Origin: an uncultured Candidatus Rokubacteria bacterium
GTDB lineage: Bacteria > Methylomirabilota > Methylomirabilia > Rokubacteriales > CSP1-6
Assembly (NCBI GenBank): GCA_963771355.1
Contig: CAVYTA010000005.1
Span: forward strand, 608,001 to 672,000
DNA: 64,000 nt
Direction of reading: 5' to 3'
Positions 1 through 64,000 of the stretch are shown here, one piece after another; position 1 is the first letter of the stretch, and each line of letters begins with the position of its first letter. Under the pieces are notes generated by a model. That model did no database searches. It was not told where the DNA came from and saw nothing but the letters and a program-made list of their open reading frames with translations. A program made the translations under genes and the position numbers.

Positions 1-86
1 GCCAGGGTCACCGTCACCAGCGGGCGGCGGCAGGACAGCCGAACGAGCCGGCGAAGCAAGCGACCGGTTCGCGAGATGGCAATCAT
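1..86 (-). CDS. 5' fragment of a membrane protein, possibly an MMPL/RND hopanoid transporter (HpnN-like); runs off the window edge
   Basis: ATG at 86 gives MIAISRTGRLLRRLVRLSCRRPLVTVTL. This basic amphipathic stretch followed by 'RRP' and a hydrophobic helix is typical of MMPL-family N-termini. It follows ino1 in the shc operon. Only 28 codons are visible. Confidence 0.4.
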   Translation of the reverse strand, partial: MIAISRTGRLLRRLVRLSCRRPLVTVTL

Positions 87-123
87 GGGGCGTCGTCCGG
101 GCGGCGCACTCGGGGCGAGGGCG

Positions 124-1197
124 CTACTCGGCGGCGGCGATGAAGCGCGCGAGGCGCTCGTGCGCCTCGTCGTCCGACCATTGCTCGGGCGGGGACTTCA
201 TGAGATAGGCGGAGGGCGCGGCGAGCGCGCCCTTGAGGCCTCGGTCCATGGCCATCTTGCAGCAGCGGATGGCGTCGATGACCACGCCGGCGGAATTGGG
301 CGAGTCCCACACCTCCAGCTTCAGCTCGACATTGATGGGCTGATCGCCGAAACCGCGCCCTTCCAGGCGGATGTGGGCCCACTTGCGATCGGCCAGCCAC
401 GGCACGTAGTCGCTGGGCCCGATATGAATGGAGTCGTCCGACATCTCGTGGGCGAGCTGGGAGCGCACCGAGTCGGTCTTGGAGGTCTTCTTCGACTCCA
501 GCCGCGAGCGCTCGAGCATGTTGTAGAAGTCGGTGTTGCCCCCCACGTTGAGCTGGCTGGTCCGGTCCAGCCGGACCCCTCGGTCCATGAAGAGCCGGGT
601 CAGCACGCGGTGCACGATGGTGGCGCCCACCTGGGACTTCACGTCGTCGCCCACCACCGGGAGGCCCCGGTCTTCGAAGCGGCGTCGCCAGTACTCTTCG
701 CGAGCGATGAAGACCGGGATGCAGTTGACGAACCCGCAGCCGGCGTCGAGGATCTGCTCGACGTACCACTTGGTCGCCATCTCGCTGCCCACGGGCAGGA
801 AGTTCACCACCACGTCGGTGCGGGTCTCCCGCAGGATGCCCGCGATGTCGGCGGTGGAGCCGGTCGCTTTGGTGATCACCTGGGAGAGATAGTGCCCGAG
901 GCCGTCGTGGGTCATGCCCCGGTGGACGGGCACGCCCAGGTCGGGGACCTCCGCGAAGGACACCGTGTTGTTGGGCGCGGTGAAGATGGCCTTGGACAGG
1001 TCGGTGCCCACCTTGTGGGCGTCGATGTCGAAGGCGGCGGAGAATTCAATGTCGCCCACGTGGTAGGGACCCAGGCGCGGGCGCATGAGACCGGGGACGA
1101 ATCCGTCGTCCGGCGCGCTCCGGTAGTAGTGCACGCCCTGGACGAGGGCCGACGCGCAGTTCCCCACTCCCACGATCGCGACCCGCACTGCTCCCAC
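124..1197 (-). CDS. ino1: myo-inositol-1-phosphate (inositol-3-phosphate) synthase
   Basis: [16 protein letters not shown]ossmann start; [27 protein letters not shown] and WDSPNSAG motifs. GTG at 1197 has a GGAGG RBS. Confidence 0.95.
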
Positions 1198-1267
1198 GCG
1201 CGCCTCCAGGTGATGTGTCGTCCCGCGCAGCGCCACCGAGTCTAGCACATCGAGCCGGAGGGGACGG

Positions 1268-2269
1268 TTACCCCTCCGCGTTCTCGTCGATCATCGATGT
1301 CGGAACCGGCGTGGGTCGGGCGGAGAGCGCGGCGAGGGTGAGCAGCCCGGCGGTGGCCCAGGTGCCCTCGCGCAGTCGGCGCACCAGCGTGTAGGACAGG
1401 CCGATCGCCCCGCCGTAACCGAAGGCGGCGAAGATCGCCATGTTGCCCCCCTCCAGCGCGCCGAGCGAGCCGGGAATCATGAAGCTCGCGAACTTCACCG
1501 CCGCGCCGAACGACTCCATCACCACCGCGGTGAGGAGGGTCACCGGCAGACCGAGAAAGTTGAGCACGAGGTAGATCTCGAGACTCCCCACCGTCCACGC
1601 GAGGAGATGCACGAGGACCGCGCCCACCAGGCGGCCCCGATGGCCACGGTAGAAGCGCAACAGCGCGCGATCCAGCCCCTCCAGCCGCTCCTGATTGCTC
1701 GAGTTCGGTCCCATGCCGAACCGCGCGAGGAGCCGGCCCCCGCGTCCGGCCGCTCCGAGGAGCTGGACCACGACGAAGCCGGTCACCGCGAGGGCCTCGA
1801 GCCCCAGGAGAATGGTCATCCCGGTGAGCACGGGCCCCGACACCGGCACCAGGGTCCGCGCGAGGACAAGTCCCAGCACGAGGAAGAGGCCCTGGCCGGT
1901 GACGATCGCGGTCTTGTCCACGATGACGGCGGCCAGGCCCTCGGGCACCGGCACCCAGTGACGGAGGAGGAACGCCTTGACGGGCTCGCCGCCCACGGAG
2001 GCGATGGGCGTGGTCGCGTTCACCGCCTCGCCGGCGAGCCGCGCGGTCCAGATCTTGGCGAAGGGCGGCACGTGATCGACGAAGGCGAGCCGCCAGGCGG
2101 TGGCGTCCAGGGTGGCGGTGAGGGCGTAGGGAAAGCAGATCACCACCAGCAGCCGCCAGGACAGCGTCCGGATCGAGTCCAGGATGGTGGTGAAGCCGAT
2201 CTGGTGGCCGAGGTAGGCGATCACGCCCACGCCCACCACCACGATCAGCGGACGGAGCAGTCGTCCCAC
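1268..2269 (-). CDS. lysylphosphatidylglycerol-synthase-TM / flippase-like membrane protein (HpnL-like family)
   Basis: Multiple TM helices with [21 protein letters not shown] and [11 protein letters not shown] motifs of the LPG_synthase_TM family. Confidence 0.85.
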
Positions 2270-2302
2270 GGAGGCGCGGTCGGGATGGGGTCGCTCGGCC
2301 CG

Positions 2303-3493
2303 CTAGGACGCGGCCGTCCGGCCGCGGCGGATCCGGCCCACGCACGCGATCCAGTATGACTGCGAGCCGAGGGCCACCACGAGGGCCAGCGCGGGAAGGG
2401 TGGAGGGCGCCAGCCACCGGAGCAGGACGAAGCCGAGGAGCAGGAGATAGAAGAGATCGCGGTTGCCCATGTTCTTGAGCGCGCCGCCCACCGTCTCACC
2501 TACCGCGATCTCGCGCGGGAGGTAACGCGCGAAGAAGGCGCTGAGCGCCACGCCGGCCGATCCCAGCACGCCGATGACGGTGGTGACGGCTGGGCCCGCG
2601 GAGACCGCCATGCCCAGCACGAGCCCCGAGTGGATCACGGTATCGATGGCCCAGTCGAGGTGGGCGCCGAACCGTGACTCCTGGAAGGTCAGCCGGGCCA
2701 GCTCGCCGTCGCAGTGGTCCACCACGCAGGCCATCAGGTAGACCACCACGCCCGCCGCGGCGGACAGCGGCGTGGCGTGCCAGAAGGCCCACACCGCGCC
2801 GAGGCCGATGCTGAGGCTCAGCAGGCTCACCTGATTGGGCGTGGCCGGGGTGCGGACCAGGAGGCGCGTGAGTCCGCGCGAGAGCCGCCGGTGCAGGTAG
2901 GAGTCCACGCCGGTGTCGTTGTCGGTGCCGAGCCCGGCATAGAGGAGCCGGTCGGCCTCCATGAGATCGCCGCGCCCGCGCGCGCAGAAGCACAACCCGG
3001 CGGCGGTGACCTGCTTGAGTCGTGTGGCCTCCACGTGGCGCACGAGCACCTGGCCCAGGGGCTCGCCGGCGGCGAGGGCGCAGGCCAGCCGGTCTGCGGT
3101 GTCCCCCATGACGCGGAGGACGGGGGCGCCGGCTTCCAGGGACTCCGTCAGCGCGGTCTCGGCGGTCTCCGCGAAGTCGGCCAGCAGCGGGGCCAGGGTG
3201 CGCGCCTCCACCAGCGCGGCGGCGGGCACGAGCAGGCAGCCGCCGGCGGCGAGGGCGCGCACGGCGCCGGCGTCGCCAGCGCCGAGCCAGCGGACGCGGC
3301 CGCCGAGACCGCGGGTTCCGGCGAGCAGGCGCTCGAGCTCGGCGCTGCGGAGCTGCGCGGGCACGGCGACGATCTCCGCGCCGGCGCGCGCCGCCGCCAC
3401 GATGGCCCGGAGCGCGAGAGGACGACCGGCCACCGGCACCGCGGCGAGGGCGGTACTGGCCGAATCGGTCAGGTAGAGGACGACCGCGGCCAC
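2303..3493 (-). CDS. CDP-alcohol phosphatidyltransferase family protein with a degenerate N-terminal nucleotidyltransferase-like domain
   Basis: TPNQVS and the signature DHCDGELARLTFQESRFGAHLDWAID. N-terminal VAGRPLALRAI resembles the NTP-transferase fold. Confidence 0.9.
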   Translation of the reverse strand: MAAVVLYLTDSASTALAAVPVAGRPLALRAIVAAARAGAEIVAVPAQLRSAELERLLAGTRGLGGRVRWLGAGDAGAVRALAAGGCLLVPAAALVEARTLAPLLADFAETAETALTESLEAGAPVLRVMGDTADRLACALAAGEPLGQVLVRHVEATRLKQVTAAGLCFCARGRGDLMEADRLLYAGLGTDNDTGVDSYLHRRLSRGLTRLLVRTPATPNQVSLLSLSIGLGAVWAFWHATPLSAAAGVVVYLMACVVDHCDGELARLTFQESRFGAHLDWAIDTVIHSGLVLGMAVSAGPAVTTVIGVLGSAGVALSAFFARYLPREIAVGETVGGALKNMGNRDLFYLLLLGFVLLRWLAPSTLPALALVVALGSQSYWIACVGRIRRGRTAAS

Positions 3494-3494
3494 C

Positions 3495-4235
3495 TCAGTG
3501 CTCGAGCCGCTCGATCCGCGGCAGCACGTCGGTTTCCGCGCGGCGAAGGTCCTCGACGAAGTCCACCTCGGTCCACGGCAGGCCGGTGACGTCCACCCAG
3601 CCCACCGGCACGCGGGTGAGGAGCCGGTGCAGCGCGTCCTCGTACTCGTTGGTGCCGCCGGTCTCGTCGATGGACTCGCCGAGGAGCCGGATGTACTCTG
3701 CCGCGTGCTGGGTGCCGCACTTGAAGAAGCCGATGCCCTCGCCGACCACTTCCCAGTGCTCCGGCACGAACTTCTTGCCCAGCGCGATGACGCGATCGCC
3801 GACCCCGTAGAGCTTGACCTCCTCGCCGGTATCGGTGAAGCCGCGGTCGATCAGCAGCGCGCTGGGCGCCGGGCAGGCGATGAGGCGGGCGAGAAACGCG
3901 TGGGGGAAGAGGACGTCGGCGTCCATCACCAGCGTGTGGTCGCGGACGAGGGTATCGCGCGCGCGCCACAGGGACAGGATGGAGCCCTTCTGGTACTCGG
4001 GGTTCTCCACGAAGCTGATCCGCATGTCGCCGCGCCGCGTCCCTGCCGCCGCCCGCACCTGATCCTGGCAGTGGCCGACCACGATCACCGTCTCGTCCAC
4101 GCCGGCCGCGGCGAGGGAGCCCAGCATCCGGTCCAGCAGGGGCCGCCCCGCGATGGGCAAGAGACACTTGTGCGTGTGATCGGTCAGCGGGGCGAGCCGG
4201 CGCGCCACCCCCGCGGCGAGCACGATGGCCTTCAT
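3495..4235 (-). CDS. phosphocholine/phosphonate cytidylyltransferase family (NTP_transferase)
   Basis: MKAIVLAAGVARRL..HKCLLPIAGRPLL, MDAD and WTEVDFVEDL motifs. Confidence 0.9.
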   Translation of the reverse strand: MKAIVLAAGVARRLAPLTDHTHKCLLPIAGRPLLDRMLGSLAAAGVDETVIVVGHCQDQVRAAAGTRRGDMRISFVENPEYQKGSILSLWRARDTLVRDHTLVMDADVLFPHAFLARLIACPAPSALLIDRGFTDTGEEVKLYGVGDRVIALGKKFVPEHWEVVGEGIGFFKCGTQHAAEYIRLLGESIDETGGTNEYEDALHRLLTRVPVGWVDVTGLPWTEVDFVEDLRRAETDVLPRIERLEH

Positions 4236-5086
4236 CGCCCGCTCCCGGCGGCCACCCGCCCGAGGTCGCGCAGGGCCCCGCGAAACCGGTCCCGGATCTC
4301 CTCGGGCGGGTAGGGGATGCGTGGCGCCGGCTGCTCCTCCGGGGTGACCTTGGCCAGGATGAACGACGGGCCGTCCCCGCGCATGGCGGCGGCGGTGGCG
4401 TCGCGCAGCGCGGCCGCCTCCGTCACCGCGACCGTGGTGGCGTAGCCGGCGGCGGCGGCGAGCGCATCGAGACGCGCGTGGCGCGACGGGGACATCTGGT
4501 TACCGGTGGAGCCATACACCTCGTTGTCGAAGACGACGTGGACCAGGTTTCGCGGCCGCCGGCTTCCGGTAGTGCCCGCCCCGAGCACGGGTGCGCCGCC
4601 GATCATGGGCAGGATGCCGAGGTTCATGAGCAGGTTGCCGTCGCCGTCGAAGACCACGGTGGTGAGGTCGGGGCGGGCGAGCGTGACTCCGAGCCCGATG
4701 GCCGAGGCCAGCCCCATGGAGCCGATCATGTAGAAGTTCTGCGGCCGATCTCCCACCGAGAACGACTCGCGGCAGATGAAACCGTTGGCATGCACGACGG
4801 GCGCATCGCCGATCGCGCCGAGCGCGGCACGCAGCGCCTCCAGGCGCGAGATCCGGGGCGTCAGGTCAGCCCGCGAGGATTCGCGTGAGGGCGGACTTCC
4901 GACAATCACGCGCGGCGGTGAATCTCTGTCTGTTATCAGCGGGGGCCTCGAAATGGCCCCCGCTCTCCCCGTCCGCACTCGATGCGCGGGCCCCCGCTCT
5001 CCCCCCGTCCGCACTCGATGCGCGGATCGCCGCTTTCTCCCCGTCACCGCCGCGCGTGCCGTGCGCCCCCGATGCATGTTCTCCAT
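4232..5086 (-). CDS. phosphonopyruvate (or sulfopyruvate) decarboxylase-like beta, TPP-binding domain; probably the C-terminal half of a frameshifted fused gene
   Basis: NFYMIGSMGLASAIGLG and the TPP motif DGDGNLLMN..DNEVYGSTGNQ. Recognisable homology begins near 4850 (SRLEAL); the upstream part of the ORF is repeat-derived. Confidence 0.85.
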   Translation of the reverse strand: MENMHRGRTARAAVTGRKRRSAHRVRTGGERGPAHRVRTGRAGAISRPPLITDRDSPPRVIVGSPPSRESSRADLTPRISRLEALRAALGAIGDAPVVHANGFICRESFSVGDRPQNFYMIGSMGLASAIGLGVTLARPDLTTVVFDGDGNLLMNLGILPMIGGAPVLGAGTTGSRRPRNLVHVVFDNEVYGSTGNQMSPSRHARLDALAAAAGYATTVAVTEAAALRDATAAAMRGDGPSFILAKVTPEEQPAPRIPYPPEEIRDRFRGALRDLGRVAAGSGR

Positions 5087-5609
5087 GACCGCGCGTGGCT
5101 ATGACGCCGGGCGGGAGGAGCAGCGCCACCGGCTGGCTGAGGCGCTCCGCCTCCGCGCGGGCCCAGGCGATGTCGGCGGCCACGCTGCCGGCGGTGAGCA
5201 CGCGATGGGGCACCGCGATGAGCTCGAGGAGGCGCGGGGAGATGTCGCCCATCACGAGGTGCTCGGGGGCGTCCTTGCCCCCATGGCCGCGCCAGGTGAC
5301 GAGGAGCAGGGTGGGAAAGCGGTACATGAGCGACAGGGAGACCAGCGCGTTGAGGCTGGTGCCGAGCCCCGAGTTCTGCATGATCACCATGGGCAGGCGG
5401 CCTGCCATCCACGCCCCCGCCGCCAGGCCCACCGCGACGTCCTCGCGCACGGCGGGCACGTACGGCAGGCGGGGATGGGTCTCCAGCGCGGCGATGACCT
5501 CGCCCACCAGCGAGCAGGGCACGCCCGTGAAGAAGTCGAAGCCTTCCGACTCGGCGACGGCGACGAAGTCCTTCCCGCTGACGGCGCCTATTTCTTGATC
5601 TCCGCCCAG
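4866..5609 (-). CDS. phosphonopyruvate (or sulfopyruvate) decarboxylase-like alpha domain; start uncertain (CTG 5609 or ATA 5591)
   Basis: FFTGVPCS, REDVAVGLAAG, MQNSGLG and TWRGHGGKDAPEH motifs in the frame of ORF 4866..7136. There is no in-frame ATG/GTG/TTG between the upstream stop codon and the GVPC motif. Confidence 0.85.
   Translation of the reverse strand: MGGDQEIGAVSGKDFVAVAESEGFDFFTGVPCSLVGEVIAALETHPRLPYVPAVREDVAVGLAAGAWMAGRLPMVIMQNSGLGTSLNALVSLSLMYRFPTLLLVTWRGHGGKDAPEHLVMGDISPRLLELIAVPHRVLTAGSVAADIAWARAEAERLSQPVALLLPPGVIATRGHGEHASGAHGTRGGDGEKAAIRASSADGGRAGARASSADGESGGHFEAPADNRQRFTAARDCRKSALTRILAG
4935..5045. repeat. palindromic REP-like element with a tandem ~35-bp duplication, inside the decarboxylase linker
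   Basis: 10-bp perfect stem AGCGGGGGCC-7nt-GGCCCCCGCT at 4938-4964, plus two copies of ggcccccgctct(C4 or C6)gtccgcactcgatgcgcg. The same element occurs at 42553-42636. Confidence 0.85.
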
Positions 5610-7252
5610 GCCCGCTGATAGTCCTCGAAGGTATCCACCTCGAGCCAGCCCTTGTAGACGTCCACGCAGTGGACCCGCTCGCCGCGCGCCACCAGCTCCT
5701 GGAGGAGGTCGGTGAAGGCCGCGTGCTCGGCGGAGTCCGCCTCGTGGAAGCGCCCGCCGCCGGCCGCCCGCGCCTCGTCCCAGGCGCGCCGGAGCGCCTG
5801 GGTCCCGCCCTCGGAGAAGAGCGCCATGCCGATGAACTCGCCGTTGGCGCGATCCGGCGCCACCCGGGCGCCCACGGTGACGAGGGTGTCGTCGCCCCCG
5901 CTGGTCAGCGCACGCAGGCCGGAGGCGGGCGCCTGCTCCGTCACCACGAGGTCCAGCGGCTTCGAGAGCGGCAGCAGGCGGTCGCGCTGGTCCACCCACG
6001 CGCGGTCCACCACCACCGCGCAGTCCGCCTCCGCGCGGAGGAGCCGCTCGAGGACGGAGCGCTCGAAGAGGATGTCCGAGTAGAGGAACAGCACGCGCCC
6101 GGACAGCACCGGCGCGGCGGCGAAGAGGGACACGCACTCCCCGCTCTCCTCGTAGCGGTCGTTGTCGAAATAGCGCAGGCCGGGCACGGTGACCTCTTCC
6201 TTCCGGTATCCGCGCACCACCGCGATGTCCTGCACCCCGCACGCGCGCAGGGTGTCCACCTGCCGCTCGAGGATGGTGCGCCCCTTGATGTCCAGCATGC
6301 ACTTGGGCCGGTTTTCCGTGAGCGGCAGCAGCGACTTGCCCGAGCCGGCGGCAATGATCACCGCGCGCACCTGGCTCTCCTGCGGCAGGTACTCCGCCTC
6401 GATGGCCTCGAACTCCGCCACCCCCACGTGCCGATAGATCTCCTCCAGCGGCACGATGTGCGGGTCCAGCGCGTCCAGCCGGCGCTCGCGCGCGAGGGTG
6501 CCCAGCGTGGTCTCCATGCCGCGCACCGCGCCCCGCAGCACCTGGTTGGCCCAGATCACCATCTTCACCCCCGCGCCCTCCAGCTCCTCGAAGGTCACGG
6601 AGGGATAGAGGGTGGGCACCACCACCACCGGCGTGGGGCGCTCCCAGAGGCGCATGAACTCCAGCACCTCCGCCGCCGTCTTCGACTTGGAGTGCATGAG
6701 GATCATGTCGGCCCCCGCGTCCGCATAGGCGTGGGCGCGCCGGAGCGCCTCCTTCATGCCCCAGCCCGCGATGAGGGCCTCCACCCGCGCGATCACCACG
6801 AAATCCGGGTCCCGGCGCGTCTTCACCGCGGCCCGGATCTTTCCCGCGAACTCCTCCACCGACAGGAGCTCGCGCCGCATGCCCGGATAGAGGCTGCACT
6901 TCTTGGGGAAGATATTGTCCTCCATGCAGATCCCCGCCACCCCGGCGCGCTCGTACTCCTCCACCGTGCGCACCACGTTGACGACGTTGCCGTAGCCGTT
7001 GTCGGCGTCGGCGATGACGGGAATGGACACCGCGTCGTTGATGTAGCGGGCGGTCTCGAGGTTCTCCGTCATGGTGAGCAGGTTCACGTCCGGCATGGCG
7101 CGCTGGGCCGCCGACACCGCGAAGCTCGACGACCACACCAGGGGGAACCCGGCGGCCTCGATGAGGCGGGCGGACAGCGCGTCGTGGGCGCCGACCATGG
7201 GGACGAGCCCCGGACGGCGGAGAAGCGAGCGCAACAGGGCGGCCTTGGTCAT
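5588..7252 (-). CDS. pepM: phosphoenolpyruvate mutase-like (ICL/PEPM superfamily) domain fused to a C-terminal nucleotidyltransferase
   Basis: GAHDALSA, DADNGYG, ARVEALIAGWGMKEALRRA..Y.DAGAD.ILMHSK and VVVPT are PepM-like; the active-site loop is EDNIFPKKCS. C-terminal IIAAGSG..PKCMLDIKG..YSD..WLEVDTFEDY is an NTP transferase. Confidence 0.8.
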   Translation of the reverse strand: MTKAALLRSLLRRPGLVPMVGAHDALSARLIEAAGFPLVWSSSFAVSAAQRAMPDVNLLTMTENLETARYINDAVSIPVIADADNGYGNVVNVVRTVEEYERAGVAGICMEDNIFPKKCSLYPGMRRELLSVEEFAGKIRAAVKTRRDPDFVVIARVEALIAGWGMKEALRRAHAYADAGADMILMHSKSKTAAEVLEFMRLWERPTPVVVVPTLYPSVTFEELEGAGVKMVIWANQVLRGAVRGMETTLGTLARERRLDALDPHIVPLEEIYRHVGVAEFEAIEAEYLPQESQVRAVIIAAGSGKSLLPLTENRPKCMLDIKGRTILERQVDTLRACGVQDIAVVRGYRKEEVTVPGLRYFDNDRYEESGECVSLFAAAPVLSGRVLFLYSDILFERSVLERLLRAEADCAVVVDRAWVDQRDRLLPLSKPLDLVVTEQAPASGLRALTSGGDDTLVTVGARVAPDRANGEFIGMALFSEGGTQALRRAWDEARAAGGGRFHEADSAEHAAFTDLLQELVARGERVHCVDVYKGWLEVDTFEDYQRAWAEIKK

Positions 7253-7277
7253 GATGAGTTCCCTCGCGCGCGCCGGA

Positions 7278-7922
7278 CTAGGGAGTCCGGGGCGCCGGCT
7301 TTTTCTTGGGATCGTCGTCCAGCGACACCTCGGCCTGCTTGCTCTTCATGCGCCGGATGAGCTCGCCGTAGGAGGCGGTCTGGATGATCTTGTTGAACTG
7401 CGTGCGGTAGTTGGACACCAGGCTCACGCCTTCGATGCTGACGTCGTAGACGAGCCAGCGCTCGCCGCGCTTGACCAGCCGATAGTCGATGGGCACCTCG
7501 GTGCCGTTCTTGGTGACGAGCCGGGTGCTCACCACGCTGTTGTCGCTCTCGATCTTCTCGCCGGTGTAGAGGATCTTCTCCCCGCCGTACTGGTCGATCT
7601 TGGAGATGTAGGACCGTTCGAGGAGATCGGCGAAGAGCGAGACGAACTCCTCGTGCTCCGCGTCGGTGCGGCCCTGCCAGTGGCGGCCGAGGGAACGCCG
7701 CGCGATCTCGCCGAAGTCGAAGATCTCGTTGGCGATCTTGCGCACGGCGGCGCGCCGCTCCTGCACCCGGTTCTCGCCCTTGTACAGGGGGTTCTCGAGG
7801 GTCTTGACCACCCGCTCGATGGCGCCCTTGAGCTGGTCCGTGGGGATGCCGGCGCTGGCCACGGGCGCCAGCAGCACCACCAGCGCGGCCACCGCTACAC
7901 CGATCATGCGAGCACGAATCAT
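7278..7922 (-). CDS. mlaC: MlaC/Ttg2D/HpnM-family periplasmic lipid-binding protein
   Basis: Signal peptide; FDF.EIARRSLGRHW and WLVYDVSIEGVSLVSNYRTQF motifs. GGAGG RBS before ATG 7922. Confidence 0.9.
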   Translation of the reverse strand: MIRARMIGVAVAALVVLLAPVASAGIPTDQLKGAIERVVKTLENPLYKGENRVQERRAAVRKIANEIFDFGEIARRSLGRHWQGRTDAEHEEFVSLFADLLERSYISKIDQYGGEKILYTGEKIESDNSVVSTRLVTKNGTEVPIDYRLVKRGERWLVYDVSIEGVSLVSNYRTQFNKIIQTASYGELIRRMKSKQAEVSLDDDPKKKPAPRTP

Positions 7923-7959
7923 CGGGAACCCTCCACTGTCTGCCGTGACATGGTCGCCG

Positions 7960-8400
7960 CTATACCTTTCCGAAGACGTACTTCGAGAGCAGCTCCTCGA
8001 TGTCCACCGGCGGCTCCACTTCCGTGATCCGGCCGTTGGGCTTGATGATCTTCTCCGATCCGCCGGGGTTGATCCGGATGTACTTCTCGCCGATGAGCCC
8101 ACGCGTCTTGATGGACGCGATCGAGTCTTCCTGCAGCTTCACATCGGTCCTGATGCTCATGATCACGCGGGCCTGGTAGTCCGACAGGGTGATGCCGTCT
8201 ACGCGCCCGATCTCCACCCCCGCGATCTCCACGGTGGAGCCCGTCTTGAGCCCTCCCACGGTGGGGAAGTCCGCGGTGATGGTGTAGCCGCCGCCGCTGA
8301 AGAGCTCCACCCGCCCGAGCTTGATGGAGAGCCAGCCCAGCGCAAGGATGCCGACCAGCACGAATACCCCCACCGCCATGTCCAGCGTCGACCGTCTCAT
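7960..8400 (-). CDS. mlaD: MlaD (MCE domain) protein
   Basis: N-terminal TM; GGLKTGSTVEIAGVEIGRV and TRGLIGEKYI MCE motifs. Confidence 0.93.
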   Translation of the reverse strand: MRRSTLDMAVGVFVLVGILALGWLSIKLGRVELFSGGGYTITADFPTVGGLKTGSTVEIAGVEIGRVDGITLSDYQARVIMSIRTDVKLQEDSIASIKTRGLIGEKYIRINPGGSEKIIKPNGRITEVEPPVDIEELLSKYVFGKV

Positions 8401-8481
8401 TCGGCGCCCCCTGATTGGATCTTGCCGTGCCTGGCGCGCATCGTCTACCTCTTTTCCTGGCCCCCGTGCGCGGACGGGGTC

Positions 8482-9228
8482 TCAGCGAGCCGTCGGCGCG
8501 CTCTCGATCTCGCCGCGGATGAACTGCTGCACCACCGGATTCGCGGAGGCCTGGATGCCCTCCGGGGTGGCACATTCCACGATCACCCCGTCGTGGAGCA
8601 TGGCCACGCGGTCCGCGATCCGGAAGATCTCCGGGATCTCGTGGCTCACCACCACCGCGGTGAACCGAAACTTCCGGTGCAGCTCCACGATCAGGTGATG
8701 GATGGTGTTGACCAGGATGGGGTCCAGGCCGGTGGTGGGCTCGTCGAAGAAGACCACCCCCGGCTCTGTCACCAGGGCCCGCGCGATGGCCACCCGCTTG
8801 CGCATGCCGCCCGAGATCTCCGCCGGGTTCTTGTGCCCCATGCCCTGGAGGCCCACCTGCACGAGCTTTTCCTCCACCCGCTGCCGGACCTCGGTCGCCG
8901 GGATGCGGACCTTTTCCCACAGGGGAAAGGCCACGTTCTCGAATACCGACATGGAGTCGAAGAGGGCGCCGCCCTGGAACACCACCCCGTAGCGCTCGCG
9001 GATGCGGTCGAGCGCGGAGCGTCGCAGCCGGGTGATCTCGGTGCCGTCCACGAAGATGCGACCCGAGTCGGGCCGCAGCAGGCCCACCAGGTGCTTGAGC
9101 AGCACCGACTTGCCGCCCCCGCTCCGGCCGATGATCACGATGATCTCACCGGAGGCGACCTCCAGGTCGATGCCGCGCAGCACGGGCTGGGCGCCGAACG
9201 ACCGCCGCAGGTCTTCCACCTTGATCAT
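8482..9228 (-). CDS. mlaF: MlaF ABC ATPase
   Basis: Walker A GRSGGGKS, ISGGMRKRV, FDEPTTGLDP. ATGA overlap with the mlaE stop. Confidence 0.93.
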   Translation of the reverse strand: MIKVEDLRRSFGAQPVLRGIDLEVASGEIIVIIGRSGGGKSVLLKHLVGLLRPDSGRIFVDGTEITRLRRSALDRIRERYGVVFQGGALFDSMSVFENVAFPLWEKVRIPATEVRQRVEEKLVQVGLQGMGHKNPAEISGGMRKRVAIARALVTEPGVVFFDEPTTGLDPILVNTIHHLIVELHRKFRFTAVVVSHEIPEIFRIADRVAMLHDGVIVECATPEGIQASANPVVQQFIRGEIESAPTAR

Positions 9229-10022
9229 GGCAGTACCGAGCCCAGGAAGTAGTCCCACACGAGGATGAGGACCGAGGACAGCACCACCGCCTGGGTGGTC
9301 GCGCGCGCCACCCCCTCCGCCCCGTGCCCGCAGTAGTAGCCCTTGTAGGTGCACACCCAGGTGACGATGATGCCGAAGGAGAGCGACTTCCAGAAGCCGG
9401 TCATGATATCGGTCCGGTCCACGAAGGTCTGCATCTCCCCGAAGTAGGTCCCGGGGGACAGGCCCAGCAGCTCCACTCCCACCAGGTACCCGCCCAAGAT
9501 GCCCACCACGTCGAAGATCGCCGTCATGAGCGGGAAGGTGATGATCCCGGCCACGATGGGCGGGACTATCAGATAGCGCACGGGGTTGAGCGCCATCACG
9601 GTGAGGGCGTCGATCTGCTCGGTGATCTTCATGATCCCGAGCTCGGCGGTGAGTGCCGATCCGGCCCGGCCGGTGACGATGAGGGCGCAGAGAACGGGTC
9701 CCAGCTCGCGGATGATCGACAGCGCGACCGCGGGGCCCAGGAAGGCCTCGGAGCCGAACCGCGAGAGCACGAAGAAGATCTGGAGCCCGAGCACCATGCC
9801 CGTGAAGGCGCCGGTCAGGATCACGATGGTGAGCGAGCGGAAGCCGATGAAGTGGATGCGCTCCACCAGGCGGGCGAGCTTGAAGGGAGGAACGAAGATA
9901 TAGGTGATCGCCTGGACCAGGAAGCGGCCGAAGCGACCCATGGACTGCAGCACCTGGAGGGTCCCGGCCCCGAGCCCTCCGATGAGGCGGACCGGCAGTG
10001 CGCCGGCGACCGGCCCCGTCAT
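9225..10022 (-). CDS. mlaE: MlaE ABC permease
   Basis: RELGPVLCAL..GRAGSALTAELGIMKITEQIDAL and GAEGVARATTQAVV motifs. ATG 10022 overlaps the shc stop (ATGA). Confidence 0.93.
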   Translation of the reverse strand: MTGPVAGALPVRLIGGLGAGTLQVLQSMGRFGRFLVQAITYIFVPPFKLARLVERIHFIGFRSLTIVILTGAFTGMVLGLQIFFVLSRFGSEAFLGPAVALSIIRELGPVLCALIVTGRAGSALTAELGIMKITEQIDALTVMALNPVRYLIVPPIVAGIITFPLMTAIFDVVGILGGYLVGVELLGLSPGTYFGEMQTFVDRTDIMTGFWKSLSFGIIVTWVCTYKGYYCGHGAEGVARATTQAVVLSSVLILVWDYFLGSVLP

Positions 10023-11992
10023 CCGCACGCGGTCCGATAGACCCCCAGCGCCCAGAGGGGGAAGTACTTGGCGTACAGGTGATACTTGAGATAGAAGACG
10101 CGGGGAAAACCGGTGCCGTTCCAGAGCGGGTCCGCCCACGCCCCCTCCTCGCGCTGCGTGTCGAGGAGATACTGGATGCCGCGCTCCACCACGGGGCCGG
10201 TGGTGCGGCCGGCGGCGAAGAGCCCCAGCAGCGCCCACGCGGTCTGGCTCGGGATGGACTCTCCACGCCCCGCCCACGCGGGATCCTCGTAGGAGGCCAA
10301 CGTCTCGCCCCAGCCGCCGTCGGCGTTTTGCCGCGCTTCCAGCCACGCCACCGCGCGGCTCACGTACTCCCTCGAGCAGTCCTCGCCCATGGCGCGCAGC
10401 CCGCGGAGTACCGACCAGGTACCGTAGATGTAGTTCGCGCCCCAGCGGCCGTACCACGGCCCGTCCGCGTGCTGATTGCGGCGGAGATAGCCCAGCGCGC
10501 GCAGGGCGGCGGGATGGTCGAGCGTCTCACCCAGCATGCCCAGGAGCTCGAGGCCCCGCCCGGTGAGGTCCTCGGTGGAGGGATCGAGCAGGGCGCCGTG
10601 ATCGGCGAAGGGGATATTGTTCAGGATGAGCCGGTTGTTGTCGGCGTCGAAGGACGCCCAGCCGCCGTCCGAGCCCTGCATGCCCAGGAACCAGGCCATG
10701 CCGCGCGTGAGCGCGCGCCGGCGGCGCTCGGCGTCGAGGCCCTCGGTGCGGCTCAGCGCCATCATCACCATCGCGGAGTCGTCGAGATCCGGATAGAAGT
10801 CGTTGTGGTACTGGAACGGCCAGCCGCCGGGCGGCACGCCGGGCCGCTTGGTCGTCCAGTCCCCGGGCACCGTGATCTGCTTGTCGATCATCCACTCGCC
10901 GGCGCGCACCAGGGAGTGATGGTCGGCGGGAAGGCCGGACTCGATGAGCGCGTTGACCGCCAGCGCGGTGTCCCACACCGGCGACACGCAGGGCTGATAG
11001 TGCAGCGAGGTCGTGGTCTCGACCCCCAGCGCCTCGACCTCCTTCAGCTGGCCGCGGATCAGGGGATGGTCCTCGTCATAGCCGAGGCAGCGCAGCGCCA
11101 GCACCGCGTTCACCATGGCGGGGAAGATCCCGCCCAGGCCGCCCGGCACGGCCAGGCGCTCCTCCACCCACCGGCGCGCGGCGTCGAGCGCGCGGGCGCG
11201 CAGCGGACGCGGGCCCAGCCGCTCCCACCCCTTCAGCGCGTCGTCCACGCCGATGAAGAAGTTCTTCCAGAGAAAGGTCTTCGGCGAGAAGGGGCGGGGG
11301 ACGCGGTGGAAGCGGAGGCTGGCCCGCTCGCGCGGCACCACCCACAGCTCGTCCAGGCGCGCGGAATCGGGCAGGCGCATGACGGGCTTGGCGTCCATCA
11401 GGATGATTAGCGGCACGATGACCGCCCGCGACCAGTAGGAGACCTCGAGGAGGTTGAAGTACGACCAGCGGGGCAGCAGCATGATCTCCACCGGCATGGC
11501 GGGGATGCCCGACCAGTCGTATTCCCCGAACTGCGCGAGGAGGATCTTGGTGAAGACATTGGCCTGCACCGGCCCGCCGAGCTGATGGATCAGCGCTCGC
11601 GCACGGACCATGGCGAGATCCTCCGGCGACACGCCCGCCAGCTTCATGGCGAAATACGCCTTGATGGTCGCGGAGAGGCTGGCCGGTCCGCCCTCGTAGA
11701 GACTCCAGCCCCCATCGGCGAGCTGCTGCGCGCGGAGGTACGTCACGATCTTGGCCTCGCGCTCGCGATCGACGCGATCCATGAGGCGGCCGAACAGAAG
11801 GTACTCGCTGGTGATGGTGCTGTCCGCCTCCAGCTCGCCCACCCAGTGTCCGTCCGGCTCCTGCGTGGAGAGGAGCAGCGCCTGGGCGCGCTCGATCGCG
11901 GCATCCACGCGCGACGACGCCGCGCGCGCCGGCGCCGCCCCCGCTGAGGGCGCGTGTTTCGCGCGGATCGACTCGGTTTTCGGGGCGAACAT
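10019..11992 (-). CDS. shc: squalene-hopene cyclase
   Basis: QxxDGGW repeats, SPVWDTA, catalytic YPDLDDSA (DxDD), GRWGANYIYGT and GTGFPRVFYLKY. Confidence 0.97.
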   Translation of the reverse strand: MFAPKTESIRAKHAPSAGAAPARAASSRVDAAIERAQALLLSTQEPDGHWVGELEADSTITSEYLLFGRLMDRVDREREAKIVTYLRAQQLADGGWSLYEGGPASLSATIKAYFAMKLAGVSPEDLAMVRARALIHQLGGPVQANVFTKILLAQFGEYDWSGIPAMPVEIMLLPRWSYFNLLEVSYWSRAVIVPLIILMDAKPVMRLPDSARLDELWVVPRERASLRFHRVPRPFSPKTFLWKNFFIGVDDALKGWERLGPRPLRARALDAARRWVEERLAVPGGLGGIFPAMVNAVLALRCLGYDEDHPLIRGQLKEVEALGVETTTSLHYQPCVSPVWDTALAVNALIESGLPADHHSLVRAGEWMIDKQITVPGDWTTKRPGVPPGGWPFQYHNDFYPDLDDSAMVMMALSRTEGLDAERRRRALTRGMAWFLGMQGSDGGWASFDADNNRLILNNIPFADHGALLDPSTEDLTGRGLELLGMLGETLDHPAALRALGYLRRNQHADGPWYGRWGANYIYGTWSVLRGLRAMGEDCSREYVSRAVAWLEARQNADGGWGETLASYEDPAWAGRGESIPSQTAWALLGLFAAGRTTGPVVERGIQYLLDTQREEGAWADPLWNGTGFPRVFYLKYHLYAKYFPLWALGVYRTACG

Positions 11993-11998
11993 CGGTCC

Positions 11999-12007
11999 AT
12001 ACTAGCA
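11999..12007 (-). promoter_or_regulatory. extended -10 box for shc, positioned for a leaderless mRNA
   Basis: Minus strand reads TG-C-TAGTAT, 6 nt, then ATG(11992). No Shine-Dalgarno sequence. Confidence 0.6.
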
Positions 12008-12408
12008 CACGGTTTTGGGTAATCCGTACGACGGCCAAACTTGAAAACATTCGCGCCCTTGGCCCCGATCGCGCCCGGATTCACACGGCCGCCGTCCGCC
12101 CCGCCGGACGACGCCCCGCGCCCGACCGACGGGGACCGAGGCGAGCCGTCGACGATGCGGTGGCGCGGGGGCGGGGGCGCTGGACGAACGCCCGCGCGGC
12201 GGCCCCCAAGTCGTCGCGTTCTTCGGGGCGCGCATCGTCATCGGGCGCGCATCGCCATCGGCCGGCGTGCTGAGGGCATCCACGCGGCTTCCCCCTCCGG
12301 GCCGGGGGCTCGGCCATCGCGGGCTCGCTTTCGGTCCCGGGTTAACCATTTGAATCGGCAAGTTGACCCGCGCCGGCCCGGGAATCCTGCTCCACGCGCT
12401 GGTCTTTC

Positions 12409-12417
12409 TGGTAATCT
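12409..12417 (+). promoter_or_regulatory. putative extended -10 box for the hpnH operon
   Basis: TG-G-TAATCT about 75 nt upstream of the hpnH ATG. Confidence 0.4.
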
Positions 12418-12491
12418 GGACCGGGTCTGGCGGCCGTGCGGACGCGCTCGGCACAGAACCACCTTTACTTACTGAGGAGATATCGTCACCG

Positions 12492-13508
12492 ATGAGTGTG
12501 CCGGTCTCGCAGATGTGGACAGTGGCGACCTACGTGCTCCGCCAGCGGCTGGCGGGGCGCAAGCGCTATCCGCTCGTCCTCATGCTCGAGCCGCTGTTCC
12601 GGTGCAACCTCGCCTGCGCCGGGTGCGGGAAGATCCAGTACCCCGCCCAAGTGCTCCGCAAGCACCTTGCGGTGGAGAAGTGTCTTCAGGCGGTGGAGGA
12701 GTGCGGCGCCCCCATGGTCAGCATTCCCGGCGGCGAGCCGCTCATGTATCCGGAGATCGACCGGCTGGTGGCCGAGCTGGTGAAGCGGAAGAAGTACGTC
12801 TATCTCTGCACTAACGCCATCCTCCTCAAGGAAAAGCTCGACCTCTTCACCCCCTCCAAGTACCTGTCCTTCAGCGTGCACATGGACGGACTCCGAGAGG
12901 AGCACGACGAGGCGGTGTGCCGGGACGGGGTTTACGACCAGGCGGTGCCGGCCATCCAGGAGGCGCTCGCCCGCGGCTTCCGGGTCACCACCAACACCAC
13001 GCTCTTCGACGGGGCCTCACCGCTGCGGGTGCGCGCGTTCTTCGATGAGATGATGCACCTGGGCGTGGAGGGGATGATGGTGTCGCCGGGCTACAGCTAC
13101 TCGAAGGCGCCCGACCAGGAGCACTTCCTCCGGCGGAGCCGGACCAGCCAGCTCTTCCGCGCGATCCTCTCGAATCCCAAGAAGCACTGGCGCTTCAACC
13201 AGTCCCCGCTCTTCCTTCGCTTTCTCATGGGCAAGCAGGACTACGAGTGCACGCCCTGGGGGAACCCGACCTACAACATGTTCGGCTGGCAGCGGCCGTG
13301 CTATCTCCTGCAGGACGGCTACGCGGAAACCTTCGCCGAGCTGATGGAGACCACGCCCTGGGAGAACTACGGGCGCAAGAGCGGCAACGAGAAGTGCCAG
13401 GATTGCATGGTCCACTGCGGGTTCGAGGCCACCGCGGTACACCACACCTTCAACTCCGCGCGCGGCTTCGCGGAGACGGTGCTGGTCACCATCACCGGAA
13501 AGCTCTGA
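12492..13508 (+). CDS. hpnH: adenosylhopane synthase, radical SAM
   Basis: RYPLVLMLEPLFRCNLACAGCGKIQYP (CxxxCxxC), CTPWGNPT and CMVHCGFE motifs. GAGGAG RBS. Confidence 0.95.
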   Translation: MSVPVSQMWTVATYVLRQRLAGRKRYPLVLMLEPLFRCNLACAGCGKIQYPAQVLRKHLAVEKCLQAVEECGAPMVSIPGGEPLMYPEIDRLVAELVKRKKYVYLCTNAILLKEKLDLFTPSKYLSFSVHMDGLREEHDEAVCRDGVYDQAVPAIQEALARGFRVTTNTTLFDGASPLRVRAFFDEMMHLGVEGMMVSPGYSYSKAPDQEHFLRRSRTSQLFRAILSNPKKHWRFNQSPLFLRFLMGKQDYECTPWGNPTYNMFGWQRPCYLLQDGYAETFAELMETTPWENYGRKSGNEKCQDCMVHCGFEATAVHHTFNSARGFAETVLVTITGKL

Positions 13509-13515
13509 GCCGGGC

Positions 13516-13842
13516 GTGAGCCTGCAGGGCTGGGTGCCCGACATCGGACCGTACCTCACCCTCGAGGAGGTCATCGAGCACGCCTTCGACTATCGCGGCA
13601 ACGTGACGGTCGTGCGGCGGGACGGCTCCGAGCTGGTGGGCTACCTCTTCAACCGCGACTCGAGCGCGCCCGAGCCGTTCGTCCAGCTCATCGACGAGGA
13701 CGGCAACGGTCCCCTCCGGGTGCGCTACGCCGAGATCGCCAGCGTGCGGTTCACGGGCAAGGACACCGCCGAGGGCAATTCGTGGAAGGCCTGGATCGAG
13801 CGCAAGGAGCGCGAGAAAGCGCAGCCCGCGCCCGACGCGTAG
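13516..13842 (+). CDS. small hypothetical protein in the hopanoid operon (possible Sm/SH3-like beta barrel)
   Basis: 108-aa ORF tightly packed between hpnH and hpnG; AFDYRGNVTVVRRDGSELVGYLFNRD. Confidence 0.75.
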   Translation: MSLQGWVPDIGPYLTLEEVIEHAFDYRGNVTVVRRDGSELVGYLFNRDSSAPEPFVQLIDEDGNGPLRVRYAEIASVRFTGKDTAEGNSWKAWIERKEREKAQPAPDA

Positions 13843-13846
13843 GCGC

Positions 13847-14578
13847 GTGAGCGATCTCCTCATCCTGACGGCCGTCGAGCTCGAGGCCGCGGGGCTGGCC
13901 CGCGAGCTCGAGCTGCCCGCCGAGGCCGCGCGGGCGCACCGTGCCTCGGATCGCTCCTCTCCCTATCGCTCCTACGGCCGGCCCGGCCTCCGCATCGTCC
14001 CCGTCGGCCTGGGCGCGCTCCTCCTCTCCGAGCGCTGGGCCGCCTGCCGGGACGGATTCACGGCGCCCCTCGTGATCTCCGCCGGCGTGTGCGGGGGACT
14101 CGACCCGCGCCTGGCCCCCGGCGACCTCGTCGTGCCCGCGCGCGTCCTCGCTCCCGACGGCGAGACGCTGGCGGTGGCGCCGGCGGCGCATGCGCGGGCG
14201 CTCGCGGCGGCGGGGACGGCGGCCACCGGCACCCTCGTGACCACCCTGACCGTGGTGGGCTCGCCCGCCGCCAAGGCCGCGCTCCGGTCCGCCACCGGCG
14301 CGGAGGCGGTGGACATGGAGTCCGCCGCCATCCTCGCCGCCGCGCAGGCGGACGGGCTGGAGGCGGTGGTCGTACGCGCTGTATCCGACGGGGCCGCGGA
14401 GTCGGTGCCGGCCGAGCTCTCGGCGCTCCTGGGCCCGGAGGGGCGGCTGCGCGGCGGACGCGCGCTCCTTCTTGCGCTCACCCGCCCGCAGGCCTTGCCT
14501 CGCGCCCTCGAGCTCCGGCGCGGCAGCCGCCGCGCGCTCGCCGCGGTGGCGCGCGTCCTGGCGGCCCTGCGGGCCTAG
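13847..14578 (+). CDS. hpnG: hopanoid-associated nucleoside phosphorylase/nucleosidase
   Basis: PNP_UDP_1 motifs ISAGVCGGL, AVDMESAA and VRAVSD; located downstream of hpnH. Confidence 0.8.
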   Translation: MSDLLILTAVELEAAGLARELELPAEAARAHRASDRSSPYRSYGRPGLRIVPVGLGALLLSERWAACRDGFTAPLVISAGVCGGLDPRLAPGDLVVPARVLAPDGETLAVAPAAHARALAAAGTAATGTLVTTLTVVGSPAAKAALRSATGAEAVDMESAAILAAAQADGLEAVVVRAVSDGAAESVPAELSALLGPEGRLRGGRALLLALTRPQALPRALELRRGSRRALAAVARVLAALRA

Positions 14579-14581
14579 CCG

Positions 14582-15589
14582 ATGCGCGCCCTGGTGACCG
14601 GCGGCACCGGCTTCGTGGGCGCCAACCTCGTGCGCGAGCTGCTCGCGGACGGCGACCGCGTGCGCGTGCTCGCGCGCCCGGGCGGCGACCGCCGCGCGCT
14701 GGAGGACTGCGACGTGGAGATCGCGGAGGGCGATCTCCTCGACCCCGCCTCGGTGCGCCGCGCGGTGGCGGGCGTCGAGCGCGTCTTCCACGTAGCCGCC
14801 GACTATCGCCTGTGGGCGCCCGATCCCGCCGCACTCTTCCGGGCCAACGTGGACGGCACCCGGCACGTGCTCGAGGCGGCGGTGGCGGCGGGGGTGGAGC
14901 GGATCGTGTATACCTCCACCGTGGGCGCGCTGGGCATCCCCAAGGACGGCGCTCCCGGCGACGAGCGGACGCCGGTGTCGCTCGCCGACATGGTCGGGCC
15001 CTACAAGGCCTCGAAGTTCGTGGCGGAGGCGGTGGCCCGCGAGTTCGCGGCGCGGGGCGCACCGGTGATCATCGTGAACCCGTCGGCGCCGGTGGGCCCG
15101 TGGGACGTGAAGCCCACCCCCACCGGCCAGATGATCGTGGACTTCCTGCGGGGCAAGATGCTGGGCTCGCTCGACACCGGCCTCAACGTCGTCCACGTGC
15201 GCGACGTCGCCCGCGGGCACATCCTCGCCGCCCAGCGCGGGCGCCTGGGTGAGCGCTACGTGCTCGGCCACGTGAATCTCACGCTGCTGGAGATCTTTCA
15301 GGCTCTCGCCCGCCTCACCGGCGTGGCCGCCCCGCGCTTCCGCGTGCCGTACGCCGTCGCCTGGCTGGCCGCCGCCGGTATGGAAGGCGTGGCCCGGCTC
15401 ACGGGGGGCACGCCGGCGGTGCCGCTCACCGCGGTCCGGATGGCGCGCAAGCGCATGTTCTTCAGCGTGGACAAGGCGGTGCGCGAGCTCGGGCTGCCGC
15501 AGACGCCGGTGGAGCGCGCGCTGGGCGACGCGGTGGACTGGTTCGTGGCGCGGGGCTATGCGCCCGCGCCGCGGCGGCGGGCGGCGTGA
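14582..15589 (+). CDS. hpnA: hopanoid-associated NAD-dependent epimerase/dehydratase
   Basis: VTGGTGFVG, HVAADYRLW, YKASK and PVGPWDVKPTPTG motifs. Confidence 0.9.
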   Translation: MRALVTGGTGFVGANLVRELLADGDRVRVLARPGGDRRALEDCDVEIAEGDLLDPASVRRAVAGVERVFHVAADYRLWAPDPAALFRANVDGTRHVLEAAVAAGVERIVYTSTVGALGIPKDGAPGDERTPVSLADMVGPYKASKFVAEAVAREFAARGAPVIIVNPSAPVGPWDVKPTPTGQMIVDFLRGKMLGSLDTGLNVVHVRDVARGHILAAQRGRLGERYVLGHVNLTLLEIFQALARLTGVAAPRFRVPYAVAWLAAAGMEGVARLTGGTPAVPLTAVRMARKRMFFSVDKAVRELGLPQTPVERALGDAVDWFVARGYAPAPRRRAA

Positions 15590-16467
15590 ACGCGGCGCGC
15601 TTCGTCTCGCGCCTCACCCGCAAGAGCCGCTCGAACTTCTTCTATGCCTTTCTCCTCTTGCCGCGCGCCCAGCGGGACGCCATCTTCGCCGTCTATGCCT
15701 TCTGCCGCATCGTGGACGACGCGGTGGACGAGGGCGTGGACCGCGCGACGCAGCGCCGGGAGCTCGCGCGCTGGCGCGGGGAGCTCGCCCGCATCTGGGG
15801 CGAGGAGCCGACCACGCACCCCGCCGCGGAGCGGCTGCGCGAGGCAGTGCGGCGCTTTCCCATTCCCCGGGAGGCCCTCGAGGAGATCATCGCGGGGGTG
15901 GAGATGGACCTCGATCGCGCCGCCTACGAGTCCTTCGCGGACCTCTACCCGTACTGCTACCGGGTGGCCTCCGCGGTGGGCCTGTGCAGCATCGCGATCT
16001 TCGGATACAAGGATCCTCGGGCCCAGGACTATGCGATCAACCTTGGGGTGGCGCTCCAGCTCACCAACATCCTGCGCGATGTCCAGACGGACGCCCGCAT
16101 GGGCCGCGTCTACCTGCCCCAGGAGGACCTGCGGCGCTTCGGCGTGACCGGTGAGGATCTCCGCGAGGGACGGTACACGCCCGCCTTCGTGGAGCTGATG
16201 ACCTTCGAGGCGAGGCGAGCCCGCGACTACTACGCGCGCGCGTGGCGGGGCCTGCCCGCGGTGGACCGGCGGACTCTCTTCGCCGCCGAGATCATGGGTC
16301 ACACCTACTTCGCGCTGCTGCGGGCCATCGAGGCGCGGCGCTTCGACGTGTTTGGTGAGCGCGTTGCCGTCCCCACGCGCCGCCGCGTCGCCATCGCGCT
16401 TGCGGGCTGGGTGCGCTCCCGCCTCGGCACCCGGGGCCGCTCCCCGCTCGCCGGCGCCGCCAGCTAG
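15586..16467 (+). CDS. hpnD: presqualene diphosphate synthase (squalene/phytoene synthase family)
   Basis: SNFFYAF, YAFCRIVDDAVD, YCYRVASAVG and LQLTNILRDV..D...GRVYLP motifs. Confidence 0.85.
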   Translation: MNAARFVSRLTRKSRSNFFYAFLLLPRAQRDAIFAVYAFCRIVDDAVDEGVDRATQRRELARWRGELARIWGEEPTTHPAAERLREAVRRFPIPREALEEIIAGVEMDLDRAAYESFADLYPYCYRVASAVGLCSIAIFGYKDPRAQDYAINLGVALQLTNILRDVQTDARMGRVYLPQEDLRRFGVTGEDLREGRYTPAFVELMTFEARRARDYYARAWRGLPAVDRRTLFAAEIMGHTYFALLRAIEARRFDVFGERVAVPTRRRVAIALAGWVRSRLGTRGRSPLAGAAS

Positions 16468-16470
16468 CCC

Positions 16471-16838
16471 GTGCGCGCCGCCGTCTATCTCGGCGCGGGC
16501 CGCCTCGAGCTGCAGGACTGGCCCGAGCCGTGTTCGAGGACGAGGGGGCGCCGGCGGCGGCCCTCGCCGAGGCCACCGAGGGCCGCGGCGTCGACGTGGC
16601 GGTGCTGACCGCGGGCGGCGCCGCCGCAGTGGGGGCGGCCGCGGCGGCGGTGCGGGACGGCGGCCAGGTGCATTGCTTCGCGGGTGGGGGCGCGGGCCCG
16701 CTGCCCGTCCCGCTCGATACCGTCTATCACCGCGAGCTGACGATCACCGCGACGTATTCCGCCTCTCTCGCGGAGCTGGCCGAGGCCGTCATCCTCATGC
16801 GCCGGCAGGAAGCGCTGAAGGTCTACGTCACGCCATGA
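16471..16838 (+). pseudogene. Zn-dependent alcohol dehydrogenase remnant with a large internal, frameshifting deletion
   Basis: GTG 16471 gives VRAAVYLGAGRLELQDWPEP (MDR N-terminus). It is joined at ~16530, in another frame, to an MDR C-terminus (TEGRGVDVAV..RDGGQVHCFAG..YHRELTITATY..LKVYVTP). The Zn-binding core and GxGxxG motif are missing. Confidence 0.75.
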
Positions 16839-17878
16839 GCGGGCGCATGCGGGCTCAAGTGTTTCACGGCCCCGGCGACCTGCGGCTGGAGGAGCTGCCG
16901 GTGCCGGCGCCGGCATCGGGGGAAGTGGTAATCCGGGTGGAGGCCGCGCTCACTTGCGGCACCGACGTGAAGGTGCTCCGCCGGGGCCATCCCGTGATGA
17001 TTCCCGTCGTGCCCACCGCGTTCGGGCATGAGATGGCGGGTATCGTCACCGCGGTGGGGGCGGGGGTGCACGGCTGGCGCGAGGGCGACCGGCTGGTCGC
17101 CGCCAACTCCGCGCCCTGCGGCAGCTGCCCGCCGTGCCGCGCGGGGCGGCCGAATCTCTGCGAGGATCTCCTGTTCGTCAACGGCGCCTACGGCGAGTAC
17201 CTTGCCCTGCCGGCGCGGCTCGTGGCCAGGAACGTCGTGCGCATCGGCCCCGCGCTGCCGGCGTGGCGCGCCGCCTTCGCGGAGCCGCTGGCCTGCGCGC
17301 TGCACGGGATCGACCGCGGTCGCGTGGCGTCGGGTATGACGGTGGCCGTGCTCGGCCACGGTCCGCTCGGCTGCCTCCTCGCGCTGGCCGCCGCCCAGCG
17401 CAAGGCGCGGGTGCTGCTGGTGGGCAAGGGCGGCTGGCGGCTCGAGCGGGTGCGCGCGGCCGGCATCGCGGAGATGCTGGACGCGCGCGAGGGGGGCGAC
17501 CTTCCCGCCGCGCTCCGCGCGCGCACGGATGGACGCGGCCCGGACGTGGTGGTGGATGCTACCGGGCGCCCGGAAGTCTGGGAGGGGGCGCTGGAGGCTG
17601 TCGGGCGGGGCGGCACCGTCGTCTTCTTCGGCGGTTGCGCCCCCGGAACGACGGTCCAGGTGGATACGCGACGCGCGCACTATGAGGAGCTGACCTTGGT
17701 GGGCGCCTTCCACCACACCCCGCAATTGATCCGCCAGGCCGTCCAGCTCCTGGAGTCCGAGACCCTGGTGCCGGACGCGCTGGTCACCCACCAGATGGGC
17801 CTGGCCGCCGTGCCGGATGCCCTCGCGCTGATGGCCGCCGGCCAAGCCCTCAAGATCGCGATCGATCCAGCCGTTTGA
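16835..17878 (+). CDS. Zn-dependent medium-chain dehydrogenase (sorbitol/polyol dehydrogenase-like)
   Basis: CGTD, GHE, CGSCPPCRAGRPNLC, EPLAC and GHGPLG motifs. ATG 16835 overlaps the preceding TGA. Confidence 0.9.
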   Translation: MSGRMRAQVFHGPGDLRLEELPVPAPASGEVVIRVEAALTCGTDVKVLRRGHPVMIPVVPTAFGHEMAGIVTAVGAGVHGWREGDRLVAANSAPCGSCPPCRAGRPNLCEDLLFVNGAYGEYLALPARLVARNVVRIGPALPAWRAAFAEPLACALHGIDRGRVASGMTVAVLGHGPLGCLLALAAAQRKARVLLVGKGGWRLERVRAAGIAEMLDAREGGDLPAALRARTDGRGPDVVVDATGRPEVWEGALEAVGRGGTVVFFGGCAPGTTVQVDTRRAHYEELTLVGAFHHTPQLIRQAVQLLESETLVPDALVTHQMGLAAVPDALALMAAGQALKIAIDPAV

Positions 17879-17903
17879 GCCAGCGAGCGGCGTCCGGTAT
17901 ACT
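17875..17903 (+). promoter_or_regulatory. sigma70-type promoter for a leaderless ispH transcript
   Basis: TTGAGC-17nt-TATACT, 7 nt, then ATG(17911). No SD. Confidence 0.65.
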
Positions 17904-17910
17904 GCCTCGC

Positions 17911-18915
17911 ATGGCCACCATCCCTCTCCTTCAAGACATCGTGCTGGCCGGGCCTCGCGGCTTCTGCGCCGGCGTGGACCGCGCCATCGACATCGTCGAG
18001 CTGGCGCTGCAGGTCTGCCCGCCCCCCGTGTACGTGCGGAAGGAGATCGTGCACAACCGCCACGTGGTGGAAGCGTTGCGCGCCAAGGGCGCCCACTTCG
18101 TGGACGAGCTCGACGAGGTCCCCGACGACGCCACCGTGATCTTCAGCGCCCACGGGATCTCGCCCGCGGTGCGGCAGGAGGCCGAGCAGCGGGGCCTGCG
18201 CGTGATCGACGCCACGTGCCCGCTGGTGACCAAGGTGCACCTGGAGGCCATCCGCTACGCGCGCGAGGGCTACTCCATCATTCTCGTCGGCCATGCTGAC
18301 CACGACGAGGTGGTGGGGACCATGGGCGAGGCGCCCGACCGCATGTTCGTGATCGCGCATCCCGACGAGGTCGAGCGGCTGGTGGTGCCGGATCCCGAAA
18401 AGGTGGCCTTTCTCACGCAGACCACCCTGTCCGTGGACGACACCCGCGACTGCATCGCCGCCTTGCAGCGGCGCTTCCCCAAGATCGTGGGCCCGGCCAA
18501 GGACGACATCTGCTACGCGACGCAGAACCGGCAGGCGGCGGCCAAGACGGTGGCCGCGGGCGTCGACGTGCTCCTCGTCATCGGCGCGGCGAACAGCTCG
18601 AACGCCAATCGTCTGGTGGAAGTGTCCAAGGGGCTGGGCACCGCGTCCTACCTCATCAACGACAAGAACGACATCCGGCCCGAGTGGCTCGAGGGCGCGA
18701 CGCGCGTCGGGGTGACCGCGGGCGCCTCCACGCCCGAGTTCCTCGTCACCGAGGTGGTGGAAGCGCTCCGGGCGTCGCGGCCCGCCGAGGTCCGCGAGGT
18801 CCACGTGGTGGAGGAGGACGTCCGCTTCGGCCTTCCCAAAGAGCTGGAGGAGATCGCCCGCCACGCCGGCAAGACGCTGCCCGCCCGTCGCAGCGCGGGC
18901 GTGGACGAGGAGTAG
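17911..18915 (+). CDS. ispH: 4-hydroxy-3-methylbut-2-enyl diphosphate reductase
   Basis: PRGFCAGVDRAI, IVHN, DATCPLV, DICYATQNRQ, NSSN and GVTAGASTP motifs. Confidence 0.96.
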   Translation: MATIPLLQDIVLAGPRGFCAGVDRAIDIVELALQVCPPPVYVRKEIVHNRHVVEALRAKGAHFVDELDEVPDDATVIFSAHGISPAVRQEAEQRGLRVIDATCPLVTKVHLEAIRYAREGYSIILVGHADHDEVVGTMGEAPDRMFVIAHPDEVERLVVPDPEKVAFLTQTTLSVDDTRDCIAALQRRFPKIVGPAKDDICYATQNRQAAAKTVAAGVDVLLVIGAANSSNANRLVEVSKGLGTASYLINDKNDIRPEWLEGATRVGVTAGASTPEFLVTEVVEALRASRPAEVREVHVVEEDVRFGLPKELEEIARHAGKTLPARRSAGVDEE

Positions 18916-18917
18916 CG

Positions 18918-19859
18918 GTGCACCTCGTCACCTTCCGCCGAGGCCGGAGCCAGGGGCGGGTGGGGGCGGTGTGGCACGAAGCGGTCCTCGATCTGGGCGC
19001 CATCGCGCGGGACCTTGCTGCCCAGGGCGGCGCCGTGGGGCGCGCCCGCGGCGGCTTCCCCAAGACCATGCTCGAGCTCATCCAGGGCGGCGCCCCCGCG
19101 CTGGAGGCGGCCCGCGCCGCGTGGGAGGCGGGCCAGCGGCTCGTGGAGAGTCAGCCCCTCGAGGAGCTCACGCGGCGCAAGCTGGTCTTTGCCCTCGCCA
19201 AGGTGCGGCTGCAGGCGCCGATTCCCGCGCCCGCCCGGAACATCTTCTGCCTCGGGCGCAACTACGCTGACCATGCCGCCGAGCGCGGTGCCGCCGTGCC
19301 TGAACACCCGGTGTACTTCACCAAGCCGGCGCACGCAGTGGTAGGCCCCGGCGACCGGGTGGTGCACCACGCGGTGACCAAGGAGCTGGACTACGAGGTC
19401 GAGCTCACCGCGGTGATCGGATCGGCCGGGCGGGACATCCCCCGTGGCGAGGCGCTGCGGCACGTCTTCGGCTACACCATCATCAACGACGTCACCGCGC
19501 GGGACCTCCAGAAGCGACACGGCCAGTGGTTCAAGGGGAAATCCCTGGACACCTTCTGTCCCATGGGGCCCATCCTGGTCACCGCCGACGAGATTCCCGA
19601 TCCGCAGGCGCTCGCGGTTTCGCTTCGGGTGAACGGTCAGGTCCGCCAGTCCAGCCACACGTCGAAGATGATCTTCCCGGTGGACCAGTGCATCGAAGTC
19701 CTGTCGCAGGGGCTGACGCTCCTGCCCGGGGACGTCATCGCCACCGGCACGCCGGATGGGGTGGGGGCTGCCACCGGTAACTTCCTCAAGGTGGGCGACC
19801 GGATGGAAGCCGAGGTGGAGCACATCGGAGTCCTCGCCAACCGAATCGCGGCGCCCTAG
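18918..19859 (+). CDS. fumarylacetoacetate hydrolase family protein
   Basis: CLGRNYADH, DYEVEL, NDVTARD..KGKS.DTFCPMGP and GDVIATGTP motifs. Confidence 0.92.
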   Translation: MHLVTFRRGRSQGRVGAVWHEAVLDLGAIARDLAAQGGAVGRARGGFPKTMLELIQGGAPALEAARAAWEAGQRLVESQPLEELTRRKLVFALAKVRLQAPIPAPARNIFCLGRNYADHAAERGAAVPEHPVYFTKPAHAVVGPGDRVVHHAVTKELDYEVELTAVIGSAGRDIPRGEALRHVFGYTIINDVTARDLQKRHGQWFKGKSLDTFCPMGPILVTADEIPDPQALAVSLRVNGQVRQSSHTSKMIFPVDQCIEVLSQGLTLLPGDVIATGTPDGVGAATGNFLKVGDRMEAEVEHIGVLANRIAAP

Positions 19860-19966
19860 CGAAACGGGCGCCTACCGCGCCGGCCCAACGTCACCGTCAC
19901 CCTCAGCCGTCCGGACAGCGTCGTTCGTGGGCCGGGCTTCTCCATGCGCTATCGGTCCTGCTGGGG

Positions 19967-20428
19967 GTGCTGTGGCTCGCGGCGGTGCCCGCCGCTGCCC
20001 AGACCATGATCATCGGGATCGACGAGAAGGTCACCTGGGACGCCAAGGGCAAGCAGCTCTTCACCCCTCCGGGCAAGGACGCGGTCTCGGTGGTGGACAT
20101 CTCCAACCCGGAGGCCCCCAAGATCATCGCCAACCTGCCCCTGATGAACTCCTTCTTCGGGCCGCCCGTGAACCTCGCGGTCTCGTCGGACGGCAAGCTG
20201 GCGGTGGTGGCCAACTCGATGGATTGGCAGAAGGACGGCGACGCCTGGAAGCCGGTGCCCGACAACAAGCTCGTCGTCTTCAGCCCGGACGGCCAGTACA
20301 TCTACGTCGGGAACTACATGGATCGTGACGTCTCCATCCTCAAGGTCGAGAAGAACGGGCGGGTGGTCAATACCGGGAAGTCGCTCAAGCTTCCCGGCCA
20401 GCCCGCGTCTATGCGCGGCGCGAAGTAG
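19967..20428 (+). pseudogene. YncE-like secreted beta-propeller, apparently internally deleted
   Basis: Signal-peptide-like N-terminus and only ~3 blade-like repeats (VSVVDI, AVSSDG, VFSPDG). 153 aa is too short to close a propeller, and no start codon precedes the full signal peptide. Confidence 0.55.
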
Positions 20429-20609
20429 CCGCGCCGCGCACGCGATCTCCGGCCGCGCGCGCGATCTCCCGGGCGGGGCGACGGGTTCTGCGGCGCCCCG
20501 CCCGACCCCCCTGGCACCGTCCTTCGGCGCGTGGTAGCATCCCCCCACATCAGCCCTCTTCCTTCTTCCGTCGTGCTATCTGTCGTGCCGGGATCACGGG
20601 GAGGCGAAC

Positions 20610-22694
20610 ATGGCGCTCGACATCGCGAAGATCCGCAACATCGGCTTCGTCGGCCACGGCGGCGTCGGCAAGACGTCCCTGGTCGAGGGCATGCTCCACG
20701 CTGCGGGCGCGGTGAGCCGCCTCGGGCGCGTGGACGACGGCACCACCACCACCGACTTCGACCCCGACGAGATCAAGCGCAAGATCTCCCTCTCGACGGC
20801 GGTGGCCTTCTGCGACTACAAGGGCCATCGCCTCAACCTCGTGGACACGCCCGGATACGGCGACTTCGTGTCCGATGCACGCGCGGGGCTGCGGGCGGTG
20901 GGCGCCGCGGTGGTGGTGGTGGACGCGGTGGCGGGGGTCCAGGTCCAGACCGAGAAGGTCTGGAAGATGGCCAACGACTACGGGCTGCCGCGCATCATCG
21001 TGATCAACCGCATGGACCGGGAGCGGGCGGACTTCTACCGCGCGCTGGAGTCGCTGCAGCGCCGGCTCAAGGGGCGGCTGTGCCCACTTCAGGTGCCGAT
21101 CGGGAGCGAGGCGGGATTCCAGGGCGTGGTGGATCTCGTCAAGATGAAGGCGCTCCTCACCGTGGACGGCAAGACGCGCGAGGCGGAGATTCCGGGCGAG
21201 GTGATGGACGCCGCCAAAGAGTGGCGCGAGAAGCTGACGGAGGCCGCCGCCGAGACCGACGACGACCTGCTCACGAAGTACCTGGAGGAGGGCTCGATCG
21301 CGGAAGGCGAGATGCTGACGGCCCTCCGGAAGGCCATCGGCGCGGGCGCGCTGGTGCCCGTGCTCGCCGCGGCGGCGACGCGGGGCATCGGGATCCAGCC
21401 GGTGATGGACCTCATCGTGGACGAGTTCCCCTCGCCGATCGAGCAGGGCGCGGTGGAGGGGGTGGACGTCAAGAGCAAGGCGGCGGCCACCCGGGCGCCG
21501 GATCCGAAGGCGCCGTTCTCGGCGGTGGTGTTCAAGACGGTGTCCGATCCGCACGTGGGCAAGCTCTCCATCTTCCGGGTCTGCTCCGGCACGCTCAAGG
21601 CCGACAGCCAGGTGCTCAACGCCACCAAGGGCATCAAGGAGCGCGTGGGCCACATCGGCTGGCTCCAGGGTAAGACCCAGAAGCCGGTGGAGACGCTGGG
21701 GCCGGGCGAGATCGGGGTGGTGGCCAAGCTCAAGGACACCCTTACCGGCGACACGCTCTGCGACGAGGCGCACCCCCTGATCCTCCCCGCCATCAAGTTC
21801 CCCGAGCCCGCCATCTCATTTGCCATCCAGCCCAAGACCCGTGGCGACGAGGACAAGATCTCCACCGCGCTCCATCGGATGGCCGAGGAAGATCCCACCC
21901 TCCACCATCACTTCGACCCCGAGACCAAGCAGCTCCTCGTCTCGGGCATGGGCCAGCTCCACGTGGAGATGGTGGTGGAGCGGATGAAGCGAAAGTACAA
22001 CGTGGACGTGCTCGTCCTCCCGCCGCGCATCCCCTACAAGGAGACGGTGAAGGGGCGGGCGGAAGTGCAGGGCAAGTACAAGAAGCAGACGGGCGGCCGC
22101 GGCCAGTACGGCGACACCTGGCTGCGCATCGAGCCGCTCGCCCGCGGCGGCGGGTTCGAGTTCGAGGACGACATCTTCGGCGGCGCCATTCCGCGTAACT
22201 TCATCCCCTCCTGCGAGAAGGGGGTGCGCGACTGCATGAAGCGGGGGATCTTCGCCGGCTACCCGGTGGTGGACCTCAAGGTCACCCTCTACGACGGGTC
22301 CTATCACGACGTGGACTCGTCCGACATGGCGTTCCAGATCGCGGCCTCCATGGGATTGCAGAAGGGCTTCATGGAGGCGCACCCGATCCTGCTGGAGCCG
22401 GTGATGAACGTGGAGGTGACCGCGCCCTCCGACCATGCCGGCGACGTGATCGGCGACATCAACGGCCGCCGCGGCCGGGTGGTGGGCATGGAGCCCGACG
22501 GCGAGACGGTGTCGGTGCGCGCCCAGGTGCCGATGGCGGAGATGCTCACCTACGAGTCGAGCCTGCGCTCCATGACGGGGGGCCGCGGCGCGTACTCGAT
22601 GGAGTTCTCGCACTACGAGGAAGTGCCCGCTCACCTCGCCGAGAAGGTGGTCAAGGAAGCCAAGGCGGAGAAGGAGAAGGAGAGGGCGCACTAG
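20610..22694 (+). CDS. fusA: elongation factor G paralogue (EF-G2 type)
   Basis: Full EF-G domain set (DTPG, GMGQLH, KQTGGRGQYG, DGSYHDVDSSDMAF). P-loop GHGGVGKT and switch I EIKRKISL are divergent, and the gene is not in the str operon. Confidence 0.92.
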   Translation: MALDIAKIRNIGFVGHGGVGKTSLVEGMLHAAGAVSRLGRVDDGTTTTDFDPDEIKRKISLSTAVAFCDYKGHRLNLVDTPGYGDFVSDARAGLRAVGAAVVVVDAVAGVQVQTEKVWKMANDYGLPRIIVINRMDRERADFYRALESLQRRLKGRLCPLQVPIGSEAGFQGVVDLVKMKALLTVDGKTREAEIPGEVMDAAKEWREKLTEAAAETDDDLLTKYLEEGSIAEGEMLTALRKAIGAGALVPVLAAAATRGIGIQPVMDLIVDEFPSPIEQGAVEGVDVKSKAAATRAPDPKAPFSAVVFKTVSDPHVGKLSIFRVCSGTLKADSQVLNATKGIKERVGHIGWLQGKTQKPVETLGPGEIGVVAKLKDTLTGDTLCDEAHPLILPAIKFPEPAISFAIQPKTRGDEDKISTALHRMAEEDPTLHHHFDPETKQLLVSGMGQLHVEMVVERMKRKYNVDVLVLPPRIPYKETVKGRAEVQGKYKKQTGGRGQYGDTWLRIEPLARGGGFEFEDDIFGGAIPRNFIPSCEKGVRDCMKRGIFAGYPVVDLKVTLYDGSYHDVDSSDMAFQIAASMGLQKGFMEAHPILLEPVMNVEVTAPSDHAGDVIGDINGRRGRVVGMEPDGETVSVRAQVPMAEMLTYESSLRSMTGGRGAYSMEFSHYEEVPAHLAEKVVKEAKAEKEKERAH

Positions 22695-22809
22695 CGGACG
22701 GGCCGGCGGCCGCGTCGTTCCCGAGCCGGCTCGCGTCCTTCTGTCGGCTCATCCTCTTTGACAAGCGGGGCACCGGACGGTCCGACCGCGAGCGTGGGCT
22801 GACAACCGC

Positions 22810-24045
22810 ATGAGCTTCGTGACTCACATCGAGTGTACCGTCTGCGGCACGCGCCACGAGGCGGGCCGCCTGCTCACCGTCTGCGAGGCCTGCGGCCAGA
22901 TGCTCGCGGTGCGCTACGACCTCGGCAAGGTGGCGGCCGCCGTCACCAAGGACGCGCTCCGGGTGCGCCCGCCCGGGATGTACCGTTTCCGCGAGCTGGT
23001 GCCGCTTGCCGACGGAGAGGAGCCGGTCACCCTCGGGGAAGGCGGCACGCCGCTGCTCGAGCTGCCACGGCTGGCCGCGCAGGTGGGAGTAGGCCGGCTC
23101 TGGGGGAAGGACGAGGGACAGAATCCCACCGGCTCCTTCAAGGCGCGCGGCCTCGGGATGGCGGTCACCAAGGCGCGCACCCTCGGCGTGAAAGGGATGA
23201 TGATTCCCTCCGCCGGCAATGCCGGCGGCGCGGCGGCGGTGTATGGCGCGCGCGCGGGCGTGCCGGTGGCGGTGGTGGTCCCCCGCGGGACACCCGAGGC
23301 GGCGGTGGCCGAGGCCCTCATCGCGGGCGCCTTCGTCTTCACGGTGGACGGCTCCATCGCGACCGCAGGCCGGCTCACGGCCCGCGTGGCGCCGGCGCTG
23401 GGCTGGTTCGACCTGGCCACCCTCAAGGAGCCGTACCGCCTCGAGGGCAAGAAGACCATGGGGCTCGAGCTGGCCGAGCAGCTCGACTGGGACACGCCGG
23501 ACGTGCTCATGTACCCGACCGGTGGCGGCACGGGGCTGGTCGGCATCTGGAAGGCCTACGAGGAGCTCAGCGCGATGGGCTGGGTGACGTCGCCCCCGCC
23601 GCGCTTCGTGGCCGTGCAGGCCGAGGGCTGCGCGCCGGTGGTCAAGGCGTGGGAGGACAAGGCCGAGACCACCGCGATGTGGGAGAACCCGGTGACGCAT
23701 GCCGCCGGCCTGCGCGTGCCCGGACCATTTGCTGGTCGCCAGATGCTCCGCATCCTCCGGGAGTCCGGGGGGACCGCGCAGGCGGTGAGCGAGGACGAGA
23801 TCGTCGCCGCCCAGCATCTGCTGGCCCGGATCGAGGGCATCTGGACCGCGCCGGAGTCCGCGGCGGCGCTGGCCGCTCTCATCCGGCTGTGCGCGAGCGG
23901 CGAGGTCGGGTCGCGCGAGCGCGTGGTGATCATGCTCACCGGCTGCGGCTTCAAGTATGCCCCGCCGCCCTTGCCCGCGCCCGTCCACCTCGAGGGCTCG
24001 GAGGCCGCCATCCTGGACGCGGTGCGCCGGACCATCGGCGCCTGA
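22810..24045 (+). CDS. thrC: threonine synthase (PLP) with an N-terminal Zn ribbon
   Basis: CxxC..CxxC N-terminus; LGEGGTPL, NPTGSFKARG, SAGNAG and YRLEGKKT motifs. Confidence 0.8.
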   Translation: MSFVTHIECTVCGTRHEAGRLLTVCEACGQMLAVRYDLGKVAAAVTKDALRVRPPGMYRFRELVPLADGEEPVTLGEGGTPLLELPRLAAQVGVGRLWGKDEGQNPTGSFKARGLGMAVTKARTLGVKGMMIPSAGNAGGAAAVYGARAGVPVAVVVPRGTPEAAVAEALIAGAFVFTVDGSIATAGRLTARVAPALGWFDLATLKEPYRLEGKKTMGLELAEQLDWDTPDVLMYPTGGGTGLVGIWKAYEELSAMGWVTSPPPRFVAVQAEGCAPVVKAWEDKAETTAMWENPVTHAAGLRVPGPFAGRQMLRILRESGGTAQAVSEDEIVAAQHLLARIEGIWTAPESAAALAALIRLCASGEVGSRERVVIMLTGCGFKYAPPPLPAPVHLEGSEAAILDAVRRTIGA

Positions 24046-24175
24046 GCATCGCCGCCGTCCCGGTTCGCGGGCATCCGTTTTTGCACTGGCATCCCTCTGC
24101 GGGTGTGATCTAGTATCCGCGTTGCGCGTTTCCGGTCGGGAAGCGAGAGGCGGACAGCCAAACCAAGGAGCGGGC

Positions 24176-25441
24176 ATGAGCAAGCTCACGCGCAGGGGTT
24201 TTCTCAAGACGGGCGGGGCCGCGCTCGCGGGAGCGGCCGCCGCGGGCGGTCTCGGCGGATGCGCCGCCATCATGGGGGAGACCCAGCCGACGGCCCGGCG
24301 CCGCGTGGTGGTGATCGGCGGCGGCTGGGGGGGCGCCACCGCGGCGAAGTACGTGCGGATGGGCGATCCGAGCATCGAGGTCGTGCTGCTCGAGCCCAAT
24401 CGCCAGTTCGTCTCCTGTCCGTTCAGCAACCTGGTGCTGGCGGGGCTGCGGAACATCGAGAGCTTGAGCTTCGGCTATGGCGGGCTGCGCCAGCGCGGCG
24501 TGCAGGTACGCCACGAGATGGCCCTGGCGGTGGAGCCCGACACGAAGCGCGTCCGCCTCGCCTCCGGCTACCTCTCCTATGACCGGCTCATCGTCTCGCC
24601 GGGGGTGGACTTCCAGTGGGAGCTGGTCGAGGGGCTGCCGGCCGCCAAGGAGACGGTGCTCCACGCGTGGAAGGCGGGGCCGCAGACGGTGCAGCTGGCG
24701 CGGCAGATCCAGGCCATGCCGGACGGCGGCGTCTTCGTGCTCACGGTGCCGCCGGTCGCGTACCGCTGCCCGCCGGGCCCCTACGAGCGGATCTCCATGG
24801 TGGCCTGGTATCTCAAGGCCAACAAGCCGCGGTCCAAGGTCATCGTGCTGGACGCGAACCCGAACATCGTGTCGAAGACGGCGTTGTTCCGCGAGGCGTG
24901 GAAGGCCTACCCGAACATCGACTACCGGGCCACCAACCGGGTGGTGGCCGTCGATCCGGGCGCCCGCGAAGTCGCCACCGAATTCGGCCGCGTGAAGTAC
25001 GACGTCCTGAACCTGATCCCGCCCCAGCGGGCGGGGCAGATCGCGGTGGACGCCGGCCTCACCGGCGCGGACGGGCGCTGGTGCGAGGTGAATCACATCA
25101 CCTACGAGTCCCTGAAGCAGCCGAACGTCCACGTGATCGGCGACGCCACCACCGGCCTGCCGGTGCCGAAGTCGGGGAACGTCGCCAACAACATGGGCAA
25201 GATCACCGCCATCGCGGTGGTGGCCCTGCTGGGGGACAAGCCGGTGCAGCCCCTCGCCCCCGGCAATACCTGCTACAGCTGGGTCAGCAATACCGAGGCG
25301 ATCGCGGTGGTCAACGCCTACAAGATCGAGGGCGGCAAGGTAGTCCAGATCGAGCAGCGGCTGACGCCGGCTCAGCACGCGTCGGTGGCGGCGCGGGCCG
25401 AGGGCTGGACGCGGAGCATCTGGCACGACGTGATCGGATAG
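24176..25441 (+). CDS. fccB: flavocytochrome c sulfide dehydrogenase flavoprotein subunit (FccB/SoxF-like), Tat-exported
   Basis: LTRRGFLK Tat motif, LGGC possible lipobox, VVVIGGGWGGATAA, SCPFSN, YRCPPGPYER, IGDA and NTCYS. Confidence 0.88.
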   Translation: MSKLTRRGFLKTGGAALAGAAAAGGLGGCAAIMGETQPTARRRVVVIGGGWGGATAAKYVRMGDPSIEVVLLEPNRQFVSCPFSNLVLAGLRNIESLSFGYGGLRQRGVQVRHEMALAVEPDTKRVRLASGYLSYDRLIVSPGVDFQWELVEGLPAAKETVLHAWKAGPQTVQLARQIQAMPDGGVFVLTVPPVAYRCPPGPYERISMVAWYLKANKPRSKVIVLDANPNIVSKTALFREAWKAYPNIDYRATNRVVAVDPGAREVATEFGRVKYDVLNLIPPQRAGQIAVDAGLTGADGRWCEVNHITYESLKQPNVHVIGDATTGLPVPKSGNVANNMGKITAIAVVALLGDKPVQPLAPGNTCYSWVSNTEAIAVVNAYKIEGGKVVQIEQRLTPAQHASVAARAEGWTRSIWHDVIG

Positions 25442-25455
25442 GCAAGGAGACTGCC

Positions 25456-26079
25456 ATGTCGACCATCTGTCGCCTCGCCGTCGTCGCCCTCGCCGGGGTC
25501 GCGGGCGCCGTGCTCGCGGGATCCGCGTGGGCGCAGGGCCCGGCCTCGACGGGGGGGCCCTTCGATACGCCGCTGGCCAAGGTGATCACCTGCTCGGCCT
25601 GCCACGGGGTGAACGGCAACAGCCGCACTGACGCGATGCCGATCATCGCGGGCATGGACGCGGCCTACATCAAGAAGCAGGTCCAGAGCTATGCCGCCGG
25701 CGGACGCCCCTCGCCGGAGATGGGTCCCTACTCCAAGCAGATCCTCGACGTCGGCGTCGATCAGGTGGCGGCCTTCTTCGCCGCCCAGAAGATGGAGCCG
25801 ACGCCGATCAAGGCCGATCCCGCGGCGGTGGAACGGGGCCGCGTGGCCGCCGCGACGTGCGTGGTCTGCCATGGTCCGGCGGGGAAGGGCAATCCCGCGC
25901 GCGGCATCGCGAGCCTGGCCGGCCAGGCGCCGGGCTACCTGCGTGACCAGATCCGGCTCTTCAAGCAAGACGCCCGAAATCCCGGCGATGCCGACCTCGC
26001 CGCGATGAAGGCGCTCATGAAGACGGTTCCCGACGAGCGGATCCCCGACCTCGCTGCCTACTACTCGAGCCTTCGCTAG
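25456..26079 (+). CDS. dihaem c-type cytochrome (c4/FccA-like)
   Basis: Signal peptide and two CxxCH motifs (CSACH, CVVCH). AGGAG RBS. Confidence 0.9.
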   Translation: MSTICRLAVVALAGVAGAVLAGSAWAQGPASTGGPFDTPLAKVITCSACHGVNGNSRTDAMPIIAGMDAAYIKKQVQSYAAGGRPSPEMGPYSKQILDVGVDQVAAFFAAQKMEPTPIKADPAAVERGRVAAATCVVCHGPAGKGNPARGIASLAGQAPGYLRDQIRLFKQDARNPGDADLAAMKALMKTVPDERIPDLAAYYSSLR

Positions 26080-26121
26080 GCGGGAACGGGTGCGCGGCGC
26101 GCGCGCCCGCCGGCGGCCGGC

Positions 26122-26907
26122 GTGACGCCGGCGTTCGCGGCGACGCTGGCGCTGCTCGGCTTCGCGGGCGCCTTCGTCTCCGGCCTCGTGGGCGTGGGCG
26201 GCGCCATCGTCATGATCCCGCTGCTCTACTACGTGCCTCCGCTCCTCGGCGTGGGGAGCCTCCCGATGCGCGAGGTCTCCGGCGTGACCATGGTGCAGGT
26301 CCTCGCCGCCAGCGCGGTGGGCGCCTGGACCCACGGGCGCCACGCCGCCGTCCACCGCGGCCTCGCGCTTCGCGGTGGGATGGCCATGGCGGTGGCGTCG
26401 CTGGCGGGCGCGGTCGTCTCCAGTCAGCTCTCGTCCCGCGCGCTCCTGAGCGTGTTCGCGGTGATGGCCACGGTGGCCCTGCCGCTGCTCGCGGTCCGGC
26501 CGGTCGCCGCCGACAAGTCGGCGACGCCCGCGGGCACCGCGTTGTCCCGGACGCTCGCAGTGGTCGCGCTCGTGCTCATCGGCTTTGCCTCGGGGCTGGT
26601 GGGCGCGGGCGGCGCCTTTCTCACCGTGCCGGTGATGATCGCGCTGCTCCGCCTGCCGGTGCGCCTCGCCATCGGGACCTCTCTCGCGGTGACCGTCATG
26701 TCCGCGCTCACCGGCGTGCTGGGCAAGGCGCTCACCGCGCAGATCCCCCTCGGCCCCGCGGGGGCGGTGATGCTAGGCTCCCTGGTGGGGGCCCGGGTGG
26801 GCGCCCGTGTCAGCCGGCGCATCCCCGTCCGCGTGCTGCAAATCGTGCTCGCCGGGCTTGTCGCGCTGGTGGCGATCCGGGAGTGGTGGGACGTGCTGGG
26901 CCGATAG
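26122..26907 (+). CDS. TauE/SafE family sulfite/organosulfur exporter
   Basis: Duplicated SGLVGVGG / SGLVGAGG motifs, AIGTSL, about 8 TM helices. Confidence 0.88.
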   Translation: MTPAFAATLALLGFAGAFVSGLVGVGGAIVMIPLLYYVPPLLGVGSLPMREVSGVTMVQVLAASAVGAWTHGRHAAVHRGLALRGGMAMAVASLAGAVVSSQLSSRALLSVFAVMATVALPLLAVRPVAADKSATPAGTALSRTLAVVALVLIGFASGLVGAGGAFLTVPVMIALLRLPVRLAIGTSLAVTVMSALTGVLGKALTAQIPLGPAGAVMLGSLVGARVGARVSRRIPVRVLQIVLAGLVALVAIREWWDVLGR

Positions 26908-26924
26908 GGCCCCAGGGAGACCGC

Positions 26925-28475
26925 GTGCGCTACGGCTTCGTGATCGACCAGCGGAAGTGCATCGGCTGTCACGCCTGCACGGTGGCCTGCAAGGAAGAGA
27001 ACCAGGTGCCGCTCGGCGTCAATCGCACGTGGGTGAAGTACATCGAGAAGGGGACTTTTCCCGACACGCGGCGCTACTTCTCGGTGCTGCGCTGCAACCA
27101 CTGCGACAACGCCCCCTGCGTGACCATCTGCCCCACGGTGGCGCTGTACCGCCGGCCCGACGGTATCGTGGACTTCGACGGCGACCGGTGCATCGGCTGC
27201 AAGTCGTGCCTGCAGGCGTGTCCCTACGACGCGCTCTACATCGACCCCGTCACGCAGACCGCGGCGAAGTGCCACTACTGCGCGCATCGGGTGGAGGTGG
27301 GACTGGAGCCGGCCTGCGTGATCGTCTGCCCCGTGCAGGCCATCGTCGCCGGCGACCTCGACGACGCCAACACGCCCATCGCGCGACTGGTCGCGGGCCA
27401 GCAGGTCCAGGTGCGGAAGCCGGAGCAGGGGACTCAGCCCAAGCTCTTCTACCTCGGGGCCGAGGCCTCCGCGCTGGTGCCGGAGATGCAGCGGCACGAC
27501 GGGCAGTACATGTTCGCGCAGGCGAGCACCATTCCGGTGCCGGGCCGGCCCAACCGGGCGTCGCCGCCCGTCGTCCCGCCGGCGGCGGCCGAGCCGGTGG
27601 ACCTGCTCCGCATGGCGCGCACCGTCTACGATGTCGCGCACGCCGAACGGCCGTGGGGCTGGAAGGTCTCGACCTATCTCTGGACCAAGTCGGTGGCGGC
27701 GGGGGCGCTGCTGGTGGCGGGCCTCGGCATGCTGGGCGGGCTCGCGTCCGGCAACATGCTCGCGGCCCGCGCCGCGCCCCTCATCGCCCTCGTCTTCCTT
27801 GCCTTGACCACCGCGCTGCTCGTCGCCGACCTCAAGCGGCCGGAGCGCTTTCTCTTCATCCTCGTGAAGCCCAACTGGCGCTCGTGGCTGGTGTGGGGCG
27901 GCTGGATCCTGATGGCCTACGGCGGGGTCGCCACCCTCTGGCTCCTCGCCGGGCTGGCCGGCCGCCCGGGGGCGCTCATCTGGCTCGCGGTGCCCGTCAT
28001 CCTCCTCGCCGGCGCCGCCGCGGGGTACAGCGCCTTCCTCTTCGGGCAGGCGGAGGGCCGTGACTTCTGGCAGAGCCCGCTGCTGCTCCCGCATCTCCTC
28101 GTGGCGGCCCTGGCCGCCGGCAGCGCGGCGCTGCTCCTCGTCGCGCGGGCCACCGGGGGCGGACTCGGCGCGCCCTGGGGGCTTCGCCTGGTGCTGTTCG
28201 GCTCCCTGCTCGCCACCGCGGTGATCCTTCTCGCCGAGCTGTTCGGCTCGCATCCCACGCGCGACGCCGGCCGCGCCGCCTGGCATCTCGCCCGCGGCCC
28301 GCTCGCCACCGCGCTCTGGGGCGGCGTGGGAGGAATGGGCCTCGCGCTGCCCGTCGCGCTCCTCGCCACCTCCTCGCCGGTGGCGTGGACGGTGGCCGCC
28401 GTCCTCGCCCTGATCGGCCTGTGGATCTACGAGGACCTCTGGGTCCGCGCGGGCCAGTCGATCCCGCTGAGCTGA
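26925..28475 (+). CDS. 4x[4Fe-4S] electron-transfer subunit fused to an NrfD/PsrC-type membrane anchor
   Basis: CIGCHAC..ACK, CNHCDNAPC..ICP, CIGCKSC..ACP and KCHYC..PAC..CP, followed by PWGW.., DLKRPERF..SWL and multiple TMs. GTG 26925 has a GGAG RBS. Confidence 0.9.
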   Translation: MRYGFVIDQRKCIGCHACTVACKEENQVPLGVNRTWVKYIEKGTFPDTRRYFSVLRCNHCDNAPCVTICPTVALYRRPDGIVDFDGDRCIGCKSCLQACPYDALYIDPVTQTAAKCHYCAHRVEVGLEPACVIVCPVQAIVAGDLDDANTPIARLVAGQQVQVRKPEQGTQPKLFYLGAEASALVPEMQRHDGQYMFAQASTIPVPGRPNRASPPVVPPAAAEPVDLLRMARTVYDVAHAERPWGWKVSTYLWTKSVAAGALLVAGLGMLGGLASGNMLAARAAPLIALVFLALTTALLVADLKRPERFLFILVKPNWRSWLVWGGWILMAYGGVATLWLLAGLAGRPGALIWLAVPVILLAGAAAGYSAFLFGQAEGRDFWQSPLLLPHLLVAALAAGSAALLLVARATGGGLGAPWGLRLVLFGSLLATAVILLAELFGSHPTRDAGRAAWHLARGPLATALWGGVGGMGLALPVALLATSSPVAWTVAAVLALIGLWIYEDLWVRAGQSIPLS

Positions 28476-28483
28476 GGGAGACC

Positions 28484-31312
28484 ATGACCGATCGCGTGAC
28501 CGAACCGCTGCATCCGGTGGCGCGGGATCTGCAGGCGCCCGCGGAGGGCCTGCACCGTTTCCCGCCCGCCGCGCTCTGGGACAACTGGGAGGAGTTCGAC
28601 TCCCGTGCCTGGCCCCGCAAGGTGAAGCGCCAGTACTCGCTCATTCCCACCATCTGCTTCAACTGCGAGGCGGCCTGCGGGCTCCTCGCCTATGTGGACA
28701 AGCAGACCCTGAAGATCCAGAAGTTCGAGGGCAATCCCGCGCATCCGGGCAGTCGCGGCCGCAACTGCGCCAAGGGTCCCGCCACGCTCAACCAGATCAC
28801 CGATCCCGAGCGCATCCTCTACCCGCTCCGGCGGGTGGGCGCGCGCGGCTCGGGGGAGTGGGAGCGCGTGACGTGGGATCAGGCGCTCGACGACATCGCG
28901 GAGCGCATCCGCCGGGCCCTGGTGGAGAAGCGCCCCACCGAGGTGATGTATCACCTGGGGCGGCCGGGCCACGAGCTGATCTACCTCCAGCGCGTCTTCC
29001 ACGCGTGGGGCATCGACGGCCACAACAGCCACACCAATGTCTGCTCGGCGTCCGCGCGGGCAGGCTACGCCTTCTGGCACGGGCTCGACCGGCCCTCGCC
29101 CGATCACGCCAACGCGCGTGTGATCCTGCTCCTCTCCTCCCACCTCGAGGCCGGCCACTACTTCAACCCCCACGCGCAGCGCATCGTGGAGGGGAAGATG
29201 GCGGGGGCCAAGGTCTGCGTGATCGACACGCGGCTCTCCAACACCGCCTCGATGTCGGACTGGTGGCTGTCGCCCTGGCCGGGCACGGAGGCCGCGCTGC
29301 TGCTGGCCATGTGCCACGTGCTCCTGCGCGAGGGAACGTGGGACCGCGACTTCGTGCGGCGCTGGGTGAACTGGGAGGAGTATCTCCGCGAGGAGCGCCC
29401 GGCGTCGCCGGTCACCTTCGAGGCGTTCGAGACCGCGCTCAAGGCGCTCTACGCCGACTACACGCCGGAGTTCGCCGAGCGCGAATCGGGGGTGCCGGCC
29501 GCGCGCATCGAGGAGATCGCCCGCGAGGTCGGCCGCGCGGGGGGCGCGGTGTCCACCCACGTCTGGCGCAACGCCGCCGCGGGCAATCTCTGGGGCTGGG
29601 AGGTCGCGCGCGCGCTGGAGCTCCTCGTCGTGCTCGCGGGGGCGGTGGCCACCCCCGGCGGCACCGCGCCTTCGGGCTTCCACAAGGCGGTGCCGGCGCC
29701 GCCGATGATGCCGCCGCCCGGGAAAGTCTGGAGCGAGCTGCTCATGCCGCGCGAGTACCCGCTCGCCTTCTTCGAGATGAGCTTCCTGCTCCCGCACTTC
29801 CTCCGCGAGAAGCGGGGCAAGCTGGCGATGTACTTCACGCGCGTCTACAACCCGGTGTGGACGAATCCCGATGGGATGTCCTGGGTAGAGATGCTCTCGA
29901 ACGAGGCCACCGTGGAGCGGCACGCCTGCCTCACCCCCATCTGGAGCGAGACCGCGCACTTCGCCGACTACGTGCTCCCCATGGGGCATGCGTCCGAGCG
30001 CCACGATCTCATGAGCCAGGAGACGCACGCCGCGCGCTGGATCGGCTTCCGCCAGCCGGTGCTGCGGGTGGCGCTCGAGAAGCAGGGGCAGCGCTTCGAC
30101 TGGACGTGGCAGGCGCACGAGGCGGCCGGGCTCGGGCAGGTGTGGGAGGAGGACGAGTTCTGGATCGAGCTGTCCTGGCGCATCGATCCCGACGGGGCGC
30201 TCGGCATCCGCAAGTACTTCGAGTCGCCCTACCGGCCCGGCGAGAAGCTGCGCATCGAGGAGTTCTACCGCTGGATCTTCGAGTCGAGCGTGCCCGGGCT
30301 GCCGGCGGCGGCGCAGAAGGAGGGGCTGACGCCGCTGGCCTACATGCGCAAGTACGGGGCCTTCCTGGTGGAGGAGGGCGTGTACGCCACCCACGAAAAG
30401 GCGCCGTCGGCCGCGGAGCGCGAGGGCGCCCAGGTCGATCCCGTCACCCGGGTGGTCACCAAGGGCGGCGGCGCGGTGGGGGTGGAGATCGACGGCCGCG
30501 CCGCCGTCGGCTTTCCCACGCCGTCGCGCAAGCTCGAGTTCTACTCGAAGACCCTGAAGGACTGGAAGTGGCCCGAGCACGCGGTGCCGACCTATGCTCG
30601 CAGCCACGTGCACTGGTCCGAGATCGACCGCGCGCGGGGGGAGATGCTGCTGCTGCCGACGTTTCGCCTCCCGAACTTGATTCACTCGCGCTCCGGTAAC
30701 TCGAAGTGGCTGTACGAGATCTCGCACACGAACCCGCTGTGGCTGCATCCCGAGGACGCCGGCCGGCTGGGGGTCACCACCGGCGACCTGCTGAAGATCG
30801 AGACCGAGATCGGCTACTTCGTGGATCGCGTGTGGATGACGGAGGCGATCCGTCCCGGCGTCCTCGCCTGCTCGCATCATCTCGGGCGCTGGCGCCTCCA
30901 GGAGTCGACGGGCGGCGAGCGCTGGTCGACCGCGCTGGTGGACCTGCGCGCGGACACCCCGGGGAAGTGGCGGATGCGGCACCTTCACGGGGTGCGCCCA
31001 TTTGACAGCACGGACGGGGACTCGCAGCGCGTGTGGTGGGAGGACGCGGGTGTGCACCAGAACCTGACCTTCCCCGTGCATCCCGACCCGGTGAGCGGCC
31101 AGCACTGCTGGCACCAGAAGGTTCGCGCCGTCCGCCCCACCGCCGACGAGCGCTACGGCGACGTGTTCGTCGACACCGACCGGGCCCACGAGGTGTACCG
31201 GCGCTGGCTGGCGCTGACCCGGCCGGCTCCGGGCCCGGGGGGGCTACGGCGGCCGCTCTGGCTGCCACGCGCCTTCAAGCCCGACCCCTCCGCGTACCGG
31301 CTGGGCGGTTGA
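28484..31312 (+). CDS. DMSO-reductase-family molybdopterin oxidoreductase catalytic subunit, no Tat signal
   Basis: CFNCEAACG..CAKG [4Fe-4S] motif, RILYPL, HTNVCS (candidate Cys Mo ligand), SETAHFADYVLP and LWLHPEDA. Confidence 0.9.
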   Translation: MTDRVTEPLHPVARDLQAPAEGLHRFPPAALWDNWEEFDSRAWPRKVKRQYSLIPTICFNCEAACGLLAYVDKQTLKIQKFEGNPAHPGSRGRNCAKGPATLNQITDPERILYPLRRVGARGSGEWERVTWDQALDDIAERIRRALVEKRPTEVMYHLGRPGHELIYLQRVFHAWGIDGHNSHTNVCSASARAGYAFWHGLDRPSPDHANARVILLLSSHLEAGHYFNPHAQRIVEGKMAGAKVCVIDTRLSNTASMSDWWLSPWPGTEAALLLAMCHVLLREGTWDRDFVRRWVNWEEYLREERPASPVTFEAFETALKALYADYTPEFAERESGVPAARIEEIAREVGRAGGAVSTHVWRNAAAGNLWGWEVARALELLVVLAGAVATPGGTAPSGFHKAVPAPPMMPPPGKVWSELLMPREYPLAFFEMSFLLPHFLREKRGKLAMYFTRVYNPVWTNPDGMSWVEMLSNEATVERHACLTPIWSETAHFADYVLPMGHASERHDLMSQETHAARWIGFRQPVLRVALEKQGQRFDWTWQAHEAAGLGQVWEEDEFWIELSWRIDPDGALGIRKYFESPYRPGEKLRIEEFYRWIFESSVPGLPAAAQKEGLTPLAYMRKYGAFLVEEGVYATHEKAPSAAEREGAQVDPVTRVVTKGGGAVGVEIDGRAAVGFPTPSRKLEFYSKTLKDWKWPEHAVPTYARSHVHWSEIDRARGEMLLLPTFRLPNLIHSRSGNSKWLYEISHTNPLWLHPEDAGRLGVTTGDLLKIETEIGYFVDRVWMTEAIRPGVLACSHHLGRWRLQESTGGERWSTALVDLRADTPGKWRMRHLHGVRPFDSTDGDSQRVWWEDAGVHQNLTFPVHPDPVSGQHCWHQKVRAVRPTADERYGDVFVDTDRAHEVYRRWLALTRPAPGPGGLRRPLWLPRAFKPDPSAYRLGG

Positions 31313-31346
31313 CCGATTCCGGGACAGTGCCGTAGGGTGGGCGGAC

Positions 31347-32231
31347 ATGAATCTGGTCAGCCACGTCTACGCCGACGGCGACATCATGCAGGCGTGGCTC
31401 GATCACTATGTCAGGCTCGGGATCACCCGCTTCGACCTCGTGCTCCATGGCCCCGAGGCCGACAATGCCACCCTGCTGGGGCTGCGGGACCGCTACCCCA
31501 TCGTGATCCACGAGATGTACGGCGGGCCGTTCATCAACGCGGAGAAGAAGCGGCGGCTCGACCGCGTGCTGGCCGGGCTCCGGAACCAGTGGGTACTGCT
31601 GGTGGACAGCGACGAGTTCCTGGAGCTTCCCGCGCCCTCCCTGGGTGAGACGATCCGTCTCCTCGAGCGTACCGGCACGGACGCGCTCGCCGCGCCGATG
31701 CTCCAGCGGATCCGCGCCGACGGCTCGCTCGACAGCCCCGACGTCGTCCCGGATCCCTTCCGCGAGTTTCCTCTCTGCTCCTGGAACCTCTACGCGCTCA
31801 TGTCGGTGAAGGCGCCGGTGTCGAAGTTTCCCCTCTTCTACTGTCGGTCCGGCACCGAGATGACCGAGTCGGGAAACCACTACCCTCCGGTGGGATGCGT
31901 GGCCACGCCGGAGATCCTGCAGGGCGTGAGCCATCACTTCAAGTGGCGGAGCGTGGTGCTCGATCGCCTGCGGCGGCGCGCGGAGAGCCCCACGCGCACG
32001 GTGGACCATTCGGGCGGATTCCTCGACTATCTCGAGCACCACGGCCGGCGGCTGCCCGTGCAGGATGCCTTCCCCGGCACCCGCGACGAGCTGGTGCGCC
32101 GCCGTCTCCTGCGGCGCCCGAGCCCGGCGCAGGTGGTGGCGCAGCGCCTTCGCCGGGCGACGCGCTCCCTGCCGCCCGGCTTCCAGGATGTGCTCGGGCG
32201 CGTGTACCGGACGCTGCGGCGGCGGCGCTAG
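31347..32231 (+). CDS. glycosyltransferase family 2-like protein
   Basis: WLDHY..LGI, WVLLVDSDEF (DxD), GNH and HHFKW motifs. Confidence 0.75.
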   Translation: MNLVSHVYADGDIMQAWLDHYVRLGITRFDLVLHGPEADNATLLGLRDRYPIVIHEMYGGPFINAEKKRRLDRVLAGLRNQWVLLVDSDEFLELPAPSLGETIRLLERTGTDALAAPMLQRIRADGSLDSPDVVPDPFREFPLCSWNLYALMSVKAPVSKFPLFYCRSGTEMTESGNHYPPVGCVATPEILQGVSHHFKWRSVVLDRLRRRAESPTRTVDHSGGFLDYLEHHGRRLPVQDAFPGTRDELVRRRLLRRPSPAQVVAQRLRRATRSLPPGFQDVLGRVYRTLRRRR

Positions 32232-33079
32232 TCGACGCCGAAGTCGAACATGCGGCCGCCGGCGCTGGTGCCGCTGAGCACGATGAACCCGTACTCACCC
32301 GCCGGGAGCGCGGCGGCGGGGGTGATCCGGTAGAACCCGTTCGCCTCGCGCTCGCTCTTCACCGCGATGCGGTCCTCGCTCCGAACGCCCTGGCGTGAGC
32401 TCCCCCCGAACGGGTGATAGCCCCCGCTGCCCATCTTGAGGTTGCGGTCGTTCTTCTTGTCGCCGGGCTTGAGCTTCACCAGGAGCGCCTCGGTGGGCGC
32501 GTAGTAGCTGTAGAACTGCGGCTGCTTTTCGGTGATGCGGTACTCCGCCTTGTGTCCGCCGAGCACGACCTCGCTCTTCTGCGAGAAGAAGGCCATGTTC
32601 ATCTCGATCTCGATGACCTGGGGCTGGAGCTCGGTGTACTTGGCGCCGTTCAGGTGATAGATCGAGTCGCGGGGCAGGGTCGCCGCCGCGCCGCCGGCGC
32701 TGGTCCTCGCCCCCGTCGACACGGACGGCGCCGGCGCGGATCCGGACGATGGGGCCGCCGGGGCCGGCGCGGGCGCGGGTGCGGCCGCCGCGGCGGCTCC
32801 GCTTCGCGGCGCGCTCACCATGGCCTCGATCACCTTGTCGGAGACGCCCGCCTTCTTGAGTGCCAGCAGGGAGTTGGTGCTGGTGTCGAAGTTGGCGGGG
32901 CTGGAGCGAATGCGCGCGAGGACCACCGCCTCGCCGAGCCCGCCCTTGACCATGGAGATCACCGAGTCGTTGGTGAGAACCTCCTGCGCCACCGCGGGCG
33001 GCACCCCTCCTCCCACCATGAATCCCGCCAGCACGAGCACGGCGCCGAGCGTCCGCCAGAAGATGATCGAAGTGCGCAT
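32228..33079 (-). CDS. secreted hypothetical protein (helical N-domain, Ala/Pro linker, beta-rich C-domain)
   Basis: AGGAGG RBS, signal peptide ending AVA-Q, LTNDSVISMVKGGL..FDTS..LKKAGVS domain, C-terminal GEYGF..FDFGVD. Confidence 0.8.
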   Translation of the reverse strand: MRTSIIFWRTLGAVLVLAGFMVGGGVPPAVAQEVLTNDSVISMVKGGLGEAVVLARIRSSPANFDTSTNSLLALKKAGVSDKVIEAMVSAPRSGAAAAAAPAPAPAPAAPSSGSAPAPSVSTGARTSAGGAAATLPRDSIYHLNGAKYTELQPQVIEIEMNMAFFSQKSEVVLGGHKAEYRITEKQPQFYSYYAPTEALLVKLKPGDKKNDRNLKMGSGGYHPFGGSSRQGVRSEDRIAVKSEREANGFYRITPAAALPAGEYGFIVLSGTSAGGRMFDFGVD

Positions 33080-33152
33080 CGTGTTCCTCCTGCGGACAGA
33101 AAACACCGGGGGGGCAGAAGTTGTCAAGCCGCCGGCTTCCGGGCGGCCGCTG

Positions 33153-33182
33153 TTGACCTCCCCCCGGACGCCATGTTAGCGT
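33153..33182 (+). promoter_or_regulatory. putative sigma70 promoter of the TCA operon
   Basis: TTGACC-18nt-TAGCGT with a TG extension. Confidence 0.5.
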
Positions 33183-33305
33183 AACGCCTGGATTTCGACC
33201 CGTCGCCTCCCCTCCGAACGGGCGGGAGGCGATACGTCTGTGTAGGCCTGGAAGCGTAGGGGTTCCGCGGGGTTCGGGGCAGCGGCGGCGGCGAGGAGGC
33301 CCACC

Positions 33306-35552
33306 ATGGCAGCAGACCAGATCAAGCGGCTCTACGAATCCATGCCCGCCCGCCTCGAGCGGGCGCGCGGGCGCTTCGGCCGCGCGCTCACGCTGGCCGA
33401 GAAGATCCTCGTGTCCCACGCCGACGACTTCGACAAGCAGGAGTGGAGTCGCGGCAAGGCGCAGCTCCGGTTGCGGGTCGATCGCGTGGCGCTGCAGGAC
33501 GCCACCGGCCAGATGGCGCTGCTCCAGTTCATGCAGGCGGGGAAGAAGCAGGTGGCGGTGCCGAGCACGGTGCACTGCGACCACCTCATCCGCGCGCAGA
33601 GCGGGGCCCGCGAGGACATGGAGCGCGCGATCTCGGAGAACCGCGAGGTCTACAATTTCCTCCACTCCGCCTCGAAGAAGTACGGGATCGGCTTCTGGAA
33701 GCCGGGGGCCGGCATCATCCACCAGGTGGTGCTGGAGAACTACGCGTTCCCGGGCGGCCTCATGATCGGCGCCGACTCCCACACGCCGAATGCGGGCGGG
33801 CTGGGCATGGCGGCCATCGGGGTGGGCGGCGCCGACTGCGGCGAGGCCATGGCGGGGCTGGCGTGGGAGGTGCTCGATCCCAAGCTGATCGGCATCCGCC
33901 TCACCGGCAAGCTGTCGGGCTGGAGCTCGGCCAAGGACATCATCACCTACCTCTGCGGTCTCCTCACCGTGAAGGGCGGCACCAACAAGATCATCGAGTA
34001 CTTCGGCCCCGGCGCGGAGACCATCAGCGCCACCGGCAAGGGCACCATCTGCAACATGGGCGCGGAGCTGGGGGCCACCACCTCGCTGTTCCACTTCGAC
34101 GACCACATGGCCGCCTATCTCCGCGCGACTGATCGCGGTGATCAAGCCGCGCTCGCCGAGGCCCACCGCATGCATCTGGTGGGGGACCCGGAGGTCCTCG
34201 CGGACCCGAAGAAATACTTCGACGAGGTGGTGGAGATCAACCTGTCCGAGCTGGAGCCGCACATCGTGGGCCCGCACTCGCCCGACCGCGCGCGGCCGGT
34301 GAGCCGCCTGGCCGCCGAGGTGAAGAAGGAGGGCTGGCCCACCGCCATCAAGGCCTCGCTCATCGGCTCGTGCACGAACTCCTCCTACGAGGACATGCGC
34401 CGCGCGGCCCACATCGCCACCCAGGCGCTCAAGGCCGGGCTCAAGGCCAAGACCCCCTTCCTGGTCACCCCGGGCTCCGAGCGCATCTACCAGACCATCA
34501 AGCGCGACGGCATCATGAGCACCTTCGAGCAGATCGGCGGCACCGTGCTCGCCAACGCGTGCGGGCCCTGCATCGGACAGTGGAAGCGCTCGGACGTCGG
34601 GACGAACGAGGTGAACACCATCGTCTCCTCGTTCAACCGCAACTTCCCCGGCCGCAACGACGGCAGCGCGGCCACGATGTCATTCCTCACCAGCCCCGAG
34701 ATCGTGACCGCCCTGGCCTTCGCCGGGACGCTGGAGTTCGATCCGGTCAACGGAACCATCCCGGGGCCGGACGGCCGCCCCTTCCGCTTCACCGCGCCGG
34801 AGGGCGAGGAGCTGCCCACGCGCGGGTTCGCCAAGGGCGAGGAAGGCTTCGAGGCTCCCGCCGCCGACGGCGACCGCATCGAGGTCCAGATCCCGCCGGA
34901 CAGCGAGCGGCTCCAGCTCCTCCAGCCCTTCCCGCGATGGGACGGCCGGGACTTCACCGCGCTGCCCATCCTGGTCAAGACCAAGGGCAAGACCACCACC
35001 GACCATATCTCGCCCGCGGGGACCTGGCTCCGGTACCGCGGACATCTCGACAAGATCAGCGACAACATGTTCCTGGGCGCGGTGAACGCCTTCACCGGCG
35101 AGGCGGGCAAGGGTATCAACCCCATCACCGGCGAGACCGGCAAGACCTTCACCCAGGTCGCGCGCGACCTCAAGGCGCGGGGGATCTCCTGGATCGTCAT
35201 CGGTGACGAAAACTACGGCGAGGGCTCGAGCCGCGAGCACGCCGCCATGTCCCCGCGCTATCTGGGGGCCAAGGTCGTCATCGTCAAGAGCTTCGCGCGC
35301 ATCCACGAGACCAACCTCAAGAAGCAGGGCATCCTGCCCCTGACCTTCGCGGACCCCAAGGACTACGACCAGTTCGAGCGGTCGGACCGCGTGAGCGTCA
35401 CCGGGCTCGCCCTTCTCGCTCCCGGAAAGCCGGTCGAGGTCACCATCCAGAAGGCGGACGGCCAGACCGTCACCATCAAGTGCCTGCACACCCTGACCGA
35501 GGAGCAGATCGGCTGGTTCAAGGCAGGCTCCGCGCTCAATGCCCTCAAATAA
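33306..35552 (+). CDS. acn: aconitate hydratase (mitochondrial-type, ~750 aa)
   Basis: QDATGQMA, VHCDH, DSHT, IGSCTNSS, NACGPCIGQW, TTDHISPAG and NYGEGSSREHAA motifs. Confidence 0.96.
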   Translation: MAADQIKRLYESMPARLERARGRFGRALTLAEKILVSHADDFDKQEWSRGKAQLRLRVDRVALQDATGQMALLQFMQAGKKQVAVPSTVHCDHLIRAQSGAREDMERAISENREVYNFLHSASKKYGIGFWKPGAGIIHQVVLENYAFPGGLMIGADSHTPNAGGLGMAAIGVGGADCGEAMAGLAWEVLDPKLIGIRLTGKLSGWSSAKDIITYLCGLLTVKGGTNKIIEYFGPGAETISATGKGTICNMGAELGATTSLFHFDDHMAAYLRATDRGDQAALAEAHRMHLVGDPEVLADPKKYFDEVVEINLSELEPHIVGPHSPDRARPVSRLAAEVKKEGWPTAIKASLIGSCTNSSYEDMRRAAHIATQALKAGLKAKTPFLVTPGSERIYQTIKRDGIMSTFEQIGGTVLANACGPCIGQWKRSDVGTNEVNTIVSSFNRNFPGRNDGSAATMSFLTSPEIVTALAFAGTLEFDPVNGTIPGPDGRPFRFTAPEGEELPTRGFAKGEEGFEAPAADGDRIEVQIPPDSERLQLLQPFPRWDGRDFTALPILVKTKGKTTTDHISPAGTWLRYRGHLDKISDNMFLGAVNAFTGEAGKGINPITGETGKTFTQVARDLKARGISWIVIGDENYGEGSSREHAAMSPRYLGAKVVIVKSFARIHETNLKKQGILPLTFADPKDYDQFERSDRVSVTGLALLAPGKPVEVTIQKADGQTVTIKCLHTLTEEQIGWFKAGSALNALK

Positions 35553-35567
35553 TTCTCAGGAGGCCTC

Positions 35568-37762
<2,195 letters not shown>

Positions 37763-37780
37763 GAGCCCGCCGCCTCTTCC

Positions 37781-38623
37781 ATGCGTACCCTCCACGTCTC
37801 GGCGATCACCGACGCGGTGAAGAAGCTCTGCATGGACGCCAACTACGAGCTCGAGCCCGACATGCTCCGGGCCTTCGACCGCGCGCTGGGTACGGAGCGC
37901 TCTCCCGCCGGGCGGCAGGTGCTCCAGATCCTGAAGGACAACGCCGCCCTCGCCCGCGACCAGCGCATTCCCTACTGTCAGGACACGGGCTTCGTGGTGT
38001 GCTTCGTGGAGGTGGGGCAGGACGTCCACGTGACCGGCGGGCTCCTCACCGACGCCATCAACGCGGGCATCCGTGCCGGCTACACCGAGGGCTACCTGCG
38101 CGCCTCGATCGTCCGCTCCCCCTTCGACCGCGTCAATACCGGCGACAACACGCCGGGCATCATCCACGTCTCGCTGGTGCCGGGGGCGACGGTGCGGGTC
38201 CAGATCATGGCCAAGGGCGGCGGCTGCGAGAACCGGTCCAAGTACAAGATGCTCACGCCCGCGGAGGGCGTGGACGGCGTGAAGGCCTGGGTGCTCGAGT
38301 GCATCAGGACCGCGGGGCCGGATGCCTGCCCGCCGCTCATCGCCGGGGTGGGGGTGGGCGGCACCTTCGAGCAAGCGGCCATCCTCTCGAAGAAGGCGCT
38401 GTTCCGCGAGCTGGGCTCGCCCAATCCCGACTCCACCCTGGACGCGCTGGAGCGCGAGCTACTCGAGCGGGCCAACCGCCTGGGCATCGGCCCGCAGGGG
38501 TATGGCGGTGACACCACCGCCCTCGGCATCCACCTGCTGACCTATCCCTGCCACATCACCAGCCTGCCCGTCGCGGTGACCATCGAGTGCCACGCGCACC
38601 GGCACAAGGAAGCGGTGCTGTGA
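37781..38623 (+). CDS. Fe-S fumarate hydratase (TtdA-like) alpha subunit
   Basis: CQDTG, NTGDNTP, KGGGCEN, ACPP and CHA motifs; located within the TCA operon. Confidence 0.9.
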   Translation: MRTLHVSAITDAVKKLCMDANYELEPDMLRAFDRALGTERSPAGRQVLQILKDNAALARDQRIPYCQDTGFVVCFVEVGQDVHVTGGLLTDAINAGIRAGYTEGYLRASIVRSPFDRVNTGDNTPGIIHVSLVPGATVRVQIMAKGGGCENRSKYKMLTPAEGVDGVKAWVLECIRTAGPDACPPLIAGVGVGGTFEQAAILSKKALFRELGSPNPDSTLDALERELLERANRLGIGPQGYGGDTTALGIHLLTYPCHITSLPVAVTIECHAHRHKEAVL

Positions 38624-39198
38624 TCCGCACCGCCCCGGACGGGATCAAGGAGGTCAGCCCGCCGCTCAGCGACGGGGACGTGGAGGCGCTCGCCGCCGGC
38701 GACCGCGTCCGCATCACGGGGGCGCTCTACACTGCGCGCGACGCCGCCCACGCCCGCCTCCAGCCTCTGGTGGACGCGGGCCGGCCGCTGCCCATCGACG
38801 TGCGCGGCCAGATCATCTACTACACCGGGCCCTCGCCCGCGCGGCCGGGCCAGGTGGTCGGCTCGGTGGGGCCCACCACCGGCGGCCGCATGGACCCGTA
38901 CACCCCGAGCCTGCTCGCGCTGGGGCTCAAGGGCACCATCGGCAAGGGCGCGCGGTCGCAGCCGGTGAAGGATGCCCTCGCCCGGCACAAGGCGGTGTAC
39001 TTCGGCGCCATCGGCGGAGCGGGCGCGGTGCTGTCGGGATTCGTCAAGAAGCTGGAGGTGGTGGCTTACGAGGACCTCGGCACCGAGGCCATCCGGCGCC
39101 TCGAGGTGGAGGGCTTCCCCGCCATCGTGATCAACGACTGCCGCGGCGGGGACCTGTACCAGGACGGCGTGAAGCAGTATTCCCGGGAGCAATCATGA
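38620..39198 (+). CDS. Fe-S fumarate hydratase (TtdB-like) beta subunit
   Basis: TARDAAH, GPTTGGRM, IGKG and EDLGTEAI motifs. GTGA overlap with the alpha stop. Confidence 0.9.
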   Translation: MIRTAPDGIKEVSPPLSDGDVEALAAGDRVRITGALYTARDAAHARLQPLVDAGRPLPIDVRGQIIYYTGPSPARPGQVVGSVGPTTGGRMDPYTPSLLALGLKGTIGKGARSQPVKDALARHKAVYFGAIGGAGAVLSGFVKKLEVVAYEDLGTEAIRRLEVEGFPAIVINDCRGGDLYQDGVKQYSREQS

Positions 39199-39992
39199 GC
39201 CAGCGGATTCTCGGCAACCAGCGCGGCGAGGTCATCCCCGGCGCGACCCTGCGCACGGACACCTGGTGGCTCCTGCCCGCCACCGTGGTCATCGTGCTGG
39301 GCGCCTTCATCGTGTACTCCACGTGGGCCGCGTTCCAGAACGCGCACTACTTCGTGGCCCCGTATCTGTCGCCGTTCTACTCGCCCTGCCTCTCGCAGTC
39401 GTGCCTGCACCCCACCTTCGGGGTGGGTCTGCCGGATATCCGGATGCCCATCATCGGCCTGGTGTCTCCGGCCTTCCTCATCCTCTGGGGCCCGGGCCTC
39501 TTCAGATTGACCTGCTACTACTATCGGAAAGCCTACTACCGCTCCTTCTGGCTCTCGCCGCCCTCCTGCGCGGTGCGGGACGCCCACGGCAGCTACGGCG
39601 GCGAGACGCGCTTCCCGCTCGTGCTCCAGAACCTCCACCGGTATGCGTGGTACGTGGCGGTGATCTTCATCGGCCTGCTCACCTGGGACGCGCTGCTCGC
39701 CTTCCGGTTCCCCGACGGCTTCGGCATCGGCGTGGGCACCCTGGTGATGTGGGTGAACGTGCTCTGCCTGGCCGGCTATACCTTCTCCTGCCACTCCTGC
39801 CGGCATCTCTGCGGCGGCAGCGTGAACGCCTTCCACAAGGCGCCCCTGCGCTACCGTCTCTGGCGCGGCATCACGAGCCTCAACGAGCGCCATCCCATGT
39901 TCGCGTGGCTCTCGCTCTTCAGCGTGGGCCTCACCGACCTCTACATCCGGCTCGTCTCCATGGGTGTCATCCGCGACCTGAGGATCCTCTAA
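39195..39992 (+). CDS. succinate dehydrogenase membrane anchor, Cys/His-rich type (resembles the mycobacterial Sdh1 anchor)
   Basis: TM protein with YLSPFYSP, FRLTCYYYRKAYYRSF, QNLHRY and SCHSCRH motifs, directly upstream of sdhA. Confidence 0.8.
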   Translation: MSQRILGNQRGEVIPGATLRTDTWWLLPATVVIVLGAFIVYSTWAAFQNAHYFVAPYLSPFYSPCLSQSCLHPTFGVGLPDIRMPIIGLVSPAFLILWGPGLFRLTCYYYRKAYYRSFWLSPPSCAVRDAHGSYGGETRFPLVLQNLHRYAWYVAVIFIGLLTWDALLAFRFPDGFGIGVGTLVMWVNVLCLAGYTFSCHSCRHLCGGSVNAFHKAPLRYRLWRGITSLNERHPMFAWLSLFSVGLTDLYIRLVSMGVIRDLRIL

Positions 39993-41788
39993 TGGATGCG
40001 TACAAGACCTACGACTACGACGTGATCGTGATCGGGGCGGGCGGAGCGGGCCTGCGCGCGGCCATCGAGGCCCACGGCCAGGGGGTGAAGGTAGCCCTCG
40101 TCTGCAAGTCGCTCCTCGGCAAGGCGCACACCGTCATGGCCGAGGGCGGCATGGCGGCGGCGATGGGCAATGTCTGGAAGGAGGACAACTGGCAGGTCCA
40201 CTTCCGGGACACCATGCGGGGCGGCAAGCTCCTCAACAACTGGCGGATGGCGGAGCTGCATGCCAAGGAGTCGCCGGAGCGCGTGCTCGAGCTGGAGGAG
40301 TGGGGGGCGCTCTTCGACCGCACCAAGGACGGCCTCATCTCCCAGCGGGACTTCGGCGGCCACCGCTACGCGCGCCTCGCGCACGTGGGCGACCGCACCG
40401 GGCTCGAGCTGATCCGGACCTTGCAGCAGCGCGTGGTCGCGCTCGGCATCGACGTCTACATGGAGTGCAATCTCCAGCGCCTGATCAAGGACGGCGACCG
40501 CGTCGCGGGCGCGGTGGGCTACTGGCGCGCCACCGGTGAGCTCGTCGCCTTCAAGAGCAAGGCGATCATCCTCTCCACCGGCGGGGTGGGCAAGGCGTGG
40601 AAGTTCACCTCGAACTCGTGGGAGTGCACCGGCGACGGGATCAGCCTCGCGCTGGACGCGGGGGCCGAGGCGATCGACCTGGAGTGCATCCAGTTCCACC
40701 CCACCGGGATGGTGTGGCCGCCCAGCGTGCGCGGCATCCTCGTCACCGAGGGCGTGCGCGGCGACGGCGGCACGCTCAAGAACTCCGAGGGCGCGCGCTT
40801 CATGTTCAACTACATCCCCGAGTTCTTCAAGAGCGAGACCGCCGATAACGAGAAGGAAGCCGACGGCTGGTACGAGGACAAGAAGAGCAATCGGCGCACG
40901 CCGGATCTCCTGCCGCGCGACGAGGTCGCGCGGGCCATCAACTCCGAGGTGAAAGCGGGGCGGGGCAGCCCGCACGGCGGGGTGTTCCTCGATATCGCCT
41001 CGCGGCGGCCGGCCGACTATATCCGGAAGCGGCTGCCCTCCATGTACCACCAGTTCAAGGAGCTGGCGGGGGTGGACATCACCAAGGAGGCGATGGAGGT
41101 GGGGCCGACCTGCCACTACCTCAACGGGGGGCTCCGAGTCGAAGCCGACAGCGCCGCGACCCGCGTGGCCGGGCTCTTTGCCGCCGGTGAGGTGGCGGGC
41201 GGGCTGCACGGTGCCAACCGGCTCGGCGGCAACTCGCTGTCCGATCTCGTGGTCTTCGGCCGTCGAGCCGGGCTCTACGCCGCGGAGTACGTCAAGTCGC
41301 TCCGGAGCAGCGGGGCGCTGGACGGCGGCCAGGTCGAGACGGCCATCCGCACCCTCCTCTCCCCCTTCGACAGCAAGGGCCGGGAGAACCCGTACGCGAT
41401 CCACGCCGACCTGCAGGAATGCATGCAGACCCTCGTCGGGATCATCCGGACCGAGGGCGAGCTCCGCAAGGCGCTCGAGGAGATTGCCGTCCTCCGGCAG
41501 CGCCTGGCGCGCGCCAAGGTGGAAGGTGGGCGCGCGTTCAATCCCGCCTGGCATCTCGCACTGGACCTGCACTCCATGCTCACGGTGTCCGAGGCGACGA
41601 CGCTGGGAGCGCTCGAGCGCAAGGAGAGCCGGGGCGGCCACACCCGGGACGACTACCCCTTCGCCGACGACCGCTACGGGACGGTCAACATGGTGATCAA
41701 GCGGAAGGACGGCGTGCTCACGGTGACGCAGGAGCCGATTCTGCCGTTGCGCGAGGATCTCAAGGCGCTGCTCCAGGAGAAGAAGTGA
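39992..41788 (+). CDS. sdhA: succinate dehydrogenase/fumarate reductase flavoprotein
   Basis: IGAGGAG, AHTVMAEGG (covalent FAD His), QFHPT, LHGANRLGGNSL and ESRGGH motifs. Confidence 0.95.
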   Translation: MDAYKTYDYDVIVIGAGGAGLRAAIEAHGQGVKVALVCKSLLGKAHTVMAEGGMAAAMGNVWKEDNWQVHFRDTMRGGKLLNNWRMAELHAKESPERVLELEEWGALFDRTKDGLISQRDFGGHRYARLAHVGDRTGLELIRTLQQRVVALGIDVYMECNLQRLIKDGDRVAGAVGYWRATGELVAFKSKAIILSTGGVGKAWKFTSNSWECTGDGISLALDAGAEAIDLECIQFHPTGMVWPPSVRGILVTEGVRGDGGTLKNSEGARFMFNYIPEFFKSETADNEKEADGWYEDKKSNRRTPDLLPRDEVARAINSEVKAGRGSPHGGVFLDIASRRPADYIRKRLPSMYHQFKELAGVDITKEAMEVGPTCHYLNGGLRVEADSAATRVAGLFAAGEVAGGLHGANRLGGNSLSDLVVFGRRAGLYAAEYVKSLRSSGALDGGQVETAIRTLLSPFDSKGRENPYAIHADLQECMQTLVGIIRTEGELRKALEEIAVLRQRLARAKVEGGRAFNPAWHLALDLHSMLTVSEATTLGALERKESRGGHTRDDYPFADDRYGTVNMVIKRKDGVLTVTQEPILPLREDLKALLQEKK

Positions 41789-42540
41789 TGGCCTCCCCCA
41801 ACGTGACGATGCGGGTGTGGCGCGGCGACGGCAAGGGCGGCGCTTTCAAGGACTACCAGGTCCCGGCGGCGGAGGGCATGGTGGTGCTGGACGTCATTCA
41901 CACGCTCCAGGCTACCCAGGCGCCCGACCTGGCCTGCCGCTGGAACTGCAAGGCGGGCAAGTGCGGATCCTGCAGCGCCGAGATCAACGGCAAGCCGCGG
42001 CTCATGTGCATGACGCGGATGGATACCTTCCAGCCGGGGGAGACGGTCACCGTCTCCCCGATCAAGGCCTTCCCGCTCGTGCGCGATCTCGTGACCGACG
42101 TCTCCTACAATTACGAGAAGGCGAGGGAGATCCCTTCCTTCAAGCCGGGGCCGAAGGAGGCGGACGGCACCCGGCGCATGTGGCAGGAGGACGTGGAGCG
42201 CAGCCAGGAGTTCCGGAAGTGCATCGAGTGCTTTCTCTGCCAGAACGTCTGCCACGTGATCCGCGACCATCCCGAGAACAAGACGCAGTTCGCGGGGCCG
42301 CGCTTCCTCATGCGCATCGCCGAGCTGGAGATGCATCCGCTCGACGTCAACGACCGGCTGGAGCTGGCGCGGACCAAGGCGGGGGTGGGCTTCTGCAATA
42401 TCACCAAGTGCTGCACCGAGGTCTGCCCGGAGCATATCCAGATCACCGACAACGCGATCATTCCCCTCAAGGAGCGCGTGGTCACCGAGAGCTACGACCC
42501 CATCGTCTGGCTCGCCCGCAAGCTGACAGGCAAAAAGTGA
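41788..42540 (+). CDS. sdhB: succinate dehydrogenase iron-sulfur subunit
   Basis: CKAGKCGSC, CIECFLCQNVC and CNITKCCTEVCP motifs. Confidence 0.95.
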   Translation: MASPNVTMRVWRGDGKGGAFKDYQVPAAEGMVVLDVIHTLQATQAPDLACRWNCKAGKCGSCSAEINGKPRLMCMTRMDTFQPGETVTVSPIKAFPLVRDLVTDVSYNYEKAREIPSFKPGPKEADGTRRMWQEDVERSQEFRKCIECFLCQNVCHVIRDHPENKTQFAGPRFLMRIAELEMHPLDVNDRLELARTKAGVGFCNITKCCTEVCPEHIQITDNAIIPLKERVVTESYDPIVWLARKLTGKK

Positions 42541-42552
42541 AGCCAAAGTCAA

Positions 42553-42636
42553 CGGACGGGAGGAGAGCGGGGGCCACTTCCACGGCAAGGTCCGCGGATT
42601 GGGGGAGAGCGGGGGCCATTTCTGGGCCCCCGCTGA
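42553..42636. repeat. intergenic palindromic REP-like element (half copy plus full hairpin)
   Basis: cggacgggaggagagcgggggcc.. followed by ggggagAGCGGGGGCC-atttctg-GGCCCCCGCTga. Matches the element at 4935-5045 in the opposite orientation. Confidence 0.85.
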
Positions 42637-42667
42637 CGGCGAAGGTTGCCGAGCGGAGCGAGGCCCG

Positions 42668-43840
42668 GTGAAAATCCACGAATACCAGGGCAAGGCCATC
42701 CTGAAGGAGTTCGGCGTGCCGGTGCCGAACGGCGAGGTGGCCGACGCCCCGGCCCAGGCGCGCGCCATCGCCGAGCGGCTCGGCGGCAAGGTGGTGGTCA
42801 AGGCCCAGGTGCACGCGGGCGGCCGGGGCAAGGGCGGCGGGGTCAAGCTCGCCGACGATCCCGCCGGCGCGGAGGCGGCGGCGAAGCAGATCCTCGGCAT
42901 GATGCTCAAGACGCCGCAGACTCCGCCCGAGGGCATCCGGGTCCTCAAGGTGCTGGTGGAGGAAGCCTCGCCCATCGCCGGCGAGCTTTACCTCTCCATC
43001 ACGCTGGACCGCGCCCGCGGCGCGCATGCGGTGATGGCCTCGCAGTCGGGCGGCATGGACATCGAGGAAGTGGCGGCTGCCCATCCCGAGAAGATCATTC
43101 GCGAGTGGGCCGACCCCGCGCTCGGGCTCCAGGCCTTCCAGGCGCGCAACCTCGCCTATGGCCTGGGTCTCGCCGGGGACCAGTTCAAGGCCGGGGTGAG
43201 CCTCATCCTGGCCCTCTTCCGCGCTTACCTCGCCAAGGATTGCTCGCTGGCGGAGATCAACCCGTTGGTGGTCACGCGCGACGGTCGCGTGCTCGCGCTG
43301 GACGCCAAGCTCAATTTCGATGACAACGCACTCTTCCGCCATCCCGAGATCGTGGCCCTCCGCGACCTCAACGAGGAAGCCCCGCTGGACGTGGAGGCCT
43401 CGAAGTTCGGCCTCAACTACATCAAGCTCGACGGCGAGGTGGGCTGCATGGTCAACGGCGCCGGGCTGGCCATGGCCACCATGGACATCGTCAAGCTCGC
43501 GGGGGGCGCGCCCGCCAACTTCCTCGACGTGGGCGGCGGGGCCTCGCCGGAGCAGATCGAGGCCGCCTTCAAGATCCTGTCCTCCGACCCGTCGGTGAAG
43601 TCGGTATTCATCAACGTCTTCGGCGGCATCCTGCGCTGCGACCGGCTGGCCGAGGGCCTCATCAGCGCAGTGAAGAAGCTCGGGCTCAAGATCCCGGTGG
43701 TGGTCCGGATGGAAGGCACCAACGTGGAGATCGCCCGGACGATGCTGGCGGAGTCGGGGCTCAACTTCACCAGCGCCGACGACATGGGCTCGGGGGCCGA
43801 GAAGGCGGTGGCCCTGGCCCGGACGGCGCGGCAGCCATGA
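42668..43840 (+). CDS. sucC: succinyl-CoA synthetase beta subunit
   Basis: [27 protein letters not shown] and [11 protein letters not shown] motifs. Confidence 0.96.
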
Positions 43841-44712
43841 GCATCCTCGTCGACAAGAGCACCAAGGTGTTCGTGCAGGGGATCACCGGCAAGGAAGGCT
43901 CCTTCCATGCCGCGCGCTGCAAGGAATACGGTACCCAGGTGGTGGGCGGGGTCACGCCGGGCAAGGGCGGCACCACCCACGAGGGCTTCCCCGTGTGGAA
44001 TACCGTCGCCGACTGCGTGAAGGCCACCGGCGCGGACTGCGCGCTCATCTTCGTGCCGCCGCCCGCCGCCGCCGACGCCATCATGGAGTCGGCCGCCGCC
44101 GGCGTGCCGCTGGTGGTGTGCATCACCGAGGGCGTGCCCGTGACCGACATGGTGCGGACGCGCGCCTTCCTCGCGGGCACGCGGAGCCGTCTCATCGGGC
44201 CCAATTGCCCCGGTCTCATCACGCCCGGCCAGGCCAAGATCGGCATCATGCCCGGGCACATCCACAAGGTGGGCTCGGCGGGGGTGGTATCGCGCAGCGG
44301 CACGCTGACCTATGAGGTGGTGCACCAGCTCAGCCAGCGCGGCATCGGCCAGTCCTCGTGCGTGGGCATCGGCGGCGATCCCGTGAACGGGACCAACTTC
44401 ATCGACGTCCTGCGCCTCTTCCAGGCCGATCCCCGGACCGAGATCATCATGATGATCGGGGAGATCGGGGGTAGCGCCGAGGAGGAGGCCGCCGCTTTCG
44501 TGAAGCAGCATGTAACGAAACCAGTGGTGGGCTTCATCTGCGGCCAGACTGCGCCGCCCGGCCGCCGCATGGGCCACGCCGGCGCCATCATCGCGGGCGG
44601 CAAGGGTACCGCCGCCGAGAAGATGAAGGCGATGGAAGCCGCCGGCATCACCACCGTCAAGAGCCCCGCGGACATGGGCGCCACCGTCGCCCGCGTCCTC
44701 GGCAAGAAATAG
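43837..44712 (+). CDS. sucD: succinyl-CoA synthetase alpha subunit
   Basis: [20 protein letters not shown] and MGHAGA motifs. Confidence 0.96.
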
Positions 44713-44719
44713 GGGACCC

Positions 44720-45145
44720 ATGGCCATCGAGCGCACGCTCACCATCATCAAGCCGGACGCCGTCGCCAAGGGCGCGACCGGCCAGATCATCGCCCGCTTC
44801 GAGACGGCGGGACTCAGGGTGCTGGCCGCCAAGCTCGTCCACCTGAGCGCGGAGCAGGCGGGCGGGTTCTACGCGGTCCACAAGGCGCGGCCCTTCTTCG
44901 CGAGCCTCTGCGCTTTCATGACCGAGGGGCCGTGCCTGCCCATGGTGCTGGAGGGCGAGGGCGCGATCCTCCGCCTGCGCGATCTGATGGGAGCCACCGA
45001 TCCCGCCAAGGCGGCGGCGGGGACCATTCGAAAGGATTTCGCGGCCTCGATCGAGGCCAACGCCGTGCACGGGTCGGACTCGCCCGAGTCGGCCGCCTTC
45101 GAGATCCCGTACTTCTTCAGCGCCCTGGAGATCCACCCGAGATAG
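44720..45145 (+). CDS. ndk: nucleoside diphosphate kinase
   Basis: [11 protein letters not shown] and NAVHGSDS motifs. Confidence 0.96.
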
Positions 45146-45690
45146 CTACGCGCGCGGGACGGGACGAGGACCTGTTCTTCCCCGCCACGCTGGGGACCCG
45201 CCAGCGCATCCTGGCGGGGATCTTCGCCCTGGGTCTCGGGGTAGCCGTGCCGTTCGCGCTGTCGGTATTCCTCGTCGCCACCACCAGCGATCCTCTCTTC
45301 GTGATCTTCCCGCTGCCCTTCCTGGGCCTGATGTGGACGCTGCAGGGGCTGGCGCCCGCCGGCTACACCCTCGAGGCGCGCGGCATTCGCCTCGAGCGGC
45401 GCTGGCTGTCGCGGCGGCTGCCGTATTCGGCGATCCGCTCGGTGGACCGGACGCCACGTCCCATCGGCGGCCTCCTGGCGCTCGGGCTCAACGGGCTCTT
45501 CGGCTCGCACGGCCTCCGCTGGAACCCGCGCAGCGGGCTCCACTATCTCGCCATCACCAATACCTCCGACCTCGTCTATCTTGAGACCAGCCGCGGGCTG
45601 GTGGTCATCTCGCCCACGAAACCCGACGATCTCGTGACGGCGCTCCGGGCCCGCCTGCCCGCGGCGCGGGGAGGAGAGGCTCCATGCTGA
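45142..45690 (+). CDS. membrane protein with a bacterial PH-like domain; start codon uncertain
   Basis: Two TM helices, then [26 protein letters not shown]. Fills the gap between ndk and the LLM gene. Confidence 0.65.
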
Positions 45691-46613
45691 GCTCGCGCAT
45701 TCCCCTGGCGGTGGCCATCCCGCAGACCTTTCTCGACGGGCGCGTGGACCCGGCGCGCCTCCGCCGCGTTCTCGGGCGCGCCGAGGCCCTCGGCTTCTCC
45801 GGGGCCTGGGTGGTGGAGCAGGTGATGGGAACGGCGGCGAGCCTCGAGCCCATCGAGTGCCTCACCTACGCGGCCGCGGTGACGGAGCGGATGCGTCTGG
45901 GCGTGGCGGTGCTGCTCACCGCGCTGCGCAGCCCGATCCACACCGCCAAGAGCCTGGCCTCCCTCGATCAGCTGAGTGGGGGCCGGCTCGACGTGGGCGT
46001 GGGGCTGGGGGGACAGCCCGCCGTCTACCCGGCCTTCGGGCTCACGCCGGAGCGGCGCGCCGCGCGCTTCGGGGAAGGTATTCGGGTAATCAAGCGGCTC
46101 TGGACCGAGTCGCGGGTGACCTTCGCGGGCGATTTCTATCGGCTCGACGGCGTGGACATGGAGCCGAAACCCCTCCAGCGCCCGCACCCGCCCCTCTGGT
46201 TCGGCGCGCACCACCCCAACGCCCTCCGGCGCGCGGTGGAGCTGGGCGACGCCTTCATGGGCGCGGGCTCGGCCTCGACGGCGGCCTTCGCCGAGCAGGT
46301 GACCGTGCTCCGCCGACATCTGGAAGCGGCGCGCCGCGACCCCGCGACCTTTCCCGTGGCCAAGCGCGTCTACGTGGCCCTCGACGCCGATCGCGCCCGC
46401 GCCGGCCGCCGGCTCGCGGAGTGGTTCGGCGCCTTCTACCGGCGTCCCGAGCTCGCGCACGAGGTGTCGGTGTGGGGCTCGGTGGACGAGGTGGCGGACG
46501 GCCTTCGCGCGGTCACCGCGGCGGGGGCCGGCATGCTGCTGCTCAATCCCGTCTTCGACGAGGAGGAGCAGCTCGAGCGGCTCGCCGCCGACCTCGCGCC
46601 GCGGCTCCGATGA
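45684..46613 (+). CDS. luciferase-like (LLM) flavin-dependent oxidoreductase
   Basis: AEALGF..WV.EQ, LDQLSGGRL..GVG and PKPLQRPHPP motifs. Confidence 0.9.
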   Translation: MLSSRIPLAVAIPQTFLDGRVDPARLRRVLGRAEALGFSGAWVVEQVMGTAASLEPIECLTYAAAVTERMRLGVAVLLTALRSPIHTAKSLASLDQLSGGRLDVGVGLGGQPAVYPAFGLTPERRAARFGEGIRVIKRLWTESRVTFAGDFYRLDGVDMEPKPLQRPHPPLWFGAHHPNALRRAVELGDAFMGAGSASTAAFAEQVTVLRRHLEAARRDPATFPVAKRVYVALDADRARAGRRLAEWFGAFYRRPELAHEVSVWGSVDEVADGLRAVTAAGAGMLLLNPVFDEEEQLERLAADLAPRLR

Positions 46614-48172
46614 CCGTCGCGCAGTCCGTCCCCGAGCGCTTCAACGCCGCCGCCTTCTTCCTCGACCGGCACCTCGCCGAAGGGCGCGGTGACCGCACCG
46701 CCTTTCGTCATCGGGGCCGGCACGTCACCTATGCGGAGGTGGCCGCGCGGGCGAGCCGCGCGGCGGGCGCGCTGCGCGCGCGGGGGGTGGAGATCGAGCA
46801 GCGTGTGCTGCTCGCGCTGCCCGATGGCCCGGAGTTCGCAGAGGCCTTCTGGGGGGCCATCCGCATCGGGGCGGTGCCGGTGCCGCTGGACCCGGCCTCG
46901 CGCGCGGAGGAGTGCGCGTTCTTCGTGGAGGACAGCCGCGCGCGGGCGGTGGTGACGCACCCGGGGGCGGCGGCGGAGTTCCTCGCCGCCTCCGCGCGCG
47001 GCCCGCGCCGCCCGCCCGTGCTGGCGGTGGGCGTGGCGCCGCCCGGCGCCGAGTCGTATGAGGACGCGCTCGCCGCCGCCCTCCCGGTGCCCGAGCCCGC
47101 CGACACCACCCGCGACGACGTCGCGCTCTGGGGCTACACCTCCGGCTCCACCGGACGGCCCAAGGCCGCCGTGCACCGCCAGCACGATCTCGTGTACGCC
47201 GCCGAGCGGGTGGGGCGCGACGTCTTCGGCATCGGGCCGGACGATTGCATCCTCTCCGCCTCCAAGCTCTTCTTCGCCTTCGGTCTCGGCAACTCGCTCT
47301 ACTTTCCCGCCCTCACCGGCGCCGCCTCCCTCCTCGTTCCCGAGCGGCTCGATCCCGAGCAGTTGCTCGCCCTCGTGACCGCCGAGCGGCCGACGCATCT
47401 CTTCGCGGTGGCCACCGTGTACGCGCGTCTCCTCCAGGTGCCCGAGGCCGCGCGGCGCTTCGATCTGGGCTCGCTGCGCATGTGCGTCTCCTCCGGCGAA
47501 CCGCTGCCGGCGGCGGTGTTCCAGGGCTGGCGAGAGCGGTTCGGTCTCGAGCTGCTCGACGTGGTGGGCTCCACCGAGGCGCTGCACGATTACCTGGCCA
47601 ATCGGCCCGGGGCGGCGCGCGCGGGCTCCAGTGGGCAGGTGATCCCGGGCTTCGAGGCGCGGCTGGTGGACGGCGAGGGACGGCCCGTGCTGCCCGGCGC
47701 CACCGGCGAGCTATGGATCAAGGGCGAGTCCACCGCCGCCTGCTACTGGAACCGTCACGAGCAGAGCCGGCGCACCATGCAGGGGGAGTGGCTGCGAACC
47801 GGTGACATGTTCTACCAGGACACCGACGGCTATTTCTACTTCCAGGGCCGCGACGACGACATGCTGAAGGTGGGCGGGGTCTGGGTGTCGCCGGTCGAGG
47901 TGGAGGCCTGTCTGGCCGAGCATCCCGCGGTGCTCGAGGCCGGGGTGATCGGCCGCCGGGACGCGAGCGGCCTCATCCGCGCCCACGCCTTCTGCGTGCT
48001 CAAGGACGGCGCCGTCGGGGATGCCGCGCTTTCCGCCGCGCTCACCGAGCACGTGCGCCGCCGGCTCGCCGGCTACAAGGCGCCCCGCTGGATCGACTTC
48101 GTCGCCGCGCTGCCCACGACGCCCACCGGCAAGATCCAGCGCTTCCGCCTCCGCGCGGCGGGGGCGCGATGA
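46610..48172 (+). CDS. benzoate-CoA ligase family acyl-CoA synthetase
   Basis: FNAA..FLDR, YTSGSTGRPK, SKLFFAFGLGN, GSTE, TGD and TGKIQRF motifs. Confidence 0.88.
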   Translation: MTVAQSVPERFNAAAFFLDRHLAEGRGDRTAFRHRGRHVTYAEVAARASRAAGALRARGVEIEQRVLLALPDGPEFAEAFWGAIRIGAVPVPLDPASRAEECAFFVEDSRARAVVTHPGAAAEFLAASARGPRRPPVLAVGVAPPGAESYEDALAAALPVPEPADTTRDDVALWGYTSGSTGRPKAAVHRQHDLVYAAERVGRDVFGIGPDDCILSASKLFFAFGLGNSLYFPALTGAASLLVPERLDPEQLLALVTAERPTHLFAVATVYARLLQVPEAARRFDLGSLRMCVSSGEPLPAAVFQGWRERFGLELLDVVGSTEALHDYLANRPGAARAGSSGQVIPGFEARLVDGEGRPVLPGATGELWIKGESTAACYWNRHEQSRRTMQGEWLRTGDMFYQDTDGYFYFQGRDDDMLKVGGVWVSPVEVEACLAEHPAVLEAGVIGRRDASGLIRAHAFCVLKDGAVGDAALSAALTEHVRRRLAGYKAPRWIDFVAALPTTPTGKIQRFRLRAAGAR

Positions 48173-48196
48173 CGGCCGCCCGGTGACGGGGGCCGC

Positions 48197-48979
48197 GTGC
48201 AGGTGATCGTCGATCGGCTGGCCAAGCGCTATCAGGACCGGCGTGGCCGGGACGTGATCGCGCTGGAGGACGTCTCCTTCTCCGCCGCGTCGGAGGAGTT
48301 CCTGGCCATCCTGGGTCCCTCGGGCTGCGGCAAGTCCACCCTGCTCGGCCTCGTCGCCGGGCTCCTGCCCGCCAGCGCGGGGGAGATCTTCTTCGAGGGC
48401 GAGCGGAGGGCGGGCCAGCCGCTCACCGCGACGGTGTTCCAGGAGTTCGCGCTCTTTCCCTGGCGCACCGCCCAGGCCAATGTCGAGCTGGGCCTCGAGG
48501 AGCTGGGGCTGCCCGCGGCGGAGCGGGCGGCGCGCGCCCGCCGGCACATCGAGCAGATGGGCCTCCGCGGCTTCGAGGACAAGTACCCGCATCAGCTCTC
48601 GGGCGGCATGCGGCAGCGCGTGGGTATCGCGCGCGCGCTCGCGGTGAACCCGGCGGTGCTGCTGATGGACGAGCCCTTCTCCGCGCTCGATGCGCAGACC
48701 CGCACCCTCATGATGGAGGAGCTGCTCGCCCTCTGGGAGCGGACGCGCAAGACCATCCTCTACGTCACGCACAATATCCAGGAGGCGGTGTTCATGGCCG
48801 ATCGCGTGGTCGTCCTCTCGCGGCGGCCGGGGCGGGTGCTGGACACGGTGGTGATCGACCTGCCGCGGCCGCGCACCGAGGCCATGCTGGGGGAGCCCGC
48901 CTTCGTGCGGGCGGCCGACCGCATCTGGAAGCTGATCCGGACGCAGGCCGAGGCCGCGCTCCTCGAGGGCGGCCCATGA
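48197..48979 (+). CDS. ABC ATPase, NitT/TauT (SsuB/TauB-like) family
   Basis: GPSGCGKST, LSGGMRQR and MDEPFSALD motifs. Confidence 0.92.
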   Translation: MQVIVDRLAKRYQDRRGRDVIALEDVSFSAASEEFLAILGPSGCGKSTLLGLVAGLLPASAGEIFFEGERRAGQPLTATVFQEFALFPWRTAQANVELGLEELGLPAAERAARARRHIEQMGLRGFEDKYPHQLSGGMRQRVGIARALAVNPAVLLMDEPFSALDAQTRTLMMEELLALWERTRKTILYVTHNIQEAVFMADRVVVLSRRPGRVLDTVVIDLPRPRTEAMLGEPAFVRAADRIWKLIRTQAEAALLEGGP

Positions 48980-49773
48980 CGGCCACGCGGCTGACGGTGG
49001 AGAACCGGACGCGCTTCCTCGTGCGGCGCGAGTACCGGCCGCTGCGAGTGGCTGCCCTCGTCGGGATCGTGGTGATCTGGGAGGCGCTGAGCCGCTCCGG
49101 CTGGGTGTCGGCCCTCTTCCTGCCTTCGCCGCTGGGCGTGCTCGCCGAGGGCGTGGACATGGCACGCTCGGGCGAGCTGGCGGTGCACGTGGCGGCCAGC
49201 CTCAAGCGGCTGGTGACCGGCTTCGTGGTAGGCGGCGCCGCGGGCATCGCGGTGGGCATCGCGGTCGGCTTCTTCTCCGTGGCCGAGGCCCTGGGCACGC
49301 CGGTGATCGCCGCCACCTTCCCCATTCCCAAGATCGCGCTGCTGCCCCTCCTCATCCTCTGGCTGGGGATCGGCGAGACCTCCAAGATCGCGGTGATCGC
49401 GCTGGGGGTGTTCTTTCCCCTCGCGCTGAATACCTATGCCGGCGTGCGCCAGGCCGACCCGCTGCTCATCCGCGCCGCGGTGTCCTTCGGCGCCGGGCGC
49501 TGGAGCGTGATCCGCAAGGTGGTGCTCCCTGCGTCGCTGCCCATGGTCTTCGCCGGCCTCAAGCTCGGCGCGGGCACGGCGCTCCTCCTGCTCGTCGCCG
49601 CGGAGATGATCGCGGTGGAGTCCGGCATCGGCTTCCTGGTGTTGCACGCGGCCAACCTGATGGCGACCACCAAGCTCATGGTCGGCATCGTGCTCCTCTC
49701 GCTGTTGGGGATCCTGTCCCACTGGGCGCTGACGGGCCTGGAGCGGCTGCTCATCCCCTGGCGCGAGCGGTGA
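48976..49773 (+). CDS. ABC permease, NitT/TauT family
   Basis: LPSP, IPKIALLPL..WLGIGE and AAEM motifs. Confidence 0.92.
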   Translation: MTATRLTVENRTRFLVRREYRPLRVAALVGIVVIWEALSRSGWVSALFLPSPLGVLAEGVDMARSGELAVHVAASLKRLVTGFVVGGAAGIAVGIAVGFFSVAEALGTPVIAATFPIPKIALLPLLILWLGIGETSKIAVIALGVFFPLALNTYAGVRQADPLLIRAAVSFGAGRWSVIRKVVLPASLPMVFAGLKLGAGTALLLLVAAEMIAVESGIGFLVLHAANLMATTKLMVGIVLLSLLGILSHWALTGLERLLIPWRER

Positions 49774-49844
49774 CGGAGACGGAGCCGATGGGATGGCGGG
49801 GTCGCTGTGATAGGTTAAGCGCCACTCTCGTCAAAGGAGACGCC

Positions 49845-50861
49845 ATGTCGCGCTCGCTCGCTCTCGTCATCTCGATTGTCCTGCTCCTCGCCGGAGGGCC
49901 CGCCCAGGCTCAGACCAAGGTCAAGGTGGGCGTCCTCAAGCTCACGTCTTCCGCGCCGGTCTTCGTGGGCGTCGAGAAGGGCTTCTTCAAGGAATTCGGC
50001 GTGGAGCCGGAGCTGGTCTACTTCCAGGCGGCGGCGCCCATTGCCACCGCGCTCGCGGCGGGCGCGGTCGAGGTCGGCGCCACCGGTCTCACCGCCGCGC
50101 TCTACAACATCGTGCTCCAGGGCGAGAAGCTGTGGATCGTCGCCGACAAGGGCCGCGAGTGGGCCGGCTTTCCGCTGGTGGGCATCGTGGTACAGAAGGA
50201 GCTCTGGGACTCGGGCAAGGTGCGCTCGATCAAGGACCTCAAGGGCCGGACCATCGGCGTGACCCAGCTCGGCTCTACCTTCCACTACCACATCGGCAAT
50301 ATCCTGGAGAAGGAAGGGCTCGCGCTCTCCGACGTGCGCATCGTCCCCCTCCAGGCCATGCCCGCCACGGTGGAGGCGCTCAAGGGCAAGTCGGTGGACG
50401 CCATCCTGGTGCCGCAGCCGTTTCCCGGCGCCACCGAGGCCCAGGGATTCGGCAAGGTGCTCTTCTGGGCCGGCGACCTCTACCCGTGGCAGATCGCTGC
50501 CGTCTTCTACTCGAAGCAGTTCGCCGCCGACCGCGAGAAGGCGGTGGCCTTCATGAAGGGGTACGTGAAGGCCTCGCGCTACTATCACGACGCCGCCCTC
50601 GTCACGAAGGACGGACGGCCGGCGCCCGGAGCCAACTACGAGGACGTGGTGGAGATCACCGCGAAGTACACCGGGGCCAAGCCCGAGCTGATCCGGGCCG
50701 GACTGCCCTACCAGGACCGCAACGGCCGGCTCTGGATCGCCGACGTCGAGAAGCAGATCAAGTGGTGGGTCGAGCACGGCTTCATGAAGAGCCTCCTGCC
50801 CGTCAAGGAGGTCGTGGATCCCAGCTTCGTCGAGGAGGCGGTGAAGCAGCTCGGCGGCTAG
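49845..50861 (+). CDS. ABC substrate-binding protein (SsuA/NMT1-like)
   Basis: Signal peptide; EKGFFKEFG and DLKGRTIG motifs. AAGGAG RBS before ATG 49845, with a possible internal promoter TG-A-TAGGTT at 49808-49816. Confidence 0.9.
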   Translation: MSRSLALVISIVLLLAGGPAQAQTKVKVGVLKLTSSAPVFVGVEKGFFKEFGVEPELVYFQAAAPIATALAAGAVEVGATGLTAALYNIVLQGEKLWIVADKGREWAGFPLVGIVVQKELWDSGKVRSIKDLKGRTIGVTQLGSTFHYHIGNILEKEGLALSDVRIVPLQAMPATVEALKGKSVDAILVPQPFPGATEAQGFGKVLFWAGDLYPWQIAAVFYSKQFAADREKAVAFMKGYVKASRYYHDAALVTKDGRPAPGANYEDVVEITAKYTGAKPELIRAGLPYQDRNGRLWIADVEKQIKWWVEHGFMKSLLPVKEVVDPSFVEEAVKQLGG

Positions 50862-50871
50862 TCCGCGAACC

Positions 50872-50880
50872 TGCTATCAT
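50872..50880 (+). promoter_or_regulatory. extended -10 box just upstream of the biotin carboxylase gene
   Basis: TG-C-TATCAT, 9 nt before GTG 50890. No SD. Confidence 0.5.
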
Positions 50881-50889
50881 TTTCCCCGC

Positions 50890-52388
<1,499 letters not shown>

Positions 52389-52392
<4 letters not shown>

Positions 52393-52886
52393 AGTTCGAG
52401 GCGGAGGTCGAGGGCCGGGTGATTCCCGTGGAGGTGACGGGCGCGGCGGGCCGGTACCGGGTGACGGTCGCGGGCGAGACCCTGGAGGTGGACGCCCGCC
52501 GGGTGGGGGAGAGCGGCTGGTCGCTGCTGCTCGGCACCGCGTCGCACTGGGCCGACCTCAGCGAGGAGGACGGCGTCACCGTGGTCTCCGTGGATGGCGA
52601 GGTCCATCGAATCCGCGTGGAGGAGGAGACGCGCTATCTCATCCGCACCCGCGGGGGCACCGCCGCCGCGAGCGGCCAGGTGCTCAAGGCCCCCATGCCC
52701 GGGCGCGTGGTCCTCATCGAGGTCGCGGTGGGGCAGCGGGTGAGCCGCGGCGACGGGCTCGTGATCCTCGAGGCGATGAAGATGGAGAACGAATTTCGCG
52801 CCAGCGGGGAGGGGACGGTCAAGGAGATCCGGGTGCAACCCGGCCAGGCCGTCAACCCCGGCGACGTCCTGATCGTCATCGAGTAG
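52389..52886 (+). CDS. biotin carboxyl carrier protein
   Basis: APMPG..EAMKM biotinylation motif. Confidence 0.92.
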
Positions 52887-52888
52887 CC

Positions 52889-53626
<738 letters not shown>

Positions 53627-53647
53627 CCGACACGCAGGAGGCTACGC

Positions 53648-54523
53648 ATGAAGAAGTCACTCGTGATCGTCCTCGCCCTCGCGCTGGTGGCGGGGGGCCT
53701 GGCGCCGGCCGTCGCCCAGCAGGCGGCGCCCGCCGGCGGCACCCTCGAGAAGATCGGCCAGTCCGGCACCCTCACCATCGGCACCCGTACCGGGTCGCCG
53801 CCCTTCGCCTACGTCAACGCCAAGAACGAGTGGGTAGGGTTCTCGATCGACCTCGTGGAGGAGCTGGTCAAGCCCGCCATCGAGAAGAAGATCGGCAAGC
53901 CCATCAAGCTGGAGAAGAAGGAATCCACTCCGCCTACCCGCATCCCGCTCCTCACCTCGAATGCGGTGGACCTGATCGCGGGGACGATGACCGACACGCG
54001 GACACGGCGGGAGAGCGCGGACTTCTCGCTCACCTTCTTCGTGACCGGCGCCCAGTTCCTCGTCAAGAAGGGGAGCCCCATCAAGGGCATCCAGAACATC
54101 GACGGCCGGCGCATCGCCGCCCAGCAGGGCTCGACCAACGCGCGGATCATCCGTGAAAAGGCCCCCAAGGCCCAGCTCCGCGAGTTCCCGGACCAGCCCG
54201 CCGCCTTCCAGGCGCTCCTCCAGGGCCAGGTGGATGCCTACACCAATGACGGCATCCAGCTCGCCGGTCTGAAGGCGAAGGCTCCGAACCCGGCCCAGTG
54301 GGAGATCGTCGGCGAGTTCTTCTCCTACGAGCCCTACGGCATGGCCATGCGGAAGGGCGACTCCGACTTCCGCAATGTCGTGAACGCAGGCCTCATGGAG
54401 GGTATCGAGTCCGGAAAGTACTTCGAGATCTACGACAAGTGGTTCGGGCCCAAGGGCGAGCTGCCGTATCCCATGAGCGCGGCGGTGCGCCAGTTCATGA
54501 TTTATCAGGTAGTTCCCAAGTAG
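53648..54523 (+). CDS. polar amino acid ABC substrate-binding protein (GltI-like)
   Basis: Signal peptide; GFSIDL, TRIPLL and EPYG motifs. Confidence 0.9.
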   Translation: MKKSLVIVLALALVAGGLAPAVAQQAAPAGGTLEKIGQSGTLTIGTRTGSPPFAYVNAKNEWVGFSIDLVEELVKPAIEKKIGKPIKLEKKESTPPTRIPLLTSNAVDLIAGTMTDTRTRRESADFSLTFFVTGAQFLVKKGSPIKGIQNIDGRRIAAQQGSTNARIIREKAPKAQLREFPDQPAAFQALLQGQVDAYTNDGIQLAGLKAKAPNPAQWEIVGEFFSYEPYGMAMRKGDSDFRNVVNAGLMEGIESGKYFEIYDKWFGPKGELPYPMSAAVRQFMIYQVVPK

Positions 54524-54562
54524 TCCGCGCGTGGGAGGTGTCGGGGCAGGGCCGGGGGCGGG

Positions 54563-54644
54563 GGCGCGGCCGGGGGCAGGGGGCACACTCGCTTTGCTCA
54601 GTACAGCATTCGCCGCGAGCGTACCCCCTGCCCCCGGCCGCGCC
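54563..54644. repeat. long intergenic inverted repeat (30-bp arms, 28/30 match, 22-nt loop)
   Basis: GGCGCGGCCGGGGGCAGGGGGCACACTCGC (54563-54592) versus GCGAGCGTACCCCCTGCCCCCGGCCGCGCC (54615-54644). Confidence 0.85.
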
Positions 54645-54676
54645 TCTGCTCTTCTGACAGACGCAGCTCAATACTT

Positions 54677-55399
54677 GTGAATTACAAGTTTGATTGGTCG
54701 GTGCTGTGGACGGGGCAGTCGGGGCAGTGGCTGCTCAGCGGCCTCATCACCACGCTCGAGCTGTCGGCGTGTGCCTGGGTGCTGGCGGTGGCGCTGGGCA
54801 TCCTCTCCGGCGCGCTCCGTACGATGCCGTTCCGGCCGCTGCGGGCGGTCGCCACCTTCTACGTGGAGTTCTTCCGGAACGTCCCCCTGCTGGTGTGGAT
54901 GTTCTTCTGGTACTTCGGCGTGCCGCCGTTCCTGCCCGCGGCCGTGCAGGAGTGGCTGTTCAGCCACGGACTCGAGTTCTGGGCGGCGGTGTGCGCGCTC
55001 GGGGTGTACAGCGGCGCGCGCTTCTCGGAAGTCCTCCGCTCCGGCATCCAGTCCATCCCGCGCACCCAGCTCGAGGCCTCGGTGGCCTCCGGGCTCACCG
55101 TCGCCCAGGCCTACCGGTACGTGATCCTCCCCATCGCGCTGCGCCTCATCATCCCGCCCGCCACCAGTGAGTCGCTCAACCTGCTCAAGAACTCCTCGGT
55201 GGCGCTGACCATCTCGGTGGCCGAGCTCACCTTCCAGACGCGGCAGATCGAGACCTACACCGCCAAGGCGATCGAGGCCCTCACCGCCGGCACCGTCATC
55301 TATCTCGTCCTCTGCGTCTCCCTCGCCTCCGTGATGGCGTGGGTGGAGCGGCGGACGGCGATTCCCGGCCTCATCGTGGGCGGACGGCGGCGCGCATGA
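54677..55399 (+). CDS. amino acid ABC permease (GltJ-like)
   Basis: YVEFFRNVPLLV, EAA-type loop and LLKNSS motifs. Confidence 0.92.
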   Translation: MNYKFDWSVLWTGQSGQWLLSGLITTLELSACAWVLAVALGILSGALRTMPFRPLRAVATFYVEFFRNVPLLVWMFFWYFGVPPFLPAAVQEWLFSHGLEFWAAVCALGVYSGARFSEVLRSGIQSIPRTQLEASVASGLTVAQAYRYVILPIALRLIIPPATSESLNLLKNSSVALTISVAELTFQTRQIETYTAKAIEALTAGTVIYLVLCVSLASVMAWVERRTAIPGLIVGGRRRA

Positions 55400-56076
55400 C
55401 GTTCGACTTCTCCGTGGTGTGGCGGAACCTCGACTTCCTCCTCCTCCAGGGATTCCTCGGCTTCGGCAACTTCGTGGGCGGCACCCTGCGGCTGGCCATC
55501 CCGTCCATCGTGCTCGGCTTCATCCTCGGGATCTTCATCGGGCTGGCGCGGCTCTCGAACCGGGTGTGGCTGCGCGTGCCGGCGACGCTCTACGTCGAGT
55601 TCTTCCGCGGCGTCCCGCTGGTCATGGTGATCTTCTGGATCTGGTTCATCATCCCCATCCTGCTCAAGACCAAGATCCCCGAGTTCGGCGTCGCGCTCAC
55701 CGCCTTCGTGATCTTCGAGGCCGCCTACCTGGGCGAGATCGTGCGCGCGGGCGTCCAGTCGGTGCCGCGGGGCCAGGTGGAGGCCGCCACCGCGGTGGGG
55801 CTCTCCTCCTCCCGGACCATGCGATACGTGGTGCTCCCGCAGGCGCTCAAGAACATGATTCCCTCGCTGGTGACCCAGTTCATCGTGCTCTTCAAGGACA
55901 CCTCGCTGGCCTCCATCATCGGGTTCATGGACCTGACCAAGGCCGCCCAGGTGGTGAACAACCGCGAGATCCGCCCCTTCGAGCTCTACCTGTTCATCGC
56001 GGTGGTGTACTGGGTGTGCACGTATTCGATGTCCCGCTACGCGCGCTCGCTGGAGAAGAGGCTGGGCCCTGCCTGA
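55396..56076 (+). CDS. amino acid ABC permease (GltK-like)
   Basis: YVEFFRGVPL, AAYLGEIVRAG, QVEAA and LFKDTSL motifs. Confidence 0.92.
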   Translation: MTFDFSVVWRNLDFLLLQGFLGFGNFVGGTLRLAIPSIVLGFILGIFIGLARLSNRVWLRVPATLYVEFFRGVPLVMVIFWIWFIIPILLKTKIPEFGVALTAFVIFEAAYLGEIVRAGVQSVPRGQVEAATAVGLSSSRTMRYVVLPQALKNMIPSLVTQFIVLFKDTSLASIIGFMDLTKAAQVVNNREIRPFELYLFIAVVYWVCTYSMSRYARSLEKRLGPA

Positions 56077-56080
56077 GACG

Positions 56081-56893
56081 GTGCTGCCGTCCGGGGTGCG
56101 CCTGCACTGGCGCGCGGCCGGCGATCCCTCCCGGCCTCCGCTGGTGTGGATCCACGGGGGCTCGGTCGAGGATTCCTCCGTGATGCTGCCCGACGTGGAG
56201 CCGTTCCTCCACCGCATCTACGCGCTCCTCCCGGACACACGCGGTCACGGACGGTCGCAGCGCTTCGAGCGGCCCGAGGACTATGGCTACGGCGCCAAGG
56301 CGGCGGACCTGGTGGCCTGGCTGGACACCCTCGGGGTCCCCGCCGCCGTCTTCGGCGGCGCCTCCATGGGCGCGGCGCTTTCGCTGTGGTTGGCGGTGCA
56401 CCATGCCCCGCGCGTGCGAGGGGTCGTCTCGATCAGCGGACCGCCCTATGCGCCGCCGGAGGCGGATCGACGCTGGTGGGCCGCCCACCGGCCCCTGGTG
56501 GCCGCAGGCCGCTTCGACGAGTACTTCGACGCCAACGTGCGGCTGCGCATGGGCGAGGGGGCCCTGGCCCGGCTCAAGGCGCGTCCCGAGCGCTACGCCG
56601 AGCTGCTGGAGAGCCTGCGGCGACACTCGGTGGCCTCGCTCCTCGCGCTCCTCGACGAGACCTACTCGCGACCGGAGTGGCTGGCCGACTGCGCGGGCAT
56701 CCGCTGCCCGGTGCAGATCGTGGCCGGCGAGCGCGACCACTTTCCCACCGTGGAGATGTCCCGCCGCTTGGCCGAGACGATTCCCGGCGCCCGCCTGCAC
56801 GTGGTGGCGGAGGGGCCGCACTTTCCCAACCGCAGTCACCGGGCCGAAGTGCAGCAGGTGATGGACACGTTCCTGTCCTCGCTCGGCATCTGA
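56081..56893 (+). CDS. alpha/beta hydrolase
   Basis: HGG, DTRGHGRS, nucleophile elbow GASMG and a C-terminal catalytic His (GPHFPN). Confidence 0.88.
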   Translation: MLPSGVRLHWRAAGDPSRPPLVWIHGGSVEDSSVMLPDVEPFLHRIYALLPDTRGHGRSQRFERPEDYGYGAKAADLVAWLDTLGVPAAVFGGASMGAALSLWLAVHHAPRVRGVVSISGPPYAPPEADRRWWAAHRPLVAAGRFDEYFDANVRLRMGEGALARLKARPERYAELLESLRRHSVASLLALLDETYSRPEWLADCAGIRCPVQIVAGERDHFPTVEMSRRLAETIPGARLHVVAEGPHFPNRSHRAEVQQVMDTFLSSLGI

Positions 56894-57056
56894 CCCCCCC
56901 GGAATTCCCTCCCGACCGCGCGTGCTATCCTGAGGTGCCTTCCAAGAGACTTCAGGGTTGACGCCGTGGCGTCGAGCCTCATGGCATCTGGCGTGTTTGC
57001 AGTTCGGTCATGACGGCTCGGCGTGAGTATGCGGGTTGTCGACGGAAAGCCGGCGC

Positions 57057-57236
57057 ATGGTCGTCGAACGGCAGGACGAAAAGGATACCCGCCTCATCCA
57101 GTGTGAGTGGTGCAAGCTCAAGATCGCCCATCAGGACGGCCGCTACAACGTGGGCGACCTGAGTTACCACCCGGAGTGCTACGCGCGGATGCGGAAGGGG
57201 GACGTGCGCCCTCCGTTCGGTAGCATGCCTCGGTGA
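57057..57236 (+). CDS. small putative zinc-binding protein (CxxC...HxxC)
   Basis: CEWC-17aa-HPEC. The stop overlaps the next gene's GTG; upstream TG-C-TATCCT box at 56923-56931. Confidence 0.55.
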   Translation: MVVERQDEKDTRLIQCEWCKLKIAHQDGRYNVGDLSYHPECYARMRKGDVRPPFGSMPR

Positions 57237-57532
57237 CCCGGCGCGGCCGGCTCGCCCGCTGGGAGACCTGGGTCACGGTCGGCGGTGTGCTCGTGCTCGC
57301 GCTCGTCGGCGTGGACATCGCGCTCTTCGAGCGGAACCGGGGCGTCCAGGCCGAGCTCGCCGCGCGCCAGCAGTTCATCCAGCAGACGGGGCAGCTCGAG
57401 ACGCTGCAGCGCGAGCTGATCAACGCCATCGCAAGCCTCGCGGCGCGCGACAACGACGACGCCCTGCGCGCCATCCTGACCGACCATGGGATCACGCCCG
57501 GCCCGGCGCCGCGGACGCCGGGGCGGCCATGA
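57233..57532 (+). CDS. hypothetical single-TM coiled-coil protein
   Basis: TM helix, then a Gln-rich helix ending LRAILTDHGIT. Confidence 0.7.
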   Translation: MTRRGRLARWETWVTVGGVLVLALVGVDIALFERNRGVQAELAARQQFIQQTGQLETLQRELINAIASLAARDNDDALRAILTDHGITPGPAPRTPGRP

Positions 57533-57924
57533 GGGACGAGCCGCTCGACGACGCCCCCGCGGAGCCGTCGGGCCCGCGCGTCGCGATCAGTCCCTGGCCG
57601 CTCCTGGCGTTGCTGGTGGTGGGCCTCCTCGCCTGGTTCGGCGAGCAGGCCTGGCACCTCCAGCGGGAATACCGCAGCTTCGTCCAGATCCGGGCGAGCT
57701 CGGAGGCCCCCCTCGAGCAGGCCCGGAAGCGCCGCGCCCAGCTCGAGTCGATCATGCGGCGCACCTTCGAGCTGGCCCAGACGGGGAATCCTCGGGCGAC
57801 CCTCATCCTGCAGGAGCTGGCCCGGCGCGGCGTGACGATCAACCCCGCCCCCGGGGCGGGGACCACTCCCGGCGCGCCCGCGCCGTCCCCTCACGCTCCG
57901 GCGGCGCCGGCTCCCACGAAGTAG
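57529..57924 (+). CDS. hypothetical single-TM coiled-coil protein
   Basis: TM helix, then a helical region ending LILQELARRGVTINP and a Pro/Ala tail. ATGA overlap. Confidence 0.7.
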   Translation: MRDEPLDDAPAEPSGPRVAISPWPLLALLVVGLLAWFGEQAWHLQREYRSFVQIRASSEAPLEQARKRRAQLESIMRRTFELAQTGNPRATLILQELARRGVTINPAPGAGTTPGAPAPSPHAPAAPAPTK

Positions 57925-57934
57925 CGCGGTCCGT

Positions 57935-58924
57935 TCAGCGGGCCGGGAAGTGGGGCACGATCTCCTCGGCGATGCGGTCCAGCTGCTCCAGGTCGTAGTC
58001 GAGCGGCGCCAGCACGAGGTACTCGATGCCCGTCCGCTCGAGATCGCCGATGCGATCCACGATCTCCGCGGTGCTCCCCATGAAATAGGACTCCTGCAGC
58101 TGGTCGAAGGATCGGTGCGTCCCCATCACGCGCTCGAAGCGCGGGCGCTGGGCGGCCAGCGCGGCGGCGCGATCCCGCGCGTCCACCAGGTGCACGAAGT
58201 TGATGTGGCCGTACCGGAGGGTGGCGGGATCCCGGCCCTGGGCGGCGAGATGCGTCCGCACCGCCTCGACGTCCGCCTTGACCATGGCCTGGGTGCCGGC
58301 GGCGCGGGCGAGCCAGCCGTCGGCCCCGGCGATGCGCCGCAACACCGCGGGGTCGAGATAGGTCTTGTCGGGGGACAGCGCGGTCCGCACCTTGCCGCCC
58401 CCGCCCACCCAGACCTCCGGCATGCGCGGCAGCAGCGGCTCCATGGTGAGCCCGCGGAAGCGATAGTACTGGCCCTCGAAGCTCACGTCGCGCTCGGTGA
58501 GGAGGCGGCGCGTGGCGGCCAGGATCTCGTCGGTGCGAGGCCCGCGCTCCGCGAGCGGAATCGCGAGCGACTCGTACTCGCGCGCGTCCCACCCGGAGGC
58601 CACGCCCAGGACCACGCGGCCGCCCGAGAGGTGATGCAGGCTCTGGATCTCGCGCGCCAGCGTCACCGGGTGATGGTAGGGGAGCACGAGGACGCCGGTG
58701 GCAAGGCGGATGCGCGTGGTGACGGCCGCGACATGCGAGAGGCAGAGGAGCGGCGACATCCAGACCGCGCCGTAGAGGCCGGGCGCCACCAGGAAGTGCT
58801 CGCACACCCAGAGGGCGTCGAAGCCGAGCGCTTCCGCCTTCCTGGCAAAGTCGCGCATGCGCCCGGCCTTCTCGAAATCGAGGTCGGGCCAGGCGTAGGT
58901 GGGGAGGTAGAGGGCGAAGCGCAT
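57935..58924 (-). CDS. luciferase-like (LLM) flavin-dependent oxidoreductase
   Basis: AEALGFDALWVCEH, HPVTLAREI..LHHLSGGR and FEGQYY motifs. Confidence 0.9.
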   Translation of the reverse strand: MRFALYLPTYAWPDLDFEKAGRMRDFARKAEALGFDALWVCEHFLVAPGLYGAVWMSPLLCLSHVAAVTTRIRLATGVLVLPYHHPVTLAREIQSLHHLSGGRVVLGVASGWDAREYESLAIPLAERGPRTDEILAATRRLLTERDVSFEGQYYRFRGLTMEPLLPRMPEVWVGGGGKVRTALSPDKTYLDPAVLRRIAGADGWLARAAGTQAMVKADVEAVRTHLAAQGRDPATLRYGHINFVHLVDARDRAAALAAQRPRFERVMGTHRSFDQLQESYFMGSTAEIVDRIGDLERTGIEYLVLAPLDYDLEQLDRIAEEIVPHFPAR

Positions 58925-58934
58925 GCGCGGGGGA

Positions 58935-61214
58935 TCAGCCGCGAACGGCGCGCGGGCCGAAGGCGGCCTCGATGGCCGCGCGCACCCTCGACGGGGTGAC
59001 CGGCAGCGCAGTGACGCGCACGTCGAGGTCGCGGAGCGCGTCGCACACCGCGTTGGCGATCGCGGCGCCCAGGCCGGGATTGCCGCACTCGCCGACCCCG
59101 CGGAGGCCCAGCGGGTTGGTGTGGGCGGGGATCTCCTGGTAGAACGCCTCGATCGCGGGGACGTCGGTGAAGAGCGGCAGGGCATAGTCGAGCAAGGTGC
59201 CGGTGAGGAGCTGGCCCTCCGCGTCGTACTCGAGCGACTCCAGCATGGCGTTGCCGATCCCGAAGGCGGCGCCGCCCGCGAGCTGGGCCTCGATGAGGGC
59301 AGGATTGACCGCGCGGCCCACGTCGGCTCCCAGCACTACCCGGCGCACCCGCACCACGCCGGTGGCCTCGTCCACCTCCACCACCACCGCGACGCCGCCG
59401 CCCGCATAGGTGAGCTTGGGCACGCTGAAGGACGCGCCGGCGGCGAGCGGGCCGGCGGCGGCCAGCTCGGCGAGGCTGACCCGGCGCCCGCGCGCCGAGC
59501 ACGCCCCCGCGGAATAGGTGACCTCGTCCGCGGACACGCCGAGCAGGGTGGCGGCGCGGCCGCGCGCGTCCTCCTGGAGCTTGTCCGCCGCCATCTGTGC
59601 GGCATTGCCGGCGGTGACGGTGCCCCGCGAGCCGTAGGTGCCCACGCCGCTCTCGATGGCGGCGGTGTCAGGATGCCGCACGTCGAAGCGGTCGGCGGGG
59701 AGGCCGAGCGCGGAGCCCAGGATCTGGGCCAGCGCCGTCTCGAGTCCGGGCCCCATGGAGGAGGCGCCGGTGTCCACGCGGAAGCGGCCGTCCGGTCGCG
59801 CCTCCACGCGCGCGGTCTCGAAGGGCCCGAGGCCCGTCTTCTCCACGTACATGGCGAGCCCGATGCCCAGCCGCACCCCGCGCGCCGCCGCCGCCCGCTG
59901 CTCGGCCCGCGCGCCCGCGTAGTCCAGACGCTCGAGCAGACGCTCGAACAGGGCGGGGAAGTCCCCGGAGTCGTACACGGTCTTCACGCCGAAGGAGACG
60001 GTGCCGCAATCCCACGGCATCTCGTCGGCCCGGACGAGGTTCCGGCGGCGGATGGCGACGGGATCGAGGCCCAGCCGCGCCGCCGCCGCGTCGAGTAGCC
60101 GCTCGCGCGCGAAGTTGCACTCGGGACGGCCGGGAGAGCGCAGCGTGCCCACCGGCGTCTTGTTGGTGACCACGCTCCAGAGGTCGCAGGCATAGTCGGG
60201 CATGCGGTAGGGGCCGGGCAGCAGCGCGGCGCCGAACTCCGCCGGCACCAGCGCCGCGGTGCGCACGTAGGCCCCGATGTCGGCGCGGATCACCGCGCGC
60301 ACGCCGCGGATCGTCCCGTCGCGGTCGAAGCCCATCTCCAGCTCGTACACCGTCTCGCGGGCGTGATTGGCGGCCATGAGGTTCTCGCGCCGCTCCTCGA
60401 TCCAGCGGACGGGCCGGCCGCACGCGAGCGCAGCGAGCGGGACCAGGATGTCCTCCGGGTAGAGCTCGCCCCGCACCCCGAAGCCGCCGCCCACGTCCAC
60501 CTCGGTGAGGCGCAGGGCGCCCGGCGGCAGGCCGAAGATGGGCGCGAGGATACCGCGATTGATGTGGATGCACTTGGTGGAGCCGATGAGGTGCAGCTCG
60601 CCGCCGCTCGCGGCGGGCGGCACCGCCACCAGCCCGCGCGTCTCCAGCGCGGCGGCCGTCTGCCGCGGATGCGCGAACCGCTCGCGGAGCACCAGCGCGG
60701 CGGCGGCCAGCGCGGCGTCGGCGTCGCCCACTCGCATGCCGATCACGGCCACGTTGTTGGAGTCGGTACCGGGAAAGAGCCGGGGCGCTCCCGGGGCCAG
60801 CGCGGCCTCCACCGAGGCCATCACGGGAAGGGGCGCATACTCCACCTCGATCTGGTCGAGGGCGTCCTCGGCGATGTAGCGGGAGTCCGCGACCACCAGG
60901 GCTACCGGCTCGCCGACATACCGCACCACGCCCCGGGCGATGGCCGGCTGGAGATAGCGCGGCGCCCCTTCGGGGACCGGCACCCGGTTGGGAATGATGG
61001 CGCTCGCGGGCACGTCGTCGGCGGTGAGGACGGCCCGCACGCCGGGCATCGACCGGGCGCGCCGCGCATCCACTCGGACGATGCGCGCGTGCGCGTGACG
61101 CGAGCGCAGCACCACCGCCTCGAGCATGCCCTCCGCGCGCACGTCGGCCACGAAGCGGCCGTGGCCGGTGAGGAAGGGCTCGGCGCCCAGCCGTGCGAGG
61201 GCGGCGCCGATCAT
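58935..61214 (-). CDS. xanthine dehydrogenase/CoxL-family molybdenum hydroxylase large subunit
   Basis: LTGHGRFVAD, VRYVGE, VGGGFG, PGPY, GTYGSRG and GVGE motifs. The active-site loop is TLRSPGR. Confidence 0.9.
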   Translation of the reverse strand: MIGAALARLGAEPFLTGHGRFVADVRAEGMLEAVVLRSRHAHARIVRVDARRARSMPGVRAVLTADDVPASAIIPNRVPVPEGAPRYLQPAIARGVVRYVGEPVALVVADSRYIAEDALDQIEVEYAPLPVMASVEAALAPGAPRLFPGTDSNNVAVIGMRVGDADAALAAAALVLRERFAHPRQTAAALETRGLVAVPPAASGGELHLIGSTKCIHINRGILAPIFGLPPGALRLTEVDVGGGFGVRGELYPEDILVPLAALACGRPVRWIEERRENLMAANHARETVYELEMGFDRDGTIRGVRAVIRADIGAYVRTAALVPAEFGAALLPGPYRMPDYACDLWSVVTNKTPVGTLRSPGRPECNFARERLLDAAAARLGLDPVAIRRRNLVRADEMPWDCGTVSFGVKTVYDSGDFPALFERLLERLDYAGARAEQRAAAARGVRLGIGLAMYVEKTGLGPFETARVEARPDGRFRVDTGASSMGPGLETALAQILGSALGLPADRFDVRHPDTAAIESGVGTYGSRGTVTAGNAAQMAADKLQEDARGRAATLLGVSADEVTYSAGACSARGRRVSLAELAAAGPLAAGASFSVPKLTYAGGGVAVVVEVDEATGVVRVRRVVLGADVGRAVNPALIEAQLAGGAAFGIGNAMLESLEYDAEGQLLTGTLLDYALPLFTDVPAIEAFYQEIPAHTNPLGLRGVGECGNPGLGAAIANAVCDALRDLDVRVTALPVTPSRVRAAIEAAFGPRAVRG

Positions 61215-61354
61215 GCCCGGCGCGCCGGGACCACCGGAGGCAAGGACGTCACCGGCGGATGATAGCCTCTGCCCGGGGAGCGGGCAACGCCCCCGCGGCC
61301 GGTTCGGGATTGCGAAACGCGAGGGGTGGAGGTCGCGTAAGCGCGCGGCGTGCC

Positions 61355-61383
61355 TTGACAAATCGGAGACCGGTTGTTACCAA
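61355..61383 (+). promoter_or_regulatory. putative sigma70 promoter
   Basis: Perfect TTGACA, 17 nt, then TG-T-TACCAA(T); the -10 box is imperfect. Confidence 0.45.
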
Positions 61384-61478
61384 TGGCTCCCACGGGGGAC
61401 GCGCCATGACCCTCTTCACTATGCGGATATTCATCGGTTCCACCAAGGCGTCCCGCGTCCGCCGGATGGAGTAGCCGC

Positions 61479-62654
61479 GTGTTTCCGCTCCCCCCGCTGG
61501 GCCCGGAGCAGCGGGGCCTCGTCGACGCGGTGTCCGCTCTCTCCCGCGAGCGGTTCGCCGGCCGGGCCGCCCGGTACGACAGCGCCGCCGCGTTCCCCAC
61601 GGAGAACTACGCGGACCTCCACCAGGCGGGCCTGCTGGGCCTGGTGGTGCCGCGCGAGTACGGCGGGCGCGGCGCGGACCCGCTCACCTACGCGGTCTGC
61701 CTCCTCGAGATCGCCCGCGGCTGTGGCGCCACCGCGCTGACGTTCAACATGCACTCGAACGTGCTGACCTTCATCGACGCGCTGGGCACGCCCGCGCAGA
61801 AGCGTCACTACTTCGGCGAGGTGGTGGAGCGGGGCCGGCTGTTCGCCTCCATCACCAGCGAGCCGGAGTCGTCCTTCCGCGACAAGTTCGTGCTCCAGAC
61901 GGTGTTCCGGCCCGCGGAGGGTGGCTATCACGTGAGCGGGCTCAAGCACTTCTGCTCGCTGGGCGACGCCGCCGACTATTATTTCCTCTCCGGCGTCCTC
62001 GAGGGCAGCGCCAGCGCGCGCGACGGCCTCCTCTCCGCGGTGATCAACCGCGGGGATCCCGGCGTCAAGGTCGAGGGGACCTGGAACGCGATGGGGATGC
62101 GGGGGACCATCAGCCACTCGATCCGCTACGAGACCTTCGTGGGCGCGGACCAGGTGATCGGGGGGCCGGCCGGGCTCCTGGACATCGATCTCTCCGGCTT
62201 CGCCCTGGGCTATGCCGCGACCTACCTCGGCATCGGCGAGGCCGCCTTCGACTTCATCCTCGAGTTCGCGCGCACCAAGACCTTCAAGCCGTCCCCGCTG
62301 CCGCTCTCGCACCATCCGCTCACCCAGCGCACGCTCGCCGAGATGGGAACGGCCATCCGGGCCGCGCGCCTGCTCCTCTGGGAGGCGGCGCAGATCAAGG
62401 CCACCGGCGACCGCGCCGCCGCCACCCTGGCGGTGAGCCAGGCCAAGTATCTGGGCGCGGAGACGGGCGCGCGCGTGACCACCGAGGCCATCCGCCTCGC
62501 GGGCGGGCGCGGTATCCTCCGGGAGCTGCCCCTGGAGCGCTGGCACCGGGACTCCATGGCGGGTCCCGTGATGCCGCCCTCCAACGATCGCTGTCTGGAA
62601 ACCGTGGGCAAGGCCCTGTGCGGGCTGGAGGCGAGGTCGCTCGAATTCGAGTAG
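61479..62654 (+). CDS. acyl-CoA dehydrogenase-fold flavoprotein
   Basis: GLLGLVVPREYGGRG, SITSEP, GLKHFCS, WNAMGMRGT and LERWHRD motifs. Confidence 0.88.
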   Translation: MFPLPPLGPEQRGLVDAVSALSRERFAGRAARYDSAAAFPTENYADLHQAGLLGLVVPREYGGRGADPLTYAVCLLEIARGCGATALTFNMHSNVLTFIDALGTPAQKRHYFGEVVERGRLFASITSEPESSFRDKFVLQTVFRPAEGGYHVSGLKHFCSLGDAADYYFLSGVLEGSASARDGLLSAVINRGDPGVKVEGTWNAMGMRGTISHSIRYETFVGADQVIGGPAGLLDIDLSGFALGYAATYLGIGEAAFDFILEFARTKTFKPSPLPLSHHPLTQRTLAEMGTAIRAARLLLWEAAQIKATGDRAAATLAVSQAKYLGAETGARVTTEAIRLAGGRGILRELPLERWHRDSMAGPVMPPSNDRCLETVGKALCGLEARSLEFE

Positions 62655-62703
62655 CGGTCCCCATCGAAGGCTCACTCAACCACTAGTTCAAGGAGGCAAG
62701 ACG

Positions 62704-63939
62704 ATGGCGCCGATTACACGTCGCAAGTTCCTGGCCGGGACGGGCGTTGCCGCGGGCGCGGTGGCGGCCCAGGGTTGGTTCCCCGCGGTGCTGCGGGCCC
62801 AGACGGACCCCCTCCGCATCGGCTGTCCGCTGCCGCTGACCGGGCCCTTCGCGGCCCTCGCCGCGGACATGCAGCGGGGCGCCCAGCTCGCGCAGGACGA
62901 GCTGAACGGGAAGGGCGGCATCATGGGCCGCAAGGTGGAGGTGCTCTTCCGCGACGACCAGCTCAAGCCGGCGGTGGGCGCCCAGCGCACCAAGGAGCTG
63001 ATCGAGAACGAGAAGGTGCAGTTCATCGTGGGCGGACTCGCCGCGCACGTGCAGATGGCGATCAATGAGCAGACGAAGAAGTCCAACGTGCTGTTCATCT
63101 CCACCAGCCAGTCCGACGAGATCAGCGCCAAGCCCGACACCAGCCCCATCACCTTCCACGAGGCGCTCAATCCCACCATTACTTCCAGAGTGATGGGGAA
63201 ATGGACGTGCGACAACCTCGGCAAGAAGTGGTGGATCATCTACGCCGACTACGCCTGGGGCAAGCAGAACAACCAGGTGTTGCAGGACACGCTGAAGGCG
63301 AACGGCGGGACGCTGCTCGGCTCGACGCCGTACCCGCTGGGCAGCGCGGAGTTCTCGGCGCACCTCCCCAAGATCCAGGCCGCCAAGCCCGACGTGCTCA
63401 TGTCGGTCACGCCCGGCGCCGACAACATCGCCTTCCTCAAGCAGGCGCGCAGCTTCGGCATGGACAAGCAGATGAAGCTCGCCCAGCCGCTGCTGTGGAT
63501 CGCGTACCTGAAGGAAGGCGGCCCCGAGCTCTACCAGGACGTACACGGGGCGCTGAACTGGTACTGGGAGCTCCAGGAGAGCATTCCCACCGCCAAGAAG
63601 TTCGTGGAAGCGTCCATGAAGAAGTTCAACATGCCGCCCGGTGACTACGGCGCGTACTCGTACTCGGGCGTGATGGAAGTCGCGCGGGGCGTCGAGCTGG
63701 CCAAGTCCACCAACGCGGAGACGGTGGCCAACGCGCTGCGGAAGAGCCCCACCTACGATCACTTCAAGGGCAAGCAGTGGTGGCGGGCCTGCGACAACAA
63801 GTCCTTCCAGGATATGTGGATCATGAAGGGGCGCGGCCCCGGCAAGACCAAGGGGGAGTGGGGACTGGCCGACATCGTGGCCAAGGTGGCCGCCGACGAG
63901 AAGTACGACCGCACCTGCGCCGAGAAGGGCCACGCCTAG
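62704..63939 (+). CDS. branched-chain amino acid-type ABC substrate-binding protein, Tat-exported
   Basis: ITRRKFL Tat motif; PLTGP, GGIMGRK..DD and DYAWG motifs. Confidence 0.9.
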   Translation: MAPITRRKFLAGTGVAAGAVAAQGWFPAVLRAQTDPLRIGCPLPLTGPFAALAADMQRGAQLAQDELNGKGGIMGRKVEVLFRDDQLKPAVGAQRTKELIENEKVQFIVGGLAAHVQMAINEQTKKSNVLFISTSQSDEISAKPDTSPITFHEALNPTITSRVMGKWTCDNLGKKWWIIYADYAWGKQNNQVLQDTLKANGGTLLGSTPYPLGSAEFSAHLPKIQAAKPDVLMSVTPGADNIAFLKQARSFGMDKQMKLAQPLLWIAYLKEGGPELYQDVHGALNWYWELQESIPTAKKFVEASMKKFNMPPGDYGAYSYSGVMEVARGVELAKSTNAETVANALRKSPTYDHFKGKQWWRACDNKSFQDMWIMKGRGPGKTKGEWGLADIVAKVAADEKYDRTCAEKGHA

Positions 63940-63959
63940 CGGCGGAGCCCACCCGCGCC

Positions 63960-64000
63960 ATGGGTGATCTTTCGCTCGCCGCCGTCCTGCCCCAGATCTT
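63960..64000 (+). CDS. 5' fragment, probably the cognate ABC permease
   Basis: ATG 63960 gives MGDLSLAAVLPQI.., immediately after the SBP gene; truncated by the window edge. Confidence 0.4.
   Translation, partial: MGDLSLAAVLPQI

Follow-up and report, generated by a model that had tools for sequence, protein, structure and literature searches.

The window analysed here (the whole stretch of 64,000 nucleotides) carries 12 co-oriented genes on its minus strand, which open reading frames and profile searches place in the order shc-mlaEFD-mlaC-mutase/cytidylyltransferase-ppd-cytidylyltransferase-CDP-alcohol transferase-hpnL-ino1-hpnN (Table 1). The preliminary description had given this order, which is present in full, for at least 11 genes with gaps of about 70 nt or less; with the starts chosen here the gaps from shc to hpnN are -4, -4, 81, 37, 25, 5, -4, 1, 33, 70 and 37 nt, and the mlaF-mlaD gap of 81 nt is the sole one to exceed that limit. 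Judging by this spacing, the 12 genes would be co-transcribed. The MMPL-like start seen earlier is indeed the 5′ end of a gene, HpnN-like (TIGR03480 581 bits, cut-off 752), that continues 2.7 kb past the window, and the HpnL-like protein scores 168.9 bits on TIGR03476 (cut-off 195.65). The divergent hpnH-G-A-D-ispH run was also found, with a 108-aa ORF between hpnH and hpnG and adh between hpnD and ispH, and consists of hopanoid side-chain and precursor genes. With shc and hpnH above cut-off and hpnG-, hpnA-, hpnD-, hpnM- and hpnN-like neighbours, the locus, from soil Rokubacteria, is a cluster for the biosynthesis and transport of hopanoids, which are sterol-like membrane lipids. It has shc, hpnH, hpnG, hpnA, hpnD and HpnM-, HpnL- and HpnN-like genes in common with the hopanoid clusters in the available part of PMC12324291, but differs from them in having a full mlaEFD set in the shc operon and phosphonate and CDP-alcohol genes inserted; of the HpnI-HpnK-HpnJ pathway covered by the same excerpt, the window's genome has hpnJ, away from the operon, without HpnI or HpnK.

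Table 1. Features of the operon and the divergent run (window coordinates; bit scores with model cut-offs)
Feature	Part	Position	Strand	Evidence or remark
shc, squalene-hopene cyclase	backbone	10019..11992	-	TIGR01507 784 bits (cut-off 431)
mlaE permease	backbone	9225..10022	-	PF02405; TIGR00056 above cut-off
mlaF-like ABC ATPase	backbone	8482..9228	-	PF00005; top NCBIfam match MlaF, under cut-off
mlaD	backbone	7960..8400	-	TIGR04430 150.5 bits (cut-off 135)
mlaC / HpnM-like periplasmic lipid shuttle	backbone	7278..7922	-	PF05494; TIGR03481 91 bits (cut-off 160)
PEP-mutase-family domain (aa 1-290) fused to LicC/PntC-like cytidylyltransferase		5588..7252	-	PF13714 + PF12804
ppd, phosphonopyruvate-decarboxylase-like gene		4232..5582	-	halves match TIGR03297; frameshift near 4970
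REP-like hairpin element in ppd linker		4907..5058	.	flanks are 15-nt perfect inverted repeats; z = -4.7
PntC-like cytidylyltransferase, stand-alone		3495..4235	-	top full-length PDB match 6PD1
CDP-alcohol phosphotransferase, N-terminal extension		2303..3493	-	PF01066
HpnL-like / LPG-synthase-TM flippase-like protein		1268..2269	-	PF03706; TIGR00374 above cut-off
ino1, inositol-3-phosphate synthase		124..1197	-	PF01658
hpnN-like RND/MMPL transporter, 5′ end		1..86	-	916 aa; gene ends at G000:C5:605336
hpnH, 108-aa ORF, hpnG, hpnA, hpnD, truncated adh, adh, ispH		12492..18915	+	divergent run

The operon is real and conserved: a synteny search, the check suggested with the preliminary description, found its linkage maintained in relatives. 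The shc and mla backbone is order-wide, ino1-hpnN follow it in the family of the window's genome, and the mutase is present in 11/40 relatives, in all 11 of which mlaC lies immediately before it. The module was lost stepwise while the backbone was retained, and several relatives keep ppd or the cytidylyltransferase, CDP-alcohol transferase and hpnL with no mutase at the locus. The presence of ino1 in the operon could suggest that the CDP-alcohol transferase works together with Ino1 and the second cytidylyltransferase as an IPCT/DIPPS-like unit, whose product would be either a lipid bearing inositol or an inositol-phosphonate diester; the top NCBIfam match of the transferase is bifunctional IPCT/DIPPS, though far under cut-off, and 4MND is among its PDB matches. 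IPCT/DIPPS (2XME, 4MND) and AF2299 (4O6M) do share the NTP transferase and CDP-alcohol transferase fold, with ino1 close by in the window, but scores here are far under the cut-offs, and the IPCT/DIPPS pathway itself was rejected (NF041135 53-79 bits against a cut-off of 580, and no co-distribution with ino1). In same-family genomes ino1 occurs in 23/24 and the mutase in 10/24; ino1 adjoins hpnN with no cytidylyltransferase, CDP-alcohol transferase or ppd between them in 3/11 family loci, and at none of 65 non-Rokubacteria loci is there an ino1 less than 10 kb from the mutase. No ino1 was found in 13 genomes of family f4, whose nine examined shc loci all finish with a cytidylyltransferase, and none is annotated in the Mycetohabitans stretches read, where the canonical phosphonate cluster likewise has two cytidylyltransferases. 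The single ino1 copy of the window's genome is explained by a separate PIP-synthase-like gene (G000:C8:77.5 kb). Thus, ino1 belongs to the backbone in this family and not to the phosphonate module, the inositol-phosphonate head group proposed earlier found no support, and the inositol unit is quite improbable.

The most unusual feature of the locus, overlooked in the preliminary description, is the non-canonical motif of the mutase. The gene labelled pepM earlier encodes a PEP-mutase-family domain but is without the canonical EDKx5NS motif, the catalytic loop being EDNIFPKKCS. The protein has PF13714 and PF12804 in common with PEP mutases (Ppm/PepM/AepX; 1M1B, 5UNC) and with the fusions of Ppm to PntC (Rice et al., 2019; PMC6697681), but differs by K116N, N122C and, in this lineage, G47 = Ser, and scores 293.6 bits on TIGR02320, under the cut-off of 319.55. 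Asn122 is the position by which most authors explain mutase versus hydrolase activity, according to the excerpt of PMC7916636 from which the active-site roles were also taken. W44, S46, D58, D85, D87, E114, K120, S123, R159 and H190 are retained, so that the Mg ligands (D58/D85/D87/E114) and phosphonyl-binding residues (R159/H190/S123/K120) of a PEP mutase are all in place; E114, K120 and S123 belonged to the search pattern for variants, the remaining active-site positions being independent of it. W44, D58, D85, R159 and H190, positions outside the row selection, are invariant in 73/73 variants (Mytilus numbering). Among the 120 closest database homologs, EDNxFPKxCS occurs in 110, with Ser replacing Cys in one and no match in nine. 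The top PDB matches of the domain are PEP mutases and PnPy hydrolase, that of the C-terminal domain is LicC 1JYK, and the fusion gene is under purifying selection (dN/dS 0.085 against G001).

A branch with 100/99 support separates the lyases in the tree from a side that holds the variants together with the canonical mutases and the PnPy hydrolases; the hydrolases group with the canonical mutases, and the variants fall outside that clade. A methylisocitrate lyase or CPEP mutase was rejected, as the K[KR]CGH loop and the acidic residue at the H190 position are missing: the window's mutase has only the Cys in common with these enzymes, has S123 and H190 and sits on a separate branch, and in the alignment H190 sets the 73 variants apart from four methylisocitrate-lyase-type rows. 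Phosphonopyruvate hydrolase was likewise rejected, since in place of EDKx5TS and a stand-alone catabolic context there are a Cys, a cytidylyltransferase fusion and an adjacent ppd. Searches of the window's genome, two Sorangium genomes and Minicystis gave no canonical mutase motif, so that in these genomes no candidate other than the variant stands beside ppd to form the C-P bond. The variant branch comprises an estimated ~440 stretches in GTDB genomes, usually beside ppd, in many phyla and groups (Rokubacteria, Nitrospirota, Binatia, Myxococcota, Planctomycetota, Acidobacteriota, Actinomycetota). At 72 loci with the in-frame variant motif, the C-terminal fusion is present in 56, and ppd lies within 10 kb in 46, a second cytidylyltransferase in 36, a CDP-alcohol transferase in 27 and an AEP aminotransferase in 24.

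These data bear on the reading that the Cys variant is non-biosynthetic (hydrolase or lyase-like) and that AEP taken up from the soil is what the downstream genes add to lipids. The departure from EDKx5NS, the PnPy hydrolases at 44-46% identity among the best plasmid matches, the AEP ABC transporter and degradation genes of the window's genome and the module genes kept in mutase-less relatives are consistent with salvage. A hydrolase would, however, compete with Ppd, so that the ppd adjacency counts against it, as do the frequent cytidylyltransferase fusion, a score of 260 bits against the hydrolase cut-off of 374 with the hydrolase Thr absent, the position of the hydrolases in the tree and the low dN/dS; we regard salvage as improbable.

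The decarboxylase had been described as two genes, Ppd alpha and beta, but is a single gene whose linker carries an apparent frameshift in this assembly; it has no in-frame ATG/GTG/TTG start. A single ORF is found in 16/19 related loci (collected with two tools, so that some may overlap); in the three exceptions all genes are frameshifted, an N gap intervenes, or the gene caller gives a single 391-aa ORF. In relatives, and likewise in contigs from public runs, the linker is turned the other way round. As the C-terminal half scores 160.7 bits as sulfopyruvate decarboxylase beta and 145.3 as Ppd, the module might act on sulfonates by ComDE-like chemistry. Fused relatives are closer to Ppd than to ComDE, at 282-293 bits on TIGR03297 (281.6 in L022; cut-off 312.5), which is 90-94% of the Ppd cut-off, compared with 73-81% for ComD/ComE; PntC-like cytidylyltransferases and aminotransferases of the AEP type make up the neighbourhood, and we know of no cytidylylated sulfonate donor. 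The sulfonate reading is accordingly very unlikely.

6PD1, the top match of the stand-alone cytidylyltransferase, is a nucleotidyltransferase/class V aminotransferase which we take to be Treponema PntC. The CDP-alcohol transferase has an intact DxxDGxxAR...GxxxDxxxD motif and PDB matches to AF2299 and IPCT/DIPPS. The gene set, thought earlier to be undescribed, equals the Group 1 phosphonolipid cluster (Burkholderiales_CDP-OH), whose core is described in the available part of Li and Horsman (2022; PMC8942020), citing Yu et al. (2013). The Ppm-PntC fusion, Ppd, second PntC, CDP-alcohol transferase and LPG-synthase-TM protein are shared; in this core the mutase is of the variant type and ppd carries the frameshift. 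In the same excerpt, the family is built from motif-filtered ppm genes, a motif absent from this locus, and the cluster type is given no characterised product. Seven Rokubacteria proteins pair one-to-one with seven genes of the canonical cluster on Mycetohabitans rhizoxinica pBRH01 (NC_014718.1), which likewise adjoins a hopanoid cluster; identities are 37% for the mutase, 38-39% for Ppd, 36% for the stand-alone cytidylyltransferase, 37% over 128 aa for the CDP-alcohol transferase, 31% for HpnL, 51% for the 2OG oxygenase and 42% for the AEP aminotransferase of G018. The locus differs from Group 1 in its EDNxFPKxCS mutase, its long N-terminally extended transferase, the placing of the module inside an shc-mla operon with ino1 and hpnN, and the AEP aminotransferase and 2OG-Fe(II) oxygenase, which in this genus lie outside the operon, elsewhere in the window's genome, but inside it in relatives (both in G018). 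With synteny kept and all module genes matched in the aepX-aepY-AEPT-CDP-OH cluster, the C-P head-group pathway ending on a lipid alcohol that was first proposed is supported.

The window indeed holds no AEP aminotransferase, as reported before, but the genome does: PhnW lies at C5:807 kb, ~190 kb from the operon, and is the sole AEP transaminase, sitting in a catabolic phnA-phnY-phnW-phnS cluster. Its presence makes AEP the likely head group on genomic grounds, against the earlier suggestion of another one; an AEP aminotransferase lies within the operon in G018 and G028 and is matched in 10/11 relatives carrying the variant mutase, whereas three myxobacterial carriers have no AEP transaminase above cut-off. 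The oxygenase is at C5:602.8 kb, two genes past hpnN, and within the operon in G018 and G019. In the proposed pathway the Cys-variant mutase would convert PEP to phosphonopyruvate; Ppd would decarboxylate this to phosphonoacetaldehyde, pulling the mutase reaction; PhnW would aminate the product to AEP, which the oxygenase perhaps hydroxylates at C1; one or both cytidylyltransferases would form a CMP conjugate; the CDP-alcohol transferase would move the head group to a lipid; and HpnL may flip the product, with HpnN and Mla taking envelope lipids outward. The gene set, the 72-locus context, the active site, the tree and the aminotransferase of the relatives speak for this pathway, and the failing motif and TIGR02320 score, a Ppd under cut-off and frameshifted in this assembly, the catabolic setting of the transaminase and module genes in mutase-less relatives speak against it. 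Over all acceptors, we consider it probable that a phosphonate head group is made de novo and placed on a lipid.

With respect to the acceptor, we tentatively favour a hopanoid synthesis-and-export operon with an inserted Group 1-type module in which AEP, as CMP-AEP, would be transferred to a non-hopanoid lipid alcohol, likeliest of the diacylglycerol type and not inositol. No squalene/oxidosqualene cyclase match was found in 25/50 other carriers, and the module is lost while the backbone stays. A hopanepolyol is nevertheless a plausible acceptor by gene context and a serious possibility: the same pathway would then end on the C35 polyol side chain, giving an (aminoethyl)phosphonate ester of bacteriohopanetetrol, flipped by HpnL and exported by HpnN/Mla, which we rate as somewhat unlikely. 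Within the shc operon the module is flanked by mlaC on one side and hpnL-ino1-hpnN on the other, and the constant mlaC-mutase junction points the same way. Of 65 non-Rokubacteria loci, nine, from several lineages, have hopanoid genes no more than 10 kb away; the Mycetohabitans cluster adjoins an MMPL transporter, hpnH, hpnA, shc and hpnD, and a canonical Nitrosococcus cluster with squalene cyclases, for which a phosphonate-terpene link is speculated, is reported in the excerpt of PMC8942020. Paralogous long transferases form CDP-alcohol transferase-hpnL-hpnJ runs in 6/9 f4 loci (two more in part) and one with hpnI as well in G017; HpnJ occurs in 32/41 genomes and HpnI in just 5/41, and the window's genome has HpnJ with HpnI, HpnK and HpnB not above cut-off. 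HpnL has no assigned function in the available part of PMC12324291, where a side-chain role is proposed. Against this, cyclases occur in 4/8 HpnL-linked non-Rokubacteria carriers, not above background (several are small MAGs), the hpnJ-adjacent transferases are paralogues (~33% identity) with a weakly supported join to the window's clade, co-location of envelope-lipid genes can mean co-regulation, and no described phosphono-hopanoid was found in the literature searched. Two complete Sorangium genomes are among the cyclase-less carriers and also lack HpnJ; the Sorangium and planctomycete transferases fall in other subfamilies than the window's, so that their missing shc tells little about its acceptor. 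The full series of steps, in which the Cys-variant mutase, sister to every canonical mutase and hydrolase, starts an AEP pathway, esterification of the hopanetetrol side chain by the transferase replaces glycosylation by HpnI, and the product is flipped by HpnL and exported by HpnN/Mla, is in our view unlikely.

A hopanoid acceptor would mean a new composite hopanoid class and a function for HpnL; a phosphono-hopanoid made in this way would account for the occurrence of HpnJ where HpnI is missing, and C-P biosynthesis would gain a widespread branch that has so far gone uncounted. Phosphonate-producer counts rely on the EDKx5NS filter (PMC6697681, PMC8942020), and surveys filtered in this way miss a mutase with EDNxFPKxCS. 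If the Cys variant is active, its whole branch is missing from these counts, which matters for phosphorus cycling in soils and waters and for the origin of C-P bond formation from the lyase superfamily. Although this is one of the most frequent cluster types known, it lacks a characterised product, and the variant is testable in cultured carriers, Sorangium cellulosum So ce56 and Minicystis rosea.

The window spans G000:C5:608001-672000 of the host genome, and its best protein homologs carry the names Candidatus Rokubacteria or Methylomirabilota. The minus-strand gene run proved to be real in the host genome (G000; 5.5 Mb, 99.8% complete), where shc, mlaE, mlaF, mlaD, an mlaC/HpnM-like gene, a PF13714-PF12804 fusion (mutase and cytidylyltransferase, CT), a TPP decarboxylase gene (ppd), a gene for a second PF12804 protein, a PF01066 CDP-alcohol transferase gene (CDP-AP), an hpnL-like gene and ino1 are followed by a gene for an HpnN-like transporter of 916 aa, whose end, beyond the window, meets malate synthase head-to-head; hpnH, hpnG, hpnA, hpnD and ispH diverge from shc. 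Neighbouring genes overlap or are closely spaced, as the preliminary description had it, with intergenic distances of -4 to 81 nt, the largest of which exceeds its limit of about 70 nt, and we infer co-transcription from gene spacing only. Rhizosphere RNA contigs (two runs of one study) closely matched several operon genes and some crossed gene borders; strand and a single transcript are not readable from contigs, and DNA carry-over is possible, so these matches carry no weight for co-transcription. A promoter and terminator scan and Rfam gave nothing above chance. Neighbourhoods were clustered with a gene caller whose calls agree with the genes of the window. Comparison with the relatives separated a backbone (shc and mla, with ino1-hpnN in the host's family) from a module of phosphonate genes inserted in it. 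In tallies of 41 genomes, which take in the unpublished genome G016 (on which alone nothing here depends) and in which kin are not independent, shc was present in 38. The mutase fusion was detected, at an identity of at least 72%, in 11 of 40 relatives: the 7 members of the genus plus G018, G019, G022 and G028, in each case directly behind mlaC. The shc loci of 20 relatives lacking the variant mutase were read, and shc-mlaE-F-D was kept in all 20. Ten of the 11 same-family loci among them reach ino1-hpnN: mlaC leads directly to ino1 in three, only ppd stands between mlaC and ino1 in three (loci L172, L174 and L179, with no mutase at the locus), and CT is kept with CDP-AP and/or hpnL in four. 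All nine shc loci of family f4 end in CT and lack ino1, and seven have an AEP (2-aminoethylphosphonate) aminotransferase and a PhnA-like gene nearby. Since the backbone is kept while module genes are variably present across these 20 loci, the phosphonate module has been lost piecemeal from a stable hopanoid backbone. On one contig filed under an archaeal MAG title (L106), the same operon occurs with a mutase 96% identical to that of the window; it is probably misbinned and was counted with Rokubacteria by sequence identity.

The window mutase carries the loop EDNIFPKKCS, and phosphonate surveys, in the parts available, retain the canonical EDKx5NS alone (PMC6697681; PMC8942020). The variant EDNxFPKxCS was present in 110 of the best 120 homologs, and a GTDB pattern scan gave at least 120 stretches (about 440 estimated), with the motif within an ORF in 112/120 among the matches listed; these included Nitrospirota, Binatia, Myxococcota (Sorangium, Minicystis), Planctomycetota, Acidobacteriota, Actinomycetota and Omnitrophota. 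Among the matches listed, 72 of the 80 long-flank loci held a variant ORF, which was C-terminally fused in 56 of the 72, and within 10 kb of it were ppd (46/72), a second CT (36/72), CDP-AP (27/72), AEP transaminase (AEPT; 24/72) and hpnL (13/72), counts that short contigs lower. Residues W44, D58, D85, R159 and H190, none of them part of the search pattern, were invariant in 73/73 variants and D87 was kept in 66/73; their active-site roles are given in the available part of PMC7916636, which also records that most authors attribute the mutase/hydrolase difference to Asn122. This position is Cys in the variant mutase, and the Cys matches the K[KR]CGH loop of lyases. In lyases the loop Cys is catalytic. 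A 37-row tree separated variants, canonical mutases and hydrolases from the lyases (support 100/99) and gave canonical mutases plus hydrolases their own branch (98/99), the canonical reference rows in the two mutase trees being few (13 and 8). By these trees the variants are placed outside the canonical mutases and hydrolases. A paraphyletic arrangement, with the variants ancestral to the canonical mutases, appeared in free trees, the variants forming one group in 0% of 200 bootstrap trees; it was dropped because the tree holding them together was 6.0 log-likelihood higher (p-AU 0.64), and monophyly is not rejected. The dN/dS of the mutase against the relative G001 was 0.085, near that of ino1 (0.076). 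No canonical EDKx5NS motif was found in the host, and of five further carriers examined four also gave none. Mutase scores fell below the curated cut-off, and a single-sequence structure prediction (mean pLDDT 42.8) was too low for use. The variant is probably a functional mutase.

Stand-alone variants were also seen: in L073 and L108 (Tepidisphaeraceae/Armatimonadota) beside an aminotransferase and other enzymes, and in L050 (an archaeal MAG) with two B12 radical SAM genes and ppd; these are possible small-molecule phosphonate clusters overlooked by motif filters. An unrelated canonical EDKx5NS mutase-CT fusion lies away from the hopanoid operon in five relatives (L029-L033; four of f4, one of f1), beside ppd in four of them. 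In L074 and 8 other loci (Binatia and two others), the gene immediately behind the variant mutase, or one close by, encodes a prenyltransferase/squalene-cyclase-repeat protein.

The gene set belongs to a known cluster type. In the available part of PMC8942020 (Li and Horsman), the 'Burkholderiales_CDP-OH' family, equated there with the Group 1 phosphonolipids of Yu et al. 2013, has a core of Ppm, Ppd, AEPT, a 2OG oxygenase, two phospholipid genes and a pair of PntCs, of which one is fused to Ppm; the family has no characterised product. The Mycetohabitans pBRH01 cluster contains exactly this core set, and each of its genes has a Rokubacteria counterpart at 31-51% identity; unlike that cluster, the host has its 2OG oxygenase two genes beyond hpnN and its transaminase PhnW elsewhere, in a phnA-phnY-phnW-phnS cluster. 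The operon of G018 contains both AEPT and the 2OG oxygenase, and that of G028 contains AEPT. Given that the core set matches the known type, and that PhnW and the oxygenase are in the genome and inside the operon in relatives, the head group is likely AEP, possibly 1-hydroxylated, which goes against the earlier suggestion of a head group other than classical AEP. Comparison also spoke against a place for inositol in the head-group pathway: ino1 was present in 23 of 24 genomes of the family and the mutase in 10 of 24, ino1 lay near the mutase in 0/65 non-Rokubacteria loci, and the host has a separate gene for a PIP-synthase-like enzyme, a natural consumer of inositol phosphate. In addition, ino1 was absent from the 13 f4 genomes searched (0/13). 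Inositol is probably a passenger. Some relatives have a second module, often beside hpnN (L171, L262, L169 and L175/L263), with genes for a HAD phosphatase, an NTP transferase, a 280-aa protein, a class III aminotransferase, a Gfo/Idh oxidoreductase, a paralogous CDP-AP, a CopD-domain protein and sometimes hpnL, which may lead from inositol to an aminocyclitol head group; this HAD phosphatase/Gfo-Idh/CopD module was not found in the host.

As to the lipid that receives the head group, we tentatively name a glycerolipid-type lipid, with confidence somewhat short of even. A hopanoid acceptor, giving a phosphono-hopanoid, we consider less likely but a serious possibility: the module sits inside the shc operon, and the canonical Mycetohabitans cluster adjoins an MMPL gene, hpnH, hpnA, shc and hpnD. 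Hopanoid genes lie within 10 kb in 9/65 non-Rokubacteria loci (L071 has shc/hpnG/hpnA, three Nitrospirota loci have hpnA, two loci hpnK and three loci hpnI/hpnJ), a count without L050, whose radical SAM genes are not established as HpnJ; against this, half of the other carriers tested (25 of 50, covering 50/65 loci), including two complete Sorangium genomes, gave no cyclase match, and only 4/8 HpnL-linked carriers gave one. The Sorangium CDP-AP comes from another subfamily, so its missing cyclase weighs less against a hopanoid. Runs of CDP-AP-hpnL-hpnJ in 6/9 f4 loci, and CDP-AP-hpnL-hpnI-hpnJ in G017, also speak for a hopanoid, but these hpnJ-adjacent CDP-APs are paralogues and support for joining them is weak. 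HpnJ was found in 32/41 genomes and HpnI in only 5/41, so the usual substrate route of HpnJ is missing in most Rokubacteriales searched; the host itself has HpnJ with no HpnI, HpnK or HpnB over the cut-off. HpnL is listed in the available part of PMC12324291 as of unknown function and as a possible decorator of the polyol. A phosphonate-terpene link has been speculated for Nitrosococcus (PMC8942020, in part), its source giving, in the part available, only an antiSMASH 'phosphonate-terpene' label (PMC7285500), which Pandoraea also bears (PMC5987411). The arrangement is therefore not undescribed as a gene set, the cluster type being known and the terpene link already speculated; what stands is that no description of a Cys-variant mutase or a phosphono-hopanoid was found in the literature searched, mostly outside subscription journals and without supplements. 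To this the locus adds the view from a near-complete genome: the operon is layered, the module is lost piece by piece, ino1 is uncoupled from it, AEPT is encoded in trans, and HpnJ occurs where HpnI does not.

Coordinates of features in the window, elsewhere in the host genome and in relatives' loci
Feature	Sequence	Position
REP-like hairpin element inside the ppd coding linker	window	4907-5058
ppd frameshift in this assembly	window	near 4970
ppd start region, no ATG/GTG/TTG	window	5580-5592
Stretch lacking the CruF-like gene	window	11993-12491
108-aa ORF between hpnH and hpnG	window	13516-13842
Tandem Zn-alcohol-dehydrogenase pair after hpnD	window	16467-17878
HpnJ	G000:C5	560.9 kb
PhnW	G000:C5	807 kb
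Second squalene-hopene cyclase	G000:C4	165.3 kb
CruF-like (PF04240) gene	L028	1732-2463
~320-aa prenyltransferase/squalene-cyclase-repeat protein	L074	11404-12369
Second module	L171	10440-16033
Second module	L262	4584-12909
Second module	L169	
Second module	L175/L263	

The decarboxylase, read at first as two genes (Ppd alpha/beta), is one gene, its halves sharing one ORF in 16/19 related loci (the loci of the two tools may overlap). The frameshift, either an assembly error or a recent mutation, lies within a G run of the hairpin element, copies of which occur at some 16 further sites in the host; among genome-wide pattern matches to the element, G-run lengths include 4 (2), 5 (7) and 6 (12). 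The linker is bordered by 15-nt inverted repeats and varies widely in length and sequence within the genus, and in relatives the hairpin is in frame in either orientation. The opposite orientation occurs in relatives and in public-run contigs, with both orientations in contigs of single public runs; no contig among the public-run matches listed spans the linker. At the mutase stop codon, and likewise in the relative G003, there is an overlapping in-frame ATA, so that ppd may be translationally coupled and use a rare start.

Further observations concern the flank of the operon. The 108-aa ORF, which had no Pfam or NCBIfam match, is present in essentially all Rokubacteriales loci read. Most relatives have the CruF-like gene between hpnH and shc, and no match to it was found anywhere in the host. 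The first Zn-alcohol-dehydrogenase copy is shorter than its L042 counterpart by about 220 residues at the N-terminus, and a similar pair precedes the mutase in L071; the two enzymes might reduce an aldehyde in the chemistry of the hopanoid side chain or of the phosphonate. The second squalene-hopene cyclase is common to the genus and lies outside any hopanoid cluster.
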